Source: a bacterium
GTDB taxonomy: Bacteria; Zhuqueibacterota; Zhuqueibacteria; Residuimicrobiales; Krinioviventaceae
Assembly: GCA_963675755.2 (NCBI GenBank)
Contig: CAXXMD010000003.1
Coordinates: 3,136,001-3,200,000, forward strand
Length of the DNA stretch: 64,000 nucleotides
Direction of reading: 5' to 3'
The notes beneath the pieces were generated by a model. It had not been told where the DNA came from. It ran no database searches and saw only the letters and a program-made list of their open reading frames with translations. The position numbers and the translations under genes were made by a program. This document shows positions 1-64,000 of this stretch, piece by piece; within the stretch, counting starts at the first letter, position 1; the number at the start of each line of letters is the position of its first letter.

Positions 1-1591
1 CACACAGCATTTGCAACGGACTTTCATAAACCACATACATGGCCAATTGATGTACACGTGTTCCCTGTGACATGGGACGTTCAAAAACCGGATTGAAATT
101 GTTCTTGTTTGTATTGCGCATTGCCCCTGGTGTAAAATCAATGGGACCTGCCAGCATACGTGTAAATGGAATTAGCACTTGCTTGTCCGGTGTTTCATCC
201 TTTGACCATTTGTTATATTCGTTTCCACGAACACCTTCACGCGTCATTAAATTGGGATATTCTCTTCTCAAACCGGTGGGTTTGTATGCTCCATGGAAAT
301 CAACCAGCAGATGATGTTCGGCAGCTTTTTTTACAATCTTTTTATACCAGTTTACAATCTTTTGATCGTCACGGTCCATAAAATCAATTTTTACACCCGC
401 AATACCCCAATCTTCAAACTGGGCAAACGCTTCATCTAATTGATTTTCAACAGTAACCCAGACACACCATAACAATATCTTTACGCCTTTTTCTTTTGCA
501 TAATCGATTAGAACCGGCATATTTACTTCAGGATTGGTATGTAAAAGGTCTTCGGTACCAGACCAGCCTTCATCGAAAAGAACATATTCTATACCATATT
601 GGGCTGCAAAATCTATATAGGCTTTATATGTATCTGTATTCAGGCCGGATTTAAAATCGACATTGTAGAGGTTTGAAGCGTTCCACCATTCCCATACAAC
701 TTTGCCGGATTGGATCCAGGATGTATCTTTGATCTGATTGGATTTTGCAAGACGATAGACCATATCGCTTTCGATAAAAGTACCATCGTTTTCGGAAATG
801 ACCATAACTCGCCAGGGGAAAAAACGACTGCCCTTTGTTTCGGCAATGTAATCTGCTGATTCTGATACAATGATCTTGCGGTCACGCACCTGTTTTTCTT
901 TTAACGCAACATTGGGAAATGTACTTACAAGCGTAGCTGAATGATCGTTAGTGCCTTTGAGATAGAGGCCTGCGTAATCATCAAGATCCGCTTCTGTAAT
1001 GACAAGTTTAACGCCATTTCCTTTTTCTACCAATACAGGCAGGTAGCTCTTTTGAGAATCAATAACAGAGTTTACTGCAACAAAATGATGTAATTCTTCA
1101 TAAGAGGTATGAAAACTTTCTACAAAACTGTAAAAACAAGAGTCTGCTTCATCAAGCCGATATTCTACATGTTCATTTTTGATTTTAATTTTACCGGGAA
1201 TGGATGTAAAAAAACGATAGGCTGCACCATCATTATATGCTCTGAATTCAAGGCCAAAGTTGCTATTAAAAGTAAGTGTTAATTTATTATAATTGTCTGT
1301 AATTGTTGAGCGTTTTGTTTTTACAATGGGTCTAATTGTATTATTGATGGTGTTTTTACGTGAGTTTCTAACAGTAGGATTTTCTCCCAGTACGATACCG
1401 TTTGACAAGGTCATGTCTATGCGAGAAGGGGATATAACGGTTTTGTTATTTAATGTTACATTGTATTTTATATCTTTTTTTACATTTATGGTGATTTCCA
1501 AATTCTCATCAGGAGACTGGATTTTGTATTCCTGTGCAAATCCATTGAAGCAGAATAATATGACTAGTATCCCAATTAACCTTGTTTTCAT
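1..1591 (-). CDS. Glycoside hydrolase family 97 (alpha-glucosidase/galactosidase), 3' end runs off the window edge
   Basis: Absent from the ORF track because it has no stop inside the window. ATG at 1591 follows a GGAGG RBS. Translates MKTRLIGILVILFCFNGFAQEYKIQSPDE (signal peptide) and later WIQSGKVVWEWWN...YKAYIDFAAQYGIEYVLFDEGWS, typical of GH97. Confidence 0.9.
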   Translation of the reverse strand, partial: MKTRLIGILVILFCFNGFAQEYKIQSPDENLEITINVKKDIKYNVTLNNKTVISPSRIDMTLSNGIVLGENPTVRNSRKNTINNTIRPIVKTKRSTITDNYNKLTLTFNSNFGLEFRAYNDGAAYRFFTSIPGKIKIKNEHVEYRLDEADSCFYSFVESFHTSYEELHHFVAVNSVIDSQKSYLPVLVEKGNGVKLVITEADLDDYAGLYLKGTNDHSATLVSTFPNVALKEKQVRDRKIIVSESADYIAETKGSRFFPWRVMVISENDGTFIESDMVYRLAKSNQIKDTSWIQSGKVVWEWWNASNLYNVDFKSGLNTDTYKAYIDFAAQYGIEYVLFDEGWSGTEDLLHTNPEVNMPVLIDYAKEKGVKILLWCVWVTVENQLDEAFAQFEDWGIAGVKIDFMDRDDQKIVNWYKKIVKKAAEHHLLVDFHGAYKPTGLRREYPNLMTREGVRGNEYNKWSKDETPDKQVLIPFTRMLAGPIDFTPGAMRNTNKNNFNPVFERPMSQGTRVHQLAMYVVYESPLQMLC

Positions 1592-1615
1592 CGGTTCCTC
1601 CAAATTTATTAAAAA

Positions 1616-1644
1616 AAGATAGAAAGATTCGTTGAAAAAAGCAA
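1616..1644 (-). promoter_or_regulatory. Putative sigma-70 promoter of the GH97 gene
   Basis: Minus strand TTGCTT-17 bp-TATCTT, 25 bp upstream of the start codon. Confidence 0.5.
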
Positions 1645-1668
1645 GGATAGTGTTTTTGTATGTAAAAC

Positions 1669-1706
1669 AAAAAAAGCCCGATAATTTTAACTACCGGGCT
1701 TTTTTT
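1669..1706. terminator. Intrinsic terminator, potentially bidirectional
   Basis: AAAAAAAGCCCG...CGGGCTTTTTTT hairpin just downstream of the 855-aa gene. Confidence 0.75.
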
Positions 1707-1722
1707 CTAATAAAGGAATTTT

Positions 1723-4290
<2,568 letters not shown>

Positions 4291-4340
4291 TTTTTACTCC
4301 TATACTTCATCACTACACACATCCCTAATTTTCCTTATTG

Positions 4341-4356
4341 TGCAATTATTGTTCCT
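4341..4356 (-). promoter_or_regulatory. Putative sigma-54 (-24/-12) promoter
   Basis: Minus strand AGGAAC-AATAA-TTGCA (GG-N10-GC). Upstream palindromes TCCCA-A-TGGGA (~4449-4459) and TGTTACA-TAGA-TGTAACA (4475-4492). Confidence 0.55.
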
Positions 4357-4604
4357 TTTATGTTTGGCCTTGCTTGTTTCTGTCTTAAGGGCCATAAAAA
4401 CATGTGTTTAGTTAAAACTTAAACGTTAATGGTTTTGTATATATTCCTTCCCAATGGGACAAATTTGAAATTGCTGTTACATAGATGTAACATTCGGCAG
4501 CTTTACTTGAAAATGAGAGCTATGTTTTGTAAGCATTACATTGAATTCAGTACAGGGTTGAAAGATTCGTTAAAGAAGCATGGATAGGATTTTGTAGGTA
4601 TAAC

Positions 4605-4637
4605 AAAAAGCCCTGTAGTAAAAAAACAGGGCTTTTT
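4605..4637. terminator. Intrinsic terminator
   Basis: AAAAAGCCCTGT...ACAGGGCTTTTT hairpin downstream of the 134-aa gene. Confidence 0.75.
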
Positions 4638-4662
4638 GTCTGAATAAAGTGATTTTAATTGA

Positions 4663-5067
4663 TCAAAGATCTATTGGGATCGAATCCAGGAAGGCAATAT
4701 CATAATTGCCTTTTGGGCCTTGCCATAAAAACCAGTATGTAACTTGAATGCTTTTGGCTTCTTTATGCTTTTCCAATAATTCAGAGTATTGCAGTTTTAA
4801 ACATTCACCGCTTTGAATCCCTTTTCCGCATGTTTCCGGGCTGGAGCAGGGTGTAAATTCTATCATCCGAAGATATGTTATAAAATGTATCGCATAATAC
4901 ATGGTATAACTGGTTTGATTATTCAATGTCAGTGTCTGGCTTACAGAATCCGCAGATATTGTAAAATCCTGCGATGCCATATTATCGGGTTCCAATGGCT
5001 GCTTTTTTGTTGTGCAAGAAAACAATACCACAGCCATTATAAGGATTAATACCAGATAATTTTTCAT
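4663..5067 (-). CDS. Hypothetical lipoprotein
   Basis: GGAGG RBS; lipobox VLFSC after a hydrophobic stretch. Confidence 0.7.
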   Translation of the reverse strand: MKNYLVLILIMAVVLFSCTTKKQPLEPDNMASQDFTISADSVSQTLTLNNQTSYTMYYAIHFITYLRMIEFTPCSSPETCGKGIQSGECLKLQYSELLEKHKEAKSIQVTYWFLWQGPKGNYDIAFLDSIPIDL

Positions 5068-5132
5068 AACATCCTCCTATAGAGAATGGTTTGAACTGCA
5101 TTGGATGTTGCCATTAATATTATAAAACAAAA

Positions 5133-6674
5133 TTAAATCTGTTCATGTTCCTTGTTTGTTGCAATCCGTTTGATAACCAGTTTATCATATCCAAGAATCA
5201 GTAATGCGGATACAAGAGCCAGCACTGTGAATATGATCCACATGATGTCTGGGCGCTGCATGTCTCTTGCGAATTTTGCGTATAGTTGTCCTGAAAGGAT
5301 TCCACCAAACAGATTGCCTAGAGCAACACACCAATAAAAATAACCCATATAGAGAGCAACTTTATTGGGTGGGGCAATAGAACCGGTATATTCTTTAGAT
5401 TTGGGGCTGGCCATCATTTCGCCAAAGGAAAAGATAAAGATACCCCAAACAACAACCCATCCCATATGGCTAAAAGTAAGCACAGAAAAGCTTACAACCG
5501 TTATGAGTACGCCCCAAAAGATAGTGGTAAATGGTTTGAGACGGGTAACCAGGTATGAAACCAGCAATTGAAAAAAGATAATGGCACCGGCATTGATGTT
5601 GATAATATATTCAGGATTCATTTGTCCGCTTACTGCCATGGAATTACGGAATGATTCTATAGCGCCTCCCAGCCCTACGACTTTCATAAATGCTGCGGAT
5701 GTGTTCATCAAATCTGTTGTATCTACAAAATCCCGGATATAAAGCGGAAGCGTGTAAAAGATCTGATTAAAGGACGTCCAGAAACCGGACATGAGCAGCA
5801 GAAACAGACCAAACCGCCAGTCACCCAGTTTCATGGGAGATGTAAGCCAATTTTTACTTTGACTGGAAGCGTTTTTGAGAATTATATCATATACAATATT
5901 GATTCCCGTCCAAACAATCAGAATGATTATAATGTCATACCATGAAATAAATCCACTAGCAGTATATTTGGACCCCAGAACCAATACAAATAATAGTACA
6001 AATACAAACAGGAAAAACCGGCCATTACCCAAAACTTCTACCATATCCGTCAATACTTTTTTCAGGTTGCGTTTTTCTGCAGAAGTGCTTTCGGTTGTGG
6101 GCTCTTTGTATAACAATAATACCAATAGAATATTAAAAGCAATCCAGCCTGCGGACGCGACAAATACCCATTTCCAGGCTATACCTCTAACAATTCCGGC
6201 AACTATGGGGCCCACAAAGCCACCAATATTTACCATCATGTAAAAGATACCGAATCCCATAGAAGCGGTTTTAGGATTGGTTGTTTTTGATACGGTACCA
6301 ATGATAACCGGTTTGAACATGGCTGCACCCAGGGCTACAGTCATATAGACCAGAAAAAAGGCAGGAAAGGATTTTGCCTGTCCCAGGAAAAAGTAGGCGG
6401 GTGTAAGTACGAGAAATGCTGAAAACAGCATCTTTTTAAATCCATACCGGTCGGCAAGCGCACCGGTAACAACGGGAAAAAGATAGAGGAAAAATGTAAC
6501 AACACCCTGTAAAACACCACGATCTTCGTCTGTAAATCCCAATCCGCCTTCACTTACTGCTCCGGTAATATATAAAGAAGATACGGCAAAAAAACCGTAC
6601 CATGCCATGCGTTCAAATATTTCCATTACATTGGCGATCCAAAACGTTTGTGGGAAATCTTTTAATTTAGCCAT
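5133..6674 (-). CDS. MFS transporter, POT/peptide transporter-like
   Basis: EIFERMAWYG (ExxER motif), GALADRYG, FYMMVNIG, many transmembrane segments. Confidence 0.88.
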   Translation of the reverse strand: MAKLKDFPQTFWIANVMEIFERMAWYGFFAVSSLYITGAVSEGGLGFTDEDRGVLQGVVTFFLYLFPVVTGALADRYGFKKMLFSAFLVLTPAYFFLGQAKSFPAFFLVYMTVALGAAMFKPVIIGTVSKTTNPKTASMGFGIFYMMVNIGGFVGPIVAGIVRGIAWKWVFVASAGWIAFNILLVLLLYKEPTTESTSAEKRNLKKVLTDMVEVLGNGRFFLFVFVLLFVLVLGSKYTASGFISWYDIIIILIVWTGINIVYDIILKNASSQSKNWLTSPMKLGDWRFGLFLLLMSGFWTSFNQIFYTLPLYIRDFVDTTDLMNTSAAFMKVVGLGGAIESFRNSMAVSGQMNPEYIININAGAIIFFQLLVSYLVTRLKPFTTIFWGVLITVVSFSVLTFSHMGWVVVWGIFIFSFGEMMASPKSKEYTGSIAPPNKVALYMGYFYWCVALGNLFGGILSGQLYAKFARDMQRPDIMWIIFTVLALVSALLILGYDKLVIKRIATNKEHEQI

Positions 6675-6812
6675 TTCTGTTCCTGCTTTATTATGTTCAA
6701 TTTTTCAAGGCCTAGTATACTAAATACCTGTTTGAATATCAAGTCAAATAAAGGATTGAATAATAACTTGCTATATGTGTATATTCTTAATGACAAATTA
6801 TGGAGGGAATTT

Positions 6813-7562
6813 ATGTTGAAAAGATTGGGCATTTTGTTAGTATTACTGGGGACTTTTTCTGCATGTACCAAAGAAAAAAAGAGTTCCGAACCCTGGGCCG
6901 AGCTGCCTCAGGAGCAGTGGCCTGCTATTGCTTTGACAAGTGATTTTGTGATTGATGGAAAACAATATGTAGCTAAAGGCAGTGGGTTTTTGATTGATAC
7001 CGGCAAAGATACACTGGCAGTGACCTGTAAACACTGGTTTTTATTTTTCCAGGGCGCACACAATTTACATAGTATCGATTTTGAAGGCAAATTGGAGTCA
7101 TGGGAAATGTACCCCAAGGACCAGCCGGAAAAACGGATTGTTTTAGGAGAACCCATCAATACGGACCCGAATGAAAAGGTATTAAGTAATAAGATTATGA
7201 ATTACGACTGGTTATTGTTTAAAATTAAAGAAAAAAATCCGGATATTTATCCATTGAAAATTCGTTTTGGCAAGGTTGACAAGGGAGAAGATTTGTATTC
7301 AATCGGTTGGACAAATGACCAGGATCCTATCTCTCAACCCGTGAGACATTGGATTATGTACAAAACCTATGGTTTTCGACACTTGATTGATATTCAAGGT
7401 AGTAAAGATTTGGCGGGTCACAGTGGAGCGCCGGTAATTGACTGTAATGGGTACGTAATTGGTATTAACGGAGGTGGTTCCGGTGAAAAAGCCTGGATAT
7501 GTACAACAGAGTATTTAAAGACTGTATTGGTAAAATTTGGTTATTTATCAGTTGACATGTAA
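6813..7562 (+). CDS. Trypsin-like serine protease lipoprotein
   Basis: ATG at 6813 after GGAGG; lipobox FSAC; triad motifs GSGF..TCKH, YDWLL and GHSGAPV. Confidence 0.75.
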   Translation: MLKRLGILLVLLGTFSACTKEKKSSEPWAELPQEQWPAIALTSDFVIDGKQYVAKGSGFLIDTGKDTLAVTCKHWFLFFQGAHNLHSIDFEGKLESWEMYPKDQPEKRIVLGEPINTDPNEKVLSNKIMNYDWLLFKIKEKNPDIYPLKIRFGKVDKGEDLYSIGWTNDQDPISQPVRHWIMYKTYGFRHLIDIQGSKDLAGHSGAPVIDCNGYVIGINGGGSGEKAWICTTEYLKTVLVKFGYLSVDM

Positions 7563-7719
7563 CAATTTTTTTTATATTATTAATAACTCCCCCCGGCGCA
7601 GAGAATGTATTTCCTTGTTTAACAATGTTTTATTTAGCTGCAATGAATTGGTGTCTGAAAATTGTTAATTGTAGTTAGAATAGAAACTGTTTCCTTAAAT
7701 TTGTGTTTAATTTAAATAG

Positions 7720-10700
7720 GTGATTGCTATGAAATTAAATGTAATATTCTTGTTTTTGGGATTTGTTATTACCTCTGCTATTGCCGGGCCTGAATTTGAT
7801 ATTGGGATGCATGAAAAGTTGGCCAACGCTAAAGAACAGCGTGTTCGCAAAATGTTGAGACAAGAGCAAACGCTCCCGGATGTTGAAACTGTTCATGCAA
7901 TTGATGTGGTGCATTATGATTTGCAGCTTGACTTTGATATTGAGGCCAAAGAAATTTTTGGTAAAGTTGGCGTTACAGCATTGGTAAATGTAGACGCTAT
8001 CTCAATGATGGGGTTAAACATGTGGAATGGATTGGTTATAGATTCTATTGTTGTGAGTGAAACACAGCAACCTTTAAATTATTCAATCAAAGGTGCATTA
8101 GACATGCTTATGATCAGTCTTGATCGTGAATATACGGCGGGGGAGTATATTCAATTTCAGGTCATTTATCATGGACAGCCTCAAAAATCAGGATACAGGG
8201 CTTTTGATTTTTCCGGTAACGGAAGCAGTACGAACATCTGGTCTTTGAGTGAGCCTTTTGGAGCAAGAAGCTGGTGGCCATGTAAAGATACGCCTGCAGA
8301 TAAAGCAGATTCCGTTGATATTCGTTTGACTGTACCCAACAATATGATTGCAGTATCAAATGGAACGCTTCGTTCAACAGAGGACCACGGCGAGAAAACT
8401 ACCTGGTGGTGGCATGAACAATATCCTATTACAACTTATTTGGTTTCAGTTGCAATCCATGAATATGAAATCCATTATGATGACTATATTTATAATGATG
8501 GTGCCGATACTATGGCAATAGAATTTTACAACTTTCCGGGAAATTATCAGGGGCAAAAAAAAGATCTGGATAAAGTCAAACACATGATCGAATTCCTGTC
8601 TGATATATATGGCCAATACCCGTTTATCAAAGAAAAATATGGTCACGCGGACTATGACGGGGGAGGTGCAATGGAGCACCAAACCTGCTCTTCTTTTAGT
8701 TTTTGGGGTGAAGAAGTATTTGTACATGAACTTGCGCACCAGTGGTGCGGAGATCTTATAACCTGTAATTCATGGGAGCACATTTGGCTAAATGAAGGAT
8801 TTGCTACTTATAGTGAAGCTTTATGGTATGAGCATGCTTATGAGAATATTACTGCCAGTAAATACCAGATGAGTTCAATTGGAATTGTAGGGGAGGGTAC
8901 CGTAATTGTTGAAGATCCATTGAATGATCGTATTTTTGATGGAGGACTGTCATATATCAAAGGATCATGGGTTTTACATATGCTGCGTCATGTTGTGGGG
9001 GATAGTTCATTTTTTGATATTATGAAATACTATTTCGGAGAATCAGAGTATAGATTTAATTCTGCAACAACAGAACAATTTCGAGATCTTTGTGAACAGA
9101 TTTCGGGAATGGATTTGGATACATTTTTCCACCAATGGATCTATGAACCGGGTAGCCCGGTTTATCAGGTGTCCTGGGATTGGGAGCCTCTACCGGACGA
9201 AACATATCGTGTGTCTGGAGTTTTAAAACAAGTTCAGACTTTGGGGCCTGTTTTTGAAATGCCAATTGATTTTACCATATTACAATCAACTCTGGATACA
9301 TTGTTTACTATGCAGAATAATGCCTCTGAGCAACCTTTTGAATTTATTGTTAAAGATGTTCCTCTGGGGTTGATAGTTGATAAAGGTAACTGGATTCTCA
9401 AGGCGGTAGAGTATCAATCTCAACCTGATATAAAAATAGATTCAATTGCTATAACAGAATCTATTGGTAATCAAAATGGCGTACCTGAAGCGGGTGAACA
9501 AATTAATTTGCAAATTCATATTGAGAATTTAAACCGGCGTTTAAACTCTGTCGATTTTACACTTTTATCAGATGAAGAATCTGTAGAAATTCTGGAAAAT
9601 ACCTGGCAGGTAAATGATTGGATCAAGGGTGATATTGTTGGTAATGATCCTCTTGAAATTAAAATGAATGTTACAGATAAAGCTTATCCGCATCTTGTTA
9701 AATTTAAATTACAGCTTTTGACGGATGGCGATTTTGAATCAAATTATTATTTTTATTTTCCTATAGGAATTGAACCTTTATTATATGTTGATGACAGTAA
9801 TTCTTTGGAATCTCAACTTTATTTTGAAACTTTATTGAAAAAATATAATGTATTCTATGAAAAATGGGATACAGCATTGCAAGGTCCGCCGGAATTAAGC
9901 GATTGGCCTATGGTTATCTGGTCTACCGGAAATGAAACGGATAGTACGCTTACAACCACTGAACAAGGTGTTATTCGCGAATATCTTGAAAATGGCGGCA
10001 GATTGTTGATATGCGGTCAGCATATTGGTTTTGATCTGGTTGAAAACGGGTCCGTAGAGGATTCTCTGTTTTATTCCAATATTCTCAATGCCGAATATGC
10101 GGGACGTGAATCAGATTTTAGATATCTTTACGGTATTGGGAATACACTATTAGAAAATAGTGTCATGCTAAGTTTGTTACAGGACAAGAGTAATTATAAA
10201 TTCAGTGATTACCCGGAAATAATCGTTCCAATGCATACGGAAGATCGGTTGTTTAAATATAACAATACTGCCAATACATCAGGGATATATTTTCATAATG
10301 AAATAAATGATTCAAAGCTGATATATCTTTCATTTGGACTAGAGGGTATTTCAACATTATATGATCCGAATTCAATGCTGAGATTTGTAAATGGTACCTT
10401 GATGTGGTTTATGGATTCATCCAAACCTGTTACTAATTTAACTGAAGAAAAGGGAATACTGCTGGATTATAAGCTGGGTAATAATTATCCCAATCCCTTT
10501 AATCCTGAAACAATGATCTATTTTACAGTCCCAAAATCAGAACAGGTAAAGCTTGAGATATTTGACATTACCGGTCGCAAAGTCATAACACTATATAATA
10601 AAGTTGCTGCACCTGGTGAATATTCTGTTATCTGGAATGGGAAAAATAAAAGTGGTATCCAGATGCCCAGTGGTACATATTTTTACCGGCTAGCGGGAAA

Positions 10701-10740
10701 ATCGTTTAGTGAAACTAAAAAATTATTACTGTTAAGGTAG
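7720..10740 (+). CDS. Secreted M1-family zinc aminopeptidase with C-terminal FlgD-Ig sorting domain
   Basis: GAMEH, HELAH-x18-E (WLNEGFA), YIKG; C-terminal NYPNPFNP. Confidence 0.92.
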   Translation: MIAMKLNVIFLFLGFVITSAIAGPEFDIGMHEKLANAKEQRVRKMLRQEQTLPDVETVHAIDVVHYDLQLDFDIEAKEIFGKVGVTALVNVDAISMMGLNMWNGLVIDSIVVSETQQPLNYSIKGALDMLMISLDREYTAGEYIQFQVIYHGQPQKSGYRAFDFSGNGSSTNIWSLSEPFGARSWWPCKDTPADKADSVDIRLTVPNNMIAVSNGTLRSTEDHGEKTTWWWHEQYPITTYLVSVAIHEYEIHYDDYIYNDGADTMAIEFYNFPGNYQGQKKDLDKVKHMIEFLSDIYGQYPFIKEKYGHADYDGGGAMEHQTCSSFSFWGEEVFVHELAHQWCGDLITCNSWEHIWLNEGFATYSEALWYEHAYENITASKYQMSSIGIVGEGTVIVEDPLNDRIFDGGLSYIKGSWVLHMLRHVVGDSSFFDIMKYYFGESEYRFNSATTEQFRDLCEQISGMDLDTFFHQWIYEPGSPVYQVSWDWEPLPDETYRVSGVLKQVQTLGPVFEMPIDFTILQSTLDTLFTMQNNASEQPFEFIVKDVPLGLIVDKGNWILKAVEYQSQPDIKIDSIAITESIGNQNGVPEAGEQINLQIHIENLNRRLNSVDFTLLSDEESVEILENTWQVNDWIKGDIVGNDPLEIKMNVTDKAYPHLVKFKLQLLTDGDFESNYYFYFPIGIEPLLYVDDSNSLESQLYFETLLKKYNVFYEKWDTALQGPPELSDWPMVIWSTGNETDSTLTTTEQGVIREYLENGGRLLICGQHIGFDLVENGSVEDSLFYSNILNAEYAGRESDFRYLYGIGNTLLENSVMLSLLQDKSNYKFSDYPEIIVPMHTEDRLFKYNNTANTSGIYFHNEINDSKLIYLSFGLEGISTLYDPNSMLRFVNGTLMWFMDSSKPVTNLTEEKGILLDYKLGNNYPNPFNPETMIYFTVPKSEQVKLEIFDITGRKVITLYNKVAAPGEYSVIWNGKNKSGIQMPSGTYFYRLAGKSFSETKKLLLLR

Positions 10741-10867
10741 ATGATTTGTCCGGCACAATTCTTTGGATAGAAACAGGTGGTCCGATTTTTCTTGCAATTT
10801 TGTATAAATATAATTAATATATGCAGTTAAACTTGTTTTGGGTGAACATTAAAAAAAGGGGAATGTT

Positions 10868-11242
10868 ATGTTTTTATATGGTCTGGTACCCGGGTTATTT
10901 GCAGGTTTAGTATGGGTATGGTATTCAAGTAAATATGAACTGTATCCGGAAAATAAATTAAGCCAGTTTGATAGAAAAGTTTTATCTATTCTTGGCTTTG
11001 GTGCATTGTTGTTGATTGCGGGGCCCATAAGTTTATATTTTTATTCTTTACGGTATGTAGACTCTGGCAATTCTGCTTTTTGGGACCATTTGTTTGTATT
11101 AGGAGTTCCAATAATTATTTTAAATTTGATGAATTTAAAAAACATGAACAGGAATAAATTGAATCAATTTATGTTTTCAGGACTGATTGTTGTGATATTT
11201 GGATTTATTACACCTTTGATGTTTACTATACAGAACCACTGA
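10868..11242 (+). CDS. Small membrane protein (4 TM), hypothetical
   Basis: RBS and four hydrophobic segments. Confidence 0.65.
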   Translation: MFLYGLVPGLFAGLVWVWYSSKYELYPENKLSQFDRKVLSILGFGALLLIAGPISLYFYSLRYVDSGNSAFWDHLFVLGVPIIILNLMNLKNMNRNKLNQFMFSGLIVVIFGFITPLMFTIQNH

Positions 11243-11255
11243 TTGGAGTAGAAAA

Positions 11256-13133
11256 TTGTTACGGCGTTGGGATGCGGTTATTGTTGTTATATTGACTATG
11301 GTATTTACAGTATTGTACGCAAGTACTCCTGCTGAAGATTATGATAAAGTACAATCACGGCTGGCAAAAGGATGGAACACCTGGAACACGCACAGCTTAT
11401 TGTCGCATGTTTTGTTACCACAAGGTTTAGCTGTAAATATTGGGTTGAAATATTCCGGGATTGAAGGTGACTCTTTTTTAAATTCCCCCCTTGTAGAACA
11501 GGAAAAAGAAAGTGCAAATATTCAATTCGGTCCGCATGCCTGGGACGCAAGTTATACTGAACTGATTGTCGAATGGCAGGGTGCACGTATCAAGGTGCAG
11601 AGTGCCATTGACAACCGGGATTGGTATATATTACTCACTCCCGAAAAAAAGGCTGACAGACCTTTGCTTGCTTATGCAGAGACAGGTATGCTTTGGAACC
11701 ATTCCGGTTCAGTTGCATTTGTAGGAGATCATGTTGAAGCGGTTTTTCCGGATTCTTTGGTAAATATATATGCATCCGGGCAACTGGTTTCTGATGCAGG
11801 TTTGCCGGTTTTATCTCCCTATTTGGCAATGCGTTTGGATAATGCTGTTGGTTTTTGTACTGGTGCACGTAAAAGTATATCTGAAATACAATCTGTTATA
11901 AACCAGAAAGAAATGGATCTGAATGCTAAAGTCCAGAAATATGGAAATTCGGCAGAAGCATATCTTGCAATGCAAAGCGTTGTTGCCTGGAATACCATTT
12001 ATGACGCGGGTAATAAAAGAATCTTTACCACTCCTGACCGGCTGCAAAACAAGATTAATGGTGGTTGGGCACTGAACACAACGGATGTTTTTTATTCTGC
12101 TTTTATGACATTACCGGATCATAAAGACCTGGCTTTGGCAAATATTGTAGAAGTATTGGGTGAAAAAACTGAATTGGGATTTGTACCCGCAACTATATGT
12201 GCCAATGGAAAAACCACACTTGACCGTTCGGCATTGCCGCTTGCATCAACAGCAGCATTGAAGTATTTTAAAAAATATAATGAAAAGTGGCTTTTAGAGC
12301 TGGTTTTTGAAGATCTTTTAACCTGGAATCGCTGGTGGGATATTTATAGAAATTATGATGGACTGCTGTGTTGGGGCTCTAATCCCTATTCCGATCCTTT
12401 TAATGATCCTGCTAGAGGTAACTTGCGGGCTGCTATTTTAGAATCCGGTACAGTTAATTCTCCCATGTACGATCTGGTTCCTTTTAATGACAAAACGCAA
12501 TTGATGGAATTGTGGGATGTTGGTTTGAACAGTCTGTATGTGATGGATTGTAAAGCGTTGGCGGAAATTGCAGTAACACTAGGCAAGACATCTGAAGAGC
12601 GCGAGCTCCGTATGCGTGGGGAACAATATGCTGATAATATTGAAAGATTATGGGATGATAAAGCCGGCTTGTATGTAAATGTTCGTACTGATACGGATGA
12701 AAAGAGTTCCCGGATTTCTCCAACATCCTTTTACCCTTTGATTGCAAAAATTCCAGATGAAGCACGTGCAAAAAAGATGGTTGAAACCCATTTGCTTGAT
12801 CCTCAAAAATTTTGGGGTAATTGGATCGTTCCATCAATCTCTAAAACGGACCAGGCATATAAAGATAATAATTACTGGCGTGGAAGAATTGTTGCCCCCG
12901 TAAATTTCTTTTTATATCTGGGGCTGAATAATTATGATATGGCCCAGAGTAAGACCGAATTGGCAGAGAAATCACAAGCTTTGCTGATTAATGGATGGTC
13001 TGAAAACGGTTGTATATGTGAAAATTTTAATGCTGAAACCGGTATGGGTAACGATATAGAATACAATAAAAGATTTAATCTGCGCAGTGGTTTGCTGGGG
13101 TTGATTTCACTCATGAATGCCGGACAATTTTAA
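11256..13133 (+). CDS. GH63/MGH1-like (alpha/alpha)6 glycoside hydrolase homolog, possibly catalytically altered
   Basis: GWNTWN, ESGTVNSPMYD, SPTSFYPL, YWRGRI and ENF motifs; signal peptide. Confidence 0.8.
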   Translation: MLRRWDAVIVVILTMVFTVLYASTPAEDYDKVQSRLAKGWNTWNTHSLLSHVLLPQGLAVNIGLKYSGIEGDSFLNSPLVEQEKESANIQFGPHAWDASYTELIVEWQGARIKVQSAIDNRDWYILLTPEKKADRPLLAYAETGMLWNHSGSVAFVGDHVEAVFPDSLVNIYASGQLVSDAGLPVLSPYLAMRLDNAVGFCTGARKSISEIQSVINQKEMDLNAKVQKYGNSAEAYLAMQSVVAWNTIYDAGNKRIFTTPDRLQNKINGGWALNTTDVFYSAFMTLPDHKDLALANIVEVLGEKTELGFVPATICANGKTTLDRSALPLASTAALKYFKKYNEKWLLELVFEDLLTWNRWWDIYRNYDGLLCWGSNPYSDPFNDPARGNLRAAILESGTVNSPMYDLVPFNDKTQLMELWDVGLNSLYVMDCKALAEIAVTLGKTSEERELRMRGEQYADNIERLWDDKAGLYVNVRTDTDEKSSRISPTSFYPLIAKIPDEARAKKMVETHLLDPQKFWGNWIVPSISKTDQAYKDNNYWRGRIVAPVNFFLYLGLNNYDMAQSKTELAEKSQALLINGWSENGCICENFNAETGMGNDIEYNKRFNLRSGLLGLISLMNAGQF

Positions 13134-13175
13134 TATTAAATGACGGTATTTTTATTTTCACACCATAGAATTTCA

Positions 13176-13205
13176 TGTAAACAAAGAGTATAATTGATTC
13201 GTCTT
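13176..13205 (+). promoter_or_regulatory. Putative ECF sigma (autoregulatory) promoter
   Basis: TGTAAAC-17 bp-CGTCTT, 50 bp upstream of the ECF gene; matches the AAC/CGT ECF pattern. Confidence 0.55.
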
Positions 13206-13254
13206 ATTATTGAGTAGTGTTCAATACATGACGAGGTTATGTGCAGGATATTGA

Positions 13255-13815
13255 ATGGCGGACAAGGATAAGCGACTTGTAAAACAGGCACAAAATGGAG
13301 ACCGGTCCGCCTTTGGATTGCTGGTTAAGCGGTATCGTATGCAGGTACTCTATCTTGCATTTGATATTGTTGGCAATTACGATGATGCACAGGATGTAGC
13401 ACAGGAAACATTTATTCGGGCATTTACGCGGCTGCATCAATATGAAGATCGTGCCAAGTTTTCAACCTGGTTGTACCGGATAACTGTTAACCTGGCGTTG
13501 GATACGCATCGTAAAAAAAAGCGCAGTCGTCAAGACGCACTTGACACCCGGGTTCGTGAAGTAGAGGCCTTGAGTATACGTGAAGAGTTTGAAGGTGCTC
13601 ATCCGGATGAACGTGTTGAACAAAATGAGCTCAGAAAAGTTCTGGAGGATGGATTAGATAAATTGACAGAGAACCAAAGAACTGCAACTGTGTTAAAGTA
13701 TTTTCATCAAAAATCATCCAAAGAAATTGCCGAGATTATGGGTTGCGCTGAAAGTACTGTTAGAATACACATTTACAGAGCTTTGCAGAATTTAAAAAAT
13801 ACGATCAATTATTAA
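13255..13815 (+). CDS. ECF RNA polymerase sigma factor
   Basis: DAQDVAQETF, FSTWLYRITVN, and region-4 HTH EIAEIMGCAESTV. Confidence 0.93.
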   Translation: MADKDKRLVKQAQNGDRSAFGLLVKRYRMQVLYLAFDIVGNYDDAQDVAQETFIRAFTRLHQYEDRAKFSTWLYRITVNLALDTHRKKKRSRQDALDTRVREVEALSIREEFEGAHPDERVEQNELRKVLEDGLDKLTENQRTATVLKYFHQKSSKEIAEIMGCAESTVRIHIYRALQNLKNTINY

Positions 13816-13835
13816 GATAATTAGAGAAGATTATC

Positions 13836-14627
13836 ATGAGCACAAAATGTAAATACAGTCACCTGCTGCCCTTGTTTCTTGATGGAGGCATGTCTAACAG
13901 CGAGCATGATGACTTTACATCTCATTTGGATGAATGTAAAGATTGCTCAGAGAGTTTAAACGGTTTGACCAGTATTGAACAGATGCTTGAACAATATAAT
14001 CGACAAGAGCCTTTAGTGGAAATTCTTTACGCATATCAAACCCGCTTAGCTAAACATTTTCCAATAACCAATAGATTTGTAGCTGCCTGGCGGCGAATTT
14101 CAAACAGTTGGAATTGGATATGGGATTATCATCCCCGGATGATGACAATTGCCCGAGCTTCCGCATTTGTTTTTATTGGTGTTTTAATTGGAAGATTTGT
14201 ATTTTATACACCGGTAAATGAACCGGAAATGTTGGCATCAAATGCTGAGATTATGATCCTGGCTCCGGATTCCAAAGATGTACATCTGGTGAATGAATTT
14301 TTTACACAGTCAGAGATTTTACTGCTTGCAATTAAACATACGGATGAGAATTCTTCCGCGCAGCAGACCAGTGATTTGAAATTTGAAAAACAGCTTGCAC
14401 AGAATTTATTGTTCAAATCTCAACAGTTACAGGAAAATATGATTGTGCTGCAAGATCAAGAGCTGAAAGCCTTTTTGGAAAAACTTGAATTGGTCTTGCT
14501 GGAAATATCAAATACTGAAGATTCTGAAATACGTTATATATTTACCGAGTTGAAAAAGATTATAAACAATACCAAAATGGTAAACCAGTCTAAACAGATC
14601 CAAAAGAAAATAGAGAAATTGATCTGA
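13836..14627 (+). CDS. Anti-sigma factor with zinc-finger (zf-HC2) and one TM
   Basis: HLDECKDC (HxxxCxxC), single TM, directly downstream of the ECF gene. Confidence 0.85.
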   Translation: MSTKCKYSHLLPLFLDGGMSNSEHDDFTSHLDECKDCSESLNGLTSIEQMLEQYNRQEPLVEILYAYQTRLAKHFPITNRFVAAWRRISNSWNWIWDYHPRMMTIARASAFVFIGVLIGRFVFYTPVNEPEMLASNAEIMILAPDSKDVHLVNEFFTQSEILLLAIKHTDENSSAQQTSDLKFEKQLAQNLLFKSQQLQENMIVLQDQELKAFLEKLELVLLEISNTEDSEIRYIFTELKKIINNTKMVNQSKQIQKKIEKLI

Positions 14628-14671
14628 TAGTAGTATACAGGCTTGATAAAAAAAAAGTCTTTGAGGTCTTT

Positions 14672-16240
14672 ATGAAAATACAATCCGTTCGTTTCATCCT
14701 TGTTCTAACGGCCCTGATTTTTATTTCTGATTTGTTTGGGAATACGGGGGATGCGGTCCAGGATTTGTACTTTAATGCCAAGACCCGAACCATGGAGCAG
14801 AACTGGGATCAGGCTATTCAGCTGTATAGCGAGATTATAAAACAATATCCTGACAGCAGATATTTTGATGAATCACGGTTCTGGATAGGGTATTGTTATG
14901 AAAAAAAAGAGGGGGGACTTGAAAAAGCATTTACAGCATTCAATGAGCTGGTAAGTGCAAATAAGAGCAGTTCATGGGCCGATGATGCCCTTATGCATCA
15001 GATCTATATTTCTGAAAAGTTGTTTCATTCTGAAAATCCGGAATATCGTAATTTTTTGATTGGTAAACTCTCTGATCCGCAAATTAATGTGAGAAACCAG
15101 GCTGCTCTGGCGCTAGCCAGAAACGGACACAAGAGCGCGTTGCCGGTTTTAAAGGACATCCCAAAAGATGAAGATTCTTTTGAAGAAGCCCAGATATTGA
15201 TCAGAGAGATTGAGAAAAATGCAGGACAGGAATCTGGTGTTGCCGCTACTGTGCGCGATGAGCTGGTTATTGATCAGGAAGCCCCGAATCCCAGTGTTTC
15301 GTTAAAAGCAGATGGCCACCGTATTGGTTACTTTGCCAAACAACGGTTTGCCCAGTATCAGAATTTAACTAAAACTGAGGATGTTTGGTCTCAGGAAGAA
15401 TTGATCGATTTTGGCTTGTGGCATATATTACGTGCAGATATTTTTGATTATTATATCATGTTAGACAGTGCGGGTAAAGAAAAGTTTATGCGTAAACTCT
15501 GGCTTACTAATGATCCTACTCCCACAACGACATTAAATGAAGCTCAACAGGAATTTTACAGACGAATTAAATATGCACGTGATCATTATTCCTATTTTGA
15601 TAATCTACCCGGGCATTATTACGCACCCTGGGATGCCAGGGGAGAAGTATATATTAAGTATGGAACACCCCATTCCATCAAGATCCGGGGTATGGAAGAG
15701 TTGTGGTATTATCCTGAACATAATCATCTTCAATTTATGGTACGTCGCTATGTAACCAATATATTTGGGCGGGCCATATTTACTCGCTATGGAACGCGAT
15801 GGGGAATGTGGGCCGATCCGCAAAAGATTGATCCTGAATCTTTTGAATTGATTTACAAGCCAGTGTTTGTTTATAAATTTGAAGGTCCTTTTAAAGAATT
15901 GGAAGATTTGGAAACCACAGTCAAGATGGATGGTGGGTATCCTACCTTGCATTATTCAATACCGGCAAAATCATTTAAAATTCAAAAGGATGATTCCGGT
16001 TATTACATTGATTATACTGAAAGATATGCTATTTACAACAGTGAATACTTGCAGGTTAAAACAGAAGAAACGCCCAAGCGCCTTACAGGTACCAAATCTG
16101 AATTGAAAAATATGACTATTGAACAGGATGTTAAGATGGAACTTGGCCCCGGAGATTATTTTATGGGTATTCGTCTTGAAGATAAAGCTGCAAAAAAACG
16201 TGCTGTGAGCAAGATGAATTTTAAAGTGAAAAATTTTTAG
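14672..16240 (+). CDS. Secreted TPR/HEAT + GWxTD-domain protein
   Basis: Signal peptide, TPR-like N-terminus, HEAT repeat (VRNQAALALA), then W..NDPTPTT..NE...EFYRRIKYA...DARGEVYIKYG.P. Confidence 0.75.
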   Translation: MKIQSVRFILVLTALIFISDLFGNTGDAVQDLYFNAKTRTMEQNWDQAIQLYSEIIKQYPDSRYFDESRFWIGYCYEKKEGGLEKAFTAFNELVSANKSSSWADDALMHQIYISEKLFHSENPEYRNFLIGKLSDPQINVRNQAALALARNGHKSALPVLKDIPKDEDSFEEAQILIREIEKNAGQESGVAATVRDELVIDQEAPNPSVSLKADGHRIGYFAKQRFAQYQNLTKTEDVWSQEELIDFGLWHILRADIFDYYIMLDSAGKEKFMRKLWLTNDPTPTTTLNEAQQEFYRRIKYARDHYSYFDNLPGHYYAPWDARGEVYIKYGTPHSIKIRGMEELWYYPEHNHLQFMVRRYVTNIFGRAIFTRYGTRWGMWADPQKIDPESFELIYKPVFVYKFEGPFKELEDLETTVKMDGGYPTLHYSIPAKSFKIQKDDSGYYIDYTERYAIYNSEYLQVKTEETPKRLTGTKSELKNMTIEQDVKMELGPGDYFMGIRLEDKAAKKRAVSKMNFKVKNF

Positions 16241-16316
16241 GAACTTGTTTGTATTTATCTAGTTAAAACACCATAGCTGGAAACGCAGGTATGCGTTGAC
16301 TTGCTCTCCTTCCCTG

Positions 16317-16343
16317 AGCCCCGGATAAACCGGGGCTTTTTTT
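16317..16343 (+). terminator. Intrinsic terminator
   Basis: AGCCCCGG-ATAAA-CCGGGGCT followed by a T-run. Confidence 0.85.
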
Positions 16344-16346
16344 ATA

Positions 16347-17459
16347 TCAAGACATTTCTAAAAGTGTATGATACAAGTGGTGAAGTAAAAGGCGATTGTC
16401 CAGAGAAGCATAAGTAACCCTGCCACCCATTCTGTAAAAAGATTTTAAAAAGCGTAGATAATAATCCGGAGAGCTCTTGGGTGGTTCACCCTGTGACCAG
16501 TCCCATACAGATGCCTGAAGATCGTTAATAATAATTTCATGGTTTTGTACAATTTTGCCTTCACGTAACAGGATATTGTTTGCAAAAGATACTGCTTTTT
16601 CAAATACCTGAGGTGCCATAATAGCAGAACCAATTGATAAAAATACACCATTTGAAAGGTTTTTTACAGAATGTACAAAACTGCCATAATCCAGATGGGA
16701 ACCGCGTCCCAGGGCCGCACCATTAGCAAAGGGATTGTTGTATATAATATCATACCCAATTCCGGGATGTACAGTTACAGGTACGTTTAATCGATACGCA
16801 TTACCAAAAATTGAAAAAGCCTTATTCGGATGCAATACCGACTCTTTGCCTCCTGACATTTTAAATGTTTTTAATGTATTGTACAATTCTGCTTTTGCAG
16901 GGAGCAATTCATCGTTATTGTCTATGGCCTTGCGAAGGTCTGCTTCCAGTTCTTCTATTGTCGGCAGGTCAAGCGTGTCTTCCTGGATCAATTTACCAAG
17001 AGATTGACCATAGCCCATATTTTGTATTGCGCCAGCTTGAACTGCAAGGCTGATGTACTTGCCGGTTTCTTCCCATGTCCCAAAAGTACCGGTTTTAACA
17101 TTTGCCCTTACATCTTCTTCGGTTCTGCCAAAATATGCAAGTTCCCAATCATGTATGCTGCCTGCACCCTGTGTTGAAACGTGGGTAATCCATCCCTTTT
17201 CCATCAAACGTACAACAATATGTGAAGCACCATTTTTTACAAGATGGGCTCCATATGCCATCATAATAGATGCATTATTAGCTTTTGCTGATAGAATTTT
17301 TTCAGCAATAGGCATTACCAGTTCTTTAATTTCTTTATCGGGAGCCGGTGGGGTATCCGGATCAATAGTGATAGCTTTAATTTCTGATTTACTTTTTCTT
17401 TCTTTAACAGAAAGTACATTAATTTCTCGAGGTCCGATTTTGTCGTATGGCATTTTCAT
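16347..17459 (-). CDS. Conserved hypothetical protein, deoxyhypusine-synthase-like fold
   Basis: YGAHLVKNG, GAGSIHDWE..YFGRTEEDV, PVTVHPGIGYDI and GSAIMAPQVFEKA motifs. Confidence 0.6.
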   Translation of the reverse strand: MKMPYDKIGPREINVLSVKERKSKSEIKAITIDPDTPPAPDKEIKELVMPIAEKILSAKANNASIMMAYGAHLVKNGASHIVVRLMEKGWITHVSTQGAGSIHDWELAYFGRTEEDVRANVKTGTFGTWEETGKYISLAVQAGAIQNMGYGQSLGKLIQEDTLDLPTIEELEADLRKAIDNNDELLPAKAELYNTLKTFKMSGGKESVLHPNKAFSIFGNAYRLNVPVTVHPGIGYDIIYNNPFANGAALGRGSHLDYGSFVHSVKNLSNGVFLSIGSAIMAPQVFEKAVSFANNILLREGKIVQNHEIIINDLQASVWDWSQGEPPKSSPDYYLRFLKSFYRMGGRVTYASLDNRLLLHHLYHTLLEMS

Positions 17460-17601
17460 TCCTTTTTTGGTTATATGTGACTAAAATACTAAAAAAAATA
17501 ATAGAATCAAATATTGAATTTTGTATATTATTCTTGATGTTGTCATAAATTTTTATCATTATGTTATCTATCTGTAGGTTAAAATGTTTTGGAGGCTTTA
17601 A

Positions 17602-17904
17602 ATGATTAAGCATATAGTATTATGGCGTTTAAAAGATCAGGCCGAGGGTGCTGATAGTGCAGAGAATGCAAAAAAAATAGTACAGGCTTTGGGTACATTA
17701 AAATCAAAAATAAATGAAATTGTAGACCTTGAAGCGGGCATTAATTATAATGAGACCGCTGCCGCCTATGATGTTGCATTGTATTCTGTATTTAAAACCA
17801 AAGCTGATTTGGATATCTATCAAAAACACCCCGAACATGTGAACGTTGCGCAAATGGTAAGTAAGCTTGTTTCAGAACGTGCCGTCGTGGATTATGAAAT
17901 ATAA
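17602..17904 (+). CDS. Dabb family (stress-responsive A/B barrel) protein
   Basis: MIKHIVLW...YQKHPEH...VVDY. Confidence 0.9.
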   Translation: MIKHIVLWRLKDQAEGADSAENAKKIVQALGTLKSKINEIVDLEAGINYNETAAAYDVALYSVFKTKADLDIYQKHPEHVNVAQMVSKLVSERAVVDYEI

Positions 17905-17913
17905 AGGTTAATT

Positions 17914-18699
17914 ATGTTTAAAATTTTTCAGGTAGATTCGTTTACAGATAAAGCTTTTCATGGCAATCCTGCGGGAGTCTGTTTGTTGGATAAACTAATG
18001 GATTCCGATTGGATGCAAAATGTAGCAATGGAAATGAACTTGTCAGAAACCGCTTTTCTGTTAAAGGATACTGACAGCTACCGGTTGCGTTGGTTTACTC
18101 CTGCTATTGAAGTGGACTTGTGCGGGCATGCAACATTAGCCAGTGCGCATATTTTGTTTCAGGAAGAATTGGTAGCTCAGGACAGTGTCATCAATTTTCA
18201 AACCCGTAGTGGGTTACTTCAAGTTGTTAAGCAAGATGGCTGGCTAGAAATGGACTTTCCGGTTGATCCGGAAAAACCGGTTGAGGCCGCACCCATATTA
18301 CAACAGGGGATTGGTGGTCCATTACCTCTATACACCGGCAAGAGCAAACGATTTTATTTGTTTAGATTTAAAAGTGAAAAAGATATTTTAGAGTTAAAAC
18401 CTGATTTTAACATGCTTGCTGATATTCCTGACAGTGAAGTGATTGTTACAGCCGTTTCTGATAATCCTGAATATGATTTTGTGTCGCGATTCTTTGCACC
18501 CGGTATTGGTATTAATGAAGATCCGGTTACGGGTTCAGCACATTGCACATTGGGACCCTATTGGCAAAAAGAATTGGGCAAATCACAGTTGTCTGCGTTT
18601 CAGGCATCTAAAAGAGGTGGTTTGCTAAAGTTGGATGTTGGTAATGAGAGAATTAAAATTAAAGGACAAGCCGTTACTGTAATTCGCGGTACGATTTAA
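17914..18699 (+). CDS. PhzF family isomerase/epimerase
   Basis: QVDSFT..FHGNPAGV, NLSETAF, EVDLCGHATLA, EDPVTGSAH. Confidence 0.93.
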   Translation: MFKIFQVDSFTDKAFHGNPAGVCLLDKLMDSDWMQNVAMEMNLSETAFLLKDTDSYRLRWFTPAIEVDLCGHATLASAHILFQEELVAQDSVINFQTRSGLLQVVKQDGWLEMDFPVDPEKPVEAAPILQQGIGGPLPLYTGKSKRFYLFRFKSEKDILELKPDFNMLADIPDSEVIVTAVSDNPEYDFVSRFFAPGIGINEDPVTGSAHCTLGPYWQKELGKSQLSAFQASKRGGLLKLDVGNERIKIKGQAVTVIRGTI

Positions 18700-18767
18700 T
18701 TGTACTTTCAGATTTGTTACCGGGGGATTGATTTCTTTATAAAGCAATTGATTATTTGATTGAATTA

Positions 18768-21700
18768 TCAACTTTCAATCTGGGCTTTGAACGCAGAATC
18801 CAGCACATCTCTTATTGCTTTAGCAATGTTTGACATGGTTAGGGGTTTCAGAATAAATTCCCTTATACCAATTTGTTTAGCTTTTTCTTGTGTAACAGAT
18901 TCGCTATAGCCCGTACACATGATGATGGGGATATCTGGTCTGATATTGAGCAGTTTTTTTGACAATTCAGTACCCGTTAAATGAGGCATAGTATGGTCTG
19001 TAATAACCAGATTGAATTCATCTGGATTTTGCTGAAACATTTCCAATGCTTTTTCACTCTCTGTAAATGTAGTTACAACATACCCCAAACTTTCAAGGAT
19101 TTGTTGATATAAAAGAACAATTTCTACTTCATCATCTACAAACAGGATATGTTCATTACCTTTAGGTATTTTGTCTGAAATTTTATTGTTAAATTTTTCA
19201 GCTTTTTCTGTGTGTTGGGGAAAATAGATTTCAAAAGTTGTACCTACCTGAGGTGTACTGTTTACCTTGATGTCTCCACCATGGCTTAATACAATACCGT
19301 GAACAGCAGACAACCCGAGCCCGGTACCTTCACCCACTTTTTTAGTAGTAAAAAATGGCTCAAAAATACGTGTAATTATGGTTTCATCCATACCTTTACC
19401 CGTATCAGAAACTCGTAGTGATACGTATGGCCTGTTCGCTAGTAAATGACTAAACTTGGCTGCTTCATCTTTGTCGAATATTTTATTTGATAAATGAATG
19501 CCCAATGTTCCGCCATTTTCACGCATTGCGTGAAATGCGTTTGTACACAGATTCATGATAACCTGGTGTATCTGTGTGGGATCAGCCAGCAAGGAACCTG
19601 TATCTTTATCAATTTTTACATCAATTTCTATAGTGCTTGGTAATGATGATCTCAAAAGGCGTAAAGCTTCATTGACCAGATTTTTAATATTTACTGATTC
19701 CAGGCCTTTTTGTTCTTGTCTGCTAAATGTTAAGATTTGCTGAACAAGATCTTTGGCTCGCTTGGATGCTTTTAATATCTTTTCCAGGTTTGATTTTAAT
19801 ATGTCGTTGCTTGTAACGAGATCTATAGACATTTCCGCATACCCAATAATAGGTACCAGGATGTTGTTAAAATCATGTGCAATGCCGCCAGCCAGAGTGC
19901 CAATTGTCTCCATTTTTTGGGCATGTCTTAACTGGGCTTCCATAATTTTTCGTTTTTCTTCTGCTACTACAAGGTCTGTAATATCTAAAACTGCACCAAT
20001 GGATCCGCTGAATTCTCCTTCATCATTATACATAGGAGATGATGAAATTCGAAAATATCTTTTCTCACCCAATGGATGAAGATAATTGAGTTCATAAGTT
20101 GTATTCAGGCCTTTTTTCTTTTTCTTTGTTTCGTCCACAATGGTTTTATGTGTGCTTGGTGGAAAAATATCCAAAAGGCTTTTGGTTAAAAGCTCTTCAA
20201 CCGGGTACCCCAGTAATTCTGCATAAGCATTATTGAGATATATGAAATTTTCATGTTCATCAACAATGCCAATACCTTCCTGAACGCCATTTAATACATT
20301 ATCAAGAAATATTTTTTGTTCACGTAATTCATGTTCTATACGTTTTCTTTCTTTTATTTCTGATTCAAGGTTGTTATTAAACGACATTAATTCTGCATTT
20401 CTTTTCTTTATCGAGCGGGTTTGCAATATGTACATACCCATAATAATGGACACTACAAAGGTTGAAAATAAAATTCTGAACCAGAGGGTCATCCAGAATG
20501 GGGGATACATGATAACCAGAATACTGGTGCCTTTATCATTCCATATTCCATCATTGTTGGATGCTTTAACATGAAATGTATAGTGGCCTGGATTCAAATT
20601 GGTATATGTTGCAAATCTTCTGTTTCCGGAATAGATCCAATCTTCATCTACTCCTTCCATTTTATAAGCATATTGGTTTTTATCAGATGCAAAATAGTTC
20701 AAAGCTGCAAATTCAAAAGAAATGATCTTGTCATGATGTGATAATTGGATTGTGTCTGCTGAAGTAATGGTGTGATCAAGTACTTTTTTGTTATATCGAA
20801 TTTCTTTATGATCAATGGATTCATTCAGAATTTGAAAATCAGTAAACACAACAGGAGGTATAAAATCATTTTTCTTGATTTTTGATGGGGAGAACCAGAT
20901 CAAACCACCAATTGAACCATAATAAAGATCACCATTGTCGCTTTTAAAATGTGCACCTGTGTTGAATTCGTCATTTATTAAACCTTCCGTATGGGTATAA
21001 TGTACCATATCGTAAGTAATTGGATTTAATTTGATCAATCCTTTGTTTGTACCGATCCATAGATTGTTTAATTCATCCTGTTCAATACCATGAATAGCCT
21101 CTGTTCCTGTTTGATTATTTTCAAGAACAGTGATAAAAGAATCTTTATCCGGATTGTATTTTAATAGCCCTCCACCCCAGGTACATATCCAAATATTATT
21201 TGAATTATCCTTAAACAGGGACAAAATATACTCATTTTGTAAACTGTTTTTATCATTTGGATTATGTTTATAGTTTCGAAAGGTATCATTTTTATAATTA
21301 TATCTGCTGATACCTCCACCCAAAGTACCGATCCAGAGTTCACCACTATCAGACTCTATTATTGTACCCACTCTATCATACACCAGACTATTGGGATCTT
21401 GCGGATTGTGATAGAAATGAGTGAATTTTTGGCTCTTTCTGTTGAATTTGTTTAGTCCTTTTTCAGTACCTACCCAAAAGTTAAGGTTAGAATCTTCATA
21501 GATTGAATAAACACGATCATGTGATATGCTGTTTGGATTTGAATCTTTATGCCGAAATGTAGTAAACGTTTCATTTCTGGGATTGTATTTGTTTAAACCT
21601 CCGGCACCTGTTCCTAGCCATATTTGACCTTGTTTATCTTCAAAGACCTTCATAACCTGATTGTCGCTAATTGAGCCAGGTTTTTCAGGATCATATTGGT

Positions 21701-22946
21701 AGTGAACAGCCTGTCTGTTAACTGGCTCAATTTTATTAAGGCCACCGGCGTCTGTACCTACCCACAATGTACCATCTTTTTGCTGATGAATGCTCCACAC
21801 AACATTGTCACTCAACGAGTTTGATGTCCAGGGAGAAAATGACATGCTATTAAAATAGTTTCTATTAGCATCTAACTTTACTACACCTGTTCCTGTGGTG
21901 CCTAACCATAAAATACCTGAATCGTCAAGAAAAAAACTGGAAATTCTGTTGTTTGGCAGAGACGTATATCTGTAATCATTAATAAAGTATTTTTCCGCCT
22001 GCATAGTCTCAGGATTAATTAAATATATATCTCCAGGTTCATTTATAACCCAAAGCATTCCTTGTTGAGATGCTGCAATTCCCACAATGCTGTTGTTCAA
22101 GGTTTTATGTTTTTCAACGGTTGGTAAATGAAACTGTTTCGCTTTGCCATTAATATTGTCAATTAAAATTAATCCTTCAGTGGTACCTACCCACAGGTTA
22201 TGTTTTGAATCAAGAAAATAGGATTTTATATTGAATTGTTCCAGAGAAGCATTTTCTCCAACCATGATATTGGCTTGTTGAAATTGTTGAAGCTGAGAAT
22301 TATAAATGTATATTCCATGGTTTTCAACACTTGTCCATATTTCACCCGTTTCCTCTATCAGGATACTCTCTATGGTTATATTCTTTTCTGGAATTTCCAT
22401 AAAGCTTATGGATTCATAACGTTTTTCCGTAGGGTTAAATCGATAAATTCCTTTATTGTTGGTTCCAATAATTAAATCTCCATCGGGTGTTTCTTTAATA
22501 CAAGTGATTTTGAATCCCTGGTTGGGTTTCATTGAAGAGTCGGGAGGGGGCAGATAATGCTCAAACGCATCCATTTTAGGGAAATAACGGTTTAAGCCAT
22601 TTTCTGTACCAATCCACAATGTTCCGTCCTGGCTTTTAAGTAATATATTGATGGCTTGGTGACTCAACGAGTTTTTCGGATCTTTTTTGTCAGGGCGATA
22701 TATTTTAAAATTATAACCATCATACCGGTTTAATCCATCTCGTGTAGCAAACCAAATGAATCCAAAATCATCCTGAACTATACTGTAAATATCACTTTGT
22801 GATAATCCATCATTAATGGAAAGAATTTGTATAGATGAGGCTGTTACATTAATAACATTTATTGATAGTAATATCAATAAAGTGACGAACAATTTATGCA
22901 GTTTTTGAGTGGTAAAATAAACAGATTTTAGAAAATTTGTCCACAT
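18768..22946 (-). CDS. Hybrid sensor histidine kinase (Reg_prop propellers, Y_Y_Y, TM, PAS, HisKA, HATPase, REC)
   Basis: WIGT propeller repeats, YAYKMEG..ATYTNLNPGHYTF, AGGIAHDFNN, FEPFFTTK..GTGLGL, and a C-terminal receiver domain (ITDHTMP). Confidence 0.93.
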   Translation of the reverse strand: MWTNFLKSVYFTTQKLHKLFVTLLILLSINVINVTASSIQILSINDGLSQSDIYSIVQDDFGFIWFATRDGLNRYDGYNFKIYRPDKKDPKNSLSHQAINILLKSQDGTLWIGTENGLNRYFPKMDAFEHYLPPPDSSMKPNQGFKITCIKETPDGDLIIGTNNKGIYRFNPTEKRYESISFMEIPEKNITIESILIEETGEIWTSVENHGIYIYNSQLQQFQQANIMVGENASLEQFNIKSYFLDSKHNLWVGTTEGLILIDNINGKAKQFHLPTVEKHKTLNNSIVGIAASQQGMLWVINEPGDIYLINPETMQAEKYFINDYRYTSLPNNRISSFFLDDSGILWLGTTGTGVVKLDANRNYFNSMSFSPWTSNSLSDNVVWSIHQQKDGTLWVGTDAGGLNKIEPVNRQAVHYQYDPEKPGSISDNQVMKVFEDKQGQIWLGTGAGGLNKYNPRNETFTTFRHKDSNPNSISHDRVYSIYEDSNLNFWVGTEKGLNKFNRKSQKFTHFYHNPQDPNSLVYDRVGTIIESDSGELWIGTLGGGISRYNYKNDTFRNYKHNPNDKNSLQNEYILSLFKDNSNNIWICTWGGGLLKYNPDKDSFITVLENNQTGTEAIHGIEQDELNNLWIGTNKGLIKLNPITYDMVHYTHTEGLINDEFNTGAHFKSDNGDLYYGSIGGLIWFSPSKIKKNDFIPPVVFTDFQILNESIDHKEIRYNKKVLDHTITSADTIQLSHHDKIISFEFAALNYFASDKNQYAYKMEGVDEDWIYSGNRRFATYTNLNPGHYTFHVKASNNDGIWNDKGTSILVIMYPPFWMTLWFRILFSTFVVSIIMGMYILQTRSIKKRNAELMSFNNNLESEIKERKRIEHELREQKIFLDNVLNGVQEGIGIVDEHENFIYLNNAYAELLGYPVEELLTKSLLDIFPPSTHKTIVDETKKKKKGLNTTYELNYLHPLGEKRYFRISSSPMYNDEGEFSGSIGAVLDITDLVVAEEKRKIMEAQLRHAQKMETIGTLAGGIAHDFNNILVPIIGYAEMSIDLVTSNDILKSNLEKILKASKRAKDLVQQILTFSRQEQKGLESVNIKNLVNEALRLLRSSLPSTIEIDVKIDKDTGSLLADPTQIHQVIMNLCTNAFHAMRENGGTLGIHLSNKIFDKDEAAKFSHLLANRPYVSLRVSDTGKGMDETIITRIFEPFFTTKKVGEGTGLGLSAVHGIVLSHGGDIKVNSTPQVGTTFEIYFPQHTEKAEKFNNKISDKIPKGNEHILFVDDEVEIVLLYQQILESLGYVVTTFTESEKALEMFQQNPDEFNLVITDHTMPHLTGTELSKKLLNIRPDIPIIMCTGYSESVTQEKAKQIGIREFILKPLTMSNIAKAIRDVLDSAFKAQIES

Positions 22947-23154
22947 ATTTGGATTTCTTGAGATTGGATTTCAAGTTTTGTTTTTTACAAACAGTTGTTT
23001 TTTATTTAAATATGTTTGCTGTTTGTGTGGTAAACATTTTATCAGTTTTTAATTAGCAATTATTATTCCATGAATTTGCAAGTTTAATGTTGTAATTGTA
23101 AAAATTGTTTGATACTTTTTTTCATAGTTGTGAATATTTACGAGTTGAGGCAAA

Positions 23155-23982
23155 GTGAAAAAAATTGGATTAGCTTTAGGAGGTGGCGGTGCTCGTGGGT
23201 TAGCACACATACCAATACTTGAAGCACTTGATGAAATGAATGTAAAGCCTGTTGTAATTTCAGGCACCAGTATAGGAGCAATACTGGGCAGTTTTTATGC
23301 TTCAGGGTACAGCGGCAGAGAGATCCGTGACTTGACATTAAAAATAGGACTCCGTGATATTAATAAAATGCTGGATCTCAATTTTTTTGGAGACGCGCTT
23401 TTCAAAGGCAAGGGGGTAGAAAACTTTTTTGCCAAATATTTAAAACCAACTACTTTTGAAGAATTAAAAATACCCATGTATATTGTTGCAACCGATTTTT
23501 GGAATCGCTCAGAAGTTGTGATGAACAAGGGACCCTTGGTACCTGCTATTCGGGCAAGTATGTCTGTACCGGGAGTGTTTGATCCGGTTTCTCATGATAA
23601 CAATATACTTGTAGATGGTGGTGCGGTAAATCCATTACCCTATGATATTATACGGGAAAAGTGTGATATATTAATCGCTGTTGATGTTTCCGGTAGCCCT
23701 TCTGAAAAGCATAGAAATAAACCCCCATCCATGATTGAAAGTATATTGGGTACATTTCAGATAATGCAGGATTCTATTTTAGAAAATAAACGCAGGATCT
23801 CTGATATTGATCTCTATGTTAAACCGAATATTGTAGATATTGGTATTTTAGAGTTTCATAAATACAAACATGTATTCCAAAGTGGTGATGATGAAATAGA
23901 CAATTTTAAAAATCGACTGCAAGATTTGTTAAAGGGAACTGTGCAAAGTTTTTTCGAACGACTGAGAAACAGTATAGATTAA
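23155..23982 (+). CDS. Patatin-like phospholipase
   Basis: GGGGARG, GTSIG and DGG motifs. Confidence 0.93.
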   Translation: MKKIGLALGGGGARGLAHIPILEALDEMNVKPVVISGTSIGAILGSFYASGYSGREIRDLTLKIGLRDINKMLDLNFFGDALFKGKGVENFFAKYLKPTTFEELKIPMYIVATDFWNRSEVVMNKGPLVPAIRASMSVPGVFDPVSHDNNILVDGGAVNPLPYDIIREKCDILIAVDVSGSPSEKHRNKPPSMIESILGTFQIMQDSILENKRRISDIDLYVKPNIVDIGILEFHKYKHVFQSGDDEIDNFKNRLQDLLKGTVQSFFERLRNSID

Positions 23983-24013
23983 TAAAAAAATGCCGGCAGA
24001 AGCAAATTTTAGA

Positions 24014-24394
24014 TTAATATTGTTTATTAACAAGTTTAAAAGCATACCAAATTATTAGCGAAAAAATCAGGATTAATGATCCAAAGATAACAGCATGTAA
24101 TGTTGCACCATACCCACCGGCATTCATACGTAAACCCATTTCAGTAATGTCAGGCTTTTTTGCAATGGTTTCAGTAAGGTATTGTAATCCTATAAAGTGC
24201 CCTAAAATGCCTGTTACCAGGCTCATAACTCCCCAAAAGAGGATAGCGTCCACCCCCCGCAATGGGTGACCGGTATTGTGTTTCTTGTGTTGATATATCC
24301 CAATAATCTGTTTTACAGCAAGGCCAATTATGATCAATAGAAATACAGCAAGAAAATACATAAATCCGCCCCCGTCATTCAAATAATTTAACAT
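24014..24394 (-). CDS. Small 3-TM membrane protein (MotA/ExbB-like N-terminus)
   Basis: AGGAGG RBS; GGGFMY start; three TMs; resembles the C-terminal half of the adjacent 246-aa protein. Confidence 0.65.
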   Translation of the reverse strand: MLNYLNDGGGFMYFLAVFLLIIIGLAVKQIIGIYQHKKHNTGHPLRGVDAILFWGVMSLVTGILGHFIGLQYLTETIAKKPDITEMGLRMNAGGYGATLHAVIFGSLILIFSLIIWYAFKLVNKQY

Positions 24395-24426
24395 ATTTAC
24401 CTCCTTATTAATGCACTGCCGGCATT

Positions 24427-25167
24427 TTATTGAAAGAATAATACATCAAATTCATATTGCCTGATTTTGTTTGTCTTTTGCAGTAAACTAAACCAGGCTG
24501 TACCACCAATCAATATACATGTTATACCATAAATCATTAGCGGTGTTGTCTTTTTAAATAATAATATCAGATTCTCAAACCATAGATTGGGATGTTCTGC
24601 TATTTTAAAAAGTGTATATTGCCATTCCAGATAATAAGCGCTTAATCCCGTCAGAAAGATAAGAATCGAGAAAAACAAAATTGAAACAAGACCTTGAGAC
24701 AAGTTTTTGAGCTGATGGTCTCGCTTTAAATATAATTGAAATCCTTTAAAAAGGATAAACACAATTAATGGTATAGTGAGGGTGAATTGGAGCCAGATTG
24801 CCGGACTGGTGGAGAAAAGGGTAGACATGTTGAATAGCTTGTAAACTGTAAAACATATAAAACATAATAAAAACGATATGATACTTTTTTCAAATATTGA
24901 CAGTTTATATTTTGAAAACCTTTGCGCCAGTCTTGAATAAAATCCCTGATGAAGTGATATCAACTCTTGTAATGCCTGATCAGATGGAAACCATTCATCT
25001 CGAATGGTTGTTATAGCATTTTCCTGAGCCACACCGCTTGAAATCAATTGATCATAATATGCTTCCATATCAGAAGCGATCTCTAGAATGATGCGGAATT
25101 TTTCCGGTTGCGGTAGTTTGATTTTGTCGTTCAATTCCAGGTAAAGAGGGGATAATGCTTTAATCAA
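24427..25167 (-). CDS. PadR-associated membrane protein (HAAS-like N-terminal helical domain + TMs)
   Basis: Directly follows PadR; N-terminal 'RIILEIASDME' helical domain, then 4 TMs. Confidence 0.65.
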   Translation of the reverse strand: MIKALSPLYLELNDKIKLPQPEKFRIILEIASDMEAYYDQLISSGVAQENAITTIRDEWFPSDQALQELISLHQGFYSRLAQRFSKYKLSIFEKSIISFLLCFICFTVYKLFNMSTLFSTSPAIWLQFTLTIPLIVFILFKGFQLYLKRDHQLKNLSQGLVSILFFSILIFLTGLSAYYLEWQYTLFKIAEHPNLWFENLILLFKKTTPLMIYGITCILIGGTAWFSLLQKTNKIRQYEFDVLFFQ

Positions 25168-25509
25168 TTATACCTCCTTGAAAAATGATTGAAAAGAATT
25201 GATAAATTCTTTCCATCCTTTTAATTGTGTTTCAAAATGGATTTTACCTTTTGTTGTGATTGCGTAATATTTGCGTTTACGTTTGGGACCTTCCTGCTGC
25301 CAGGTACCTTTTATCAATCCCTCTTTTTCCATTTTATGTAAAATAGGATAGAGCGTTCCATGATTAAAATGAAAATATGCTTTACTTTTTTCTTCAATCT
25401 CTAACGCAAGTTGATAGCCATGCATTTTTTCGTTTAATAATGTTTGCAAGAGTAAAAGTTCATTACAGCTTTTAGTCAGGTTTTGTATTTCAAAAATTTT
25501 ATCCGGCAA
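25168..25509 (-). CDS. PadR family transcriptional regulator
   Basis: MHGYQL..GTLYPILHKMEKEGLI..RKYYAIT. Likely TTG start at 25509. AT-rich palindromes at 25525-25560 may be the operator. Confidence 0.9.
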   Translation of the reverse strand: MPDKIFEIQNLTKSCNELLLLQTLLNEKMHGYQLALEIEEKSKAYFHFNHGTLYPILHKMEKEGLIKGTWQQEGPKRKRKYYAITTKGKIHFETQLKGWKEFINSFQSFFKEV

Positions 25510-25875
25510 TATATAGATCCCTTTTATATAGATATTCGATATATATAGGTTCAATATATATAAAAGGGGGATATATGTCAAGAGATTTTTTTATGGCAAT
25601 GAGTACCCAGTTTTTAAAATTTGTCCCCTGCATACCACACATTAATCGTAAAAATTTATGGCCAAAGTAATTATTTTAACTTTTTTTATTTTTTATAATT
25701 TTGCGTTTTTTGTGATTAGTCTATTGTAATTTATAGAGTTAGTTTGTTTTTCTCATGCATGCTATTGTGACATTAAGTTCCGAAAATGGATTTTATTCAT
25801 TTTTGGCAAAAAGAGGTAAGGTATTTGCTTGATAGCCGGTAATGAATAGTATATGAGTACCATTATTACAGGCGT

Positions 25876-28800
25876 TTGATGAAAGTATATATTTATATTT
25901 TTTTTATGTTCATTTCTGTCACTGGATTATTTGCAAGAACTGTCTCGTTGGACAGTTATAATACATCTGTTAGTACTTTTGAAATATTGGAATTTACATT
26001 AAATATTACTAATCCGGTTACAGGTAATCCTTTTACCGAAGCACATGTATCTGCAGAAATTCAAGCCCCCAATAAAACATTTTCTATTAACGGTTTTTGT
26101 GATGCTCAGGATGGTACAATCTTTCGCGTTAGATTTACACCTATGCGTACAGGTAATCATTCATTTACAATTACTTTTACTGATACCGCTGGCACTGAAA
26201 CTTTTTCTGGCAGTTTTGATGCGAGTGAAGGGGGCAACAATGGTTTTATCAAAGTTGATTCTCAAAACCCAACACGCTTTGCGTTCAGCAATGGCGGGCA
26301 TCCCTATATTATTTCAAAAACAGCATGGCTAATTGCGGGAATTCCTAAAACCAATTATCAACAGTTTATTGATAAAATGGTACCTCGCGGCGAAAACTGT
26401 TTACGTTTTGGACTAGAATTTGATTATTCTAACGATGATCCGTATGTGGATGTCTGGCCTTATGAGCAGCCACGTGAAGCACAGAATTTTACAGAATTTG
26501 ATATTGATTACTGGCGCAACCTTGATGAGCTTTTAACCTATGCTGCGGAAAGAAATATTTACGCGGAACCGGTGCTCTTTACTTTGATGAAATTTAGTGA
26601 CATGGCTGATTCAGATGTTATGTTTTATATTGACTATCTTGTTGCTCGTACTGCCAGTTATCCCTCTATTATCATGTATCAATTGGCAAATGAACGCATT
26701 AGCAGATATGATTTTCAAACCGTAATGGCTGATCGTATTCACAATAATGATCCTTATGGACACCTTGTGAGCACATCGCATGGTACAACTATGGACGCTG
26801 CTTGGCCGGATGCTCCCTGGATGGATGTTGCAATCAATCATGCCTGCTATGATGATGAACAATTGAGTGAACGTTATTACGCAATTGCGAATACAATTTC
26901 AGGTTATAATATGCCGGGTTGGTGCGATGAAACCGGACGTGAAGATCGTCATGGAAATGATGACGGAGTACATCGCCGCAAACAATATTGGACCTGGAAT
27001 ATGGGTGGTTCTTATTTTAACTACCATTCCTGGGAAGGCTGTGAAGGGATCATGGATATCTCTTATAACGGACCGGGAAGTCAGTACCTGAAATACATTC
27101 GCTCTTTCTGGACATCTACAGATTTTTGGAAAATGCGTCCCAATAACAATATTATTAAAAATAATCCTGATGTACAATATGAATGGGCCGTTGCCTCTGA
27201 CGATGAGGTGGTCGTGTATCTGGTGAATGAGGCAACGGGCCAATCTTCTTCGGAAGGAACCATTGATATAGATTTACCTGCCGGTCATACCTATGTGGCA
27301 GATTTTTACAATCCTTCCAATGGTGAAGGGTTCCCACAGTATCGAAAATCCAGACTGGCCGGAGGCACAATAGTATCAATTGCTTATCCTTCATTTACAA
27401 ATGACCTTGTTCTTCATTGTTTTGTCAGTGACGATACGCAAGCTCCCCAACAATCTTCTGTTTCAAGCTCTAATGTATCTCAGAATCAGGCAACAATTAG
27501 TTGGAGTACCAATGAAAATTCAGAAGCCAGAGTAGAATATGGATTAACAACAAATTATGGGCGTAAAACCTATTGGGATGTAGAGCTGAAAACATCTCAT
27601 TCATTTACATTGAATAATTTGATGCCGGGTACTGAATATCACTACCGTGTTATGTCTATGGATATGACAGGAAATTCTTCTGTCAGCTCTGACTACACTT
27701 TTACTACACCGGGTTCAAGCGCACAACCGGCAATTTCTTCTTTCTCTCCAACTACGGGAAATATGACAACCGAAGTTACAATTCAGGGTTCTCATTTAAT
27801 GGGATCATACGCTAATCCCATGCGTTTGATGCTGCTGGGACAGTCTGAGGTCAGGGGAGTAACCGGATCCACAGACAGCAGCGGATATCGAAATGATCTT
27901 GCGAATTTGTTGTTCAACAAAGGTATTGGTTTTCATTTTATCGGTTCACAGGCAGATGGAACCGCTTTTGATGCTTTGCATGAAGGGCATGATAATGATG
28001 GCGTTGAAACGCTGACCCAGAATGTAGGTGGTTATATATCGCAATGGTCACCGGATTATATGTTGATTTATGCAGGTGCCCAGGATCTTGATAACGGACA
28101 AACTCCGGATGCAGTGATTGCTGAGCTGGAAACGTTGTTGGATGCAATATATGCCAGTGATTCCAATATAATCATGTTGTTGGGGAATTTACTGCCCCAT
28201 ACAGATGCTACGAATTCAGATGTACAGCAATTGAATGGATTTATTGAAACGTTGATCACCGCCAAAAAAGCATCCAATTACCGGGTATTCATGGCTGATC
28301 AATATCAGGCCTTTACAGACAATGCAAATTGGGCTTCTGAATTGATGCATGATAAACGTCATCCCAATGATACCGGGTATGGAGTTATGGCCCTTGCATG
28401 GCAAAGTGCTTTGCAGGCTGCATGGACCGAGTTTGCCGATATTGAGATTTCTTTTGCAGGTACTGCTGTTACAGAATATTCAATTCAATCCGAACAAAAA
28501 GTGTTGGCCAGAGTACCGAACGGAGCTTCTAACGGTAAAATTAGTATTACAACACCTTATGGATCTGTTGAAAGCAGCGATAATTTTATTACTTCTCAGG
28601 TAGAAGGCAATTTCACCGCAAATGTAACTACCGGTTACGCTCCATTGATCGTACGGTTCTCCAATCTTACTGAGGGAGAGATGAGCAGTTTTGAGTGGAA
28701 TTTTGGAGATGGAAGCAAGAATTCTACTGAACAAAATCCCGGTCATGTTTTTACCAAAGCCGGTACTTATACAATTACGCTGACGGTATCTGACGGTATA

Positions 28801-31800
28801 GTGCAAGATACCGAAACCAAAACCGGGTACATCAAAGTGCAGGAACGTTCTAATGTTCCATTGACACCCAAATGGGTATATGAACCCTGGGTCTGGGAAG
28901 ATAATATAAATACCCAGGCTGGCCTTGAAGAACTTGTACAAGGTTATCTGGATCGTGATATTCCTGTTGGTGCAGTCAATATTGACAGCCCCTGGGAAAC
29001 GGAATTTAACACATTTCAATTCAATAGCGAAAGCTATCCCGATGCTCAGGGAATGATTGATGGTCTGCATGATAAGGGAATCAAAGTCATGGCGTGGATC
29101 ACTCCCTTGACCAATTTACATTCAAAAGACGATCCCAATATCGGTAAAGCATCAAATTATGATTACGCTCTTGAGAATGGCTATTTTATTAATGACGGAC
29201 AAACATTCGAGTGGTGGAAAGGCTGGGGAAGTTTTATTGATTATACCAATCCGGATGCTCTGGAATGGTGGCATAACCAAATGGACCAGGTACTTGATCT
29301 GGGAATTGATGGATGGAAGACCGATGCCGGTAACCGGGTTTTTCCGGAATCTACAAATGGATATAATGGTAGGATTACCCAAAAAGAATACAGTTATCTT
29401 TATTATAAAGATTTTTATGAATACAGTTTAAAATCACGTGGGCAACATGCAATTATTTTTGCCAAACCTTATGATGAGAATCCTGCTGATTCAACATTTG
29501 TTCCCAAGGCTTATACTCCCGCAGCATTTGTTGGAGATCAGACCCATTTCTGGGGAGACAGTGGTTTGTTGAATGCTCTCAATAATGTTTTTGAAACTGC
29601 CAAAAATGGATTTGTGGCGATTGGATCGGATATTGGCGGGTTTATGGGTGAAATGAATGTAACCAAAAGTTTACTTATCCGTTGGGCACAGTTTGGTGCC
29701 TTTTGCCCCATAATGGAAAATGGTGGCGGTGGAGAGCACCGTCCCTGGATGTTTGATCAGGAAACGGTTGATATATATCGCTATTATGCAAAATTGCACA
29801 GCCAGTTGGTACCCTATCTGTATTCTTATGGTGTACTGGCACATAATGGCGGCAAAGTTATTATCCGGCCTATGGATGGTGTTTGGCAATACATGTTGGG
29901 ACGTGATCTTTTTGTTTCTACTATTTTTCAGGATGTGACTTCACGAGAGGTTACTTTGCCGGAAGGTACAAGATGGGTTGATTACTGGAATGATGATGTA
30001 ACCTATGACAGTGGACAGACATTGAGCAACTATGATTGTCCGATCGACCAGTATCCGGTTTTTATACGGTCCGGTGGAATTGTACCCATGTATGTAAAAG
30101 ATGATGAAACCGGCCACGGCTCTTCTGCTTCTGCGGGTAAATTAACGGTGCTGGTTTACCCTGATGGTACATCCTCTTTAACCTTTTATGATGAAAATCA
30201 TACAACAGAATTTGAATGTGTTGAATCGTCCGATGTTGTAACTGTTAATGTTTCTTCTGCAGCAGATGATTATATTTTCAGGATCAAATACAAAACCACT
30301 CCTTCAATCGTTACCTTGAACAGTTCCGAAATGCAAGCGTATGCCGAATTCAGTCAGTTTGAAGCTGCTCAGACAGGTTGGTATTATAATGAAGAAAAGC
30401 ATTACGTTTGGATCAAAACAGGTGCAAAATCCGGTAACTTTAATATGTCCATTGCACCGCAAACAACGGCCGCGTTCAGTGCGGATCCGTTAACGGGTGA
30501 AACTCCATTGGATGTACAGTTTACGGATGAATCTGTTCATGCGGTATCATGGCAGTGGGATTTTGGTGACGGTTCTGAATTATCCACAGACCAGAATCCG
30601 GTGCATACTTATACGGATCCGGGGAGTTATGATGTAACCCTGACTGTTACAGGAGCGTCTGGTTCCGATTCCATTGAAAAATTAAATCTCATCCAGGTAG
30701 GTTCCAGTGCCCATGCTTTTACAGATATAACGAGCAGTGCGGGTGTTCATGTTTCATCTGTATCCGGCAGTCATGGCGCAGGTTTCGCAGACGCGAATAA
30801 GGATGGCCGATATGATATTTTTGTTGCAAATAGCGGTGAAGATTACAATTACGACTTTATGTATATGAACCAGGGAGGAGCAACCTTTCAGCAAAGTTCT
30901 TCTTCCCGTGGCGTTGATGATGAAGGACATACCTTTAAAATTGTAAATGCTGATTTTGACAACGATGGTGACCTGGATGTATTCTATGCAAATCAACCCA
31001 TTGGTAATAATTATGTTATTGGTGTGAACAAACTTTACCAGAATGACGGCAATGGGTATTATACAGATATATCTGATGATGCCGGTATACCCCAGGAATA
31101 TTCAAACAGTCAGGCTGCGTTGGCTGCGGATTTTAATGGGGATGGCTGGCTTGACCTTTATGTAGCCAATTGGGATGCTGAAAACGCCATGTATTTGAAT
31201 GATGGTACCGGAAAGATGATACGGGTGCATAATGGTTCAGATGGTGATGGCAGCGGTATATATAAGTCTGTATCCGTATCTGCGGCAGATGTGGATAATG
31301 ATAATGATGTTGACTTGTATGTCAGTCGTCATGAACAGCCCAACTGGTTATTCATTAACAATGGATCCGGTTATTTCTCTGAGCGGGCCGCCTCTGCGGG
31401 AGTAGATATGAATGCACGTTCAAAAGGAGTCAGCTTTGCGGATGTAGATAATGATGGAGATATGGACTTGTTCCTGGCAAAGTATTCATTGTCCAGCGGT
31501 GGATTGCCGCAGGTTGGTATCTTTTTTAATAGGGGGAACGGTACTTTTCATGATCGCAGCTCGGATTATAATATTCAAAGCAGCTTGTATTCCATACTCT
31601 TGATGGACGCTGACAATGATGCGGATGTGGACATGCTGGTGGTCAGGAATAATCAAAAAGAAGACAATGCCGTACCACAGATGTATTTAAATGACGGTTC
31701 CGGTCAATTTACATATCAATTGTTCCCAGGACTTGAAGTCCCTGCCAAAGACGCGCAAAGCGCTGCGTATGCTGACATTGACAACGATGGTGATGTGGAT

Positions 31801-33624
31801 GTTTTTCTTACCTGTGAAGATGGCAGTAATTATTTGCTCCGTAACGATCTTGAATATGAAAACAATTACATTGATATTCTTTGCAAAGGCGCAGGTGGAG
31901 ATTACGGCGGTTTTGGGTCCCGTGTGTATGTATATAAGCCCGGCTATTTGGGTGACAATAACAATTTGATAGGATACCAGCAAAGCACAAGTTCATCCGC
32001 ATATCTGGGACAAAACCAGACTGCTCTGCATTTTGGATTGAATGGCTACAGCTCTTGTGACGTACGAGTTGTTTTATCGGATGGAACACAACTGGACTAT
32101 GCCGGCAAGAGTGCAAACCGGCAAATTACTGTTGGTGGGCCCGTTGAAAATAATTCCAACTCTGTAAATGCTCCCAATGTGCATACACCGCTGCCTTGTG
32201 GTCAGAATAATTTGCAATTGTCATGGGAAGCAGTCAATAGCGTGTCCGGATATCACATCTATCGTGATACTACTCCCTTTTTTGAGCCAGACTGCCAGAA
32301 TGGATCGAATCGTCTTGCAGCACTTGTAACAGATGAGGATCCCAATGCGTATGGTATTCAGTGGACCGATACTGATCCTGTTTTGGGAGATCATGAGGTA
32401 AATTATTATTATGTTATTACATCTATCAAAGATGGTCAGGAGAGTGAGTGTTCAAAACATATTGGTGCATTTGATTACAAGCTGATAACCACTCCATCTA
32501 CAGATTTTAATGAAATTGCTTTGTCCCTTTCAAAAGCGGATTTGGTAACCGCAGAAGATTTGATGCATGCTATACCCGGTTGTAATAGTGTTGCCAAATG
32601 GGAACCAAGCATTCAGGGATACATGCAGTATATTCCTGGACTGTCTTCAACAAACTTTGATCTTGCTGAAGGGCATCCCTATTATGTGAATGTAACGGAC
32701 TCTTCTGTTTACAGCCTTTCCGGTGAACTGGTTAACCCCAATTATCAACTTATTACAACGCCATCTACGGATTTTAATGAGATCATGCTGCCTTTGGATA
32801 AATATGAAATTACCAAAGCCTCTGAACTGATGCAGGAGATTCCGGGATGTAACAGTGTTGCCAAGTGGGAACCAAGCATTCAAGGTTATATACAATATAT
32901 ACCGGGATTGTCATCAACAGATTTCACTGTACGTGCGGGTTATCCATATTATATAAATATTACTCAGGATATTAGCTGGCCAGAGGCCGGTTTAAGTAAA
33001 TCTACTGCCGCGAAAAAAGATGTAATTACCGGCAACACTCCGGTCCATTCACCGCATGCGGTTTACGGTGAATTGGAATTACATGAAGAGATAATTGGGC
33101 TGCATTTTCGCGCCTACCTCCGGAACAGACCGGATGATTATATCAAAAGTAGCGGCAGTGGTTCTTTAATTACAGATACAGAGTGGTTTGTACAATTATC
33201 CACTATACCTGGTGGATGGCAGGCAGGTGAAGAACTGGTTGTTGAGTTTTATAATGAACATGATGTGCTTGTTGGCACGGTTACAAAAGAATTGAGTTGG
33301 AATGCCGCAGATGATGCGGGTTTGGTCAGTCTTGATAAAGTGGTTACCGAATACGAATTGCATCAGAATTATCCCAATCCTTTTAATCCGCAAACCACAA
33401 TACAGTTTGGTCTGCCAAAAGCATCACATGTGGAATTGTTTATTTCGGATGTTATGGGAAGACGTGTAAGAACATTAATAAATGCCAACCGTGGGGCCGG
33501 GTATCATCGGGTTGTGTGGACGGGTGTTGACGATTCCGGCCTCACAGTTGCTTCTGGTATTTATTTTTATTCGCTGCATACAGGCGATCAAATTTTGAGA
33601 AAAAAACTTGTATTAGTAAAATAA
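25876..33624 (+). CDS. 2582-aa secreted multimodular CAZyme (DUF5060/apiosidase-like TIM barrel, FN3, IPT, SGNH, PKD, GH31, PKD, FG-GAP/ASPIC-UnbV, FlgD-Ig)
   Basis: Signal peptide; NPF..FRVRFTP; GQS..DKRHPN; WNFGDG PKD motifs; DGWKTDAG, VGDQ and RWAQFGAF (GH31); multiple DxDxDGDxD repeats; LHFGL; NYPNPFNP. Confidence 0.88.
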   Translation: MMKVYIYIFFMFISVTGLFARTVSLDSYNTSVSTFEILEFTLNITNPVTGNPFTEAHVSAEIQAPNKTFSINGFCDAQDGTIFRVRFTPMRTGNHSFTITFTDTAGTETFSGSFDASEGGNNGFIKVDSQNPTRFAFSNGGHPYIISKTAWLIAGIPKTNYQQFIDKMVPRGENCLRFGLEFDYSNDDPYVDVWPYEQPREAQNFTEFDIDYWRNLDELLTYAAERNIYAEPVLFTLMKFSDMADSDVMFYIDYLVARTASYPSIIMYQLANERISRYDFQTVMADRIHNNDPYGHLVSTSHGTTMDAAWPDAPWMDVAINHACYDDEQLSERYYAIANTISGYNMPGWCDETGREDRHGNDDGVHRRKQYWTWNMGGSYFNYHSWEGCEGIMDISYNGPGSQYLKYIRSFWTSTDFWKMRPNNNIIKNNPDVQYEWAVASDDEVVVYLVNEATGQSSSEGTIDIDLPAGHTYVADFYNPSNGEGFPQYRKSRLAGGTIVSIAYPSFTNDLVLHCFVSDDTQAPQQSSVSSSNVSQNQATISWSTNENSEARVEYGLTTNYGRKTYWDVELKTSHSFTLNNLMPGTEYHYRVMSMDMTGNSSVSSDYTFTTPGSSAQPAISSFSPTTGNMTTEVTIQGSHLMGSYANPMRLMLLGQSEVRGVTGSTDSSGYRNDLANLLFNKGIGFHFIGSQADGTAFDALHEGHDNDGVETLTQNVGGYISQWSPDYMLIYAGAQDLDNGQTPDAVIAELETLLDAIYASDSNIIMLLGNLLPHTDATNSDVQQLNGFIETLITAKKASNYRVFMADQYQAFTDNANWASELMHDKRHPNDTGYGVMALAWQSALQAAWTEFADIEISFAGTAVTEYSIQSEQKVLARVPNGASNGKISITTPYGSVESSDNFITSQVEGNFTANVTTGYAPLIVRFSNLTEGEMSSFEWNFGDGSKNSTEQNPGHVFTKAGTYTITLTVSDGIVQDTETKTGYIKVQERSNVPLTPKWVYEPWVWEDNINTQAGLEELVQGYLDRDIPVGAVNIDSPWETEFNTFQFNSESYPDAQGMIDGLHDKGIKVMAWITPLTNLHSKDDPNIGKASNYDYALENGYFINDGQTFEWWKGWGSFIDYTNPDALEWWHNQMDQVLDLGIDGWKTDAGNRVFPESTNGYNGRITQKEYSYLYYKDFYEYSLKSRGQHAIIFAKPYDENPADSTFVPKAYTPAAFVGDQTHFWGDSGLLNALNNVFETAKNGFVAIGSDIGGFMGEMNVTKSLLIRWAQFGAFCPIMENGGGGEHRPWMFDQETVDIYRYYAKLHSQLVPYLYSYGVLAHNGGKVIIRPMDGVWQYMLGRDLFVSTIFQDVTSREVTLPEGTRWVDYWNDDVTYDSGQTLSNYDCPIDQYPVFIRSGGIVPMYVKDDETGHGSSASAGKLTVLVYPDGTSSLTFYDENHTTEFECVESSDVVTVNVSSAADDYIFRIKYKTTPSIVTLNSSEMQAYAEFSQFEAAQTGWYYNEEKHYVWIKTGAKSGNFNMSIAPQTTAAFSADPLTGETPLDVQFTDESVHAVSWQWDFGDGSELSTDQNPVHTYTDPGSYDVTLTVTGASGSDSIEKLNLIQVGSSAHAFTDITSSAGVHVSSVSGSHGAGFADANKDGRYDIFVANSGEDYNYDFMYMNQGGATFQQSSSSRGVDDEGHTFKIVNADFDNDGDLDVFYANQPIGNNYVIGVNKLYQNDGNGYYTDISDDAGIPQEYSNSQAALAADFNGDGWLDLYVANWDAENAMYLNDGTGKMIRVHNGSDGDGSGIYKSVSVSAADVDNDNDVDLYVSRHEQPNWLFINNGSGYFSERAASAGVDMNARSKGVSFADVDNDGDMDLFLAKYSLSSGGLPQVGIFFNRGNGTFHDRSSDYNIQSSLYSILLMDADNDADVDMLVVRNNQKEDNAVPQMYLNDGSGQFTYQLFPGLEVPAKDAQSAAYADIDNDGDVDVFLTCEDGSNYLLRNDLEYENNYIDILCKGAGGDYGGFGSRVYVYKPGYLGDNNNLIGYQQSTSSSAYLGQNQTALHFGLNGYSSCDVRVVLSDGTQLDYAGKSANRQITVGGPVENNSNSVNAPNVHTPLPCGQNNLQLSWEAVNSVSGYHIYRDTTPFFEPDCQNGSNRLAALVTDEDPNAYGIQWTDTDPVLGDHEVNYYYVITSIKDGQESECSKHIGAFDYKLITTPSTDFNEIALSLSKADLVTAEDLMHAIPGCNSVAKWEPSIQGYMQYIPGLSSTNFDLAEGHPYYVNVTDSSVYSLSGELVNPNYQLITTPSTDFNEIMLPLDKYEITKASELMQEIPGCNSVAKWEPSIQGYIQYIPGLSSTDFTVRAGYPYYINITQDISWPEAGLSKSTAAKKDVITGNTPVHSPHAVYGELELHEEIIGLHFRAYLRNRPDDYIKSSGSGSLITDTEWFVQLSTIPGGWQAGEELVVEFYNEHDVLVGTVTKELSWNAADDAGLVSLDKVVTEYELHQNYPNPFNPQTTIQFGLPKASHVELFISDVMGRRVRTLINANRGAGYHRVVWTGVDDSGLTVASGIYFYSLHTGDQILRKKLVLVK
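32485..32964 (+). repeat. Two 89-aa intragenic repeats near the C-terminus
   Basis: ITTPSTDFNEI...IPGCNSVAKWEPSIQGY.QYIPGLSST at 32485 and 32752 (267-bp period). Confidence 0.85.
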
Positions 33625-33646
33625 CATTATTGTTAGAATAAGCTGG

Positions 33647-33684
33647 AAACGTCCTGATAATTTGAATTTTCGGGACGTTTTTTT
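33647..33684 (+). terminator. Intrinsic terminator
   Basis: AAACGTCCTGA...TCGGGACGTTT followed by a T-run. Confidence 0.7.
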
Positions 33685-33748
33685 GTTTGCAGTTTACGAT
33701 AATCTTTTTATTTTAGTCTTCTGGGCCAAGAAAAGTTAATGGACAATT

Positions 33749-36079
33749 TTGATGAAGCATTTTCTCAAGGTAGTATCTCTTGTTATTGGGGGCGTATGTA
33801 TACTTTTATTAATGGGCATTGCTACTTATTGGTTAAAGTATCAAAGCATTGTTAATACTGTACACAGTAATGAAACAGAAAATATTAAGCCAGGTACTCT
33901 TGGTAAATGGGTAAATACATTTATCGGTACGGGTGGATTCCCGGCCTGGGTGTGTGGATACAATTTTCCCGGAGCTACCGTGCCATTTGGCATGGTCCGT
34001 CTCAGTCCCGAAACCTCATCATTTTTTCGAAATACCAGGGGATTAAATACCTCGGGATATTATTATGGTGATAGCAAGATACTTGGTTTCAGCCATACAC
34101 GCCTTGCAGGAACAGGTGCAACTGACGGTGGACATTTCCTTATAACGCCGGTTACATGGAAGCCTGAAGAGATTGATTATACCCGGGATTTTTATTATAC
34201 TTTTTCACATGCTGACGAAACCGCATTTCCCGGTTATTATCGTGTGGCTTTGGATAATAATAATGTTATTGCCGAGTTAACCGCAACAGAGAGAACAGGA
34301 TTACACCGATATACTTTTCCTGATCAGACTAACAAGGGAATTCTTTTAAACATAACCAATACCATTGCGAAAAAACGGGCAGAGAATGGAATCGTAAATA
34401 TTGATACCGAGAGAAATGAGATTTCCGGTTCTGTCAGAACGTTTGGGTCCTTTGCCGGCAGGTATGGCGGCATTAAAGTCTATTTTGTTGCACAGTTTGG
34501 CACGCCTGTAACACATTATGGAATTTGGGATGGAAAGGTTTTTACTCCCGATCTTTCTATTGCCAATAGTGATACCTTGATTGTCTATGCGGGATTCGAT
34601 GAAAATATCAAAAAGGTGAATATCAAGGTTGGTATTTCTCATATAAGTATTGAAAACGCGCGTTTGAATCTGGAAACAGAAGCCGATAGTCTTGCTTTCG
34701 ATGAGGTTTTGCAAAGCGCAATTCAAAAGTGGGAAGAAAAACTCGATCTGATTGAAATTGAAGGCGGCAGCGATAAAGACAAAACGATTTTTTACAGCGC
34801 GCTGTATCGTTGTTTTCAAATGCCAACCATTTTTAATGATGTAAATGGCGAGTATTTCGGATTTGATAAACAGGTGCATCAGGTAACGGATTTTAACTAT
34901 TATACGGATTTATCCCTTTGGGATACGTTTAGAACTCTGCATCCTTTGTATATTTTAATTGCTAACGATTATCAACGGGATATGCTGGTATCGCTGGTGA
35001 AAATGGCTGAACAGGGTGGTGCTCTGCCGCGCTGGCCTTCAGGCAATGGTTATACCGGTTCCATGCTGGGCTCGCCCGCGGATATGGTTGTTGCGGAATC
35101 ATATCTAAAAGGAATTATGGATTTTGATGTAGAGCTTGCTTATGAAAAGATAAAGGCTGTTGCGCTTGCTCCGCGCCCCAAAGGGGCCTCTTATTCAGGC
35201 AGGAGAAGTATTGAAGGATATTTAAAATACGGTTTTTGTCCTGAAGATTTGGGTGAGCGTTCGGTCAGTCGCACGCTTGAATATGCCTGGGCGGATTATG
35301 CTATCAGTCAGTTGGCGGGTGCATTGGGTAACAAGGCGGATTCGGTTCTGTTTGCGGAACATTCCCGTTTCTATAAAAATTTGTGGAATCCCAAAACACA
35401 ATACTTTCAGTCCCGCTATAGTGATGGCAGATTTGTGAAAAAATTTAAACCTTTGCAATTGACCTATACGGACTGGGATGAAGAGTATACCCGCGGTTAC
35501 GTTGAAGGCAGTGCGTTGCAATGGCGCTGGGCAGTACCTTTTGATACAGAAGGGTTAATGTCTCTTTTTAAAAACAGGGATTATTATATATCAGAGCTTG
35601 AACACTTTTTTGAAAAGGCAAATCCGAAACTGGCAACCTGGATACCGGATTCGTATTACTGGCACGGCAACGAACCGGATATTCATGCGGCGTATTTGTT
35701 CAATGATGCCGGCAGACCGGACCTGACACAGAAATGGGTTCGATGGGTTCTGGATAACAAGTATGATGTATCCTATACGGGAATTGACGGCAATGATGAC
35801 GGCGCTACACTTTCGGCGTGGTATATTTTCAGCTCGCTTGGCATTTATCCCATTGCAGGAACCGATATTTACCAGCTTGGGGCCCCATTGTTCAAACATG
35901 CTAAACTCAGGATGGGTGATAATACCCTGACAATCATTGCGGAAAATTACGCTCCTGACAATATCTATGTCAAAGCCGTTTATTTGAATGATAAACATTT
36001 ATCGCAATTCAAAATTAAACATGCGGATATTGCCAATGGCGGGACTTTGCGATTTGTGATGAGTGAAAAGCCAGAGTAA
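33749..36079 (+). CDS. GH92 alpha-mannosidase
   Basis: VNTFIGTG, PGATVPFGMVRLSP, SLWDTFRT, SRTLEYA, HGNEPD, GNDDGATLSAWY. Confidence 0.95.
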   Translation: MMKHFLKVVSLVIGGVCILLLMGIATYWLKYQSIVNTVHSNETENIKPGTLGKWVNTFIGTGGFPAWVCGYNFPGATVPFGMVRLSPETSSFFRNTRGLNTSGYYYGDSKILGFSHTRLAGTGATDGGHFLITPVTWKPEEIDYTRDFYYTFSHADETAFPGYYRVALDNNNVIAELTATERTGLHRYTFPDQTNKGILLNITNTIAKKRAENGIVNIDTERNEISGSVRTFGSFAGRYGGIKVYFVAQFGTPVTHYGIWDGKVFTPDLSIANSDTLIVYAGFDENIKKVNIKVGISHISIENARLNLETEADSLAFDEVLQSAIQKWEEKLDLIEIEGGSDKDKTIFYSALYRCFQMPTIFNDVNGEYFGFDKQVHQVTDFNYYTDLSLWDTFRTLHPLYILIANDYQRDMLVSLVKMAEQGGALPRWPSGNGYTGSMLGSPADMVVAESYLKGIMDFDVELAYEKIKAVALAPRPKGASYSGRRSIEGYLKYGFCPEDLGERSVSRTLEYAWADYAISQLAGALGNKADSVLFAEHSRFYKNLWNPKTQYFQSRYSDGRFVKKFKPLQLTYTDWDEEYTRGYVEGSALQWRWAVPFDTEGLMSLFKNRDYYISELEHFFEKANPKLATWIPDSYYWHGNEPDIHAAYLFNDAGRPDLTQKWVRWVLDNKYDVSYTGIDGNDDGATLSAWYIFSSLGIYPIAGTDIYQLGAPLFKHAKLRMGDNTLTIIAENYAPDNIYVKAVYLNDKHLSQFKIKHADIANGGTLRFVMSEKPE

Positions 36080-36131
36080 TGAATGGATCTGTATGGATCT
36101 ATGATTTTATCAATACTAAATCTACATCTTT

Positions 36132-37415
36132 TCAGTTTTTGAAATACTGTGCCATTCCTGCTAATGGCAATGCTTCGTCCCCACGGGCTTTGAATTGACT
36201 GGTTCCAAATTGTGACTGTTCAAACATGGCATTGATGATAATATTAATCGCCTGGTCAATATTGTTAACATTAATATCCATTTCTTTTGCCGATACCAGT
36301 ATTGGCAAAGCATTGATTGTAGAGTATCCGTTCTTAGTGATCTCTGTTACCAGATTTTGCAGGGAAATTTCCAATCCGTGATCTAGTGGTTCATAAAAAG
36401 CATGCTCTTTGGGCAATACCTGATATAATGCCAGCATACTCCTAACCAGAATGACATGATAGCTTGTGCTGGCGTTGTGTGGGTCAACCCACCTGCCATT
36501 CTCCATTAGACCCGGTAAAACTCCCAGTTTGCATTTTTGTATTGAATGATTGAGCCAGGTTTCATTTTGAGTAACTGCATAGTATCTTGCCAATAACCAG
36601 ACAGAAAACGCGTTATAGTTCCAGTTTTTAACCAGATTTATATTATTACAATAATCGGCGGCTTTTTGAGCGGCATCAAGATACTTTTTATCAAGAGTTG
36701 TTTTATAGGCGTCTAACAATGCTACCCCACAAACACCTGTATCGAACAGGGTACCTCCGCTGCCATCATCCTGTATTACCCGGTTATTTGCAAAGGCATT
36801 GGGATTACGTTCATAGAGACGTTCCAGTGTTGGACTGAATTTTTCACTTTTGCCTCGCAGGTCCGGGAACGGAAACATGCCCGAATCTAACTGCTGTCCA
36901 CACAAATAACCTGCGCTTTCAACAAGTAATGACTCTATATGTACTTTATTGCTGATTGAAAAGTCAAGCATTTCTGAAATGCCGCTAACCAGATAGCCGT
37001 TAAATCGCAGCATGGGAGGGACATCCTGAGGGTAATTTGGGGGGATCCATTCGCCATTACCATGATACATGTGTTTTTCGATAAAATTTAGATACTGGTC
37101 AAAATATTCAAGAGCCTCAGACAACGTATGGATTTGTTGATGGGTAGCCGGCATATAATACCGGGGTTCAGTTTCCGGTTTTCCTGCCCATTCTCCCAAT
37201 TCTGCTTTTAATTTTTGTACGAGAACCAGTATTTGTTGTTCATCTTGCTTTGCAAGTGCAAGACTGAGCTCATTTGCTATGGGTTGTACCTGTTTCATAA
37301 CCGATTTGGGATCACGAACAGAGTCAGTCTTGCTCTCAGCCAGATCTTTGCTGATTGCCTCTACTCCTGCTCCATATAAAAGACAGAGCAGTATCCAAAA
37401 GACTTTTATTTTCAT
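36132..37415 (-). CDS. Secreted hypothetical protein, probable (alpha/alpha) barrel
   Basis: Signal peptide; helical repeats such as AYKTTLDKKYLDAAQKAADY and NWNYNAFSVWLL. Confidence 0.65.
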   Translation of the reverse strand: MKIKVFWILLCLLYGAGVEAISKDLAESKTDSVRDPKSVMKQVQPIANELSLALAKQDEQQILVLVQKLKAELGEWAGKPETEPRYYMPATHQQIHTLSEALEYFDQYLNFIEKHMYHGNGEWIPPNYPQDVPPMLRFNGYLVSGISEMLDFSISNKVHIESLLVESAGYLCGQQLDSGMFPFPDLRGKSEKFSPTLERLYERNPNAFANNRVIQDDGSGGTLFDTGVCGVALLDAYKTTLDKKYLDAAQKAADYCNNINLVKNWNYNAFSVWLLARYYAVTQNETWLNHSIQKCKLGVLPGLMENGRWVDPHNASTSYHVILVRSMLALYQVLPKEHAFYEPLDHGLEISLQNLVTEITKNGYSTINALPILVSAKEMDINVNNIDQAINIIINAMFEQSQFGTSQFKARGDEALPLAGMAQYFKN

Positions 37416-37436
37416 TTTTAACCAGCTTGAATATTT

Positions 37437-40400
37437 TTAATTAAATTTTGTCAACCTTACCGGTCCCAATAAACCCGATTCAAACAGGGGTGAGTCTTTT
37501 TTATAATACCGTTTTGTGGTAAAGGTATATCTGCCGCTGGTGCGGGGTTTGCCTTCTAACAGCCATTTCGGCCATTGCCCATCTTTGATTCCGTCATCGG
37601 GGAGAAATTCATCTCCAATCAATCGGTTGGGCCAGAGATTGGCAATCTCGATCTTGAGGTGATTATCTTTATCTTTGACCGCACCGGAAATATCTACTCG
37701 CCAGGGATGTGTCCAGACAATACCCAGATCCTGATCGTTCAGAATGACATGTGCCAGGTTGCAGACCTTGCCAAGCTCCAGGAACAGGCCATCCTCAATA
37801 GAAAGATCGTTGGGTAAATCAAAGGTTTTGTTATAAACCGCAATTCCCGAATAGTATTTCACTCCTTTATTGGGATGTTTAGACCAGTCCGATAATTCAT
37901 CAAATTGTATGGATTCCGGGCCGCCCCATTTGGGATCAAACTCTACCTGCCAGGGACCTGTAATTTTAGCTATGTTTTGGAATTGTTTGAAATTGGAATC
38001 CTTTGATGTTTTCTCTGTTTTTTTATCTTGATCAAAGACTATGAAATAACTGCTATGAGGCTCAAATTGCAACGGGATTGTGGTATGCTCTCCGTTAATC
38101 GTATAATCTGTTAACGACCAGGTCACACCGGTGAGCGGGTCCCACAATTCAGGCGAGCCTTTTGTTGAGCGGAACCGGCAATCGGTTTGTACAAGCGCGT
38201 CTTCTCGATTGGATACAAAATAGACATCGAGTTCTGACGTTTGACGATGCGTATAGCGGATTGGGCCGTCGCTTTCAAAATCAGGTGTAACTGCCAGTTC
38301 TTCCAGTATTGTGGCAGTAATTTCAAAAGCAGGGAACAGGGATGCATCCATGGGGTTGAGTGCACTGCCGGATATGATCTTGCCCTTGCCGTATTGCCGC
38401 TCAATCAGTCCGTCGGGTAGATCAAATCCGCCCCACATGGCCTCTGCCAGTGAATGTACATTTTTATCACATTGGGGATAATCGACCAGACTTGGGGATT
38501 TTAACGGTGGCGGACCGGCAATTACGGCTCCATCCCAAACCAGTCTTTCCAGCTTGTGCAACAATTCCGGAGTCATGGTTTGAAGGTTGGGTAACACCAG
38601 CAGCGCATAAGAGGCGCCACCTGGGAAAACGATTCTGTGGTTCTTGACTTTTGCTTTTGCTATCAACTGCAGGGGAGAGCAGGTGTCAAAATTATAGGAC
38701 TTGCGGTCCGGCAGGGTATCACATCCTGCCAGTGCGGATTGGGGAGGTACAAACACATTCGGAGCACCTTCAGGAGTGAGGTACAGAATATCCGCAACCG
38801 TATTGCCCTGTCGCAGTAAATGCGAACAACGCGAAATATATTTGTGATAAGCGGAAACCATGGGCCACCAGGTTTGTCCACGGTCCCAGTGAACGCCATA
38901 GGGCCCCATGCACATTCCCGGACGGTATTGTTCGCCCAAGGGTTTGTGAGCAAAAGTGTGATACACAAACTTGTTAATACCCATACAGAGCGCCCAATCA
39001 CCCTGATTTTTCAATACTCCGGGATACAGCTTCCAGGCTTCATCACCACCAGCGGTAAAGGCCTCTGCCGCAACCACCGGTAAACCGTTTATATGCGCAA
39101 TGGATGAAGATTCGAAGCAGCTATAGGTTGTGTTGAAGCCATATCCCTTGCTCCAGAATTCACACATGGGCACATCCGCGTAATCGCCCATATCCAGATC
39201 AGAGGTGGGATTCATATCATACGGCTCAATGGACAGACCCAGTCCGTAACGCTCTCCCAGGTTTTTGATATGATTAACATGGTTTTCAAGCACCAGCTCT
39301 TGCGCTGTCAGACGAACATCCCATAAAAAGCGTTCGGTCTTTTCGCGGCTGTTAACAATATAACCTAGATATGTGGGTAAATAGGGGACAAGAGAATATC
39401 CGCGGCGCTTGAGAAACTCGCTGCGGAAAGTATCTGTCCAGTTTTGCGCGCCCATTTCCCAACTGTCCATGTGTAGCATGGTAAGACCCGCGTTTTTGGC
39501 AAGCGGTGCACAGCGTTTCAGCAGTTTGCCTACGTATTGATCAAAATGCGCGTTGAATGCGGTGGTGTCAAACTTGTCGCATTCGAATCCGAGTCCGGGA
39601 GCTGGAGCGGGACGTGTAACCGCACCGTTGTTACGCATACCAAAACGCAGAATTGTCATGTCACCGGCCAGGCTTTTATCAAGGCTGCCATCGGGTTGCA
39701 GATATTGAGTCAGGTTTTCAAAATTGTTAGAAATAATGATTGAATCCGTCGAGGGTTCATAATATTCTGGTTGTGAAGGCAGCCAGGGCTTTACATTGGG
39801 ACGCGAACTGTATGGAGCGCGGTAATAGAGCGCTTTTTCATCACTGTCCTGTAAGCGGAGTGGTCCACTTGAGCTACGATAACCCAGTACAAGAACATCC
39901 TCGTAATAGTCGTTCCATTTTTCTTTCAAAGTGGGGGACAATGCCCTTTCGCCAAAATAGGGGCGCCGTGGTTCGGGCACAGGTAACATTAAATTGTCAT
40001 GTATTCCGCGATTGTCAAGCTCGGTAACAGAAGCAACCAGATGGCGCATGGACTGTTCAGGTTTTACCCAGGGGCCGCCGCTGCCGCTCCATCCGGGTCC
40101 TACCCCCAGAGTGATCTCGATACCCAGCCGTTCCGCTTCTCGCACCAAGTGCACAAACAGATCCTGCCATTCCTCGCTGAGCATATCTACCGGGCCGCGC
40201 GGAACACCCACGTTGACTTCGAGGAAAACCACATTGCCAATACCCGCGGCTTTCATGGATTCCAGATCGGCAGTCATTTCCTCACGGGAATAGTTGCCGT
40301 CCATAAAGTACCAGTACACGCCGGGTCGCGCATTGTCGGGAGGATTGGCGAATTCCTGTTTCAGTTGTGATGTGGTAACAGACTGTGAAGGGTTACATCC

Positions 40401-40481
40401 GGTTGTGAATAAAATAAACAGGATTAACAAGATACTGCAAAAAACGGATTTTACTATCAGCGTAGTGTTTTTCATGATCAT
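37437..40481 (-). CDS. GH106-like alpha-L-rhamnosidase (lipoprotein)
   Basis: ARPGVYWYFMDGN, GWSGSGGPW, HMDSWEMG, VPMCEFW, AAEAFT, SGLLGPV; lipobox TTGC. Confidence 0.9.
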   Translation of the reverse strand: MIMKNTTLIVKSVFCSILLILFILFTTGCNPSQSVTTSQLKQEFANPPDNARPGVYWYFMDGNYSREEMTADLESMKAAGIGNVVFLEVNVGVPRGPVDMLSEEWQDLFVHLVREAERLGIEITLGVGPGWSGSGGPWVKPEQSMRHLVASVTELDNRGIHDNLMLPVPEPRRPYFGERALSPTLKEKWNDYYEDVLVLGYRSSSGPLRLQDSDEKALYYRAPYSSRPNVKPWLPSQPEYYEPSTDSIIISNNFENLTQYLQPDGSLDKSLAGDMTILRFGMRNNGAVTRPAPAPGLGFECDKFDTTAFNAHFDQYVGKLLKRCAPLAKNAGLTMLHMDSWEMGAQNWTDTFRSEFLKRRGYSLVPYLPTYLGYIVNSREKTERFLWDVRLTAQELVLENHVNHIKNLGERYGLGLSIEPYDMNPTSDLDMGDYADVPMCEFWSKGYGFNTTYSCFESSSIAHINGLPVVAAEAFTAGGDEAWKLYPGVLKNQGDWALCMGINKFVYHTFAHKPLGEQYRPGMCMGPYGVHWDRGQTWWPMVSAYHKYISRCSHLLRQGNTVADILYLTPEGAPNVFVPPQSALAGCDTLPDRKSYNFDTCSPLQLIAKAKVKNHRIVFPGGASYALLVLPNLQTMTPELLHKLERLVWDGAVIAGPPPLKSPSLVDYPQCDKNVHSLAEAMWGGFDLPDGLIERQYGKGKIISGSALNPMDASLFPAFEITATILEELAVTPDFESDGPIRYTHRQTSELDVYFVSNREDALVQTDCRFRSTKGSPELWDPLTGVTWSLTDYTINGEHTTIPLQFEPHSSYFIVFDQDKKTEKTSKDSNFKQFQNIAKITGPWQVEFDPKWGGPESIQFDELSDWSKHPNKGVKYYSGIAVYNKTFDLPNDLSIEDGLFLELGKVCNLAHVILNDQDLGIVWTHPWRVDISGAVKDKDNHLKIEIANLWPNRLIGDEFLPDDGIKDGQWPKWLLEGKPRTSGRYTFTTKRYYKKDSPLFESGLLGPVRLTKFN

Positions 40482-40597
40482 CCCTGGTTTTGATGTTTTT
40501 TGAATATATTAATAAATTAAATGCTTTACCATATCTTTTCATATATTTTTTTTGTAGTTTTTTATAATAGAATGATACTAATAAAATAAAAACAGAT

Positions 40598-41095
40598 ATG
40601 AAAAAGAAAACGGGCAACGGTCAATTTATTGATTTGGTGCTTGAAAATCAGAATATTATTCACAAAATCTGTGGTGTTTATTGTTATAATCACCAGGACC
40701 GTCAGGATTTATACCAGGAAATCGTTTTACAGATATATAAATCATTTGACCGTTTTCGTGGTGAATCCAGTTTCAGTACATGGATGTACCGGATTGCGTT
40801 AAATACAGCGATTACACAACGACGCAAACGTAACAGACTTGAACAATTGCATGATTTTACGGATTTGGATCTGTTACAAGCCAATATGGAGCCCAATCTG
40901 GATGAAGAAGTGAAACTGCTTTATCTCTCAATTCAAAAGTTGAAAAAAACGGACAGGGCAATAATCCTGTTGTGGTTGGAGGAAAAAAGTTATCAGGATA
41001 TTTCAGATATTACCGGGCTGACTGTAAAAAATATCAGTGTAAAACTGGTCCGTATCAAAAGAGAACTGACTGAAATTATTAATAAATTACAGTGA
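40598..41095 (+). CDS. ECF RNA polymerase sigma factor
   Basis: QDLYQEI, FSTWMYRIALNTA, SYQDISDITG. Confidence 0.92.
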   Translation: MKKKTGNGQFIDLVLENQNIIHKICGVYCYNHQDRQDLYQEIVLQIYKSFDRFRGESSFSTWMYRIALNTAITQRRKRNRLEQLHDFTDLDLLQANMEPNLDEEVKLLYLSIQKLKKTDRAIILLWLEEKSYQDISDITGLTVKNISVKLVRIKRELTEIINKLQ

Positions 41096-41099
41096 AATT

Positions 41100-41822
41100 A
41101 TGAAGAATTTAGACAATATAAAAACTGCCTGGCAGCAACATAATCACCAAACCATTAACCCATCATTAACTGAAAGGGATATCATGTTATATATAGAACA
41201 ACAATCCTCGGATATCAGTACCCTGTTCCGCAAGGGATTGATTACCGATGTGATAATCAAATCGGTTCTATTGATCTCTTTTATGGGATTAATAAAAATT
41301 TACCAGAATCAGGTACCGGTTATGGGAATCAGTATTGCTTTGCTTGTTTTTTCTTTGCTGCTGCTGGCCATACAGTATGTGTTTTACCGTCAGGTGGCAG
41401 GTATTGAAGATCCATTGCAGGATACCCGAACTTTGCTGAAAAACAAGATCGATTATTTTTACAAGAAATATACCCGTGCTATTGTAATAGCTGCATTAAC
41501 CAATCCTTTGCTGGTTTTGTCCGGATTTCTTTACTACTTTTATCTGAAATATGGCTCAGTACGGCCGTTAGACACAATTGATATTATGGTGTTTGGCAGT
41601 GCGATTGCGTTAAGCTTTGTAATTTCGGTAGCGGCCCAGTTTTATCAGTACCGCTTTCATGTTAAACAGCTCGAAGAAAGTCTGGAGGAGCTTGAGCAGG
41701 ACACTATAGATGAACAGATGATACAAACATGGAAGCAGAAACGTGTTCGCCTGGTTTTGTTTGCAGTGCTGGCACTAGTACTGGGATTGATGATCTTTGC
41801 ATACATTGTTATTTTACAATAA
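41100..41822 (+). CDS. Multi-TM membrane protein, probable anti-sigma factor
   Basis: Starts 4 bp after the ECF gene; IKTAWQ N-terminus; 5 TMs. Confidence 0.7.
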   Translation: MKNLDNIKTAWQQHNHQTINPSLTERDIMLYIEQQSSDISTLFRKGLITDVIIKSVLLISFMGLIKIYQNQVPVMGISIALLVFSLLLLAIQYVFYRQVAGIEDPLQDTRTLLKNKIDYFYKKYTRAIVIAALTNPLLVLSGFLYYFYLKYGSVRPLDTIDIMVFGSAIALSFVISVAAQFYQYRFHVKQLEESLEELEQDTIDEQMIQTWKQKRVRLVLFAVLALVLGLMIFAYIVILQ

Positions 41823-41955
41823 ATTAAAGCAGTGCTTGATCGAGATACATATTCATGTATCGAGAGATATTGGATTGGGGACATTTGTCCCAAAGCAGGT
41901 GATAAAGACTGTTGGTTTCTTGAGGATTGCAGCATTGATCAATGTTTGTGGAAAT

Positions 41956-41982
41956 GGTTACAAGGCAGAGCCTTGTAACCAG
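41956..41982. repeat. REP-like palindrome, copy 1
   Basis: GGTTACAAGGC-AGA-GCCTTGTAACC-AG. Confidence 0.9.
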
Positions 41983-42301
41983 AATTGATACCTTGTTCTT
42001 TGATACCAGGATGATAAGCTTAATTCAATGAATTGCCCGGCACCTCGAAGGTGCGGGGGGAAATATACACCAATGGGAGGTACATTCGTCCCATTGCAGG
42101 TTATCATGTGTGTTGGGTTCTTTTGAGCTGTAACACAACCCTTTATATTTATTGGGAACATGCAAAAAGACAGAACCTTGTAAATAGTTAATATTGGGAC
42201 AATGTCTTTAATAATCCGTTAAATTACTTTTGGATTTAAAAATATAAATATTAATTTAAAAAAGTTAATATTTATATAAATCGGGAAAAAGGAGGGTAGT
42301 T

Positions 42302-43150
42302 ATGAAACTGGGAATTCACGCCTATGCATGGTGCTCGCAATGGACAAATGACGAACTGTATTTGATCGATAAAGTTAAAGAAATGGGACTGGATTTTATA
42401 GAGATCCCACTGATGTGTCTTGACACTTTTGACGCGGATGCCATAAAGGAGCGATTAAAATCCGTTGGATTGGGTGCGGTAACCTCTACCGTGTTGCTTG
42501 GAGATACGGATATAACCAGCGAAGATCCGGAGATCCGCAAAAAAGGTGAAGCGTATCTCAATGATTGTGTAAAAGCAACGCATGCCATTGGCGCCACCAG
42601 TTTTTCAGGGGTAATCTATTCACAGCATGTAAAATCGCTCAAACAGCGCCCGGATGAACGGCACTGGCAGTATTCGGCGGACAGCTTGCGTGGTGTTGCA
42701 CAGCTTGCTCTGGATATGGGTGTGCAAATTGGATTAGAGCCTGTAAACCGTTATGAAACATTTCTGGTGAATACCTGCGAACAGGCACTGTATCTCAAGG
42801 AAATGATCGGAGTAGAAAGTGTCAAGATCCATCTGGATACCTATCACATGAATATTGAAGAAAAGAGTTTTTATACGGCTACAAAACTGGCGGGTGATGA
42901 TCTGATCCATTATCATTTGTGTGAAAATGACCGGGGCATACCCGGTACCGGTCTTGTAGACTGGGACGGTATTTTTAAAGCGCTGTCTGAAATGAATTAC
43001 AAAGGTAACGCGGCTTTGGAAAGTTTTGTGGATTGTACGGACAATATGAATACCTGGGTTTGGCGTCAGCTTGCACCCAATGGCGACACGCTTTTAAAAG
43101 AAGGCGTTGCTTTTATTCAGCAAAAGCAAAAAGAATATGGATTGGTATAA
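42302..43150 (+). CDS. Sugar isomerase/epimerase, D-psicose/D-tagatose 3-epimerase family
   Basis: LEPVNRYE, HLDTYHMNIEE, HLCENDRG and LESF metal-binding motifs. Confidence 0.88.
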   Translation: MKLGIHAYAWCSQWTNDELYLIDKVKEMGLDFIEIPLMCLDTFDADAIKERLKSVGLGAVTSTVLLGDTDITSEDPEIRKKGEAYLNDCVKATHAIGATSFSGVIYSQHVKSLKQRPDERHWQYSADSLRGVAQLALDMGVQIGLEPVNRYETFLVNTCEQALYLKEMIGVESVKIHLDTYHMNIEEKSFYTATKLAGDDLIHYHLCENDRGIPGTGLVDWDGIFKALSEMNYKGNAALESFVDCTDNMNTWVWRQLAPNGDTLLKEGVAFIQQKQKEYGLV

Positions 43151-43176
43151 ACCAGGATAGAGATGTTAAATTTTAA

Positions 43177-43203
43177 GGTTACAAGGCAGAGCCTTGTAAC
43201 CAG
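43177..43203. repeat. REP-like palindrome, copy 2
   Basis: GGTTACAAGGCAGAGCCTTGTAACCAG. Confidence 0.9.
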
Positions 43204-43383
43204 TAAGTGAGGGTGGAATCTTGTAGTCAGTAAGGGGGTTAGAGTTTTGTATTATGACAAATCGGACAGCTTCCCCCTTGAACCGTAACCGGAGCCTGAG
43301 TTTGATTGCATTCGCTAAAGGAGAATGCAATCGAGTATCGAAGGCCCGGTTTTAATCTTGTAATGATTTGATAGATTGGAAGA

Positions 43384-43462
43384 GGTTACAAGGCAGAGCC
43401 TTGTAACCAGTAAGAGGCAGAGCCTTGTAACCAGTAAGAGGCAGAGCCTTGTAACCAATAAA
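43384..43462. repeat. REP-like palindrome, copy 3, with tandem 24-bp amplification
   Basis: Full palindrome at 43384-43410. The unit AGGCAGAGCCTTGTAACCAGTAAG occurs at 43391, 43415 and, imperfectly, 43439. Confidence 0.9.
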
Positions 43463-43473
43463 GAATTACATTA

Positions 43474-44352
43474 TTAATGCTGATGAAAAGCGTCCGAGAC
43501 GAATTTCAATACCTGGGGCAGGGATTCCCGCCAATACGTCCAATTATGGGCGCCGTCACGGATGCGGAATTCGTGCGGAATTTCCCGCTCGCGCATGGTG
43601 ATGTGGATGAGCGAATTGCCTTCATAGAGAAAATCGTCATCGCCACAGTCAATATACCAGCGCACGGATTTTAAACTGTCCATCGGCATGTTGGCCATCA
43701 TATATACTGAACTGTATTTCTGGTAATAAGCCTCAAGCTCTTTGTCGCTGTATTTACGATTTTTGTCCTGAGAATAGCGTTCAAGACGATCTTTAAGGTT
43801 CTCTACACTGGATGGCCCGGTTGCCGCGCTTAGCGGACAGGCAGATGAGAATAATTCAGGATGATGGAGCGCATAGGTAAACGTTCCATGTCCGCCCATG
43901 GAGAGACCTGCAACGGCACGGTAGCGTTTTTTTGCCTTGATGCGCCAGTTTGCTTCTACATAGGGCAAGAGTTCCTGAAAAAAGAAATCTTCATAGCGCC
44001 ACTCTCCCGAAAGGTCGTTGACGTATCCGCGCCTGCCGGTATCGGCATCGGGCATGACAATGATCATGGGCGTTGCGGTTCCGTCTTTGATAGCATTATC
44101 TGCAATGCGCAATACTTCGCCAAACTGGATCCACCCGGTCTGGTCATCACCTGAGCCATGCAGCAAGTAGAGCACAGGATACGAACGCTGTGAGGTTTCA
44201 TAATCCGGGGGGAGATAGATGGCAAACTTGCGCTCCATGTTCAGGATCATACTGTTCATAGACAGTTCGTCAAACACCTGACCGGTTTGTGCGGGAAGAA
44301 CCAGAGGGACCAGAATGAATATAGCAAGAACATAGATAAGGTTTCTATTCAT
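43474..44352 (-). CDS. Secreted esterase (alpha/beta hydrolase, CE1/enterochelin-esterase-like)
   Basis: IYLPPDY, YPVLYLLHG, GLSMGG, DCGDDD, GAHNW.YW. Confidence 0.9.
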   Translation of the reverse strand: MNRNLIYVLAIFILVPLVLPAQTGQVFDELSMNSMILNMERKFAIYLPPDYETSQRSYPVLYLLHGSGDDQTGWIQFGEVLRIADNAIKDGTATPMIIVMPDADTGRRGYVNDLSGEWRYEDFFFQELLPYVEANWRIKAKKRYRAVAGLSMGGHGTFTYALHHPELFSSACPLSAATGPSSVENLKDRLERYSQDKNRKYSDKELEAYYQKYSSVYMMANMPMDSLKSVRWYIDCGDDDFLYEGNSLIHITMREREIPHEFRIRDGAHNWTYWRESLPQVLKFVSDAFHQH

Positions 44353-44444
44353 ATCGCAATTCCTTTATTATTGTGAAATACAGGTATGAAATAGTATAGT
44401 TTATATGGGGGATAAAATCAATAAAAATTGTGTGGGGTTTAAAG

Positions 44445-44477
44445 AAATAAAAAAAATCCCCGCCAGGGCGGGGATTT
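44445..44477 (-). terminator. Intrinsic terminator
   Basis: AAATCCCCGC-loop-GCGGGGATTT, with an A-run on + (U-run on -) just past the 44483 stop. Confidence 0.8.
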
Positions 44478-44482
44478 GAAAT

Positions 44483-46546
44483 TTAGAAATATTTTTTATC
44501 AAGCTGCTTTGCAAGTGCAAGTAACCTGTCTGACAATTGAACGGCAGTTGAAAATGTGAATTTCTCGTTATGCCAGTTGTCCCACAGGGTTTGCAGCTCT
44601 GTTGCAATTTTTACATCTTTTAAATCTTTAAATTTCTCAACAAACTGTTTGGTTGCTGTGGGTTTGTGGTTAACATAGATCTGCTGTGATTCCAGGGCAA
44701 GCTTGTTCAGTGTCATACCATTCCATATGGTGATGAATGTCAGAATATCTGCGGCAGGCGATTTTTCCAGACCATAAAGCGTGTCTTTTAGGGAATTGAT
44801 ATAGGCCGTTTCACCGTTTTTATATTGGGATTGAAGGTTTTGCAGCCCTTTATAAAAGCCCGGCCATTTTGCACGTGTGTCACGTTCAAGCATCTCTTTT
44901 AGTTTGTCTTTTTGCGGATACAGTTCTTCAGTTATTTTCCCTTCCGCATACGCTTTTTCGATCAGGTAAAAAAGCTCGTCCATGTGTACCAGCTCCACTT
45001 TATCAGCCGGGAACTGATCCATTGCCGCTTTGATTTTACCCATGCTTACCGAGTGATTGCCAATACAGTTGATGAATAAAGGACGGTTGGGACAGGCGTC
45101 AATAAACTCTTTAAAGACCTTGAACACATCATCACCGCGGTGAATGCCTTCACCAAAAAAGATGTCGGGTTTGCCGTTGCCTATAAAATGTTTTTCAAAT
45201 GCAGATTCTCCCATGCCTCTCATAAAGCCTTTTACATCCGGCATGGTTTCGCACTGGGTTTCGTAAAATCCCGGTACAACTGCTTCCTGCCACCAATCCC
45301 GGTCATTCCAGTTTGCTATATGTACTTCTGTAATACCGCATTTTTTCATATAATCGTTGGTCAGTTTCAGGAATTTTTTCGGGTCGGGATGAAGATGCGG
45401 ATACGTATAAGTCGCTCCGGATGATGCGGCAACAAAATAATCCGTGGGGCCCAGGTTTTCAAAATAGTATTTTACCTGTGCCGGCATAAAATCGTATGCA
45501 AGCGGCATAAATCCCCAGTTGTATTTTATTTTTCCGCGAGTGGGATCAGCCCAATCCTTTACCACATGGTTCTCTACAAACCAGGCAGCGTCTCCATCTG
45601 TTGTCATGTATGCGATATAGACCTTGTTCTCTAGTTTTAAATTCTTTTTATCAAGCGGACGCTGTTTAAAATTATAATCAGGAACCGGCATGCTTGAATG
45701 CACCGACATGTTTGTTGTATTCAGATTGCACATGCCATATATACCAAATTCTGCTGACAGGGCAATGGCCTCGTGTTCATTGTCGCGCGCGCAATGCCAT
45801 CCGATGACATATGCTTCCTCGGGATATTCCTGATAAATCTTTTTGATCAGGTTATAGTCCGCCTTGTCCCGCTCAGAGGTAGACATGTCGAATGAAAATA
45901 TATTATGGGCCATTACATAATCACGGTTGGTAAAGGTGGAAACGGGAAAATGCGGAACATGGATGCACAACTGGGCTACTACTTTTTTATTACACTTGGG
46001 TAAAAGTTCTTTTCTGGCCCATTCATAGGCGGTCAGATGGTCTGGCGCTTTATCGGACATGTCTGCTTTTTGTTGTAATCCGAATTCTTGAGCAAGAGCG
46101 AGCTGTTCACGGGTTACCGGCAGCAAGTTGTTTAATGCACCATATGTGGTTGCCAGATTCAACGAGTGGGGTTTGGCATTGTCGTACAAAACTGTTCCCG
46201 AGATTTCTTTCGCAAACAGTTTAAACAAGTCTTTGATTGAATCAACTTTTTCATAGTCAATATTGTATTCATCCCGGTAATGGTCTAGCCAGAACTGGTC
46301 CTGTTTGTTATAAACAATATAGACACGGGTATTGTTTCTGTTGATCAATCCTTGAAAACATGTGGTTAAATTTTTGGTTTGCCAGTCTGTTTTATAATCA
46401 AGCGAGATTGCCCATAATTTTTCAGGCATTTTGCCATGCGGCATTATACGTTCATAGCCAGGGGAACTGCTGCATTTTAGCCAGGGAGCGGCGGACAGTG
46501 CAGCACCTGATGCAGTCATGGTTCTGAGAAAAGTACGACGTTTCAT
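44483..46546 (-). CDS. Tat-exported GxGYxYP-family putative glycoside hydrolase
   Basis: MKRRTFLR Tat signal from ATG at 46546 (GGAGG RBS); FQGLINR, RDY, TDGD and SGATYTYP motifs. Confidence 0.78.
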   Translation of the reverse strand: MKRRTFLRTMTASGAALSAAPWLKCSSSPGYERIMPHGKMPEKLWAISLDYKTDWQTKNLTTCFQGLINRNNTRVYIVYNKQDQFWLDHYRDEYNIDYEKVDSIKDLFKLFAKEISGTVLYDNAKPHSLNLATTYGALNNLLPVTREQLALAQEFGLQQKADMSDKAPDHLTAYEWARKELLPKCNKKVVAQLCIHVPHFPVSTFTNRDYVMAHNIFSFDMSTSERDKADYNLIKKIYQEYPEEAYVIGWHCARDNEHEAIALSAEFGIYGMCNLNTTNMSVHSSMPVPDYNFKQRPLDKKNLKLENKVYIAYMTTDGDAAWFVENHVVKDWADPTRGKIKYNWGFMPLAYDFMPAQVKYYFENLGPTDYFVAASSGATYTYPHLHPDPKKFLKLTNDYMKKCGITEVHIANWNDRDWWQEAVVPGFYETQCETMPDVKGFMRGMGESAFEKHFIGNGKPDIFFGEGIHRGDDVFKVFKEFIDACPNRPLFINCIGNHSVSMGKIKAAMDQFPADKVELVHMDELFYLIEKAYAEGKITEELYPQKDKLKEMLERDTRAKWPGFYKGLQNLQSQYKNGETAYINSLKDTLYGLEKSPAADILTFITIWNGMTLNKLALESQQIYVNHKPTATKQFVEKFKDLKDVKIATELQTLWDNWHNEKFTFSTAVQLSDRLLALAKQLDKKYF

Positions 46547-46774
46547 GCATCCTCCGGGATTGTGGATCGTCATTCGCTATTTTTTTTGTAAAAAAGATAT
46601 AATTCAAGATAGTGTGTATTTTGGGAAAAACAAGAAGTATAATGAATTGATTCAAGAGTTAACAATTTTTTACCAGTATTTTGCATACCCTGATATTGTT
46701 TGTTTGGGAATATTTTATTACTTTTAGACGGTCAAAGGATTCTTAGTCTACTTTACAAAATTAAAGGATCCGTT

Positions 46775-48409
46775 ATGAAAAAAATGTTGTATCTGTGCCT
46801 GCTGGTTTTTCTATCTTTTCAATCCATTTTTGCGGCAAAGGGAGATTCTCTCTGCTTTCACAAGATTGTAAGAGATAATAAAGGTTTTATGCTTTCCTGG
46901 TATCAACCGGAAACAGATGGCGCAGCGTTTACTCACGTAGCAAAACTTGCAACGGAATTTATTAAAACAAAATGTCCGGTAGAACCCAAAACCGGCAAAC
47001 CTTTATATTATCTGTTTTGTGAATTCCCACACCCCTCAACCGATGATAATTTTTTCTCTGGTACGGTTGCGCGTTATACGCTTCCCAATAATCCCGCTTG
47101 TGTGTTTGCAGGATTAACGCAGAGCCTGGCTGTAGATTATTATCCGTTTTATGGTGATGAATCGGTATTGCAAATTGTACAGGATATACTGGACCATATG
47201 ATTAAATATGGTACTACTCCTGTGGATTGGAAATGGGGCGGGTGTCCCTATGCCAGCAGCGATCCGGGTGAAACCGTATATGCCGGCGGTACCCAATGGC
47301 AGGATGAAGGTCGCGGAGACGGACCGGGTGTTCTGGAACCGGACAAAATTGGTGAAATGGGTGTTGCGTACCTGCAATTTTACCAGATTACAGAGAATAA
47401 TAAATATCTCGATGCGGCAGTTGCCTGCGCAAGCGCACTGGCTAAAAATGTAATAAAAGGGGATATCCACAAATCTCCATGGCCATATCGCGTGAATGGT
47501 AAAACCGGCGAGGATGTGGAATCGTATTGCTCGAATGTACTGCCATCTATCATGCTGTTTGATGATCTGGAGCGGATCAAAGATTATATTGATGTACCCC
47601 CAGTGCAGCTCGAAAGTTTTCAAAAGGCCAGAGAGATTGCCTGGAACTGGTTGTTCTCAAAATCCGGTCCCATGAAGACCTTTATCTGGAAAGGGTACTT
47701 TGAAGATTGTCCCATTGATGCCGATAATAGTAATCGTGTTCAGGTAACTGCTGTTGAAACCGCAAGATATCTGTTGCAGCACCCGGAATTTGATCCTTTT
47801 TACAAAGAGAATGTATCTGCGCTGTTAAAATGGAGTGACAGTGTGTTTGGTACTGATGGTTCCATGGGCTATAACGCGCAATGCGAGCAATTGATCTGTT
47901 ATCAACCAATGGGCAGCCACACTGCCAGATACGCATCCGTGTGCGCCATGTGGTACGCGCTGACCGGTATTGAAGCGTACAAAACCGAAGCGCTGGAGAA
48001 TTTCAACTGGGCCACCTATTGTTGTGACAATGAGGGTGTTGTATCGGTGGGGCCACGATGGCTGGGCGCCTGGTTTTCGGATGGTTACGGCGATTATATA
48101 AAGCACTTTTTTGACGGCATGCAGGCTGTTCCCGAATGGGCACCGGCAGGAGAAAATCATCTGCTGGGTTCTTCAAGTTTGGTGCAGTCAATCAAGTATG
48201 ATGAAACAGAAATCCAATATCGCACGTTTTTACCCCAATCGGTAGAAACGCTCAAGCTTAACAAACAACCCAAAGCGGTAACTGTCGACGGCAAGCCGCT
48301 GGCTATGCTCACCGAAGTGGCAGAAGGCTGGAACTGGCAGCCTTGCGGCAATGATGGCGTTGTACGAATTGAGCATACAAACGGACGGGAGGTCCGTATC
48401 GTGTTCTAG
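46775..48409 (+). CDS. Secreted hypothetical protein, possible (alpha/alpha) barrel glycoside-active enzyme
   Basis: ATG at 46775 with AAGGA RBS; signal peptide; EPDKIGE, YLQFYQIT..YLDAA, WFSDGYGDY. Confidence 0.65.
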   Translation: MKKMLYLCLLVFLSFQSIFAAKGDSLCFHKIVRDNKGFMLSWYQPETDGAAFTHVAKLATEFIKTKCPVEPKTGKPLYYLFCEFPHPSTDDNFFSGTVARYTLPNNPACVFAGLTQSLAVDYYPFYGDESVLQIVQDILDHMIKYGTTPVDWKWGGCPYASSDPGETVYAGGTQWQDEGRGDGPGVLEPDKIGEMGVAYLQFYQITENNKYLDAAVACASALAKNVIKGDIHKSPWPYRVNGKTGEDVESYCSNVLPSIMLFDDLERIKDYIDVPPVQLESFQKAREIAWNWLFSKSGPMKTFIWKGYFEDCPIDADNSNRVQVTAVETARYLLQHPEFDPFYKENVSALLKWSDSVFGTDGSMGYNAQCEQLICYQPMGSHTARYASVCAMWYALTGIEAYKTEALENFNWATYCCDNEGVVSVGPRWLGAWFSDGYGDYIKHFFDGMQAVPEWAPAGENHLLGSSSLVQSIKYDETEIQYRTFLPQSVETLKLNKQPKAVTVDGKPLAMLTEVAEGWNWQPCGNDGVVRIEHTNGREVRIVF

Positions 48410-48427
48410 AAAAGCAGGAGGAGTGTT

Positions 48428-49309
48428 ATGAGATTTTTAACAGCGTACTGTTTTTTGAGCATATTTATATTTTTCAGTTGTAACCAATATTCTAAAATAC
48501 AAAAACCTTTTAGTTATTTTAATCAGCAACCGCCCGGCTTACAGCCGGAGCGGTTTGCTTCCGATGTGTTTAATCAATCCGGCTACATGCTGCATGGGTA
48601 TCCCACTTTTTCTCCTGACGCGCAAGAGGTGTACTGGCCGGTTGTACCACCTCGGATTTTCCATATAAAACAAAATGATGCCGGCGTGTCTGCTCCACAG
48701 ATAGCGTCATTTACAGCGGGAAATATGCAGGCACCGTTTTATGCACCCGATTCTGACAGAATCTACTTTCAATTGTCCCACAAGGCAGGATATGGATCGT
48801 TGGATATTTGCTATGTCGAAAAAATGGACACCACATGGGGAGCCATAGAAACCCTGCCAATGCCGCCCAATTCACCCAAGCTTGAATCGCAGCCCTCTTT
48901 GTGCCGTAACGGGAATCTCTATTTTACCGGATTTTATGAAAAGGGTATGTTGAATCGCGGTATCTATCGCAGTCAATACAAAAGCGGTAAATTTATGGGA
49001 CCCGAACTGTTACCGGAAATTATCAACACCTCCGCATTGGACTATACACCCTTTATTGCACCGGACGAATCGTTTCTGCTTTTTGCCTCTACCCGTGAGG
49101 GGGAAGAAGAAGAGGCGATCCGGTTGTTTGTCAGTTTTCATAACACAGATGATACCTGGACTGAACCTGTAAATCTGAACAAAATTATGCAATTCGACCA
49201 GCCCAGCCGCTTTCCCTGTCTTACACCCGATGGTATGTACATTGTCTTTCAGAGCGGCCAGGAGTATTACTGGGTAAGTGCAGAGATTTTAGAGCAGTGC
49301 AAGGTATAA
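48428..49309 (+). CDS. PD40/TolB-like beta-propeller lipoprotein
   Basis: Lipobox FFSC; PTFSPD, PFIAPDESFLLF and PCLTPDG repeats. Confidence 0.8.
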   Translation: MRFLTAYCFLSIFIFFSCNQYSKIQKPFSYFNQQPPGLQPERFASDVFNQSGYMLHGYPTFSPDAQEVYWPVVPPRIFHIKQNDAGVSAPQIASFTAGNMQAPFYAPDSDRIYFQLSHKAGYGSLDICYVEKMDTTWGAIETLPMPPNSPKLESQPSLCRNGNLYFTGFYEKGMLNRGIYRSQYKSGKFMGPELLPEIINTSALDYTPFIAPDESFLLFASTREGEEEEAIRLFVSFHNTDDTWTEPVNLNKIMQFDQPSRFPCLTPDGMYIVFQSGQEYYWVSAEILEQCKV

Positions 49310-49377
49310 ACCTCATATCCATAAATTGGGGATGTATTGTATGGTATTCTAATGAATCATTTAAATAGGACCAAATA

Positions 49378-50961
49378 ATGAAAATTTCAAGACGAACGTT
49401 TTTAGCTTCATCTACAGCAGTGTTGGGTGTTATGGCTTTTCCGGTTTGCAAGTCCAATAATGCTTCGCCTCGCAGTTACCAGGTTTGTTTATCTGTGGAT
49501 ACCATTGAGAATAATCCTGAGCTCCTTGCAACCATTGCAGATGCCGGGTGTAAGGTTGTCTGGATTGGCGCGTTTTTCTATGGATATTGGCCGGTAAGTA
49601 TAGAAAAACTGGTGAATGCCCGAAAACGTGTGAATGCAATGGGCATGGAGGCCCTGATTATCAATATTCCACTGGGGCATCCCGGTGATTCGCTGGGCTC
49701 CAAAGACGGTGATTTCCCATTAACACCTCCTATGCATTGGAAGACCGCAGTGCATTTTGACGGACATGTATATTCCGGCACCTCTTTGCACAAGCCCGCT
49801 ACTAGTGAAAATGTACAAGCCGTCAAAGAGCTAAAAGACGCTGGTTTTTCTACAATACTTTTGGATGATGATTTTCGTCTGGCTACAGGACCGGGGCAGA
49901 TTGGCGGATGTTATTGTGATTTTCATCGTGACTGGTTTTTAAATAGTAATGGATATGCTGCAAGTCGTTGGAATGAATTGCTAAATGATGCACAGCAAAG
50001 ACGGTTTACGCCTCTGTTAAGGTCATGGGTGGATTTTACTACATCTCAATTAACAGATTGTTTCAACCAACAGCAGCAAGTTATAGGAGAACAGAACCTG
50101 GGTATTATGGTAATGTATCTCGGTTCGGAAAAAGCCGGTATCGCTCTGGATGAATATACGAATGTTCCTTTCAGGGTGGGAGAGCTGATGTTTGATGATA
50201 AATCCTTTGCCCGTGTCAAGGGAAAAACCGACGAGCTTTACAGTGCGCTGTTTCATCGTCGTTTTACACAGCCAGAGCTCGCCTGGAGTGAGACCACAGC
50301 TTTTCCGCATGATAACCTCTCTGCAAAAAATGTAGCTGCCAAATTGACTGTTTCTACTATTGCAGATGTAAGGAATACCTGTTTTATGAGTGGAATGCAG
50401 CCTTATCCGATTTCATATTGGGAAACTTTGAAACCTGCAATGCAAACACAGTCTGAATTCCATTCTGTTTTGGCGGAGCACAAACCCCAGGGTCCGTTCA
50501 AACATTGGCGGGGATTGCCAGAACGATATGTAGGAAAAGACAAGCCTTTTAGTCAGTGGCTGGCTACAGGTGTTCCGTTTGAACTGTGTGACAATCTGCC
50601 GCAGGATGGATGGACCTTTTTATCCGAAGCCGATGCTGTTCATCTCACGGATCAGGAACTCGGGTCCGGCACGCGTTTTATTGCACAGCCTGCTGAGGGA
50701 TTGCACACTGAAATCGAGCAAATAAAAGAAGCATTGCCAGAGATGTTTGCGCTCAAAGCCCGGATTTTACCGCAATTAAAACAGACTCCATTTATTGTGC
50801 AGGATATTCCGGCAGTATGCGCCTGGTACCCCACAGCCAAAGCTGTGCTGGTATGGAACCTGACCGAACAGCAGCAAAGGCTTACCGTACAAATGGATGA
50901 GAAACAACACGAGCTGTTATTGGGTCCGCTGGAATCCGGATTGGTTCGGGATTTGGGATAA
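49378..50961 (+). CDS. Tat-exported hypothetical protein, possible TIM-barrel glycoside hydrolase
   Basis: SRRTFL Tat motif; LDDDFRL..GGCYCDFH; located in a CAZyme cluster. Confidence 0.6.
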   Translation: MKISRRTFLASSTAVLGVMAFPVCKSNNASPRSYQVCLSVDTIENNPELLATIADAGCKVVWIGAFFYGYWPVSIEKLVNARKRVNAMGMEALIINIPLGHPGDSLGSKDGDFPLTPPMHWKTAVHFDGHVYSGTSLHKPATSENVQAVKELKDAGFSTILLDDDFRLATGPGQIGGCYCDFHRDWFLNSNGYAASRWNELLNDAQQRRFTPLLRSWVDFTTSQLTDCFNQQQQVIGEQNLGIMVMYLGSEKAGIALDEYTNVPFRVGELMFDDKSFARVKGKTDELYSALFHRRFTQPELAWSETTAFPHDNLSAKNVAAKLTVSTIADVRNTCFMSGMQPYPISYWETLKPAMQTQSEFHSVLAEHKPQGPFKHWRGLPERYVGKDKPFSQWLATGVPFELCDNLPQDGWTFLSEADAVHLTDQELGSGTRFIAQPAEGLHTEIEQIKEALPEMFALKARILPQLKQTPFIVQDIPAVCAWYPTAKAVLVWNLTEQQQRLTVQMDEKQHELLLGPLESGLVRDLG

Positions 50962-50983
50962 AGATGATCTCGGTTTATTGAAA

Positions 50984-51010
50984 GGTTACAAGGCAGAGCC
51001 TTGTAACCAG
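50984..51010. repeat. REP-like palindrome, copy 4
   Basis: GGTTACAAGGCAGAGCCTTGTAACCAG. Confidence 0.9.
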
Positions 51011-51234
51011 TGGGGGATAGAAAATTGGGAATAGAATATTGGAAATAGTTTTCATGGTTTTGGAATTCTATTGATAAATGCTGTTAGTTTTTATATTATC
51101 CAAAAGGGAAACAGGTCTTTTATTATTAAAAGTAAAAATTTTATTTTTCGGGGCGACTCACGGGGACTCGGTGATGTACCGGGTGAGACCAAAACTGATA
51201 TTTAATCAACTGAAATAAATATTGAGAGGGGTAT

Positions 51235-52314
51235 ATGCATAGGAATCTGTACTTGATCATTTTATTTGTATTTGCGGTATCAATACTATGTAAACGAATA
51301 CCCACATTGCCGGAAACAGAGCCGGAACCCGGCAGCAGAAATTATATATGGGAACTGGATACTCTGAACTCACCCATGAATTACATAAGTTCAGTTTGGG
51401 GTGCGTCTCCAATGGATGTATGGGCTGTTGGCGGGGGTGGTACCTATAAAGACAGGTTATGGCATTATGATGGTGTTGAGTGGTCTATTTATAATAAAGA
51501 AGCTATAAATGTAGGGGGTATGACCCTTTGGGGCACAGGTCCGAACAATGTTTGGATGGGCGGACAGGGCGGTTGGGGAGTAGAGGGGGCTGCGATCTGG
51601 CATTTTAATGGCAAAGAATGGAGCCAGTTCTATAATTATAAAGTTGATGGCGCTTATATAATTTCTATTGAAAAAATTTGGGGAACATCTGCCAACGATG
51701 TTTATGCTTGTGGAATAATTGATTTTAAAAAAGAGACAATTGATAACTGGCGTGGCTTTGTATTGCATTTTGATGGTAAAAAGTGGAAAGAAATTGTACG
51801 AGCAACCTTTAATTCTCAATTTTTAAAAATAAGGAAAAATGATAATAAAGTCATTGTACAATCTTATGCAATGGATTATGAAAGCAGCGCTCAAGATATA
51901 ATAGCATTTTATCAAATAAGTGATAATAAACTTGATGAAATTTATTCAACAACGCTTAAAGATGTTTATTGGGCCAGTCTTCATGTTATTGATGGAATAA
52001 CCTATTTTGTTGTTGGGGAGGAGATATATTCATATCAAGGAGCAAAGATGATTGAGCAATTTACAATGCCAAATTCTGAATTTAATTGTCAGATATATGG
52101 CAGAAACAAGCTTGATCTTTTTCTTAGTATGAAAGATGGCATTGCGCATTATAATGGTACTGATATTGAGTATTTATATAGATACCCTTATGAACAAATG
52201 GGAAATAATAATGATCCTATGATTTTCAAAAATGAAATATTTTTTTGTGTGTCGAACCCTTACGGGACACCGGAAAATAGTAATTTAATTTTACATGGCA
52301 AGATTTTAAAATAA
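51235..52314 (+). CDS. Exported beta-propeller-like protein (WGxSxxDVWAVG repeats), copy A
   Basis: Signal peptide ending in Cys (possible lipoprotein); repeats WGASPMDVWAVG, WGTGPNNVWMGG and WGTSANDVYACG with HF/YDG..W. Confidence 0.8.
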   Translation: MHRNLYLIILFVFAVSILCKRIPTLPETEPEPGSRNYIWELDTLNSPMNYISSVWGASPMDVWAVGGGGTYKDRLWHYDGVEWSIYNKEAINVGGMTLWGTGPNNVWMGGQGGWGVEGAAIWHFNGKEWSQFYNYKVDGAYIISIEKIWGTSANDVYACGIIDFKKETIDNWRGFVLHFDGKKWKEIVRATFNSQFLKIRKNDNKVIVQSYAMDYESSAQDIIAFYQISDNKLDEIYSTTLKDVYWASLHVIDGITYFVVGEEIYSYQGAKMIEQFTMPNSEFNCQIYGRNKLDLFLSMKDGIAHYNGTDIEYLYRYPYEQMGNNNDPMIFKNEIFFCVSNPYGTPENSNLILHGKILK

Positions 52315-52472
52315 GGAGAATACTGCTAAACCATAAGAATAATTAATCGGAGACAGCGATTGCGGCGCTGTCTCCTGAATTTAGAACAGCACTCTCAGGC
52401 TGGCGCCCTAATACTTTATCGCAATCCTTTTTTATGTATCGCGGGATATGGGGTAGGGGACTTTTGGGGATA

Positions 52473-52499
52473 GGTTACAAGGCAGAGCCTTGTAAACAG
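52473..52499. repeat. REP-like palindrome, copy 5 (one mismatch)
   Basis: GGTTACAAGGCAGAGCCTTGTAAACAG. Confidence 0.88.
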
Positions 52500-52650
52500 T
52501 GGGGACCTTGTTTGGGGCAAGATTGGGATGGACAAATCAAAGCCCATATCAGGATTTGTAGAGTGTTTTGATAGGGGTTTACAGTTTTTACGTCTATGAT
52601 TAAATATTTTTAGTGTTTTCGTTTTTTTTTTGCGAGTTTTGCGATATTAC

Positions 52651-52679
52651 TTGACAGTGACTAATTCTTTTTGTATTAT
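52651..52679 (+). promoter_or_regulatory. Sigma-70 promoter of copy B
   Basis: TTGACA-17 bp-TATTAT. The counterpart TTGATA-17-TATTAT at 51071-51099 precedes copy A. Confidence 0.7.
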
Positions 52680-52814
52680 CCAAAAGGGAAGCAAGTCTTT
52701 TATTATTAGAAGTAAAAATTTCAATTTTCGGGGCGACTCACGGCGACTCGGTGATGTACCGGGTGAGACCAAAACTGATATTTAATCAACTGAAATAAAT
52801 ATTGAGAGGGGTAT

Positions 52815-53894
52815 ATGCATAGGAATCTGTACTTGATCATTTTATTTGTATTTGCGGTATCAATAGTATGTAAACGAATACCCACATTACCGGAAACAGA
52901 GCCGGAACCCGGCAGCAGAAATTATATATGGGAACTGGATACTCTGAACTCACCCATGAATTATTTCAATTCAATTTGGGGCGCGTCCCCAAATGATGTC
53001 TGGGCAGTAGGTGGGGCAGGTACCTATAAAGACCGGTTGTGGCATTTTAACGGCAATGAATGGTCGGTTTATAATAAAGAAGCAATTAATGTTTGTGGTG
53101 TTACCCTTTGGGGCACTGGTCCGAACAATGTTTGGATGGGCGGACAGGGCGGTTGGGGAGTTGGAGGTGGCGCAATCTGGCATTATAATGGTGATAAATG
53201 GGAACAGTACTATCATTGCCAGATTGAAAATGCATATTCAATTGAAGTTAGAGATATCTGGGGTATCGCCTCGAATAATGTTTATGCTTGTGGTACGATT
53301 AGTTTCTTTGATGGTACCAATGAAAAATGGAGAGGATTTGTGTTACATTTTGATGGAAAAGAATGGAGACAAGTTGTACAGGCATCATTTAATTCGCAAT
53401 TCATGAAAATCAGGAAAAATGATAATAGTGTTATTGTACAATCTTATGCTATTGATAAAGAAAGCAGCGCTAAAGATGTAATAACATTTTATCAAATAAA
53501 AAATAATGATCTTGATGAAATATATTCAACTACCCGTGAAAATATTGACTGGGCAAGCCTTCATGTTATTGATGGAATAACCTATTTTGTGATTGGAGAA
53601 GATATTTATTCTTTTTCAAGTGGAAACATTGAAAAACAGTTTACAATTCCATTTGAAGAATTTGAATGTCAGATATTTGGTCGTACTAAACTTGATATCT
53701 TTGTTAGTATGAAGGATGGTATTGCTCATTATAATGGAGAAGATATTGAATATTTGTATTATTATCCAGGTGAACGGATGTCAGAAGTAAATGATCCATT
53801 AATTTTTAAAAATGAAGTATTTTTTGTTGTGTTAAATTTTAACGGAAATGTAAATGAAACAAATTTAATTTTACATGGCAAGATTTTAAAATAA
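52815..53894 (+). CDS. Exported beta-propeller-like protein, copy B
   Basis: Same length (359 aa) and colinear with copy A. Confidence 0.8.
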   Translation: MHRNLYLIILFVFAVSIVCKRIPTLPETEPEPGSRNYIWELDTLNSPMNYFNSIWGASPNDVWAVGGAGTYKDRLWHFNGNEWSVYNKEAINVCGVTLWGTGPNNVWMGGQGGWGVGGGAIWHYNGDKWEQYYHCQIENAYSIEVRDIWGIASNNVYACGTISFFDGTNEKWRGFVLHFDGKEWRQVVQASFNSQFMKIRKNDNSVIVQSYAIDKESSAKDVITFYQIKNNDLDEIYSTTRENIDWASLHVIDGITYFVIGEDIYSFSSGNIEKQFTIPFEEFECQIFGRTKLDIFVSMKDGIAHYNGEDIEYLYYYPGERMSEVNDPLIFKNEVFFVVLNFNGNVNETNLILHGKILK

Positions 53895-54058
53895 GGAGAA
53901 TACTGCTAAACCATAAGAATAATTAATCGGAGACAGCGATTGCGGCGCTGTCTCCTGAATTTAGAACAGCACTCTCAGGCTGGCGCCCTAATAGACAGTT
54001 TTTAAAAAACTGCATGGGCTGTTCTATGGAAATATAATAATTTTTTCAAAAAAGGAAA

Positions 54059-56789
54059 ATGATTATGAGAAAAATTTGTTTATTTTTTTTACTGCTAATG
54101 ATGTTTGGAAATGTATTTTCACAAACTCTCTACAGATCAATAACCAGACAACCATCATCAATCGAATGTATTCTAAAGTATTATCCACCAAATGGTGGTT
54201 GGACATCATATGATGGTGCTTCTTATCATATTGGTAATGTAACTTTTCCTAATGTTGATGATCCAGAGGAAGATGATATTTATCTATATAGGTCATACTT
54301 TGTATTTAACGTTAGTTCAATACCAGATAATGCTACAATTACTCAAGTTGAGGTGGTTTATTCAACAGGTGATAATGGTGATTATACCTTCAGACTTACA
54401 AATATTCCTTCCGTTGAAGGGATTCGGTCCGAAGATTGGGGGCCAATTGGTTCTAGTACTATCCTTGAAGATGAGCTGGATTATGGGAGTGATAGTTTTT
54501 ATTCGACAAATTTTAAGAATGCAGTGACTGTTGCTTTAGAGAGTAATAATCTAATCATTGGTGCTTTATCAGAAGATGAATGGACACATGGTTCATTGAC
54601 TACTTTAAGTTTAAGTTTGAATATTGATTATTCTTATCCTGCTGATGCGGTTGATATTATAGTAAAAAATGATCTATACGGTGCAACGGGCGGAAACGTT
54701 GGCGTAGCGATTTATCCGAATTCACTGGTTTCCCATTCCAGTCCCTATTCATTTACCGCTTATGAAGAAGATAGGTTGAATTTGGCAGCTTATGACAACC
54801 AAAGCGTTAGCGGTAAAACCTGGTTTTTTAATGATACGGAATATGGTGTAGAGAATAGTGTGTGGAGAAAATATTCAAACGGAAGTTATTCGACAATAGC
54901 TAATACTGCAAATCTAACAACTAATCAATTAACTACAAGTGATGATGACGCTAATTTTATTGCTTATTTGAAATCATCAACTTATACAACTAGTGGAACA
55001 TTGTCTTATGATGAAATTTGGTTTACTTCTTTTACTTTGGAGGACGATGTTTTTGTGCCTGATGGAAAAACACTCACTATTGCCAGTGGTACAAGCATCA
55101 CTCTTGATGATTGTTTTATAAAGTGTCAGGGGACAGGGCGAATTGTAAATAATGGAACAGTTTCATCAGGTATTTCTGTTAAAGATGGTTCAACAATAAA
55201 AGGTTATTATTATACTGTTGGTGACGCAATGACAAATGCGCTTACCGGGCAATCAGTGTATTTGTCTTTCAGGTAGTTATTCCGGTTGGATCAGCATGAG
55301 AAGTGGAATTGATGTTATAGGATCAGGATCAACAAGTACGTATGTTGGGCAGGTTGCCTTTAATAGTCAAACGAATTGTGAACTCAAAAACCTCAATACT
55401 TCTAATCTGGATATCTCTGGTGGCAACTCTACTACCAAAGTGACCAATGTTCGAACCAACTATCGAATTGAGCTCAATAATAGCAGCGCGTTTTTAAGCA
55501 ATGTAACGTTTTTACAAGGGGATTATTATCCTGGAATAGATGTTAATGATGGCAATCCTGTACTGTATAATATAACTTCAACAACCACCCGATCAAGTTC
55601 CGGAGACCCGGCTGTTTATCTTCATGGAGGAGCAAGTCCCAATATTTATGTTGGTTCAATCCGTAATAAGAATAGAGGTATTCAGATCGGTAGTTCCTGC
55701 TATGCAACAACAGATGCTGATTTTTGTTCAAATACCTGGGACATGTACGCCCTTAGTGGTGCCTGGGATTCTGATATAGATGGTTATTTCAGTGCTCAGG
55801 ACCCTGAGGATTGTTTATATTATCCAAGTGGTGATCTGGAAGATTATTATGAGATAGGAAGTTGGAATTACTGCGGTGCTGGTGTTGCGAAACATGAAAC
55901 TGGTGACAAGATCGAGTCAATGGTTGGTGGTAGTATAACAGATAAAGGATTAAAAGGGGCGTTCAAGGAGTATAACAATATCCGTAAAATTATGATAAAT
56001 GATGCCAAGACCGGAAACATGGACCCCAAATTATATGAGACAGAGTTTGAAGCATTGCTCACAACATTTGCGGATTACGCTCAAACCGGTGATGAGAAAA
56101 ACAGTCCACTTGCCTTAAAGTTATATCAGAATATCTGTTTTGATCTTGAAAAACCGGAACAGTTCTTGTCGTTACTGAATAAGGTAAAAACTGATAACAA
56201 GAGCGAAGCATTGGCCCCGCATCTCGCACATCTAACTATTTCGTATTACAGTTATTTAAATGATGTGAAAAGTGCCTTGATCGAGACAGAAATGTTTGGT
56301 AAGAATTTTCCAAAATCTGATCTGTTGGTAGAAGTTTTGTATAACAAGGGTGTATTGTACCGTTTTGGTTTAGAGGATTGCGACAACGCCGCTAAAGCCT
56401 ATTCGGAAGTGATTGAGCGTTTCCCTGACCACCCTACAGCTGAATCTGCAAGAGCATCACTTGAGCGTTTGGGTGTTTCGAAACCGGAAACGGAAGAGGA
56501 AAGTATTGAACCTATTAAATTAGCATTGGGTAACTTTCCTAATCCATTTAATCCAACCACAGAAATTCATTTTTCATTGCCAGAAACCGGCTTTGTAAGC
56601 ATCAAGGTTTTTGATGTAATGGGGCGTCTGGTTACAACGTTGGTAAGGGCAAATATGAACGCGGGCGCGCACCAGGTGATCTGGAACAGCCGGGACCAGT
56701 ATGGTAATACCGTAGCGTCTGGCATGTATTTTTATCGTATGCAATACCAGGACCAGACCCTAACTCAAAAAATGGTACTTATGAGGTAA
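54059..56789 (+). pseudogene. Large secreted protein (DNRLRE-like, beta-helix, TPR, FlgD-Ig) split by a +1 frameshift near 55267-55269
   Basis: ORF 54059-55276 has the signal peptide but no sorting domain; ORF 55236-56789 has the sorting domain but no signal peptide. Removing one T from TCTTTCAGG gives ...GQSVYLSSGSYSG.... Confidence 0.75.
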
Positions 56790-56820
56790 GTTATGAAAAG
56801 CAGGCAAAATAGCTTGAAAA

Positions 56821-56921
56821 TAAAAAAACCGGACAACCCTTTAGCGAGGAACGTTGCCCGGCACATCCAAAGGTAACAATGTTACCTAAAGCGAGGTCCG
56901 TTACTTTTTCAGTAGCGGGCC
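56821..56921 (-). ncRNA. Candidate ~100-nt small RNA
   Basis: Minus-strand TTGCTA-16-TATATT promoter (56928-56955), three hairpins, the last followed by a U7 run. Confidence 0.35.
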
Positions 56922-56978
56922 TTTTTTAATATAAAAATGTTTGCCTGAATAGCAAGGATTTTTCAATGTTTGTCAATC

Positions 56979-57004
56979 GGGCGGACGCACAGGTCTGCCC
57001 TTAC
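56979..57004 (-). repeat. Single GTAG-type REP-like palindrome
   Basis: Minus strand GTAAGGGCAGAC-CTGTGC-GTCCGCCC, just after the aldolase stop. Confidence 0.5.
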
Positions 57005-57018
57005 AAAAACGATTTAAA

Positions 57019-58305
57019 TTATTCCAGTTTAAAATGCTTGCGAATATCCTGTAGTTCATCTTCATTGATGGCAACCAGACCGCCCAGGCTCTTGGCATCG
57101 ATGAGGGAGCGGGCGCTGAATTCAGCCACTTCCAGCCGGTCAAAGGCTTCCAGCAGCGAGCTGCCAACAGTCAGAATGGCATCATGCTCCAGCAAAATAA
57201 CCGGGGTGCTCTTGTTGAGCATTTTTGAGATTTTGCCTTCCTGTGTAAACTGGTCTCCAAAGGGGATCTTTGGGATGTCCCGCAGCAAAATATAACTCTC
57301 TGGAATGGAGCGCGTATCAAAGTTGTCTTCAGTAATGCTGAATGCCATGGCATTTGGCGCCTGGGCTGAGATGATGGCATTGATCTCGGGATGATCGCGA
57401 TAGATGCGGTCGTGCAGCAGTACGGAGCGGCTGGGCAGTTTACCGCGCTCGCGCTTGCGATCGTTGATCAATACAATATCCTGAACGTCCAGCAAGCGTC
57501 TGTCAACACCGGTTGGGGTAATCACAAAACTGTTCTGATGCACACGTACCGAAACTACACCTTCTGTACTGTTCATGATCTGCTGATCATAAGCTCGGTG
57601 CACAATTTCGCAGATATGGCGTCTATAGGCTTTTTCTCGATTGCTGCGGTTTTCAGGATCAAACTCTACCAGGTAATGCTTGGACTGGTGAAACAGAGCA
57701 AGCTGGTCGTCTGTGAGCTCGCGATATTTTCCCAGAACGTTAGCGCGTATTGCCAGACGTGCGCAAAAATCAAGGGTCTCAAAACGGTGGAACGCTTCCA
57801 TAATGCTGCCGCCGCCGCAAACCACGCCGTGGTTTTCCATAATTATAGAGTCGTTACCGTCTTTGAAAGACTGGGCAATCAACTCTCCCAGCTTGTCGCT
57901 GCCGGGCAGGGCATAGGGAGCATAGCCAATGTTACCGCAAATATCATCCGCTTGCGGCAAAATGCGGGTTGAGGGCTTTTGCCGGGCAATGCTGAATGAT
58001 ACCAGCGCACTGGGGTGTGCATGCACAATACCACGGATATCGGGACGGTTATCATAAATCGCTTTGTGAAACGGAAACTCGGAAGAAGGTTTGTGAAGAC
58101 CCTTGATCTCGCCGTCCGCTTTAACGCGCACAATATCGTCCCATTCCAGCTTGCCTTTATCAACACCGGCGGGAGTAATCCAAATATCTCCATTTTCATC
58201 CCGAATCGAGAGGTTGCCGCCAGAAGTCGTTGTCATTCCATATCTGTATACACGCTGCATAAACAAAGTCAGCAGTTCTTTGGGGTGGGTTATATCGTAA
58301 TACAC
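57019..58305 (-). CDS. Class II aldolase/adducin family protein with two tandem domains
   Basis: SGGNLS..ITPAG..PSSEFPFH..VHAHP..ENHG in domain 1; EGVVS..ITPTG..PSRSVLLH in a degenerate domain 2. Confidence 0.88.
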   Translation of the reverse strand: MYYDITHPKELLTLFMQRVYRYGMTTTSGGNLSIRDENGDIWITPAGVDKGKLEWDDIVRVKADGEIKGLHKPSSEFPFHKAIYDNRPDIRGIVHAHPSALVSFSIARQKPSTRILPQADDICGNIGYAPYALPGSDKLGELIAQSFKDGNDSIIMENHGVVCGGGSIMEAFHRFETLDFCARLAIRANVLGKYRELTDDQLALFHQSKHYLVEFDPENRSNREKAYRRHICEIVHRAYDQQIMNSTEGVVSVRVHQNSFVITPTGVDRRLLDVQDIVLINDRKRERGKLPSRSVLLHDRIYRDHPEINAIISAQAPNAMAFSITEDNFDTRSIPESYILLRDIPKIPFGDQFTQEGKISKMLNKSTPVILLEHDAILTVGSSLLEAFDRLEVAEFSARSLIDAKSLGGLVAINEDELQDIRKHFKLE

Positions 58306-58430
58306 TGTGGTTCCTTTCCTTAAACGTTTTCGTAGAACTGTATAATGTACAATTTTTTCTAAAAAAATGCATGTTAATCTTTAATTGAACACACAGAATG
58401 ACAAAAATATTTTTATTTTTTTTAGAATTT

Positions 58431-58557
58431 ATGAAACAGATTTGAGAATTTTTTCACAAAGTGTTTCATTTGAAACATTTTGTTTCTTGTGCGATAAGTT
58501 ACTGTTTTTAAATGTTGTCCGCAAGTATGTTCCGTAATTTTGAAACACGCTGTTTCA
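58431..58557. promoter_or_regulatory. Candidate enhancer (bEBP) sites upstream of the cytochrome operon
   Basis: TGTTTCA-TT-TGAAACA (58462-58477), TGAAACA-CGC-TGTTTCA (58541-58557), and a half-site TGAAACA at 58432. Confidence 0.55.
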
Positions 58558-58597
58558 TGGTGTTTGTTTTGTTTGTTGTTTTTATTGGGTTTATGGC

Positions 58598-58613
58598 TGG
58601 TACGCTGTTTGCA
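58598..58613 (+). promoter_or_regulatory. Sigma-54 (-24/-12) promoter
   Basis: TGGTACG-CTGT-TTGCA, one mismatch from the consensus TGGCACG-N4-TTGCA, about 100 bp upstream of the start codon. Confidence 0.75.
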
Positions 58614-58714
58614 GTCGTGTTCCAAAAATCGGCAGATGCCGTTTAAAAGTTACAAGACTATGAAAAACAGTGGATTATATATCTGCTGAATTCACTAAAA
58701 ACCTGGAGTTTAAA

Positions 58715-60019
58715 GTGAAACAACACATTGCAGGATTTTTAATTTTACTGATGGGATTATTTGTACTGTTTTCCTGTACAAAGAAATATCCCGACCAAAC
58801 CCAGATGGATTTGGCAATTGGTGGAGATGGGTGTACCAGCTGTCATATGAATACCGATCTGTTAAAGGAGGTAGCTACCCCTCAGGAAGATACCGAGGGT
58901 GATGCGGGCGAAGGCTGAGGCGGGGAAGTGGCTCCGTTGGAGACATGGCAGATGGTTTCAATTAAAGAATCTTTTCTAAGTACCTCACATGGTAAACTGG
59001 GCTGTACAGCTTGTCACTTTGGTAATGCCAAAGCAAAGACAAAAGAAGAAGCCCACGTAGACGACTTTGTTGCAAGTCCCAGTATGCAGCCGGATGTATA
59101 TTGTGAAGGTTGTCATGCTGAAATTACCAATGATCATAATGGTAGTTTGCACAAAAATCTCGATGGATATTACAAACGTATTGAAAAGCGCCTGGGTTAT
59201 GATATTTCAGGTGATGAAATGATTGTTGGCGAATTCAATAAAGAATGCGGCAAGTGTCATGCTAGCTGCGGACAGTGTCACGTTTCCCGACCTGTATCCG
59301 TTAAAGGTGGTTTCCTGGATGGACACACCTTCCAGCGTGAACCGACCATGAAAGACAATTGTACAGCATGTCATGGCAGTCGTGTTGGCGCCGAATTCTT
59401 TGGTGAGAATGAAGGCATGAGAGCAGACGTTCATTGGATCCCCAATGTAAAACGTTGTGTTTTCTGTCACGATGGCAATTCTATGCATAGTTCAACGGAT
59501 GGTGCAACCCACCGCTATGAAGACCAGGATATGACCCGTTGTGAAGACTGCCATATGGATGACAAAGAAGCTAATGAATATCATCTTACGCACTGGAAAG
59601 ATGACGGCGGATTGTCATGCCAGGTTTGTCATTCTCAGGACTATAAGAACTGTAATAGCTGCCATACCGGTGGCGCGGGAATTACCGGCAGTTCGTATAT
59701 GGATTTCAAGATTGCCAAGAACCCGATCAAGACAGATTACCGGAACTATGATGTTGTAACGGTACGTCATATTCCAATTTCTCGTGATACCTATACAAGC
59801 TGGGGTATTACTGACTTGCCGAATTACAATGTTGAACCCACCTGGAAATATGCAACACCGCATAATATTCAGCGTTGGACAGCTCGTACAGATACAACCG
59901 GTAGTACAGCTTGTTATGAAAAGTGTCATAATTCAGATTATTACCTGACGCTTGAAGACTTGTTTGAAGAAGAAGTTGATGCAAACAAGGATTACGTATT
60001 AACACGAAATGATAACTAG
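58715..60019 (+). CDS. Multiheme c-type cytochrome lipoprotein, probable selenoprotein (UGA=Sec at codon 68); 10 CxxCH + 1 CxxxCH
   Basis: ORFs 58670-58918 and 58928-60019 share a frame and are separated only by TGA-GGC-GGG-GAA. GTG at 58715 has a GGAG RBS and lipobox LFSC. A SECIS-like hairpin follows the TGA. Confidence 0.85.
58928..58946 (+). promoter_or_regulatory. Putative bacterial SECIS element
   Basis: GUG-G-CUCC-[GUU]-GGAG-A-CAU hairpin. The apical loop starts with GU, 17 nt after the UGA. Confidence 0.65.
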
Positions 60020-60055
60020 AACAAATAACAAATAATACAAAATGGAGGAAACTCG

Positions 60056-61060
60056 ATGTTAAAGAGAACACTTTTATTGTTACTGGGTTTGTCACTGGTC
60101 TTGTTCCTGTTTGGTTGTAGCGATGATGATGACAGTCCTGCTGAAACCGAAACTGTAGATGAATTTAGTTTAATGACAGATGTTGGTGATGTATATTTTA
60201 CAGATTATACCACAACCGGTGGCAATGCTGTGAATGTTTCTATTTCTGCTGTATTCCCGATTTTGGCTGATGGCGATGCATCAAATGATCCATTGATCCT
60301 TGATTATCGTTCAGCTGCTGACTATGCAACCGGTCACTTGACAGGTGCTATCAATATTTCATTGGGAAGTTTGATGGATAAAATTGAAGATGGTACCATA
60401 ACCAAAGACAAGACCGTTTTGAACGTGTGTTATACCGGTCAAACCGCAAGTTTTGCTACCAGTATTTTGAATCTGTTGGGTTATGAAGCAGAAAACCTAC
60501 TTTATGGTATGTGTGGTGTTACTACAGATGCTTCTGTCAATGGTACTGACAAATGGAGCTCTCAGGTTGCATCTGATGAATTTGCAGCGCAATTGGTTGC
60601 TTCTGTCTCTACTACTACTACTGAATATGATTTTCCGTCAATTTCTACAAGCCAAACAACTGCAGAAGAAGTTATTACAGAACAATTTAAATCTGTAGGT
60701 GCAAGTGGTTGGACTATTTCTGCCGGAGATGTTTTTGCTAATCCTTCCGGTTATTTTGTCATCAATTACTGGCCACAGGCTGAATACGAAGCACCGGGTC
60801 ATATTCCGGGTGCATATTGTTTCCCACCCAAATCTTCTTTGCAGAAAGCAGAAATGTTGAAACTGCTGCCTACTGACAAAACAATCGTTGTATATTGCTA
60901 TACAGGTCAAACCTCTGCTCAGGTTACTGCTTATCTGCGTATGTTGGGTTATGACGCGAAAAGCTTGTTGTATGGTGTAAATGGTTTTGCTTATAATGCA
61001 TTAGCCGGCCATAAATACTCTGCACCAGCAGACGATTACTCAGCAATTATCGTAAAATAA
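60056..61060 (+). CDS. Tandem-rhodanese (sulfurtransferase) lipoprotein
   Basis: Lipobox LFGC; two domains, each with GHxxGA and an active-site loop (CYTGQTA at 60428, CYTGQTS at 60896). Confidence 0.9.
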   Translation: MLKRTLLLLLGLSLVLFLFGCSDDDDSPAETETVDEFSLMTDVGDVYFTDYTTTGGNAVNVSISAVFPILADGDASNDPLILDYRSAADYATGHLTGAINISLGSLMDKIEDGTITKDKTVLNVCYTGQTASFATSILNLLGYEAENLLYGMCGVTTDASVNGTDKWSSQVASDEFAAQLVASVSTTTTEYDFPSISTSQTTAEEVITEQFKSVGASGWTISAGDVFANPSGYFVINYWPQAEYEAPGHIPGAYCFPPKSSLQKAEMLKLLPTDKTIVVYCYTGQTSAQVTAYLRMLGYDAKSLLYGVNGFAYNALAGHKYSAPADDYSAIIVK

Positions 61061-61070
61061 ATCCTGCAAA

Positions 61071-61120
61071 AATCCGAGACTGTGAAATTTTTTACAGTCT
61101 CGGGTTGCTTTTTTGTTTTT
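61071..61120 (+). terminator. Intra-operon hairpin/terminator
   Basis: CCGAGACTGTGA...TTACAGTCTCGG followed by T-runs. Confidence 0.7.
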
Positions 61121-61181
61121 TATATATTATCATTCAGTATAATCAAATATGCGCGGTTCCAAATATATCGCGGGAAAAATT

Positions 61182-62360
61182 ATGAAAAAAATCATTCCAA
61201 TTCTGGTGCTGTTATCAAGTATGTGCCTGCAAGCACAGGGCCTGGTATTTCACGGAAAGGTCAGGAACTCTGTTTACAGTTACGAGAGTGATGAACAGCA
61301 TAATCGGGCTTATCAGTATTTGCGTTTCAGCCTTGCAACTGCTGATAAAAAGTTCCGTATCAATTCATCTGTACGTGCGCTTACAGATTTTAACGAAACC
61401 ATAGACAGCGATCTTCGTTTCAAAGCTTATGCGTTGAATCTTGAAGCCAACGATCTTTTAGGCCGGGTAGATTTAAAGCTGGGACGCCAGTTCTTACATC
61501 CTGGAACTGTTTTAGGCGCTCTCGATGGTCTGTCTGGCTCTGTCAAGATCAATAAAATGTTTTCTGTAGAGGGTTATGCCGGAACAGAATCACATTTTGA
61601 TCGTATTTTCAAGGTCTACGAGCTGGATGACAGTTTTGTTGCCGGTGGTTTGTTTAATGTTAAAAATCTGTATTCAACCAATCTGCAGCTTTTATATTTG
61701 CATAAATCCAATGTTGATACAACCTTGTTTCAACTCGCTGGTTTAAATGTCACCAATTATACTTTGGATAAAACGCATTTTAATGTTCAGGCGCATTATG
61801 ATATGCAAAATGAACGTATGCATCGCTTGATTGCTTCTGTTCGTCAGGAGTTGTTGGGCAATATGGCGGTTAACCTCAGGTATAAAAGCCAATATCCCCA
61901 GGTTTACACAAACTCGTTTTTTTCTATTTTTTCCCCCAAGGCTTATAAACAATATCATGCAGGGCTGAGTTACGAATTTTATAAAGATTATTATATCAGT
62001 ACGCAATACCAGCTGGTCCAGTTTGATGATGGTAACGCAAACAAGGTGTTTTTTACTGTAAATGGAATGAATGCCAGTGCCGGAGTTTTATATGAAAGCG
62101 GTTACGCAGGCGATCAATTATCTCTTATGTTTGATTATGCATATGAAGTGATTGAAAATCTCTATGCGTCAATTAATCTTGATTATTCGAAATACAGAAC
62201 AGAAGAATTGTATGAATATGATAATCAATTGGCAAACGCGTTGCGCTTGAATTATCGACTCAACAAGAACTGGATCATTGATTTGGAATATCAATGGTTG
62301 AATAACAAATTTACAGAAAATGATTCCCGTTTTCTGAATCATATTACGTATAGATGGTAA
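61182..62360 (+). CDS. Outer-membrane beta-barrel (porin-like) protein
   Basis: Signal peptide from ATG at 61182; alternating amphipathic strands; KLGRQ..DGL motif; C-terminal beta-signal HITYRW. Confidence 0.8.
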   Translation: MKKIIPILVLLSSMCLQAQGLVFHGKVRNSVYSYESDEQHNRAYQYLRFSLATADKKFRINSSVRALTDFNETIDSDLRFKAYALNLEANDLLGRVDLKLGRQFLHPGTVLGALDGLSGSVKINKMFSVEGYAGTESHFDRIFKVYELDDSFVAGGLFNVKNLYSTNLQLLYLHKSNVDTTLFQLAGLNVTNYTLDKTHFNVQAHYDMQNERMHRLIASVRQELLGNMAVNLRYKSQYPQVYTNSFFSIFSPKAYKQYHAGLSYEFYKDYYISTQYQLVQFDDGNANKVFFTVNGMNASAGVLYESGYAGDQLSLMFDYAYEVIENLYASINLDYSKYRTEELYEYDNQLANALRLNYRLNKNWIIDLEYQWLNNKFTENDSRFLNHITYRW

Positions 62361-62375
62361 TTGAAGGATTTTCCA

Positions 62376-63242
62376 ATGAAATATAAAATTGGTATTTTAG
62401 CATTATTCCTGTTGGTTTCTGTTTCTTTGGGACAGAATGTAGAACTGATCTTTTCACATCAGTTCCATGCTGTAGATGTTGAGGCCGAATGTTCTGCTTG
62501 TCACGTTGCGGCTGACACCAGTACAATGGCAATGCATAATCTGCTTCCTGATATGGAGACCTGTTATACCTGTCATGATGAAGATACGGATTGTACCGTA
62601 TGTCACAAAGACCCTGACAATGCTGTCCCGTATCCGCGTATTGAGCAATATATTGCCAAGTTTCCACACGCAACACATGTGGAAAATGAGGTTGCATGCG
62701 AAACATGCCATGCCGGTGTAGCAGCAAGCAGCAATATTCTTGACAGTCATTTGCCTGATATGGGTGCATGTATGAATTGTCATACTGAACTTGAACAGCC
62801 GGACTATTGTATTACCTGCCATGCAGAATCTGAAGATTTGATGCCAGCTGACCATAAACTGGACTGGACAAAATCGCATGGATTTGCAGCACAGGCTGAT
62901 CAGGAATGTTCAATTTGTCATACAGAAGACCAGTGTCTTGATTGTCACCAGGGTGACAACCTTGATCACAAAGTGCACCCGTTGAATTTTGTCAACAATC
63001 ATGCTATCTTTGCCAAGGGCAACAAGGACAACTGTTTGACCTGTCATGAAGAACTGCTGTCATGTGTCGATTGTCATCAACAGGAACTGGTAATGCCCGC
63101 AAACCATTCCAGTGCAGGATGGTCCAACTTTACAACCGGTGGCCGCCATGCACGTGAAGCCCTTCAGGATCTCGATTCCTGTGTTAGTTGTCATAATGAC
63201 GCTGTAGGTGATCCGGTTTGTTTGACCTGTCATCAACAATAA
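62376..63242 (+). CDS. Periplasmic 12-heme cytochrome c (c3/c7-like repeats)
   Basis: Signal peptide from ATG at 62376; 12 CxxCH motifs; FSHQFH and FPHATH distal His pairs. Confidence 0.92.
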   Translation: MKYKIGILALFLLVSVSLGQNVELIFSHQFHAVDVEAECSACHVAADTSTMAMHNLLPDMETCYTCHDEDTDCTVCHKDPDNAVPYPRIEQYIAKFPHATHVENEVACETCHAGVAASSNILDSHLPDMGACMNCHTELEQPDYCITCHAESEDLMPADHKLDWTKSHGFAAQADQECSICHTEDQCLDCHQGDNLDHKVHPLNFVNNHAIFAKGNKDNCLTCHEELLSCVDCHQQELVMPANHSSAGWSNFTTGGRHAREALQDLDSCVSCHNDAVGDPVCLTCHQQ

Positions 63243-63264
63243 TATTTGATTTAAATAGATTATT

Positions 63265-63299
63265 AAAGGTGCTGTAATTTTTTTACAGCACCTTTTTTT
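63265..63299. terminator. Intrinsic terminator closing the cytochrome operon
   Basis: AAAGGTGCTGTAA...TTACAGCACCTTT followed by a T-run, between convergent genes. Confidence 0.85.
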
Positions 63300-63314
63300 A
63301 TGTCGTTTGATGAA

Positions 63315-63974
63315 TTATAGGATTTGCATTTGATCGGCAGGATATTGCTGCAGTAGTTTGAATGCTTCATCTGGTGATGTAGTTTTACTCAACCAAATGT
63401 CCTGATCGTTGTCTTTGAGTATGACCGGCATTCGGGTATGAGGGATTTGTAGCAATGTTTCATTGGCTTCAATGGTAATCAAGGTGCAGGAAAAGATTTG
63501 ATCATTACCCGGTAATGTGCAAATATCCCACAAAGCTGCAAAAGAAAATATTTCCTGATCTAATAATTGAATACGTTTTTCAACTCTTTTTTGATCTTTG
63601 GGGGCCAGTTTTTTATCCGGCCACTCAAAGAATGAAGTTGCGGGGATAATGCATCTTTGTCCCTTTTTCCAAGCGGATTTATAAGAAGCTTTTTCTGTCA
63701 GCGTTTCATAGCGGGCATTAAAGGTGCTAAATTTTTTTTCTTTTAGGGGTTTGTTCCACCATGAAGGAATAATGTCCCAGCGAAAGAGGTTAATCTTACG
63801 GACACCATTGTCTTCCAGAATAACAGGTACTTTTGATTGGCTTTCGCCCCGTGCGGGAAAGAAATCCTGCGTGCTAAAGAGCTTGTCTAATTCTTCGGGA
63901 GGAATGTGTTCCAGTCCATATTTTTCAACAAGGTTTTTGAGCCTCATATAGTTTATGGCAAAATGACCACACAT
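63315..63974 (-). CDS. SRAP (SOS response-associated peptidase/abasic-site protecting, YedK/HMCES family)
   Basis: MCGHF N-terminus, FNARYE, RCIIPATSFFEW, HTRMPVIL. Confidence 0.9.
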   Translation of the reverse strand: MCGHFAINYMRLKNLVEKYGLEHIPPEELDKLFSTQDFFPARGESQSKVPVILEDNGVRKINLFRWDIIPSWWNKPLKEKKFSTFNARYETLTEKASYKSAWKKGQRCIIPATSFFEWPDKKLAPKDQKRVEKRIQLLDQEIFSFAALWDICTLPGNDQIFSCTLITIEANETLLQIPHTRMPVILKDNDQDIWLSKTTSPDEAFKLLQQYPADQMQIL

Positions 63975-64000
63975 TTAAAAATCCTTTTGTTAGGTTATCC

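Follow-up and report, generated by a model that had tools for sequence, protein, structure and literature searches.

A two-module gene row pairing a probable selenocysteine-containing multiheme cytochrome and a rhodanese with a putative porin–cytochrome conduit

Results

Gene organization of the locus

We analyzed a stretch of DNA of 64,000 nucleotides (the window), in which four genes, all on the + strand and in the same orientation, form a row. The features of the row are as follows.

58598–58613, + strand: sigma-54-type promoter motif (TGGTACG-N4-TTGCA), ∼100 nt upstream of the cytA start
58715–60019 (stop codon included), + strand: cytA, an 11-heme lipoprotein cytochrome with a very probable selenocysteine (Sec), 434 aa
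58916–58918, + strand: in-frame TGA of cytA, residue 68 counted from 58715, motif G-E-G-U-G-G
58929–58945, + strand: candidate SECIS hairpin, 6–7 bp stem with apical loop G-U-U, starting 11 nt after the UGA
60056–61060, + strand: tandem rhodanese lipoprotein, 334 aa, matching Pfam PF00581 (4.2e-25) in two stretches
61071–61106, + strand: terminator-like hairpin, 16 pairs then GCTTTTTTGT, between the rhodanese and barrel genes
61182–62360, + strand: 22-strand outer-membrane β-barrel without a plug domain, 392 aa, ending in ...HITYRW
62376–63242, + strand: cytB, an exported 12-heme c7-type cytochrome with 12 CxxCH motifs, matching Pfam Cytochrome_C7 (1.5e-13)
63265–63295, + strand: intrinsic-terminator-like hairpin, 13 pairs plus a T-run, closing the row

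The start of cytA is a GTG at 58715, the longest open reading frame (ORF) beginning at 58670, and that of the barrel gene is an ATG at 61182, the longest ORF there running from 61149. For cytB the longest ORF begins at 62361, and a type-I signal peptide can be read at the start of the protein. Heme-binding motifs number 23 over the whole row, 11 in cytA and 12 in cytB. A preliminary description of the locus had listed four co-oriented genes with 23 heme motifs, bounded by a sigma-54 motif and a terminator, and all of these were found. Its count of 11 motifs for cytA holds as well, although these are ten CxxCH and one CxxxCH rather than CxxCH throughout.

The sigma-54 motif has a single match in the window, versus 0.04 expected, and 4 of 100 shuffled sequences reach one match. 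RpoN is encoded in the genome (440.8 bits). When relatives were searched with a looser motif (882 kb in all), 8 of 13 matches fell on the + strand and at most 1.3 kb upstream of cytA. Genes for PAS-domain sigma-54 activators lie beside the cluster at three related loci (L072, L128 and L130). The hairpin between the rhodanese and barrel genes, overlooked in the preliminary description, is stronger than the one that ends the row, with its 16 pairs and T-run. Because of this hairpin, the four genes may constitute two transcription units, which fits the separability of the two halves seen in comparisons among genomes (below).

Probable selenocysteine in cytA

The cytA frame is open only with readthrough of the TGA, and this codon very probably specifies Sec. 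One in-frame TGA is present in 35 of 43 cytA matches within the phylum. Its position is conserved in 33 of 40 loci and, in a second set taken from species genomes, in 76 of 80, which retain the motif G-E-G-U-G-G. At three loci (L024, L070 and L071), Cys replaces Sec at the same alignment column. The genome encodes the machinery for Sec insertion, namely SelB (371 bits), SelA (580 bits), SelD (377 bits) and tRNA-SeC.

The candidate SECIS hairpin was assessed across 22 loci. Pairing was seen in 86.4% of cells, a level reached by none of 500 shuffles; three pairs were changed on both sides, and slid registers all gave far lower values. The apical loop lies ∼17 nt from the UGA, within the 16–37 nt given as a rule for bacterial SECIS elements (PMC13188914). 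A single-sequence minimum-free-energy fold of the region was no better than shuffles. The element is modestly supported, since its stem overlaps conserved coding sequence and, in the window's own copy, includes one mismatched pair (G–A). Together, the conserved codon, the Cys forms, the Sec machinery and the candidate hairpin sustain the original reading of the TGA as a Sec codon.

cytA and the rhodanese form a near-fixed pair

The signal peptide of cytA ends in L-F-S-C, a lipobox by inspection of the sequence. The residues that follow the lipid-bearing Cys (T-K-K-Y-P) are not acidic, in contrast to the rhodanese, whose signal peptide ends in L-F-G-C and whose lipobox is followed, here and in orthologues, by an acidic run (C-S-D-D-D-D). 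In Pfam, cytA matches Cytochrome_C7 (1.1e-07); among NCBIfam families none scored above cut-off, and the TsdA and SoxA families gave no match. The protein has 2724 homologues, with 352 related loci in species genomes, and the phylum labels of the family include KSB1, Calditrichota, Eisenbacteria and Gemmatimonadota, among others. Precomputed Pfam annotation assigns the MtrC/MtrF domain family to some of the homologues.

An alignment of 72 full-length cytA sequences contains the 11 motif histidines and exactly 10 other invariant histidines, with no conserved Met and no Cys beyond the heme motifs and lipobox. With 10 such histidines for 11 hemes, one heme would appear to lack a conserved His partner. 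Lys311, Tyr310 and Lys378 are likewise invariant, and any of them could supply the odd ligand in place of Sec. AlphaFold2 gave a poor model of cytA (mean pLDDT 62, and <50 around Sec), so any geometry of Sec and heme is conjectural.

Both active-site cysteines of the rhodanese (C125 and C281) are present, and both are invariant in all 32 two-domain orthologues. The active-site loop reads C-Y-T-G-Q-T, with C-Y-T-G-[QH]-T among orthologues. The gene adjoins cytA in 77 of 80 loci, which carry many phylum labels. Taking only Sec-bearing loci, it is adjacent in 32 of 33, and the lone exception has just 771 nt of room. Where neither Sec nor Cys occupies the column, 4 of 5 loci also lack the rhodanese, and these loci are split between two distinct clades of a quick maximum-likelihood tree. 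By these comparisons, cytA and the rhodanese are a near-fixed pair.

The barrel and cytB as a conduit core

The AlphaFold2 model of the barrel (mean pLDDT 86.6) has 22 strands. Its best structural matches are 22-strand TonB-dependent transporters, in their barrel part only (Z 19.9, rmsd 4.6, 334 aligned residues), and it also aligns with MtrB (6r2q_B; Z 16.0, rmsd 5.1, 338 aligned). No Pfam family scored above cut-off; the sole hit, BBP2_2 (E 0.013), lies below its own threshold, and the same search did not place the barrel in the MtrB/PioB family (PF11854). Among the 120 barrel homologues listed, the names given are ‘hypothetical protein’, and most are unnamed.

The cytB sequence matches several structures in the PDB: a c7-like protein (8k9e, 1.4e-11), ActA of alternative complex III (ACIII; 6f0k, 4.6e-11) and a Geobacter dodecaheme cytochrome (3ov0, 1.4e-06). 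With 12 hemes in repeated c7 units, cytB fits the bis-His-ligated c7 polymer cytochromes, its His ligands having been counted in one alignment (A5). At loci where the barrel gene is unlinked to cytA, a cytB orthologue lies directly downstream of it in 10 of 10 cases, and a third multiheme ORF follows in 9. Eight of these nine ORFs, as read, start with a lipoprotein signal. This pattern suggests that the barrel and cytB form a porin–cytochrome core with a swappable outer lipoprotein partner.

A model of the barrel–cytB complex scored 0.66, and the best of three controls 0.00. For reference, 58 of 80 solved complexes reach this mark of 0.66, as do 2 of 110 mismatched pairs. Separate runs agreed in at least 88% of contacts, with a partner pLDDT of at least 75. 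In the model, cytB residues 137–286 face inward-pointing barrel residues, and on most strands the contacting residues alternate. Thus cytB is predicted to sit inside the barrel lumen, although the solved MtrAB complex may have influenced the model. The fold, the strict adjacency and the complex model together favor the porin–cytochrome pairing that had been proposed from the sequence, and the modeling suggested at that stage indeed placed cytB in the barrel.

Beyond the row, the genome is rich in multiheme cytochromes, with 21 stop-to-stop ORFs that contain at least four CxxCH motifs. DsrA was not found in the genome (98% complete), and SoxB gave no match above cut-off in it.

The row consists of two modules

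In the window's clade the four genes stay together: of the set of 40 loci, the eight nearest by identity with enough space downstream (L021–L024 and L028–L031) all carry them. Conservation of the neighborhood, put forward earlier as a check, is thus seen among related loci. The preliminary description had also called the row an operon, and here the comparisons speak against a single obligate unit. About half of 80 related loci have cytA and the rhodanese without this barrel, and the barrel–cytB pair occurs without cytA, including in genomes that lack cytA altogether. The row is therefore two modules, cytA with the rhodanese and the barrel with cytB, which are separable: each is found without the other, and a hairpin lies between them.

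Several loci show further arrangements of these genes. Sec-less forms of cytA remain beside barrel–cytB in L036, L037, L064 and L065. In L108 and L113, an unrelated barrel of the MtrB/PioB family adjoins cytA and the rhodanese. In L130, a CbcL-like c/b fusion comes after the pair, and in P0245 one protein combines a cytA-like module with a membrane cytochrome b (cytochrome b561). These last two cases suggest a periplasmic site in those lineages. Within the phylum, the barrel family is found in 78 of 151 genomes and cytA in 40 of 151. The barrel being the commoner of the two, its adjacency to cytA here could be loose.

Comparison with known systems

The closest known system is ExtHIJKL of Geobacter sulfurreducens (GSU2940–2936), in which ExtKL is the enzyme MccSep. 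The preliminary description drew this comparison, which is apt. It has gained force since ExtKL was demonstrated in 2026 to be a reductase of polysulfide and selenite that depends on Sec, contains no molybdenum and is essential for S0 respiration (PMC13510729). The genes for the rhodanese ExtH and the porin ExtI adjoin that of MccSep, whose Sec neighbors a heme with a distal ligand other than His (PMC13510729; PMC5877670; PMC6148476). As in our row, a rhodanese-family lipoprotein, a barrel and a Sec multiheme cytochrome are encoded together, and a 12-heme cytochrome, ExtM, is near.

Homology to this system was judged with profiles for ExtKL, ExtJ and ExtM. The ExtKL profile (NCBIfam NF040886, cyt_C_like_Sec) has no match at the locus at E up to 10, and the family is absent from the cytA hits at E up to 0.1; its best match elsewhere in the genome is 35 bits, against a cut-off of 250. 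For ExtJ, the model NF040942 has no match above cut-off in the genome. The ExtM model (NF040943), whose cut-off is 800 bits, reaches 14.7 bits on cytA and finds nothing in cytB at E up to 0.1.

The proteins differ in build as well. MccSep is described as having five CxxCH hemes, a heme-ligating Cys (C239) and its Sec in a C-terminal Ig-like domain (PMC13510729). In cytA there are 11 hemes rather than five, and Sec lies near the N-terminus (residue 68 of 434, in G-E-G-U-G-G) instead of in a C-terminal Ig-like domain (D-G-U-P). Because cytA has no free Cys, it also lacks a heme-ligating one. Finally, cytA is a lipoprotein, whereas MccSep is a soluble periplasmic tetramer, and the MccSep family is reported mainly from Desulfobacterota and Nitrospirota (PMC13510729), in contrast to the KSB1, Calditrichota and other labels of cytA.

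The row also shares its architecture with Shewanella MtrCAB and Geobacter OmaB–OmbB–OmcB, in which adjacent genes specify a periplasmic multiheme cytochrome in a large plug-less barrel and a lipoprotein multiheme cytochrome as outer partner. The barrel of our row, with 22 strands formed by 392 aa, falls in no Pfam porin family above cut-off, cytB is a c7-type dodecaheme rather than an MtrA-type decaheme, and the presumed outer partner carries Sec and is accompanied by a rhodanese. In polysulfide respiration by Wolinella succinogenes, the periplasmic protein Sud binds polysulfide sulfur and passes it to the molybdenum enzyme PsrABC. That system resembles the scheme proposed below in having a rhodanese-type sulfur carrier that serves a reductase, but no molybdopterin subunit is encoded in our row, the presumed reductase is a Sec multiheme cytochrome, and the presumed carrier is lipid-anchored, with two active domains. 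The Geobacter protein GSU1996 (PDB 3ov0), described as a soluble periplasmic cytochrome, and ACIII ActA (6f0k, 6btm) match cytB at 1.4e-06 to 4.6e-11. GSU1996 resembles cytB in having 12 hemes in c7-type units, whereas the cytB gene always directly follows a barrel gene. TsdA and SoxAX, for their part, carry out chalcogen chemistry at a heme with a non-His sixth ligand, which recalls the one cytA heme apparently lacking a His partner; unlike them, cytA shows no sequence match, and its candidate residue is Sec, not Cys.

Discussion

We interpret the row as a sulfur-directed porin–cytochrome conduit, made of a catalytic pair (cytA and the rhodanese) and a wire (the barrel and cytB), a reading that we hold with about even confidence. 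Electrons from the quinol pool and periplasmic cytochromes would reach cytB, cross the outer membrane within the barrel and pass to the lipoprotein partner, cytA. The rhodanese would bind, as a Cys persulfide, the sulfane sulfur of polysulfide or S0 (or else selenium derived from selenite) and deliver it to cytA. There, the selenolate of Sec68 may attack the delivered sulfur beside the single heme without a His distal ligand, and the heme chain would reduce the Se–S adduct to sulfide. Expression of the row would be sigma-54-dependent. Four elements of this scheme are inferred: that the substrate is a sulfur or selenium compound, that electrons flow reductively, that cytA and its rhodanese partner lie at the surface, and that Sec acts at a heme.

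Should the two modules instead work apart, cytA and the rhodanese would form a membrane-anchored, periplasmic polysulfide reductase like MccSep, fed by periplasmic or inner-membrane cytochromes, and the barrel and cytB would be a general conduit for extracellular electron transfer and no more than a neighbor, or else a separate path for sulfur species or electrons. Such an arrangement accords with the hairpin inside the row, the barrel-free pairs at about half of the 80 loci, the fusions in P0245 and L130, the presence of barrel–cytB alongside other lipoprotein cytochromes and in cytA-less genomes, and the periplasmic location of MccSep (PMC13510729). We consider it possible but doubtful, given that the window's clade keeps all four genes together, that Sec-less cytA still accompanies barrel–cytB, that cytA fills the slot of the lipoprotein cytochromes at other barrel–cytB loci, and that an unrelated MtrB/PioB barrel adjoins cytA in L108 and L113. 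A generic metal-reducing porin–cytochrome complex, with Sec merely adjusting a heme and the rhodanese in an accessory role, seems very improbable. The barrel–cytB core is indeed common to loci with ordinary lipoprotein cytochromes, and some cytA homologues have the MtrC/MtrF domain family. But 77 of 80 loci retain Sec along with the two-Cys rhodanese, and where one is lost the other has mostly gone too; this co-retention and co-loss makes sulfur or selenium chemistry hard to avoid.

Two further readings accept chalcogen chemistry and differ in its direction or substrate. The direction of electron flow is not fixed by sequence, and the Sec–heme site might instead oxidize sulfide, polysulfide or thiosulfate, as a reverse MccSep or like TsdA, with electrons flowing out along the barrel–cytB wire to extracellular acceptors, Fe(III) or Mn(IV) oxides for instance, or joining the respiratory chain. 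TsdA and SoxAX, with His/Cys-ligated heme, run oxidatively, and the MccSep mechanism has been likened to their reverse (PMC13510729); sulfide oxidation by a porin–cytochrome system coupled to iron-oxide reduction has been described (PMC12545173), and the many multiheme cytochromes of the genome are compatible with it. Such oxidation is nonetheless improbable, as the genome offers neither Dsr nor an above-cut-off SoxB to continue it, cytA matches neither the TsdA nor the SoxA family, and the sole characterized Sec multiheme enzyme with a rhodanese and porin neighborhood is reductive. The row might alternatively act mainly in the reduction of selenite or tellurite at the envelope, either to detoxify them or to supply selenium, with the rhodanese carrying perselenide. 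Loss of ExtI impairs reduction of selenite and tellurite in Geobacter, and a rhodanese can carry selenium, according to a reference cited in the same paper (PMC5877670); MccSep reduces selenite in vitro, if less well than polysulfide (PMC13510729), and the organism requires selenium. This reading we judge more improbable still: MccSep prefers polysulfide and its phenotype concerns S0 respiration, the wide spread of the pair in sediment and subsurface fits abundant sulfur better than trace selenium, and the locus has no selenium-specific feature apart from Sec.

On the sulfur-directed conduit reading, the four genes would probably enable molybdenum-free respiration of sulfur-type compounds at the cell surface. 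The row would then be a known kind of system, similar to ExtHIJKL, built here from non-homologous parts.

Gene row and transcription signals

The row of four genes is real and conserved. Reading of the window confirmed the genes, the sigma-54 motif and the terminator named in the preliminary description, and added a second, internal hairpin.

Features of the row
58598-63299, + strand: four open reading frames (ORFs), from the ORF reading of the window
58598-58613: sigma-54 motif TGGTACG-N4-TTGCA, one match versus 0.04 expected
58715-60019, + strand: cytA, 11-heme lipoprotein cytochrome; likely start GTG 58715, frame open from GTG 58670; requires read-through of TGA 58916-58918
60056-61060, + strand: two-domain rhodanese lipoprotein; two Pfam rhodanese stretches, 4.2e-25
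61071-61106: second, stronger terminator-like hairpin (16 pairs and a T-run), between the rhodanese and barrel genes
61182-62360, + strand: barrel, a 22-strand outer-membrane protein; C-terminal residue Trp
62376-63242, + strand: cytB, 12 CxxCH motifs; matches c7-type cytochromes
63265-63295: terminator-like hairpin at the end of the row

Signal peptides and lipoboxes were assigned by eye. From GTG 58715, the cytA product begins M-K-Q-H-I-A-G-F-L-I-L-L-M-G-L-F-V-L-F-S-C, and its heme motifs comprise 10 CxxCH and one CxxxCH. The signal peptide of the rhodanese ends L-F-G-C-S-D-D-D-D. No Pfam family matched the barrel above its cut-off. Sequence matches of cytB in the PDB included 8k9e (1.4e-11), ActA of ACIII (6f0k, 4.6e-11) and a Geobacter dodecaheme cytochrome (3ov0, 1.4e-06). 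The flanking genes are unrelated to the row and encode a T9SS-tailed protein and, on the other strand, a class II aldolase and a SRAP peptidase. The upstream gene (55236-56789) carries a C-terminal type IX secretion sorting domain (Por_Secre_tail, 3.7e-07), so the organism has FCB-type surface export.

Control of the row by sigma-54 is plausible from these sequences, and the genome contains an RpoN gene. Across 74 loci, the strict sigma-54 pattern was absent from the 450 nt preceding cytA; with a looser pattern and a wider span, 13 matches turned up in 882 kb, eight of them upstream of cytA. Genes for sigma-54/PAS activators adjoin the cluster in several relatives, and none lies near the window's cluster. 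Many KSB1-labelled loci have a small TPR protein and a PAS/sigma-54 activator upstream of cytA (e.g. L072:3993-5956 and L127:5402-5947, two fetched relatives). The TPR protein, about 150-180 aa long and starting M-S-E-M-L-G-N-Q-Y-F, is absent beside the window's cluster. The hairpin at 61071-61106 could act as an attenuator and so tune how much enzyme is made relative to conduit. An Rfam scan of the region returned two chance-level matches and nothing else.

Probable selenocysteine at the in-frame TGA

The TGA in cytA is very probably a selenocysteine (Sec) codon. The genome, which is 98% complete, encodes SelB (371 bits), SelA (580 bits), SelD (377 bits) and tRNA-SeC. Its SelD gene (contig C3, 1425405-1426334) has one in-frame TGA of its own, and SelD is probably a selenoprotein too. 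When stops were read through, cytA was found in 40 of the 151 genomes of the phylum, with one in-frame TGA in 35 of 43 matches. The 40 loci fetched had TGA at the same column in 33 cases, Cys in one, another residue or a gap in five and an unknown residue in one. We also examined the best 80 of 352 cytA-related loci from species genomes with many phylum labels. TGA was present in 76, always within G-E-G-U-G-G; the other four had Cys (two), Arg (one) or a missing N-terminus (one). The Sec machinery, the recurrence of TGA in these 76 loci and the Cys forms at the site all support the selenocysteine proposed in the preliminary description.

Gene callers usually truncate this family at the TGA. 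Of the best 120 database homologues, 117 had been called from a point just past the TGA and so cover no more than 81% of cytA. The remaining three, with a coverage of 92-96%, comprise one with Cys at the Sec site and two that lack both Cys and Sec there.

A candidate SECIS hairpin starts 11 nt past the UGA and has a G-U-U loop. It is 86% paired over 22 loci, a fraction reached by 0 of 500 shuffles, and three pairs change on both sides; slid registers fall to 34-60%. The hairpin is consistent with the bacterial SECIS rule as quoted in PMC13188914. This sequence support for a SECIS element is only moderate: the stem doubles as conserved coding sequence, and the window's copy has one mismatched pair. 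Folded as a single sequence, the stretch downstream of the TGA did not outperform shuffles (z = 0.36). A different helix, containing the UGA, was rejected, as it lacks compensatory change.

The cytochrome-rhodanese pair

The pairing of cytA with the rhodanese is nearly fixed. In the 40-locus set, the rhodanese gene adjoins 32 of the 33 Sec-bearing loci, and the exception has 771 nt of room. The rhodanese is also absent from four of the five loci in which Sec was lost and no Cys gained. A quick maximum-likelihood tree of 79 sequences places the Sec-loss loci in two distinct clades and gathers the Cys forms into one clade inside the window's own group. Since relatives are not independent, we count the losses as two events rather than five. 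The catalytic cysteines of the rhodanese, C125 and C281 (loop C-Y-T-G-[QH]-T), are invariant in all 32 two-domain orthologues.

At one Cys-form locus, L024 (genome G092), only a 78-aa rhodanese remnant lies between cytA and barrel (L024:6776-7009); its sister Cys-form locus, L070, has kept the full rhodanese. The database protein P0247 (1058 aa), a cytochrome joined to rhodaneses, was rejected as a true fusion: it has an internal lipoprotein signal peptide and is read as a merged gene call.

The barrel-cytB module

An AlphaFold2 model of the barrel, built from 37 sequences, had a mean pLDDT of 86.6, 22 strands and short loops. The top hits of an all-against-representatives structural search were 22-strand TonB-dependent transporter barrels (Z 19.9, rmsd 4.6, 334 residues aligned), of which the barrel part alone aligns; MtrB of the solved Mtr complex gave Z 16.0 (rmsd 5.1, 338 aligned). 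Foldseek returned only generic barrels, and ESM Atlas only clusters of unnamed look-alikes. Because the barrel has no plug domain, a lumen of such size should be filled.

Complex prediction with barrel residues 30-403 and cytB residues 20-288 scored 0.66, versus 0.00 for the best of three controls; in calibration, 58 of 80 solved complexes attained this mark, as did 2 of 110 mismatched pairs. The runs had at least 88% of their contacts in common, and partner pLDDT was at least 75. Alternate residues of most barrel strands contact cytB residues 137-286. The modeling supports binding of cytB by the barrel, as the preliminary description had supposed for its porin and dodecaheme cytochrome, though the prediction may draw on the solved MtrAB complex.

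Barrel and cytB both adjoin cytA in 23 of the 40 fetched loci. With members in 78 of the phylum's 151 genomes, the barrel family is more widespread there than cytA. At all ten barrel loci fetched without a linked cytA, the barrel is followed by a cytB orthologue with 11-12 hemes and 47-54% identity; a third multiheme ORF comes after cytB in nine, eight of these with a lipoprotein signal at the start. This gene order is that of a porin-cytochrome core that can exchange its lipoprotein partner; in the window, the partner's place is taken by cytA and the rhodanese. The same layout is described for Geobacter conduits in PMC6148476.

The four-gene operon of the preliminary description held up in its two halves: among the best 80 of the 352 loci the rhodanese lies beside cytA in 77, 8-430 nt downstream or 150-270 nt upstream, and cytB follows the unlinked barrels in 10 of 10. 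The link between the halves is looser, with a barrel match beside cytA in only about 37 of those 80. At two loci labelled Thermodesulfobacteriota (L108 and L113), cytA and the rhodanese stand beside large MtrC-like cytochromes and, just upstream, a barrel of the MtrB/PioB family (PF11854; L108:3224-5071, L113:2942-4780). The cytA-rhodanese pair is thus joined to two unrelated barrel families.

At several relatives (L147-L156, L024-L027 and L036-L037), the lipoprotein multiheme cytochromes after barrel-cytB share C-S-x-D-x-N-P-[LI]-P-S-K-[SA]-H-P directly past the lipid Cys. The cytA of one clade starts C-S-K-R-E-P-L-P-S-K-P. Docking on the barrel, or threading it, could be the role of the shared motif.

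Heme ligands and the candidate catalytic site

The 72 full-length Sec forms of cytA share the 11 motif histidines and exactly 10 other invariant histidines (92, 114, 146, 204, 240, 258, 290, 293, 352 and 383). Met is nowhere conserved in them, and their only cysteines are those of the motifs and the lipid anchor. With 11 hemes and 10 such histidines, one heme is left without His or Met as sixth ligand. Sec68 lies in a Gly-rich loop past the first heme motif, and is a candidate ligand or neighbour of the open heme; the invariant Y310, K311 and K378 are alternative candidates. The AlphaFold2 model of cytA was poor (mean pLDDT 62, and <50 over residues 24-124, around the Sec). Foldseek with this model found nothing in the PDB at E < 1; the best PDB matches by sequence and by profile lay on heme-motif stretches, with E no lower than 0.016.

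Comparison with known systems

The enzyme of S0 respiration in Geobacter-type bacteria was unknown until 2026, when it was identified as MccSep, formerly ExtKL (PMC13510729). In August 2026 MccSep was shown to be a periplasmic five-heme selenoprotein that is needed for S0 respiration and reduces polysulfide and, less well, selenite; in its active site a heme is ligated by Cys239, with Sec325 beside the heme (PMC13510729). According to PMC5877670 and PMC6148476, its gene is accompanied by those of ExtH (a rhodanese lipoprotein), ExtI (a barrel) and ExtM (a protein with 12 hemes).

The likeness to Geobacter extHIJKL noted in the preliminary description extends to the set-up: on paper the window's row works like that cluster, yet it is not a member. 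Homology was judged by the ExtKL, ExtJ and ExtM models. The NCBIfam ExtKL model gave no match at the cytA locus at E up to 10, the ExtJ model none above its cut-off, and the ExtM model 14.7 bits on cytA versus a cut-off of 800. NF040940, NF040941, NF040944 and NF040885, considered as ExtH/ExtI models, proved to be unrelated families. cytA differs from MccSep in having 11 hemes rather than five, a different Sec position and motif, no ligating Cys, and a lipid anchor. The main text of a 2026 review of prokaryotic selenoproteins names three Sec-cytochrome families, ExtKL, GSU2204 and OTR (PMC13188914); none matches cytA at E up to 0.1. In the literature searched, including the Introduction, Results and Discussion of PMC13510729, no 11-heme Sec cytochrome paired with a rhodanese is described. 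The row appears analogous to ExtHIJKL/MccSep and to the Mtr/Pcc porin-cytochrome conduits, and built from unrelated parts. The cytA family would be a second family of Sec multiheme cytochromes, with no detectable sequence relation to MccSep.

Location and likely function

The most likely reading, to which we give about an even chance, is that the row encodes a Sec-dependent reductase module for sulfur (or selenium) that needs no molybdenum and is coupled to a porin-cytochrome wire. The main rival, which we regard as somewhat unlikely, places this enzyme in the periplasm, next to a general-purpose conduit. Rhodanese orthologues have an acidic run directly past the lipid Cys, and cytA has none. 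Such a run marks surface export in Bacteroidota; the rule may not hold in the window's phylum. The database protein P0245 joins a cytA-like module to additional hemes and, at its C-terminus, a cytochrome b561 membrane domain, and in Candidatus Electryonea (L130:8759-11341) a CbcL-like multiheme/cytochrome-b fusion directly follows cytA-rhodanese. Both resemble quinol oxidases of the CbcL type that would supply the Sec cytochrome with electrons. Because they carry membrane cytochrome b fusions, the chemistry is probably periplasmic in some lineages. DsrA is absent from the genome, and no SoxB match exceeded its cut-off. At least four CxxCH occur in each of 21 ORFs; the very heme-rich ones include one with 37 (C1, 387393-390047), a row with 20, 25 and 10 (C2, 1674449-1678883) and one with 19 (C3, 1627828-1630638).

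A more specific form of the reductase reading joins the open heme to the surface. Sec68 would be the sixth ligand of cytA's first heme, a His/selenocysteinate c-type heme on the outer cell face, at the end of a 12-heme wire sheathed by the barrel; solid S0 or polysulfide, handed over by the two-headed rhodanese, would be reduced directly at the surface. We consider this combination quite unlikely. To our knowledge, a c-type heme ligated by His and selenocysteinate is a cofactor state not described so far. If it were true, Sec-heme sulfur reductases would have evolved a second time, independently, in a family spread across many uncultured sediment phyla, and S0 respiration would have a major route that has gone unrecognised.

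The cytA family, found at 352 loci in species-representative genomes with many phylum labels, is set apart by its 11 hemes, its different Sec motif, the lack of a ligating Cys and a near-constant rhodanese partner with two active sites. In the window's lineage, it seems to be plugged into a porin-cytochrome conduit. If the row does encode a sulfur or selenium reductase, then Sec-plus-heme chemistry would have arisen twice, molybdenum-free, selenium-dependent sulfur respiration would be far commoner in sediments than Psr-based surveys suggest, and the row would allow sulfur chemistry at an electron conduit's outer end to be put to the test.

What the first reader, a model, noticed from the sequence alone, without database searches (positions are those of the whole stretch)
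58715..60019. Hidden selenoprotein: an 11-heme lipoprotein cytochrome c read through an in-frame UGA (GEG-U-GG)
Seen in the sequence: the 82-aa and 363-aa ORFs are in one frame, ...GAT GCG GGC GAA GGC TGA GGC GGG GAA GTG GCT CCG... (DAGEG*GGEVAPLE). The upstream part supplies the lipoprotein signal and one CxxCH. The downstream part has 9 CxxCH plus CYEKCH but no export signal. Established: c-type heme attachment occurs after export, so the downstream part makes little sense alone. A hairpin with a GU-starting loop lies 17 nt after the UGA, the geometry of bacterial SECIS elements. Inference: a 434-aa protein with Sec68 on an acidic Gly-rich tether between heme 1 and heme 2, not in a CxxU motif. 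It could act as a flexible catalytic arm or a heme ligand. The Sec-cytochrome I recall (Geobacter ExtKL) has fewer hemes, so this may be a distinct family that pipelines routinely split.
Basis: partly seen in the sequence, partly recalled or inferred. Interest (0 to 1): 0.95.

Follow-up and report, generated by a model that had tools for sequence, protein, structure and literature searches.

The report
Unannotated 11-heme selenocysteine cytochrome lipoprotein
What gene callers split into two pieces is one 434-residue, eleven-heme lipoprotein cytochrome with a selenocysteine, the founding example of a widespread family that always sits beside a sulfur-transfer (rhodanese) protein and probably reduces sulfur or selenium compounds.

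Summary
Window 58715-60019 (+) is one frame with a single in-frame TGA (58916-58918, codon 68). Read through, it gives a 434-aa lipoprotein with 10 CxxCH and 1 CxxxCH.

- **TGA conservation:** the TGA sits at the same column (G-E-G-U-G-G) in 39 of 47 loci from the window's own phylum and in 68 of 80 loci from more than ten other phyla. Cys replaces it in 2 and 10 of these.
- **SECIS:** a 5-bp hairpin starts 11 nt after the UGA, with an apical loop N-G-U/G-U-N. All 5 pairs show compensatory changes (51 double-changed cells against 14.9±2.7 in shuffles). The hairpin decays where the codon is no longer TGA (2.23 against 4.57 of 5 pairs).
- **Sec machinery:** the genome has selA, selB, selD and tRNA-Sec.
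- **Annotation:** public protein sets hold only the truncated 363-aa product.
- **Relation to ExtKL/MccSep:** it is not a member (5 hemes; its model NF040886 does not match). It shares the context of a tandem-rhodanese lipoprotein, a 22-strand outer-membrane barrel and a 12-heme periplasmic cytochrome.
- **Function (inferred):** a Sec-dependent reductase of polysulfide, sulfane sulfur or selenite. This is not shown.

I found no description of this family in the papers I could search. Interest 0.75.

The parts
58715..60019 (+). One gene: a 434-codon lipoprotein undecaheme cytochrome c with Sec68 (10 CxxCH + 1 CxxxCH), stop TAG 60017-60019
   Evidence: Homologs are full length in one frame with a single TGA.
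58699..58702 (+). GGAG ribosome-binding site, separated by 6 nt from the start GTG 58715
   Evidence: Read directly from the sequence.
58715..58777 (+). Signal peptide with lipobox LFSC. Cys21 is the lipidated residue.
   Evidence: Cys21 column: at least 90% in alignment A1 and 70 of 81 in the wider set.
58916..58918 (+). In-frame TGA = selenocysteine 68, in the motif G-E-G-U-G-G
   Evidence: TGA at this column in 39 of 47 loci and 68 of 80 loci. Cys in 2 and 10.
58928..58946 (+). SECIS-like hairpin. The core 5-bp stem is 58930-58934 with 58940-58944 and has one G.A mismatch in this genome. The apical loop is C-G-U-U-G at 58935-58939.
60056..61060 (+). Lipoprotein with two rhodanese domains, each with an active-site Cys (C125, C281)
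   Evidence: Pfam Rhodanese E 4.2e-25, 2 stretches. The cysteines are invariant in 21 sequences. A homolog is adjacent in 34 of 36 and 66 of 80 loci.
61071..61106 (+). Terminator-like hairpin (16 pairs, then a T run) between the rhodanese and barrel genes
   Evidence: pattern match only.
61182..62360 (+). Outer-membrane beta-barrel protein: 392 aa from ATG 61182 (the ORF is open from 61149), 22 predicted strands, C-terminal ...Y-R-W
   Evidence: AF2 pLDDT 79.7. Foldseek matches to outer-membrane barrels, E down to 6.7e-10. Atlas cluster named 'Porin family protein'.
62376..63242 (+). Periplasmic dodecaheme cytochrome c: signal peptide and 12 CxxCH
   Evidence: Pfam Cytochrome_C7 and MtrC/MtrF-like domain.
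63265..63295 (+). Terminator-like hairpin after the fourth gene
   Evidence: pattern match only.

Best explanation
Window 58715-60019 is a single gene for a 434-residue lipoprotein c-type cytochrome with eleven heme sites.

**Decoding (well supported).** UGA-68 is decoded as selenocysteine. SelB would be recruited by a short hairpin that starts 11 nt downstream of the UGA and carries G-U in its apical loop.

**Family and context (shown).** The protein belongs to a large, so far unannotated Sec/Cys family found in many anaerobe-rich phyla. Its constant partner is a lipoprotein with two active rhodanese domains. Here and in related lineages with an outer membrane, the pair is followed by a 22-strand outer-membrane barrel and a 12-heme periplasmic cytochrome. 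Together these form a porin-cytochrome type module.

**Function (inferred, about 50%).** The module would be a terminal reductase for chalcogen-chalcogen bonds in polysulfide or sulfane sulfur, possibly also selenite or tellurite.
1. The rhodanese picks up sulfane sulfur as a persulfide.
2. The selenolate of Sec68, on a flexible acidic Gly-rich loop, attacks it to form a Se-S adduct.
3. Electrons arrive through the 12-heme cytochrome and the eleven hemes, and release sulfide.

This parallels the Sec- and heme-dependent mechanism published for MccSep/ExtKL. It differs in that no second conserved cysteine is present.
For: **Shown**
- One frame with one TGA.
- TGA at the same column in 39 of 47 loci of the phylum, down to 39% identity, and in 68 of 80 loci from other phyla. 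Cys in 2 and 10.
- The same-genus genome (97% identity) also has TGA, so it is not a sequencing error.
- The hairpin was found independently by RNAalifold.
- On 97 distinct Sec loci, 91.3% of cells pair against 78.1% in shuffles. All 5 of 5 pairs show double changes: 51 cells against 14.9±2.7, reached by 0 of 500 shuffles. Slid controls pair at 27-59%.
- Mean pairs are 4.57 of 5 in Sec loci and 2.23 of 5 in non-Sec loci.
- The geometry fits the published bSECIS model: G in the first two loop positions and 16-37 nt from UGA to the loop (passage read in PMC13188914). Here the distance is 16 nt.
- SelB 371 bits, SelA 580 bits, SelD 377 bits with its own TGA, and tRNA-Sec 68 bits with anticodon TCA.
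- TGA ends 4 of 31 long frames in the window, so it is an ordinary stop here.
- Only the upstream piece has the export signal.
- A rhodanese gene is adjacent in 34 of 36 and 66 of 80 loci.
- Two natural cytochrome-rhodanese fusions were found among 10 long relatives scanned (P0036, P0054).
- The barrel and the 12-heme cytochrome are supported.

**Inferred**
- Ten conserved non-motif His serve eleven hemes, and no other Cys is conserved.
- MccSep is a proven Sec-dependent polysulfide and selenite reductase whose operon holds a rhodanese lipoprotein and a porin (PMC13510729 introduction, results and discussion read; passages of PMC6148476 and PMC5877670).
Against: - There is no experimental or expression evidence for this protein.
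- The window's own hairpin has a G.A mismatch in the 5-bp stem. Its folding energy is ordinary (z -0.30).
- Rfam gives no match.
- The stem nucleotides also encode conserved residues (V-x-P/Q-L-E-x-W), so part of their conservation is at the protein level.
- Five distinct homologs carry Arg, Leu, Gly or Met at the column, and two lack the loop. Sec is therefore not needed for the fold.
- The Sec loop is modelled with low confidence (mean pLDDT 61 for residues 61-70).
- I could not read model coordinates, so the distance from Sec to any heme is unknown.
- The substrate is inferred only from context and analogy. MccSep is not a homolog by HMM. ExtH's model does not match this rhodanese.
- SelA is also present in 4 of 5 genomes whose copy is not Sec-type, so the Sec/Cys state does not track the machinery.
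Confidence: 0.85

Rival explanations
1. It is a real selenoprotein, but the module is a general extracellular electron conduit (metal oxides, electrodes, humics). Sec68 would serve as an axial heme ligand or redox tuner, not as a chalcogen-bond catalyst. The rhodanese would be an accessory or unrelated.
For: - The layout is that of a porin-cytochrome conduit: a barrel, a periplasmic 12-heme cytochrome and a lipoprotein cytochrome.
- Pfam sees MtrC/MtrF-like domains in the fourth gene and in relatives.
- There are 10 conserved distal His for 11 hemes.
Against: - The invariant partner across phyla is the rhodanese (66 of 80 loci), not the barrel (16 of 80).
- Cytochrome-rhodanese fusions exist.
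- Both rhodanese catalytic cysteines are invariant.
- The two homologs without the Sec loop are also the two without an adjacent rhodanese. They belong to one genus, so this counts as one event.
Confidence: 0.2
2. It is a real selenoprotein working in the oxidative direction. It would be a sulfide, thiosulfate or sulfane-sulfur oxidase that feeds electrons into the chain, like the His/Cys-heme enzymes TsdA and SoxAX.
For: - A Sec/Cys residue sits beside multiheme centres, next to a rhodanese.
- The MccSep authors themselves relate their mechanism to the reverse of TsdA and SoxAX (discussion of PMC13510729).
Against: - Nothing in the locus indicates direction.
- The closest characterised analog works reductively.
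- The carriers' record titles are mostly anaerobic lineages. That these lineages are anaerobic is my recollection, not a call result.
Confidence: 0.12
3. The frame holds two separate genes, or a gene broken by a nonsense mutation. The upstream 67-82 aa peptide and the downstream 363-aa protein would be independent or dead.
For: - Gene callers report the 363-aa product.
- A GTG lies 3 codons after the TGA, with a purine-rich stretch before it.
Against: - The frame, spacing and TGA column are kept in more than 100 loci across phyla. Conservation runs on both sides, and Cys forms are continuous.
- The downstream piece has no export signal, although it carries 10 heme sites.
- The hairpin covaries.
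Confidence: 0.02
4. UGA is read as another residue (Trp or Gly) through a changed genetic code or leaky read-through, not as Sec.
For: None specific. One distant relative has Trp at the column (P0031).
Against: - TGA ends 4 of 31 long frames in the window.
- SelA and SelB have no internal TGA.
- The carriers span many phyla that would not share a recoding.
- Cys, not Trp or Gly, is the common replacement.
- The full Sec machinery is present.
Confidence: 0.01

Closest known systems
MccSep / ExtKL of Geobacter sulfurreducens (GSU2937-2936), NCBIfam NF040886. A periplasmic pentaheme selenoenzyme and polysulfide (and selenite) reductase. Sources: PMC13510729 (introduction, results and discussion read); passages of PMC5877670 and PMC6148476.
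   Same: - It is a multiheme c-type cytochrome with one Sec encoded by an in-frame UGA followed by a SECIS-like hairpin.
- It is routinely annotated as two ORFs.
- It has Sec-type and Cys-type members.
- Its gene neighbourhood holds a rhodanese-like lipoprotein and an outer-membrane porin-like barrel.
- Its Sec sits in a Gly-containing mobile loop.
   Different: - It is not homologous by HMM. NF040886 finds only two 35-bit matches elsewhere in this genome and none at this gene (cut-off 250), and the NCBIfam scan gives no hit.
- This protein has 11 hemes, not 5.
- Its Sec is at residue 68, near the N-terminus, in G-E-G-U-G-G. MccSep has Sec at residue 325 in D-G-U-P, on a C-terminal Ig-like domain.
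- No second conserved Cys corresponds to the heme-ligating Cys239.
- It has a lipoprotein signal, not a soluble periplasmic one.
- Its phyla differ: KSB1- and Calditrichota-labelled records, Chloroflexota and others, against mainly Desulfobacterota and Nitrospirota.
Other selenocysteine-containing cytochrome families listed in the 2026 selenoproteome review (PMC13188914, table passages read): the tetrathionate reductase family octaheme cytochrome (TIGR04315) and the GSU2204 family CXXCH protein (NF041027).
   Same: They are c-type heme proteins in which Sec occurs.
   Different: Neither model appears among the hits of this protein, even at E up to 10. HMMER's filters drop most matches above about 0.1. 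The heme number and the Sec context also differ.
Porin-cytochrome outer-membrane conduits (the MtrCAB and Pcc type).
   Same: An outer-membrane barrel, a periplasmic multiheme cytochrome and a lipoprotein multiheme cytochrome are encoded together.
   Different: - This barrel has 22 predicted strands and matches no Pfam or NCBIfam family.
- The module carries a rhodanese lipoprotein and a Sec.
- The barrel is missing from most carriers outside the neighbouring phyla (16 of 80 loci).
His/Cys-ligated heme enzymes of sulfur metabolism (TsdA, SoxAX), as cited in PMC13510729.
   Same: A chalcogen nucleophile works next to a c-type heme in sulfur-sulfur bond chemistry. Cys-type members of this family could form such a site.
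   Different: There is no sequence relationship. Ligation by residue 68 is a hypothesis only.

Membership tests
Bacterial selenoprotein (general criteria) | An in-frame UGA conserved at one column among homologs, with conservation on both sides | tested here: met
   TGA in 39 of 47 loci and 68 of 80 loci. The alignments continue on both sides.
Bacterial selenoprotein (general criteria) | Cys-containing homologs at the same column | tested here: met
   Cys in 2 of 47 and 10 of 80 loci, and in 13 of 44 full-length representatives as aligned. The tree shows two Cys clades, one nested among Sec forms.
Bacterial selenoprotein (general criteria) | A bSECIS hairpin: a small apical loop with G in its first two positions, 16-37 nt from UGA to the loop | tested here: met
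   The 5-bp stem occupies columns 15-19 and 25-29. The loop is N-G-K-U-N with G21 invariant, 16 nt after the UGA. The model criteria come from PMC13188914.
Bacterial selenoprotein (general criteria) | selA, selB, selD and tRNA-Sec in the genome | tested here: met
   all above the curated cut-offs.
Bacterial selenoprotein (general criteria) | Selenium in the protein | not testable with these tools
   This needs 75Se labelling or mass spectrometry.
MccSep / ExtKL (NF040886) | A match to the family model above its cut-off | tested here: not met
   No match at this gene. The best matches in the genome are 35 bits, elsewhere (cut-off 250). The family is also absent from the scans.
MccSep / ExtKL (NF040886) | Five conserved CxxCH and a Sec/Cys site near the C-terminus (D-G-U-P) | tested here: not met
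   There are eleven heme motifs, and Sec is at residue 68 in G-E-G-U-G-G.
MccSep / ExtKL (NF040886) | A conserved heme-ligating Cys outside the CxxCH motifs | tested here: not met
   Apart from the lipobox Cys21 and residue 68, no non-motif Cys is conserved.
MccSep / ExtKL (NF040886) | A neighbourhood with a rhodanese-like lipoprotein and an outer-membrane porin-like protein | tested here: met
   These are analogous, not orthologous: ExtH's model NF040901 gives no match in this genome.
c-type cytochrome, lipoprotein | CxxCH heme-attachment motifs together with an export signal and a lipobox Cys | tested here: met
   All heme-motif Cys and His are invariant in 81 sequences, and Cys21 is present in 70 of 81. 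Pfam Cytochrome_C7, E 5.5e-08.
Porin-cytochrome conduit | An outer-membrane beta-barrel gene beside a periplasmic and a lipoprotein multiheme cytochrome | tested here: met
   A 22-strand model that matches outer-membrane barrels, and a 12-heme protein with a signal peptide.
Porin-cytochrome conduit | The three proteins form one trans-membrane complex | not testable with these tools
   My complex-prediction request concerned the cytochrome and the rhodanese.
Octaheme tetrathionate reductase family (TIGR04315) and GSU2204 family (NF041027) | A match to the family model | tested here: not met
   Neither is among the hits at E up to 10. HMMER's filters limit weak matches.

The most novel reading that the evidence does not exclude
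Sec68 would be the distal axial ligand of the one heme that has no conserved distal histidine (10 conserved non-motif His for 11 hemes). That would be a natural His/selenocysteinate-ligated c-type heme. The same selenium atom would double as the catalytic nucleophile that accepts sulfane sulfur from the rhodanese. One residue would then do what MccSep does with two (Cys239 as ligand, Sec325 as nucleophile). To my knowledge no natural selenocysteine-ligated heme has been described; this is recalled, not searched.
Probability: 0.2. Interest if true: 0.9.

Novelty: new variant of a known kind. Interest (0 to 1): 0.75.

Why it matters
**A second multiheme selenoenzyme family.** Selenocysteine-containing multiheme cytochromes were shown to be real enzymes only in 2026 (MccSep, the missing polysulfide reductase of sulfur respiration). 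This locus shows a second, unrelated family of that kind, and a widespread one.
- 206 representative clusters match at E <= 1e-30.
- The record titles span more than ten phyla.

**It is invisible to annotation.** The N-terminal 67 residues, with the export signal, heme 1 and the Sec, are cut off. The remainder is left as an unnamed "cytochrome" without a signal peptide.

**What correcting it would change.**
- It alters the selenoproteome and the predicted sulfur and selenium respiration capacity of many uncultivated anaerobes, including KSB1- and Calditrichota-labelled lineages, Chloroflexota and Thermodesulfobacteriota.
- The fixed pairing with a tandem rhodanese gives a directly testable two-protein system.
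- The family offers a natural series of Sec, Cys and other residues at one site, useful for asking why selenium is kept.

Tried and rejected
- **Sequencing error or pseudogene:** rejected. The same-genus genome and over 100 other loci keep the TGA.
- **Genetic-code change:** rejected.
- **Membership in ExtKL/MccSep, ExtH, ExtM or ExtS, the octaheme tetrathionate reductase family, the GSU2204 family, or the 'GUxG' family NF049953:** no qualifying match. The only NCBIfam hit of the cytochrome is ExtM at 14.9 bits against a cut-off of 800.
- **Rfam:** no SECIS or other credible match in 58600-59300.
- **Solved structures:** nothing by sequence (best E 0.1). Nothing by fold for the cytochrome model (0 matches at E <= 0.001). 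This is expected for a heme-free model.
- **Sec-to-heme geometry:** the AF2 model could not be used, because coordinates are not returned.
- **Sec state against Sec machinery:** SelA is present in 5 of 5 Sec-type and 4 of 5 non-Sec-type genomes. This is uninformative. The one miss is an 86%-complete genome.
- **Sec loci that do not pair in register:** 10 were folded. Most show a hairpin shifted by a few nucleotides with a G-containing loop. None is exceptional by energy (z from -1.03 to +0.46).
- **Guessed accession:** NF040902 turned out to be an unrelated family, and I stopped guessing.
- **Literature:** searches for 'selenocysteine' or 'selenoprotein' with 'multiheme', 'multiheme cytochrome' or 'multi-heme' found only MccSep, the review and unrelated papers (PMC; bioRxiv). 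None describes an 11-heme Sec cytochrome.
- **Sources I could not see:** supplements are closed. I could not check the MccSep homolog lists (data S1, S2) or the candidate lists behind the review's references, so an earlier computational listing of this family cannot be excluded.
- **Not used:** The look-up of sequencing runs and read laying. Transcription across the TGA would not separate the readings.
Full report
**1. The observation**

On the + strand, an 82-aa ORF (58670-58918) and a 363-aa ORF (58928-60019) share one frame. They are separated by a single TGA at 58916-58918.

The best start is GTG 58715, with GGAG 6 nt upstream. Reading TGA as U gives 434 residues ending at TAG 60017-60019.
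- Residues 1-21 form a hydrophobic signal ending in the lipobox L-F-S-C21.
- Heme motif 1 (C40xxCH) lies upstream of the TGA.
- Nine CxxCH motifs and one CxxxCH (C400-Y-E-K-C-H) lie downstream.
- The downstream piece has no signal of its own.
- Sec68 sits in ...T-E-G-D-A-G-E-G-U-G-G-E-V-A-P-L-E..., an acidic, Gly-rich stretch.

**2. Is the TGA a selenocysteine codon?**

Four independent lines say yes.

(a) Sec machinery. The window's genome (6.48 Mb, 3 contigs, 98% complete) has the following, all above the curated cut-offs.

| Component | Score |
|---|---|
| SelB | 371 bits |
| SelA | 580 bits |
| SelD, itself with one in-frame TGA | 377 bits |
| tRNA-Sec | 68 bits |

ARAGORN calls the tRNA as tRNA-SeC with anticodon TCA.

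(b) Conservation of the codon. A six-frame search of 61 related genomes, and then of all 167 genomes held for the phylum, found full-length homologs in 44 genomes. Nearly all had exactly one internal TGA. I extracted 47 loci, ten of them fetched, and aligned them.

| Residue at the Sec column | Loci (of 47) | Note |
|---|---|---|
| TGA | 39 | |
| Cys | 2 | One genus, within the window's own family |
| Leu | 1 | |
| Arg | 1 | |
| Gly | 1 | |
| Absent | 3 | One contig-end fragment; two homologs that lack the loop |

Identity to the window protein runs from 97% down to 33% in the 43-sequence alignment A1.

The best 80 loci carry titles from these groups:
- candidate division KSB1
- Calditrichota
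- Thermodesulfobacteriota
- Gemmatimonadota
- Eisenbacteria
- Krumholzibacteriota
- Ignavibacteria and Bacteroidota
- Chloroflexota
- Phycisphaerae
- Marinimicrobia-type records
- Cloacimonadota

Among these 80 the column is TGA in 68, Cys in 10, Arg in 1 and Met in 1. The two sets overlap: 123 full-length rows reduce to 111 different sequences.

(c) A SECIS element. Alignments of the 48 nt starting at the TGA contain no gaps (A2 with 39 loci, A3 with 107 loci, of which 97 are distinct).
- RNAalifold on its own finds a 5-bp stem, columns 15-19 with 25-29, and a 5-nt loop.
- The stem begins 11 nt after the UGA, and the loop begins 16 nt after it.
- G21 and U23 of the loop are invariant. The commonest loops are CGUUG, AGUUG and AGUUA.
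- This matches the published bacterial SECIS model: G in one of the first two loop positions, often followed by G or U, and 16-37 nt from UGA to the loop (passage of PMC13188914).
- On A3, 91.3% of cells pair against 78.1±1.0% in shuffles.
- All five pairs show changes on both sides (G-C, C-G, A-U and U-A at pair 15/29; C-G, G-C and U-G at pair 16/28).
- That makes 51 double-changed cells against 14.9±2.7, reached by 0 of 500 shuffles. With the 3' arm slid by 1-3 columns, pairing is 27-59%.

The stem also encodes conserved residues, so I compared loci by codon state.

| Codon state | Distinct loci | Mean pairs kept (of 5) | Loci keeping 5 of 5 |
|---|---|---|---|
| TGA (Sec) | 97 | 4.57 | 78 |
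| Not TGA | 13 | 2.23 | 1 |

The hairpin is therefore maintained only where the codon is TGA. The Sec loci that fail in register have a hairpin shifted by a few nucleotides.

Two caveats apply. The window's own stem has a G.A mismatch, and its folding energy is ordinary (z -0.30). Rfam has nothing here.

(d) Biology of the two pieces. Heme attachment happens after export (established knowledge). The 363-aa piece, with ten heme sites, has no signal. TGA is a normal stop in this window, ending 4 of 31 long frames.

**3. How databases treat it**

The truncated 363-aa product of this very gene is a called, unnamed protein in public collections. A profile search of 1.84 billion representatives with A1 gave 1311 hits at E <= 0.001 and 206 at E <= 1e-30. 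By my count about 40 of the best 150 begin at profile positions 76-88 with their own residue 1-8. That is where a gene caller restarts after the TGA. Full-length representatives necessarily lack the TGA. As aligned, 13 of 44 have Cys at the column, 11 lack the loop, and the rest vary.

**4. Context**

The gene opens a four-gene block on the + strand. The block is bounded by a divergent aldolase gene upstream and a convergent SRAP gene downstream.
- **Gene 2 (60056-61060)** is a lipoprotein with two rhodanese domains. Both active-site cysteines are invariant in 21 orthologs.
- **Gene 3 (61182-62360)** matches no family. It folds as a 22-strand all-beta protein (pLDDT 79.7) that matches outer-membrane barrels (383 matches at E <= 0.001; usher pores at TMq 0.57-0.60, and porins).
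- **Gene 4 (62376-63242)** has a signal peptide and 12 CxxCH.
- **Terminators:** terminator-like hairpins follow gene 2 and gene 4.

A homolog of the rhodanese lies beside the cytochrome in 34 of 36 own-phylum loci and in 66 of 80 wider loci. The barrel is present in only 16 of 80 (flanks up to 3 kb). The two loci without a rhodanese in the first set are the two whose cytochrome lacks the Sec loop. They come from one genus, so this is one event.

Two of ten long relatives scanned are natural fusions of this cytochrome with two rhodanese domains (P0036, P0054). The conserved functional unit is therefore cytochrome plus rhodanese. The barrel and the 12-heme cytochrome are an add-on in lineages with an outer membrane.

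**5. What the Sec may do**

This section is inference. In 81 sequences all eleven heme motifs are invariant. Nine non-motif histidines are invariant, and a tenth (H352) is present in 73 of 81. No non-motif cysteine is conserved apart from the lipobox Cys21 and residue 68. At least one heme therefore lacks a conserved distal histidine.

The published analog is MccSep/ExtKL. It is a periplasmic pentaheme selenoenzyme in which Sec325 attacks polysulfide or selenite. A His/Cys-ligated heme then reduces the Se-S-S intermediate. Its operon encodes a rhodanese lipoprotein (ExtH) and a porin (ExtI) (PMC13510729 introduction, results and discussion; passages of PMC6148476 and PMC5877670).

By analogy and context I propose that the present module reduces sulfane sulfur or polysulfide, and perhaps selenite. 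The rhodanese would act as sulfur carrier and Sec68 as nucleophile. Whether Sec68 also ligates the histidine-less heme is open.

**6. Comparison with known families**

The protein is not a member of MccSep/ExtKL. NF040886 does not match it, and the heme number, the Sec position and the missing ligand Cys all differ. No other NCBIfam or Pfam family covers it beyond generic Cytochrome_C7. Neither sequence nor fold search finds a solved relative.

The 2026 review's table lists three Sec cytochrome families: ExtKL, the GSU2204 family and the octaheme tetrathionate reductase family. None is this one. Four literature searches found no description. Supplements and the candidate lists of large surveys could not be seen.

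**7. Evolution**

On a FastTree of 123 rows, with the Sec column masked, Sec forms dominate.
- Cys forms make two clades. One (100* support) is nested inside the window's own family. The other is an Ignavibacteria/Bacteroidota clade of eight.
- The Leu, Arg, Gly, Met and loop-less forms are each nested among Sec forms.
- The tree needs at least six changes of state.

The sample is biased towards relatives of Sec-type queries, so the ancestral state of the whole family is not settled.

**8. Verdict**

- Confidence that this is one selenoprotein gene: about 0.93.
- Confidence in the sulfur or selenium reductase mechanism: about 0.5.
- The overall figure of 0.85 mainly reflects the first claim.

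It is a new, widespread variant within the very recently recognised class of multiheme selenoenzymes, and it is systematically mis-annotated.

Noticed in passing
G000:C3:1425405-1426334 (outside the window; locus L010): The genome's selD gene itself has one in-frame TGA. The selenophosphate synthetase is therefore probably a selenoprotein too.
   Followed up: no
window 61071-61106: A strong terminator-like hairpin (16 pairs, then a T run) sits between the rhodanese gene and the barrel gene. The four genes may therefore form two transcription units, or be attenuated there.
   Followed up: no
L041, L042 (one genus of the same class): The two homologs whose cytochrome lacks the whole Sec loop are also the only 2 of 36 own-phylum loci with no rhodanese gene in the flank. 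Both still have the barrel gene.
   Followed up: partly
L061/L070, L062/L071, L064/L069 (three genomes of one family in the phylum): Three genomes carry two paralogs of the cytochrome (about 40% and 50% identical to the window's). In one genome, one copy has Leu at the Sec column and the other keeps TGA.
   Followed up: partly
P0036 (652 aa), P0054 (715 aa), P0031: These are natural fusions of this cytochrome family with two C-terminal rhodanese domains. P0031 has a rhodanese fragment at its N-terminus. P0036 begins right after the Sec column, so it is itself a split Sec-type gene.
   Followed up: partly
P0154 (cluster of P0008): One source names a 460-aa Cys-type member of this cytochrome family 'thiosulfate/3-mercaptopyruvate sulfurtransferase', although the protein has no rhodanese domain of its own. 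The name was probably transferred from fused forms.
   Followed up: no
L073, L075, L076, L097, L149 against own-phylum loci (tree): Several titled records hold sequences identical to loci from the window's phylum. Their titles name quite different phyla (Actinomycetota, Cytophagia, Deferribacteres, Calditrichota). The record-title taxonomy of these assembled genomes is therefore unreliable.
   Followed up: no
window 25846-33624 (+): This is a 2592-aa multidomain protein with GH31, GDSL lipase, PKD, FG-GAP and ASPIC/UnbV domains and a FlgD-Ig-like C-terminal domain. A GH92 protein follows at 33740-36079.
   Followed up: no
window 7720-10740 and 55236-56789 (+): Both proteins end in a type IX secretion C-terminal sorting domain (Por_Secre_tail). 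The organism therefore probably has a type IX secretion system.
   Followed up: no
window 49378-55276 (+): Four consecutive ORFs of 359-527 aa have no Pfam family at E <= 1e-4. Two of them are 359 aa each and may be paralogs.
   Followed up: no
G000:C2:662733-663323 and C2:783599-784150 (L153, L154): Two other loci in the genome give weak matches (35 bits, cut-off 250) to the ExtKL/MccSep model. They are probably other multiheme cytochromes.
   Followed up: no
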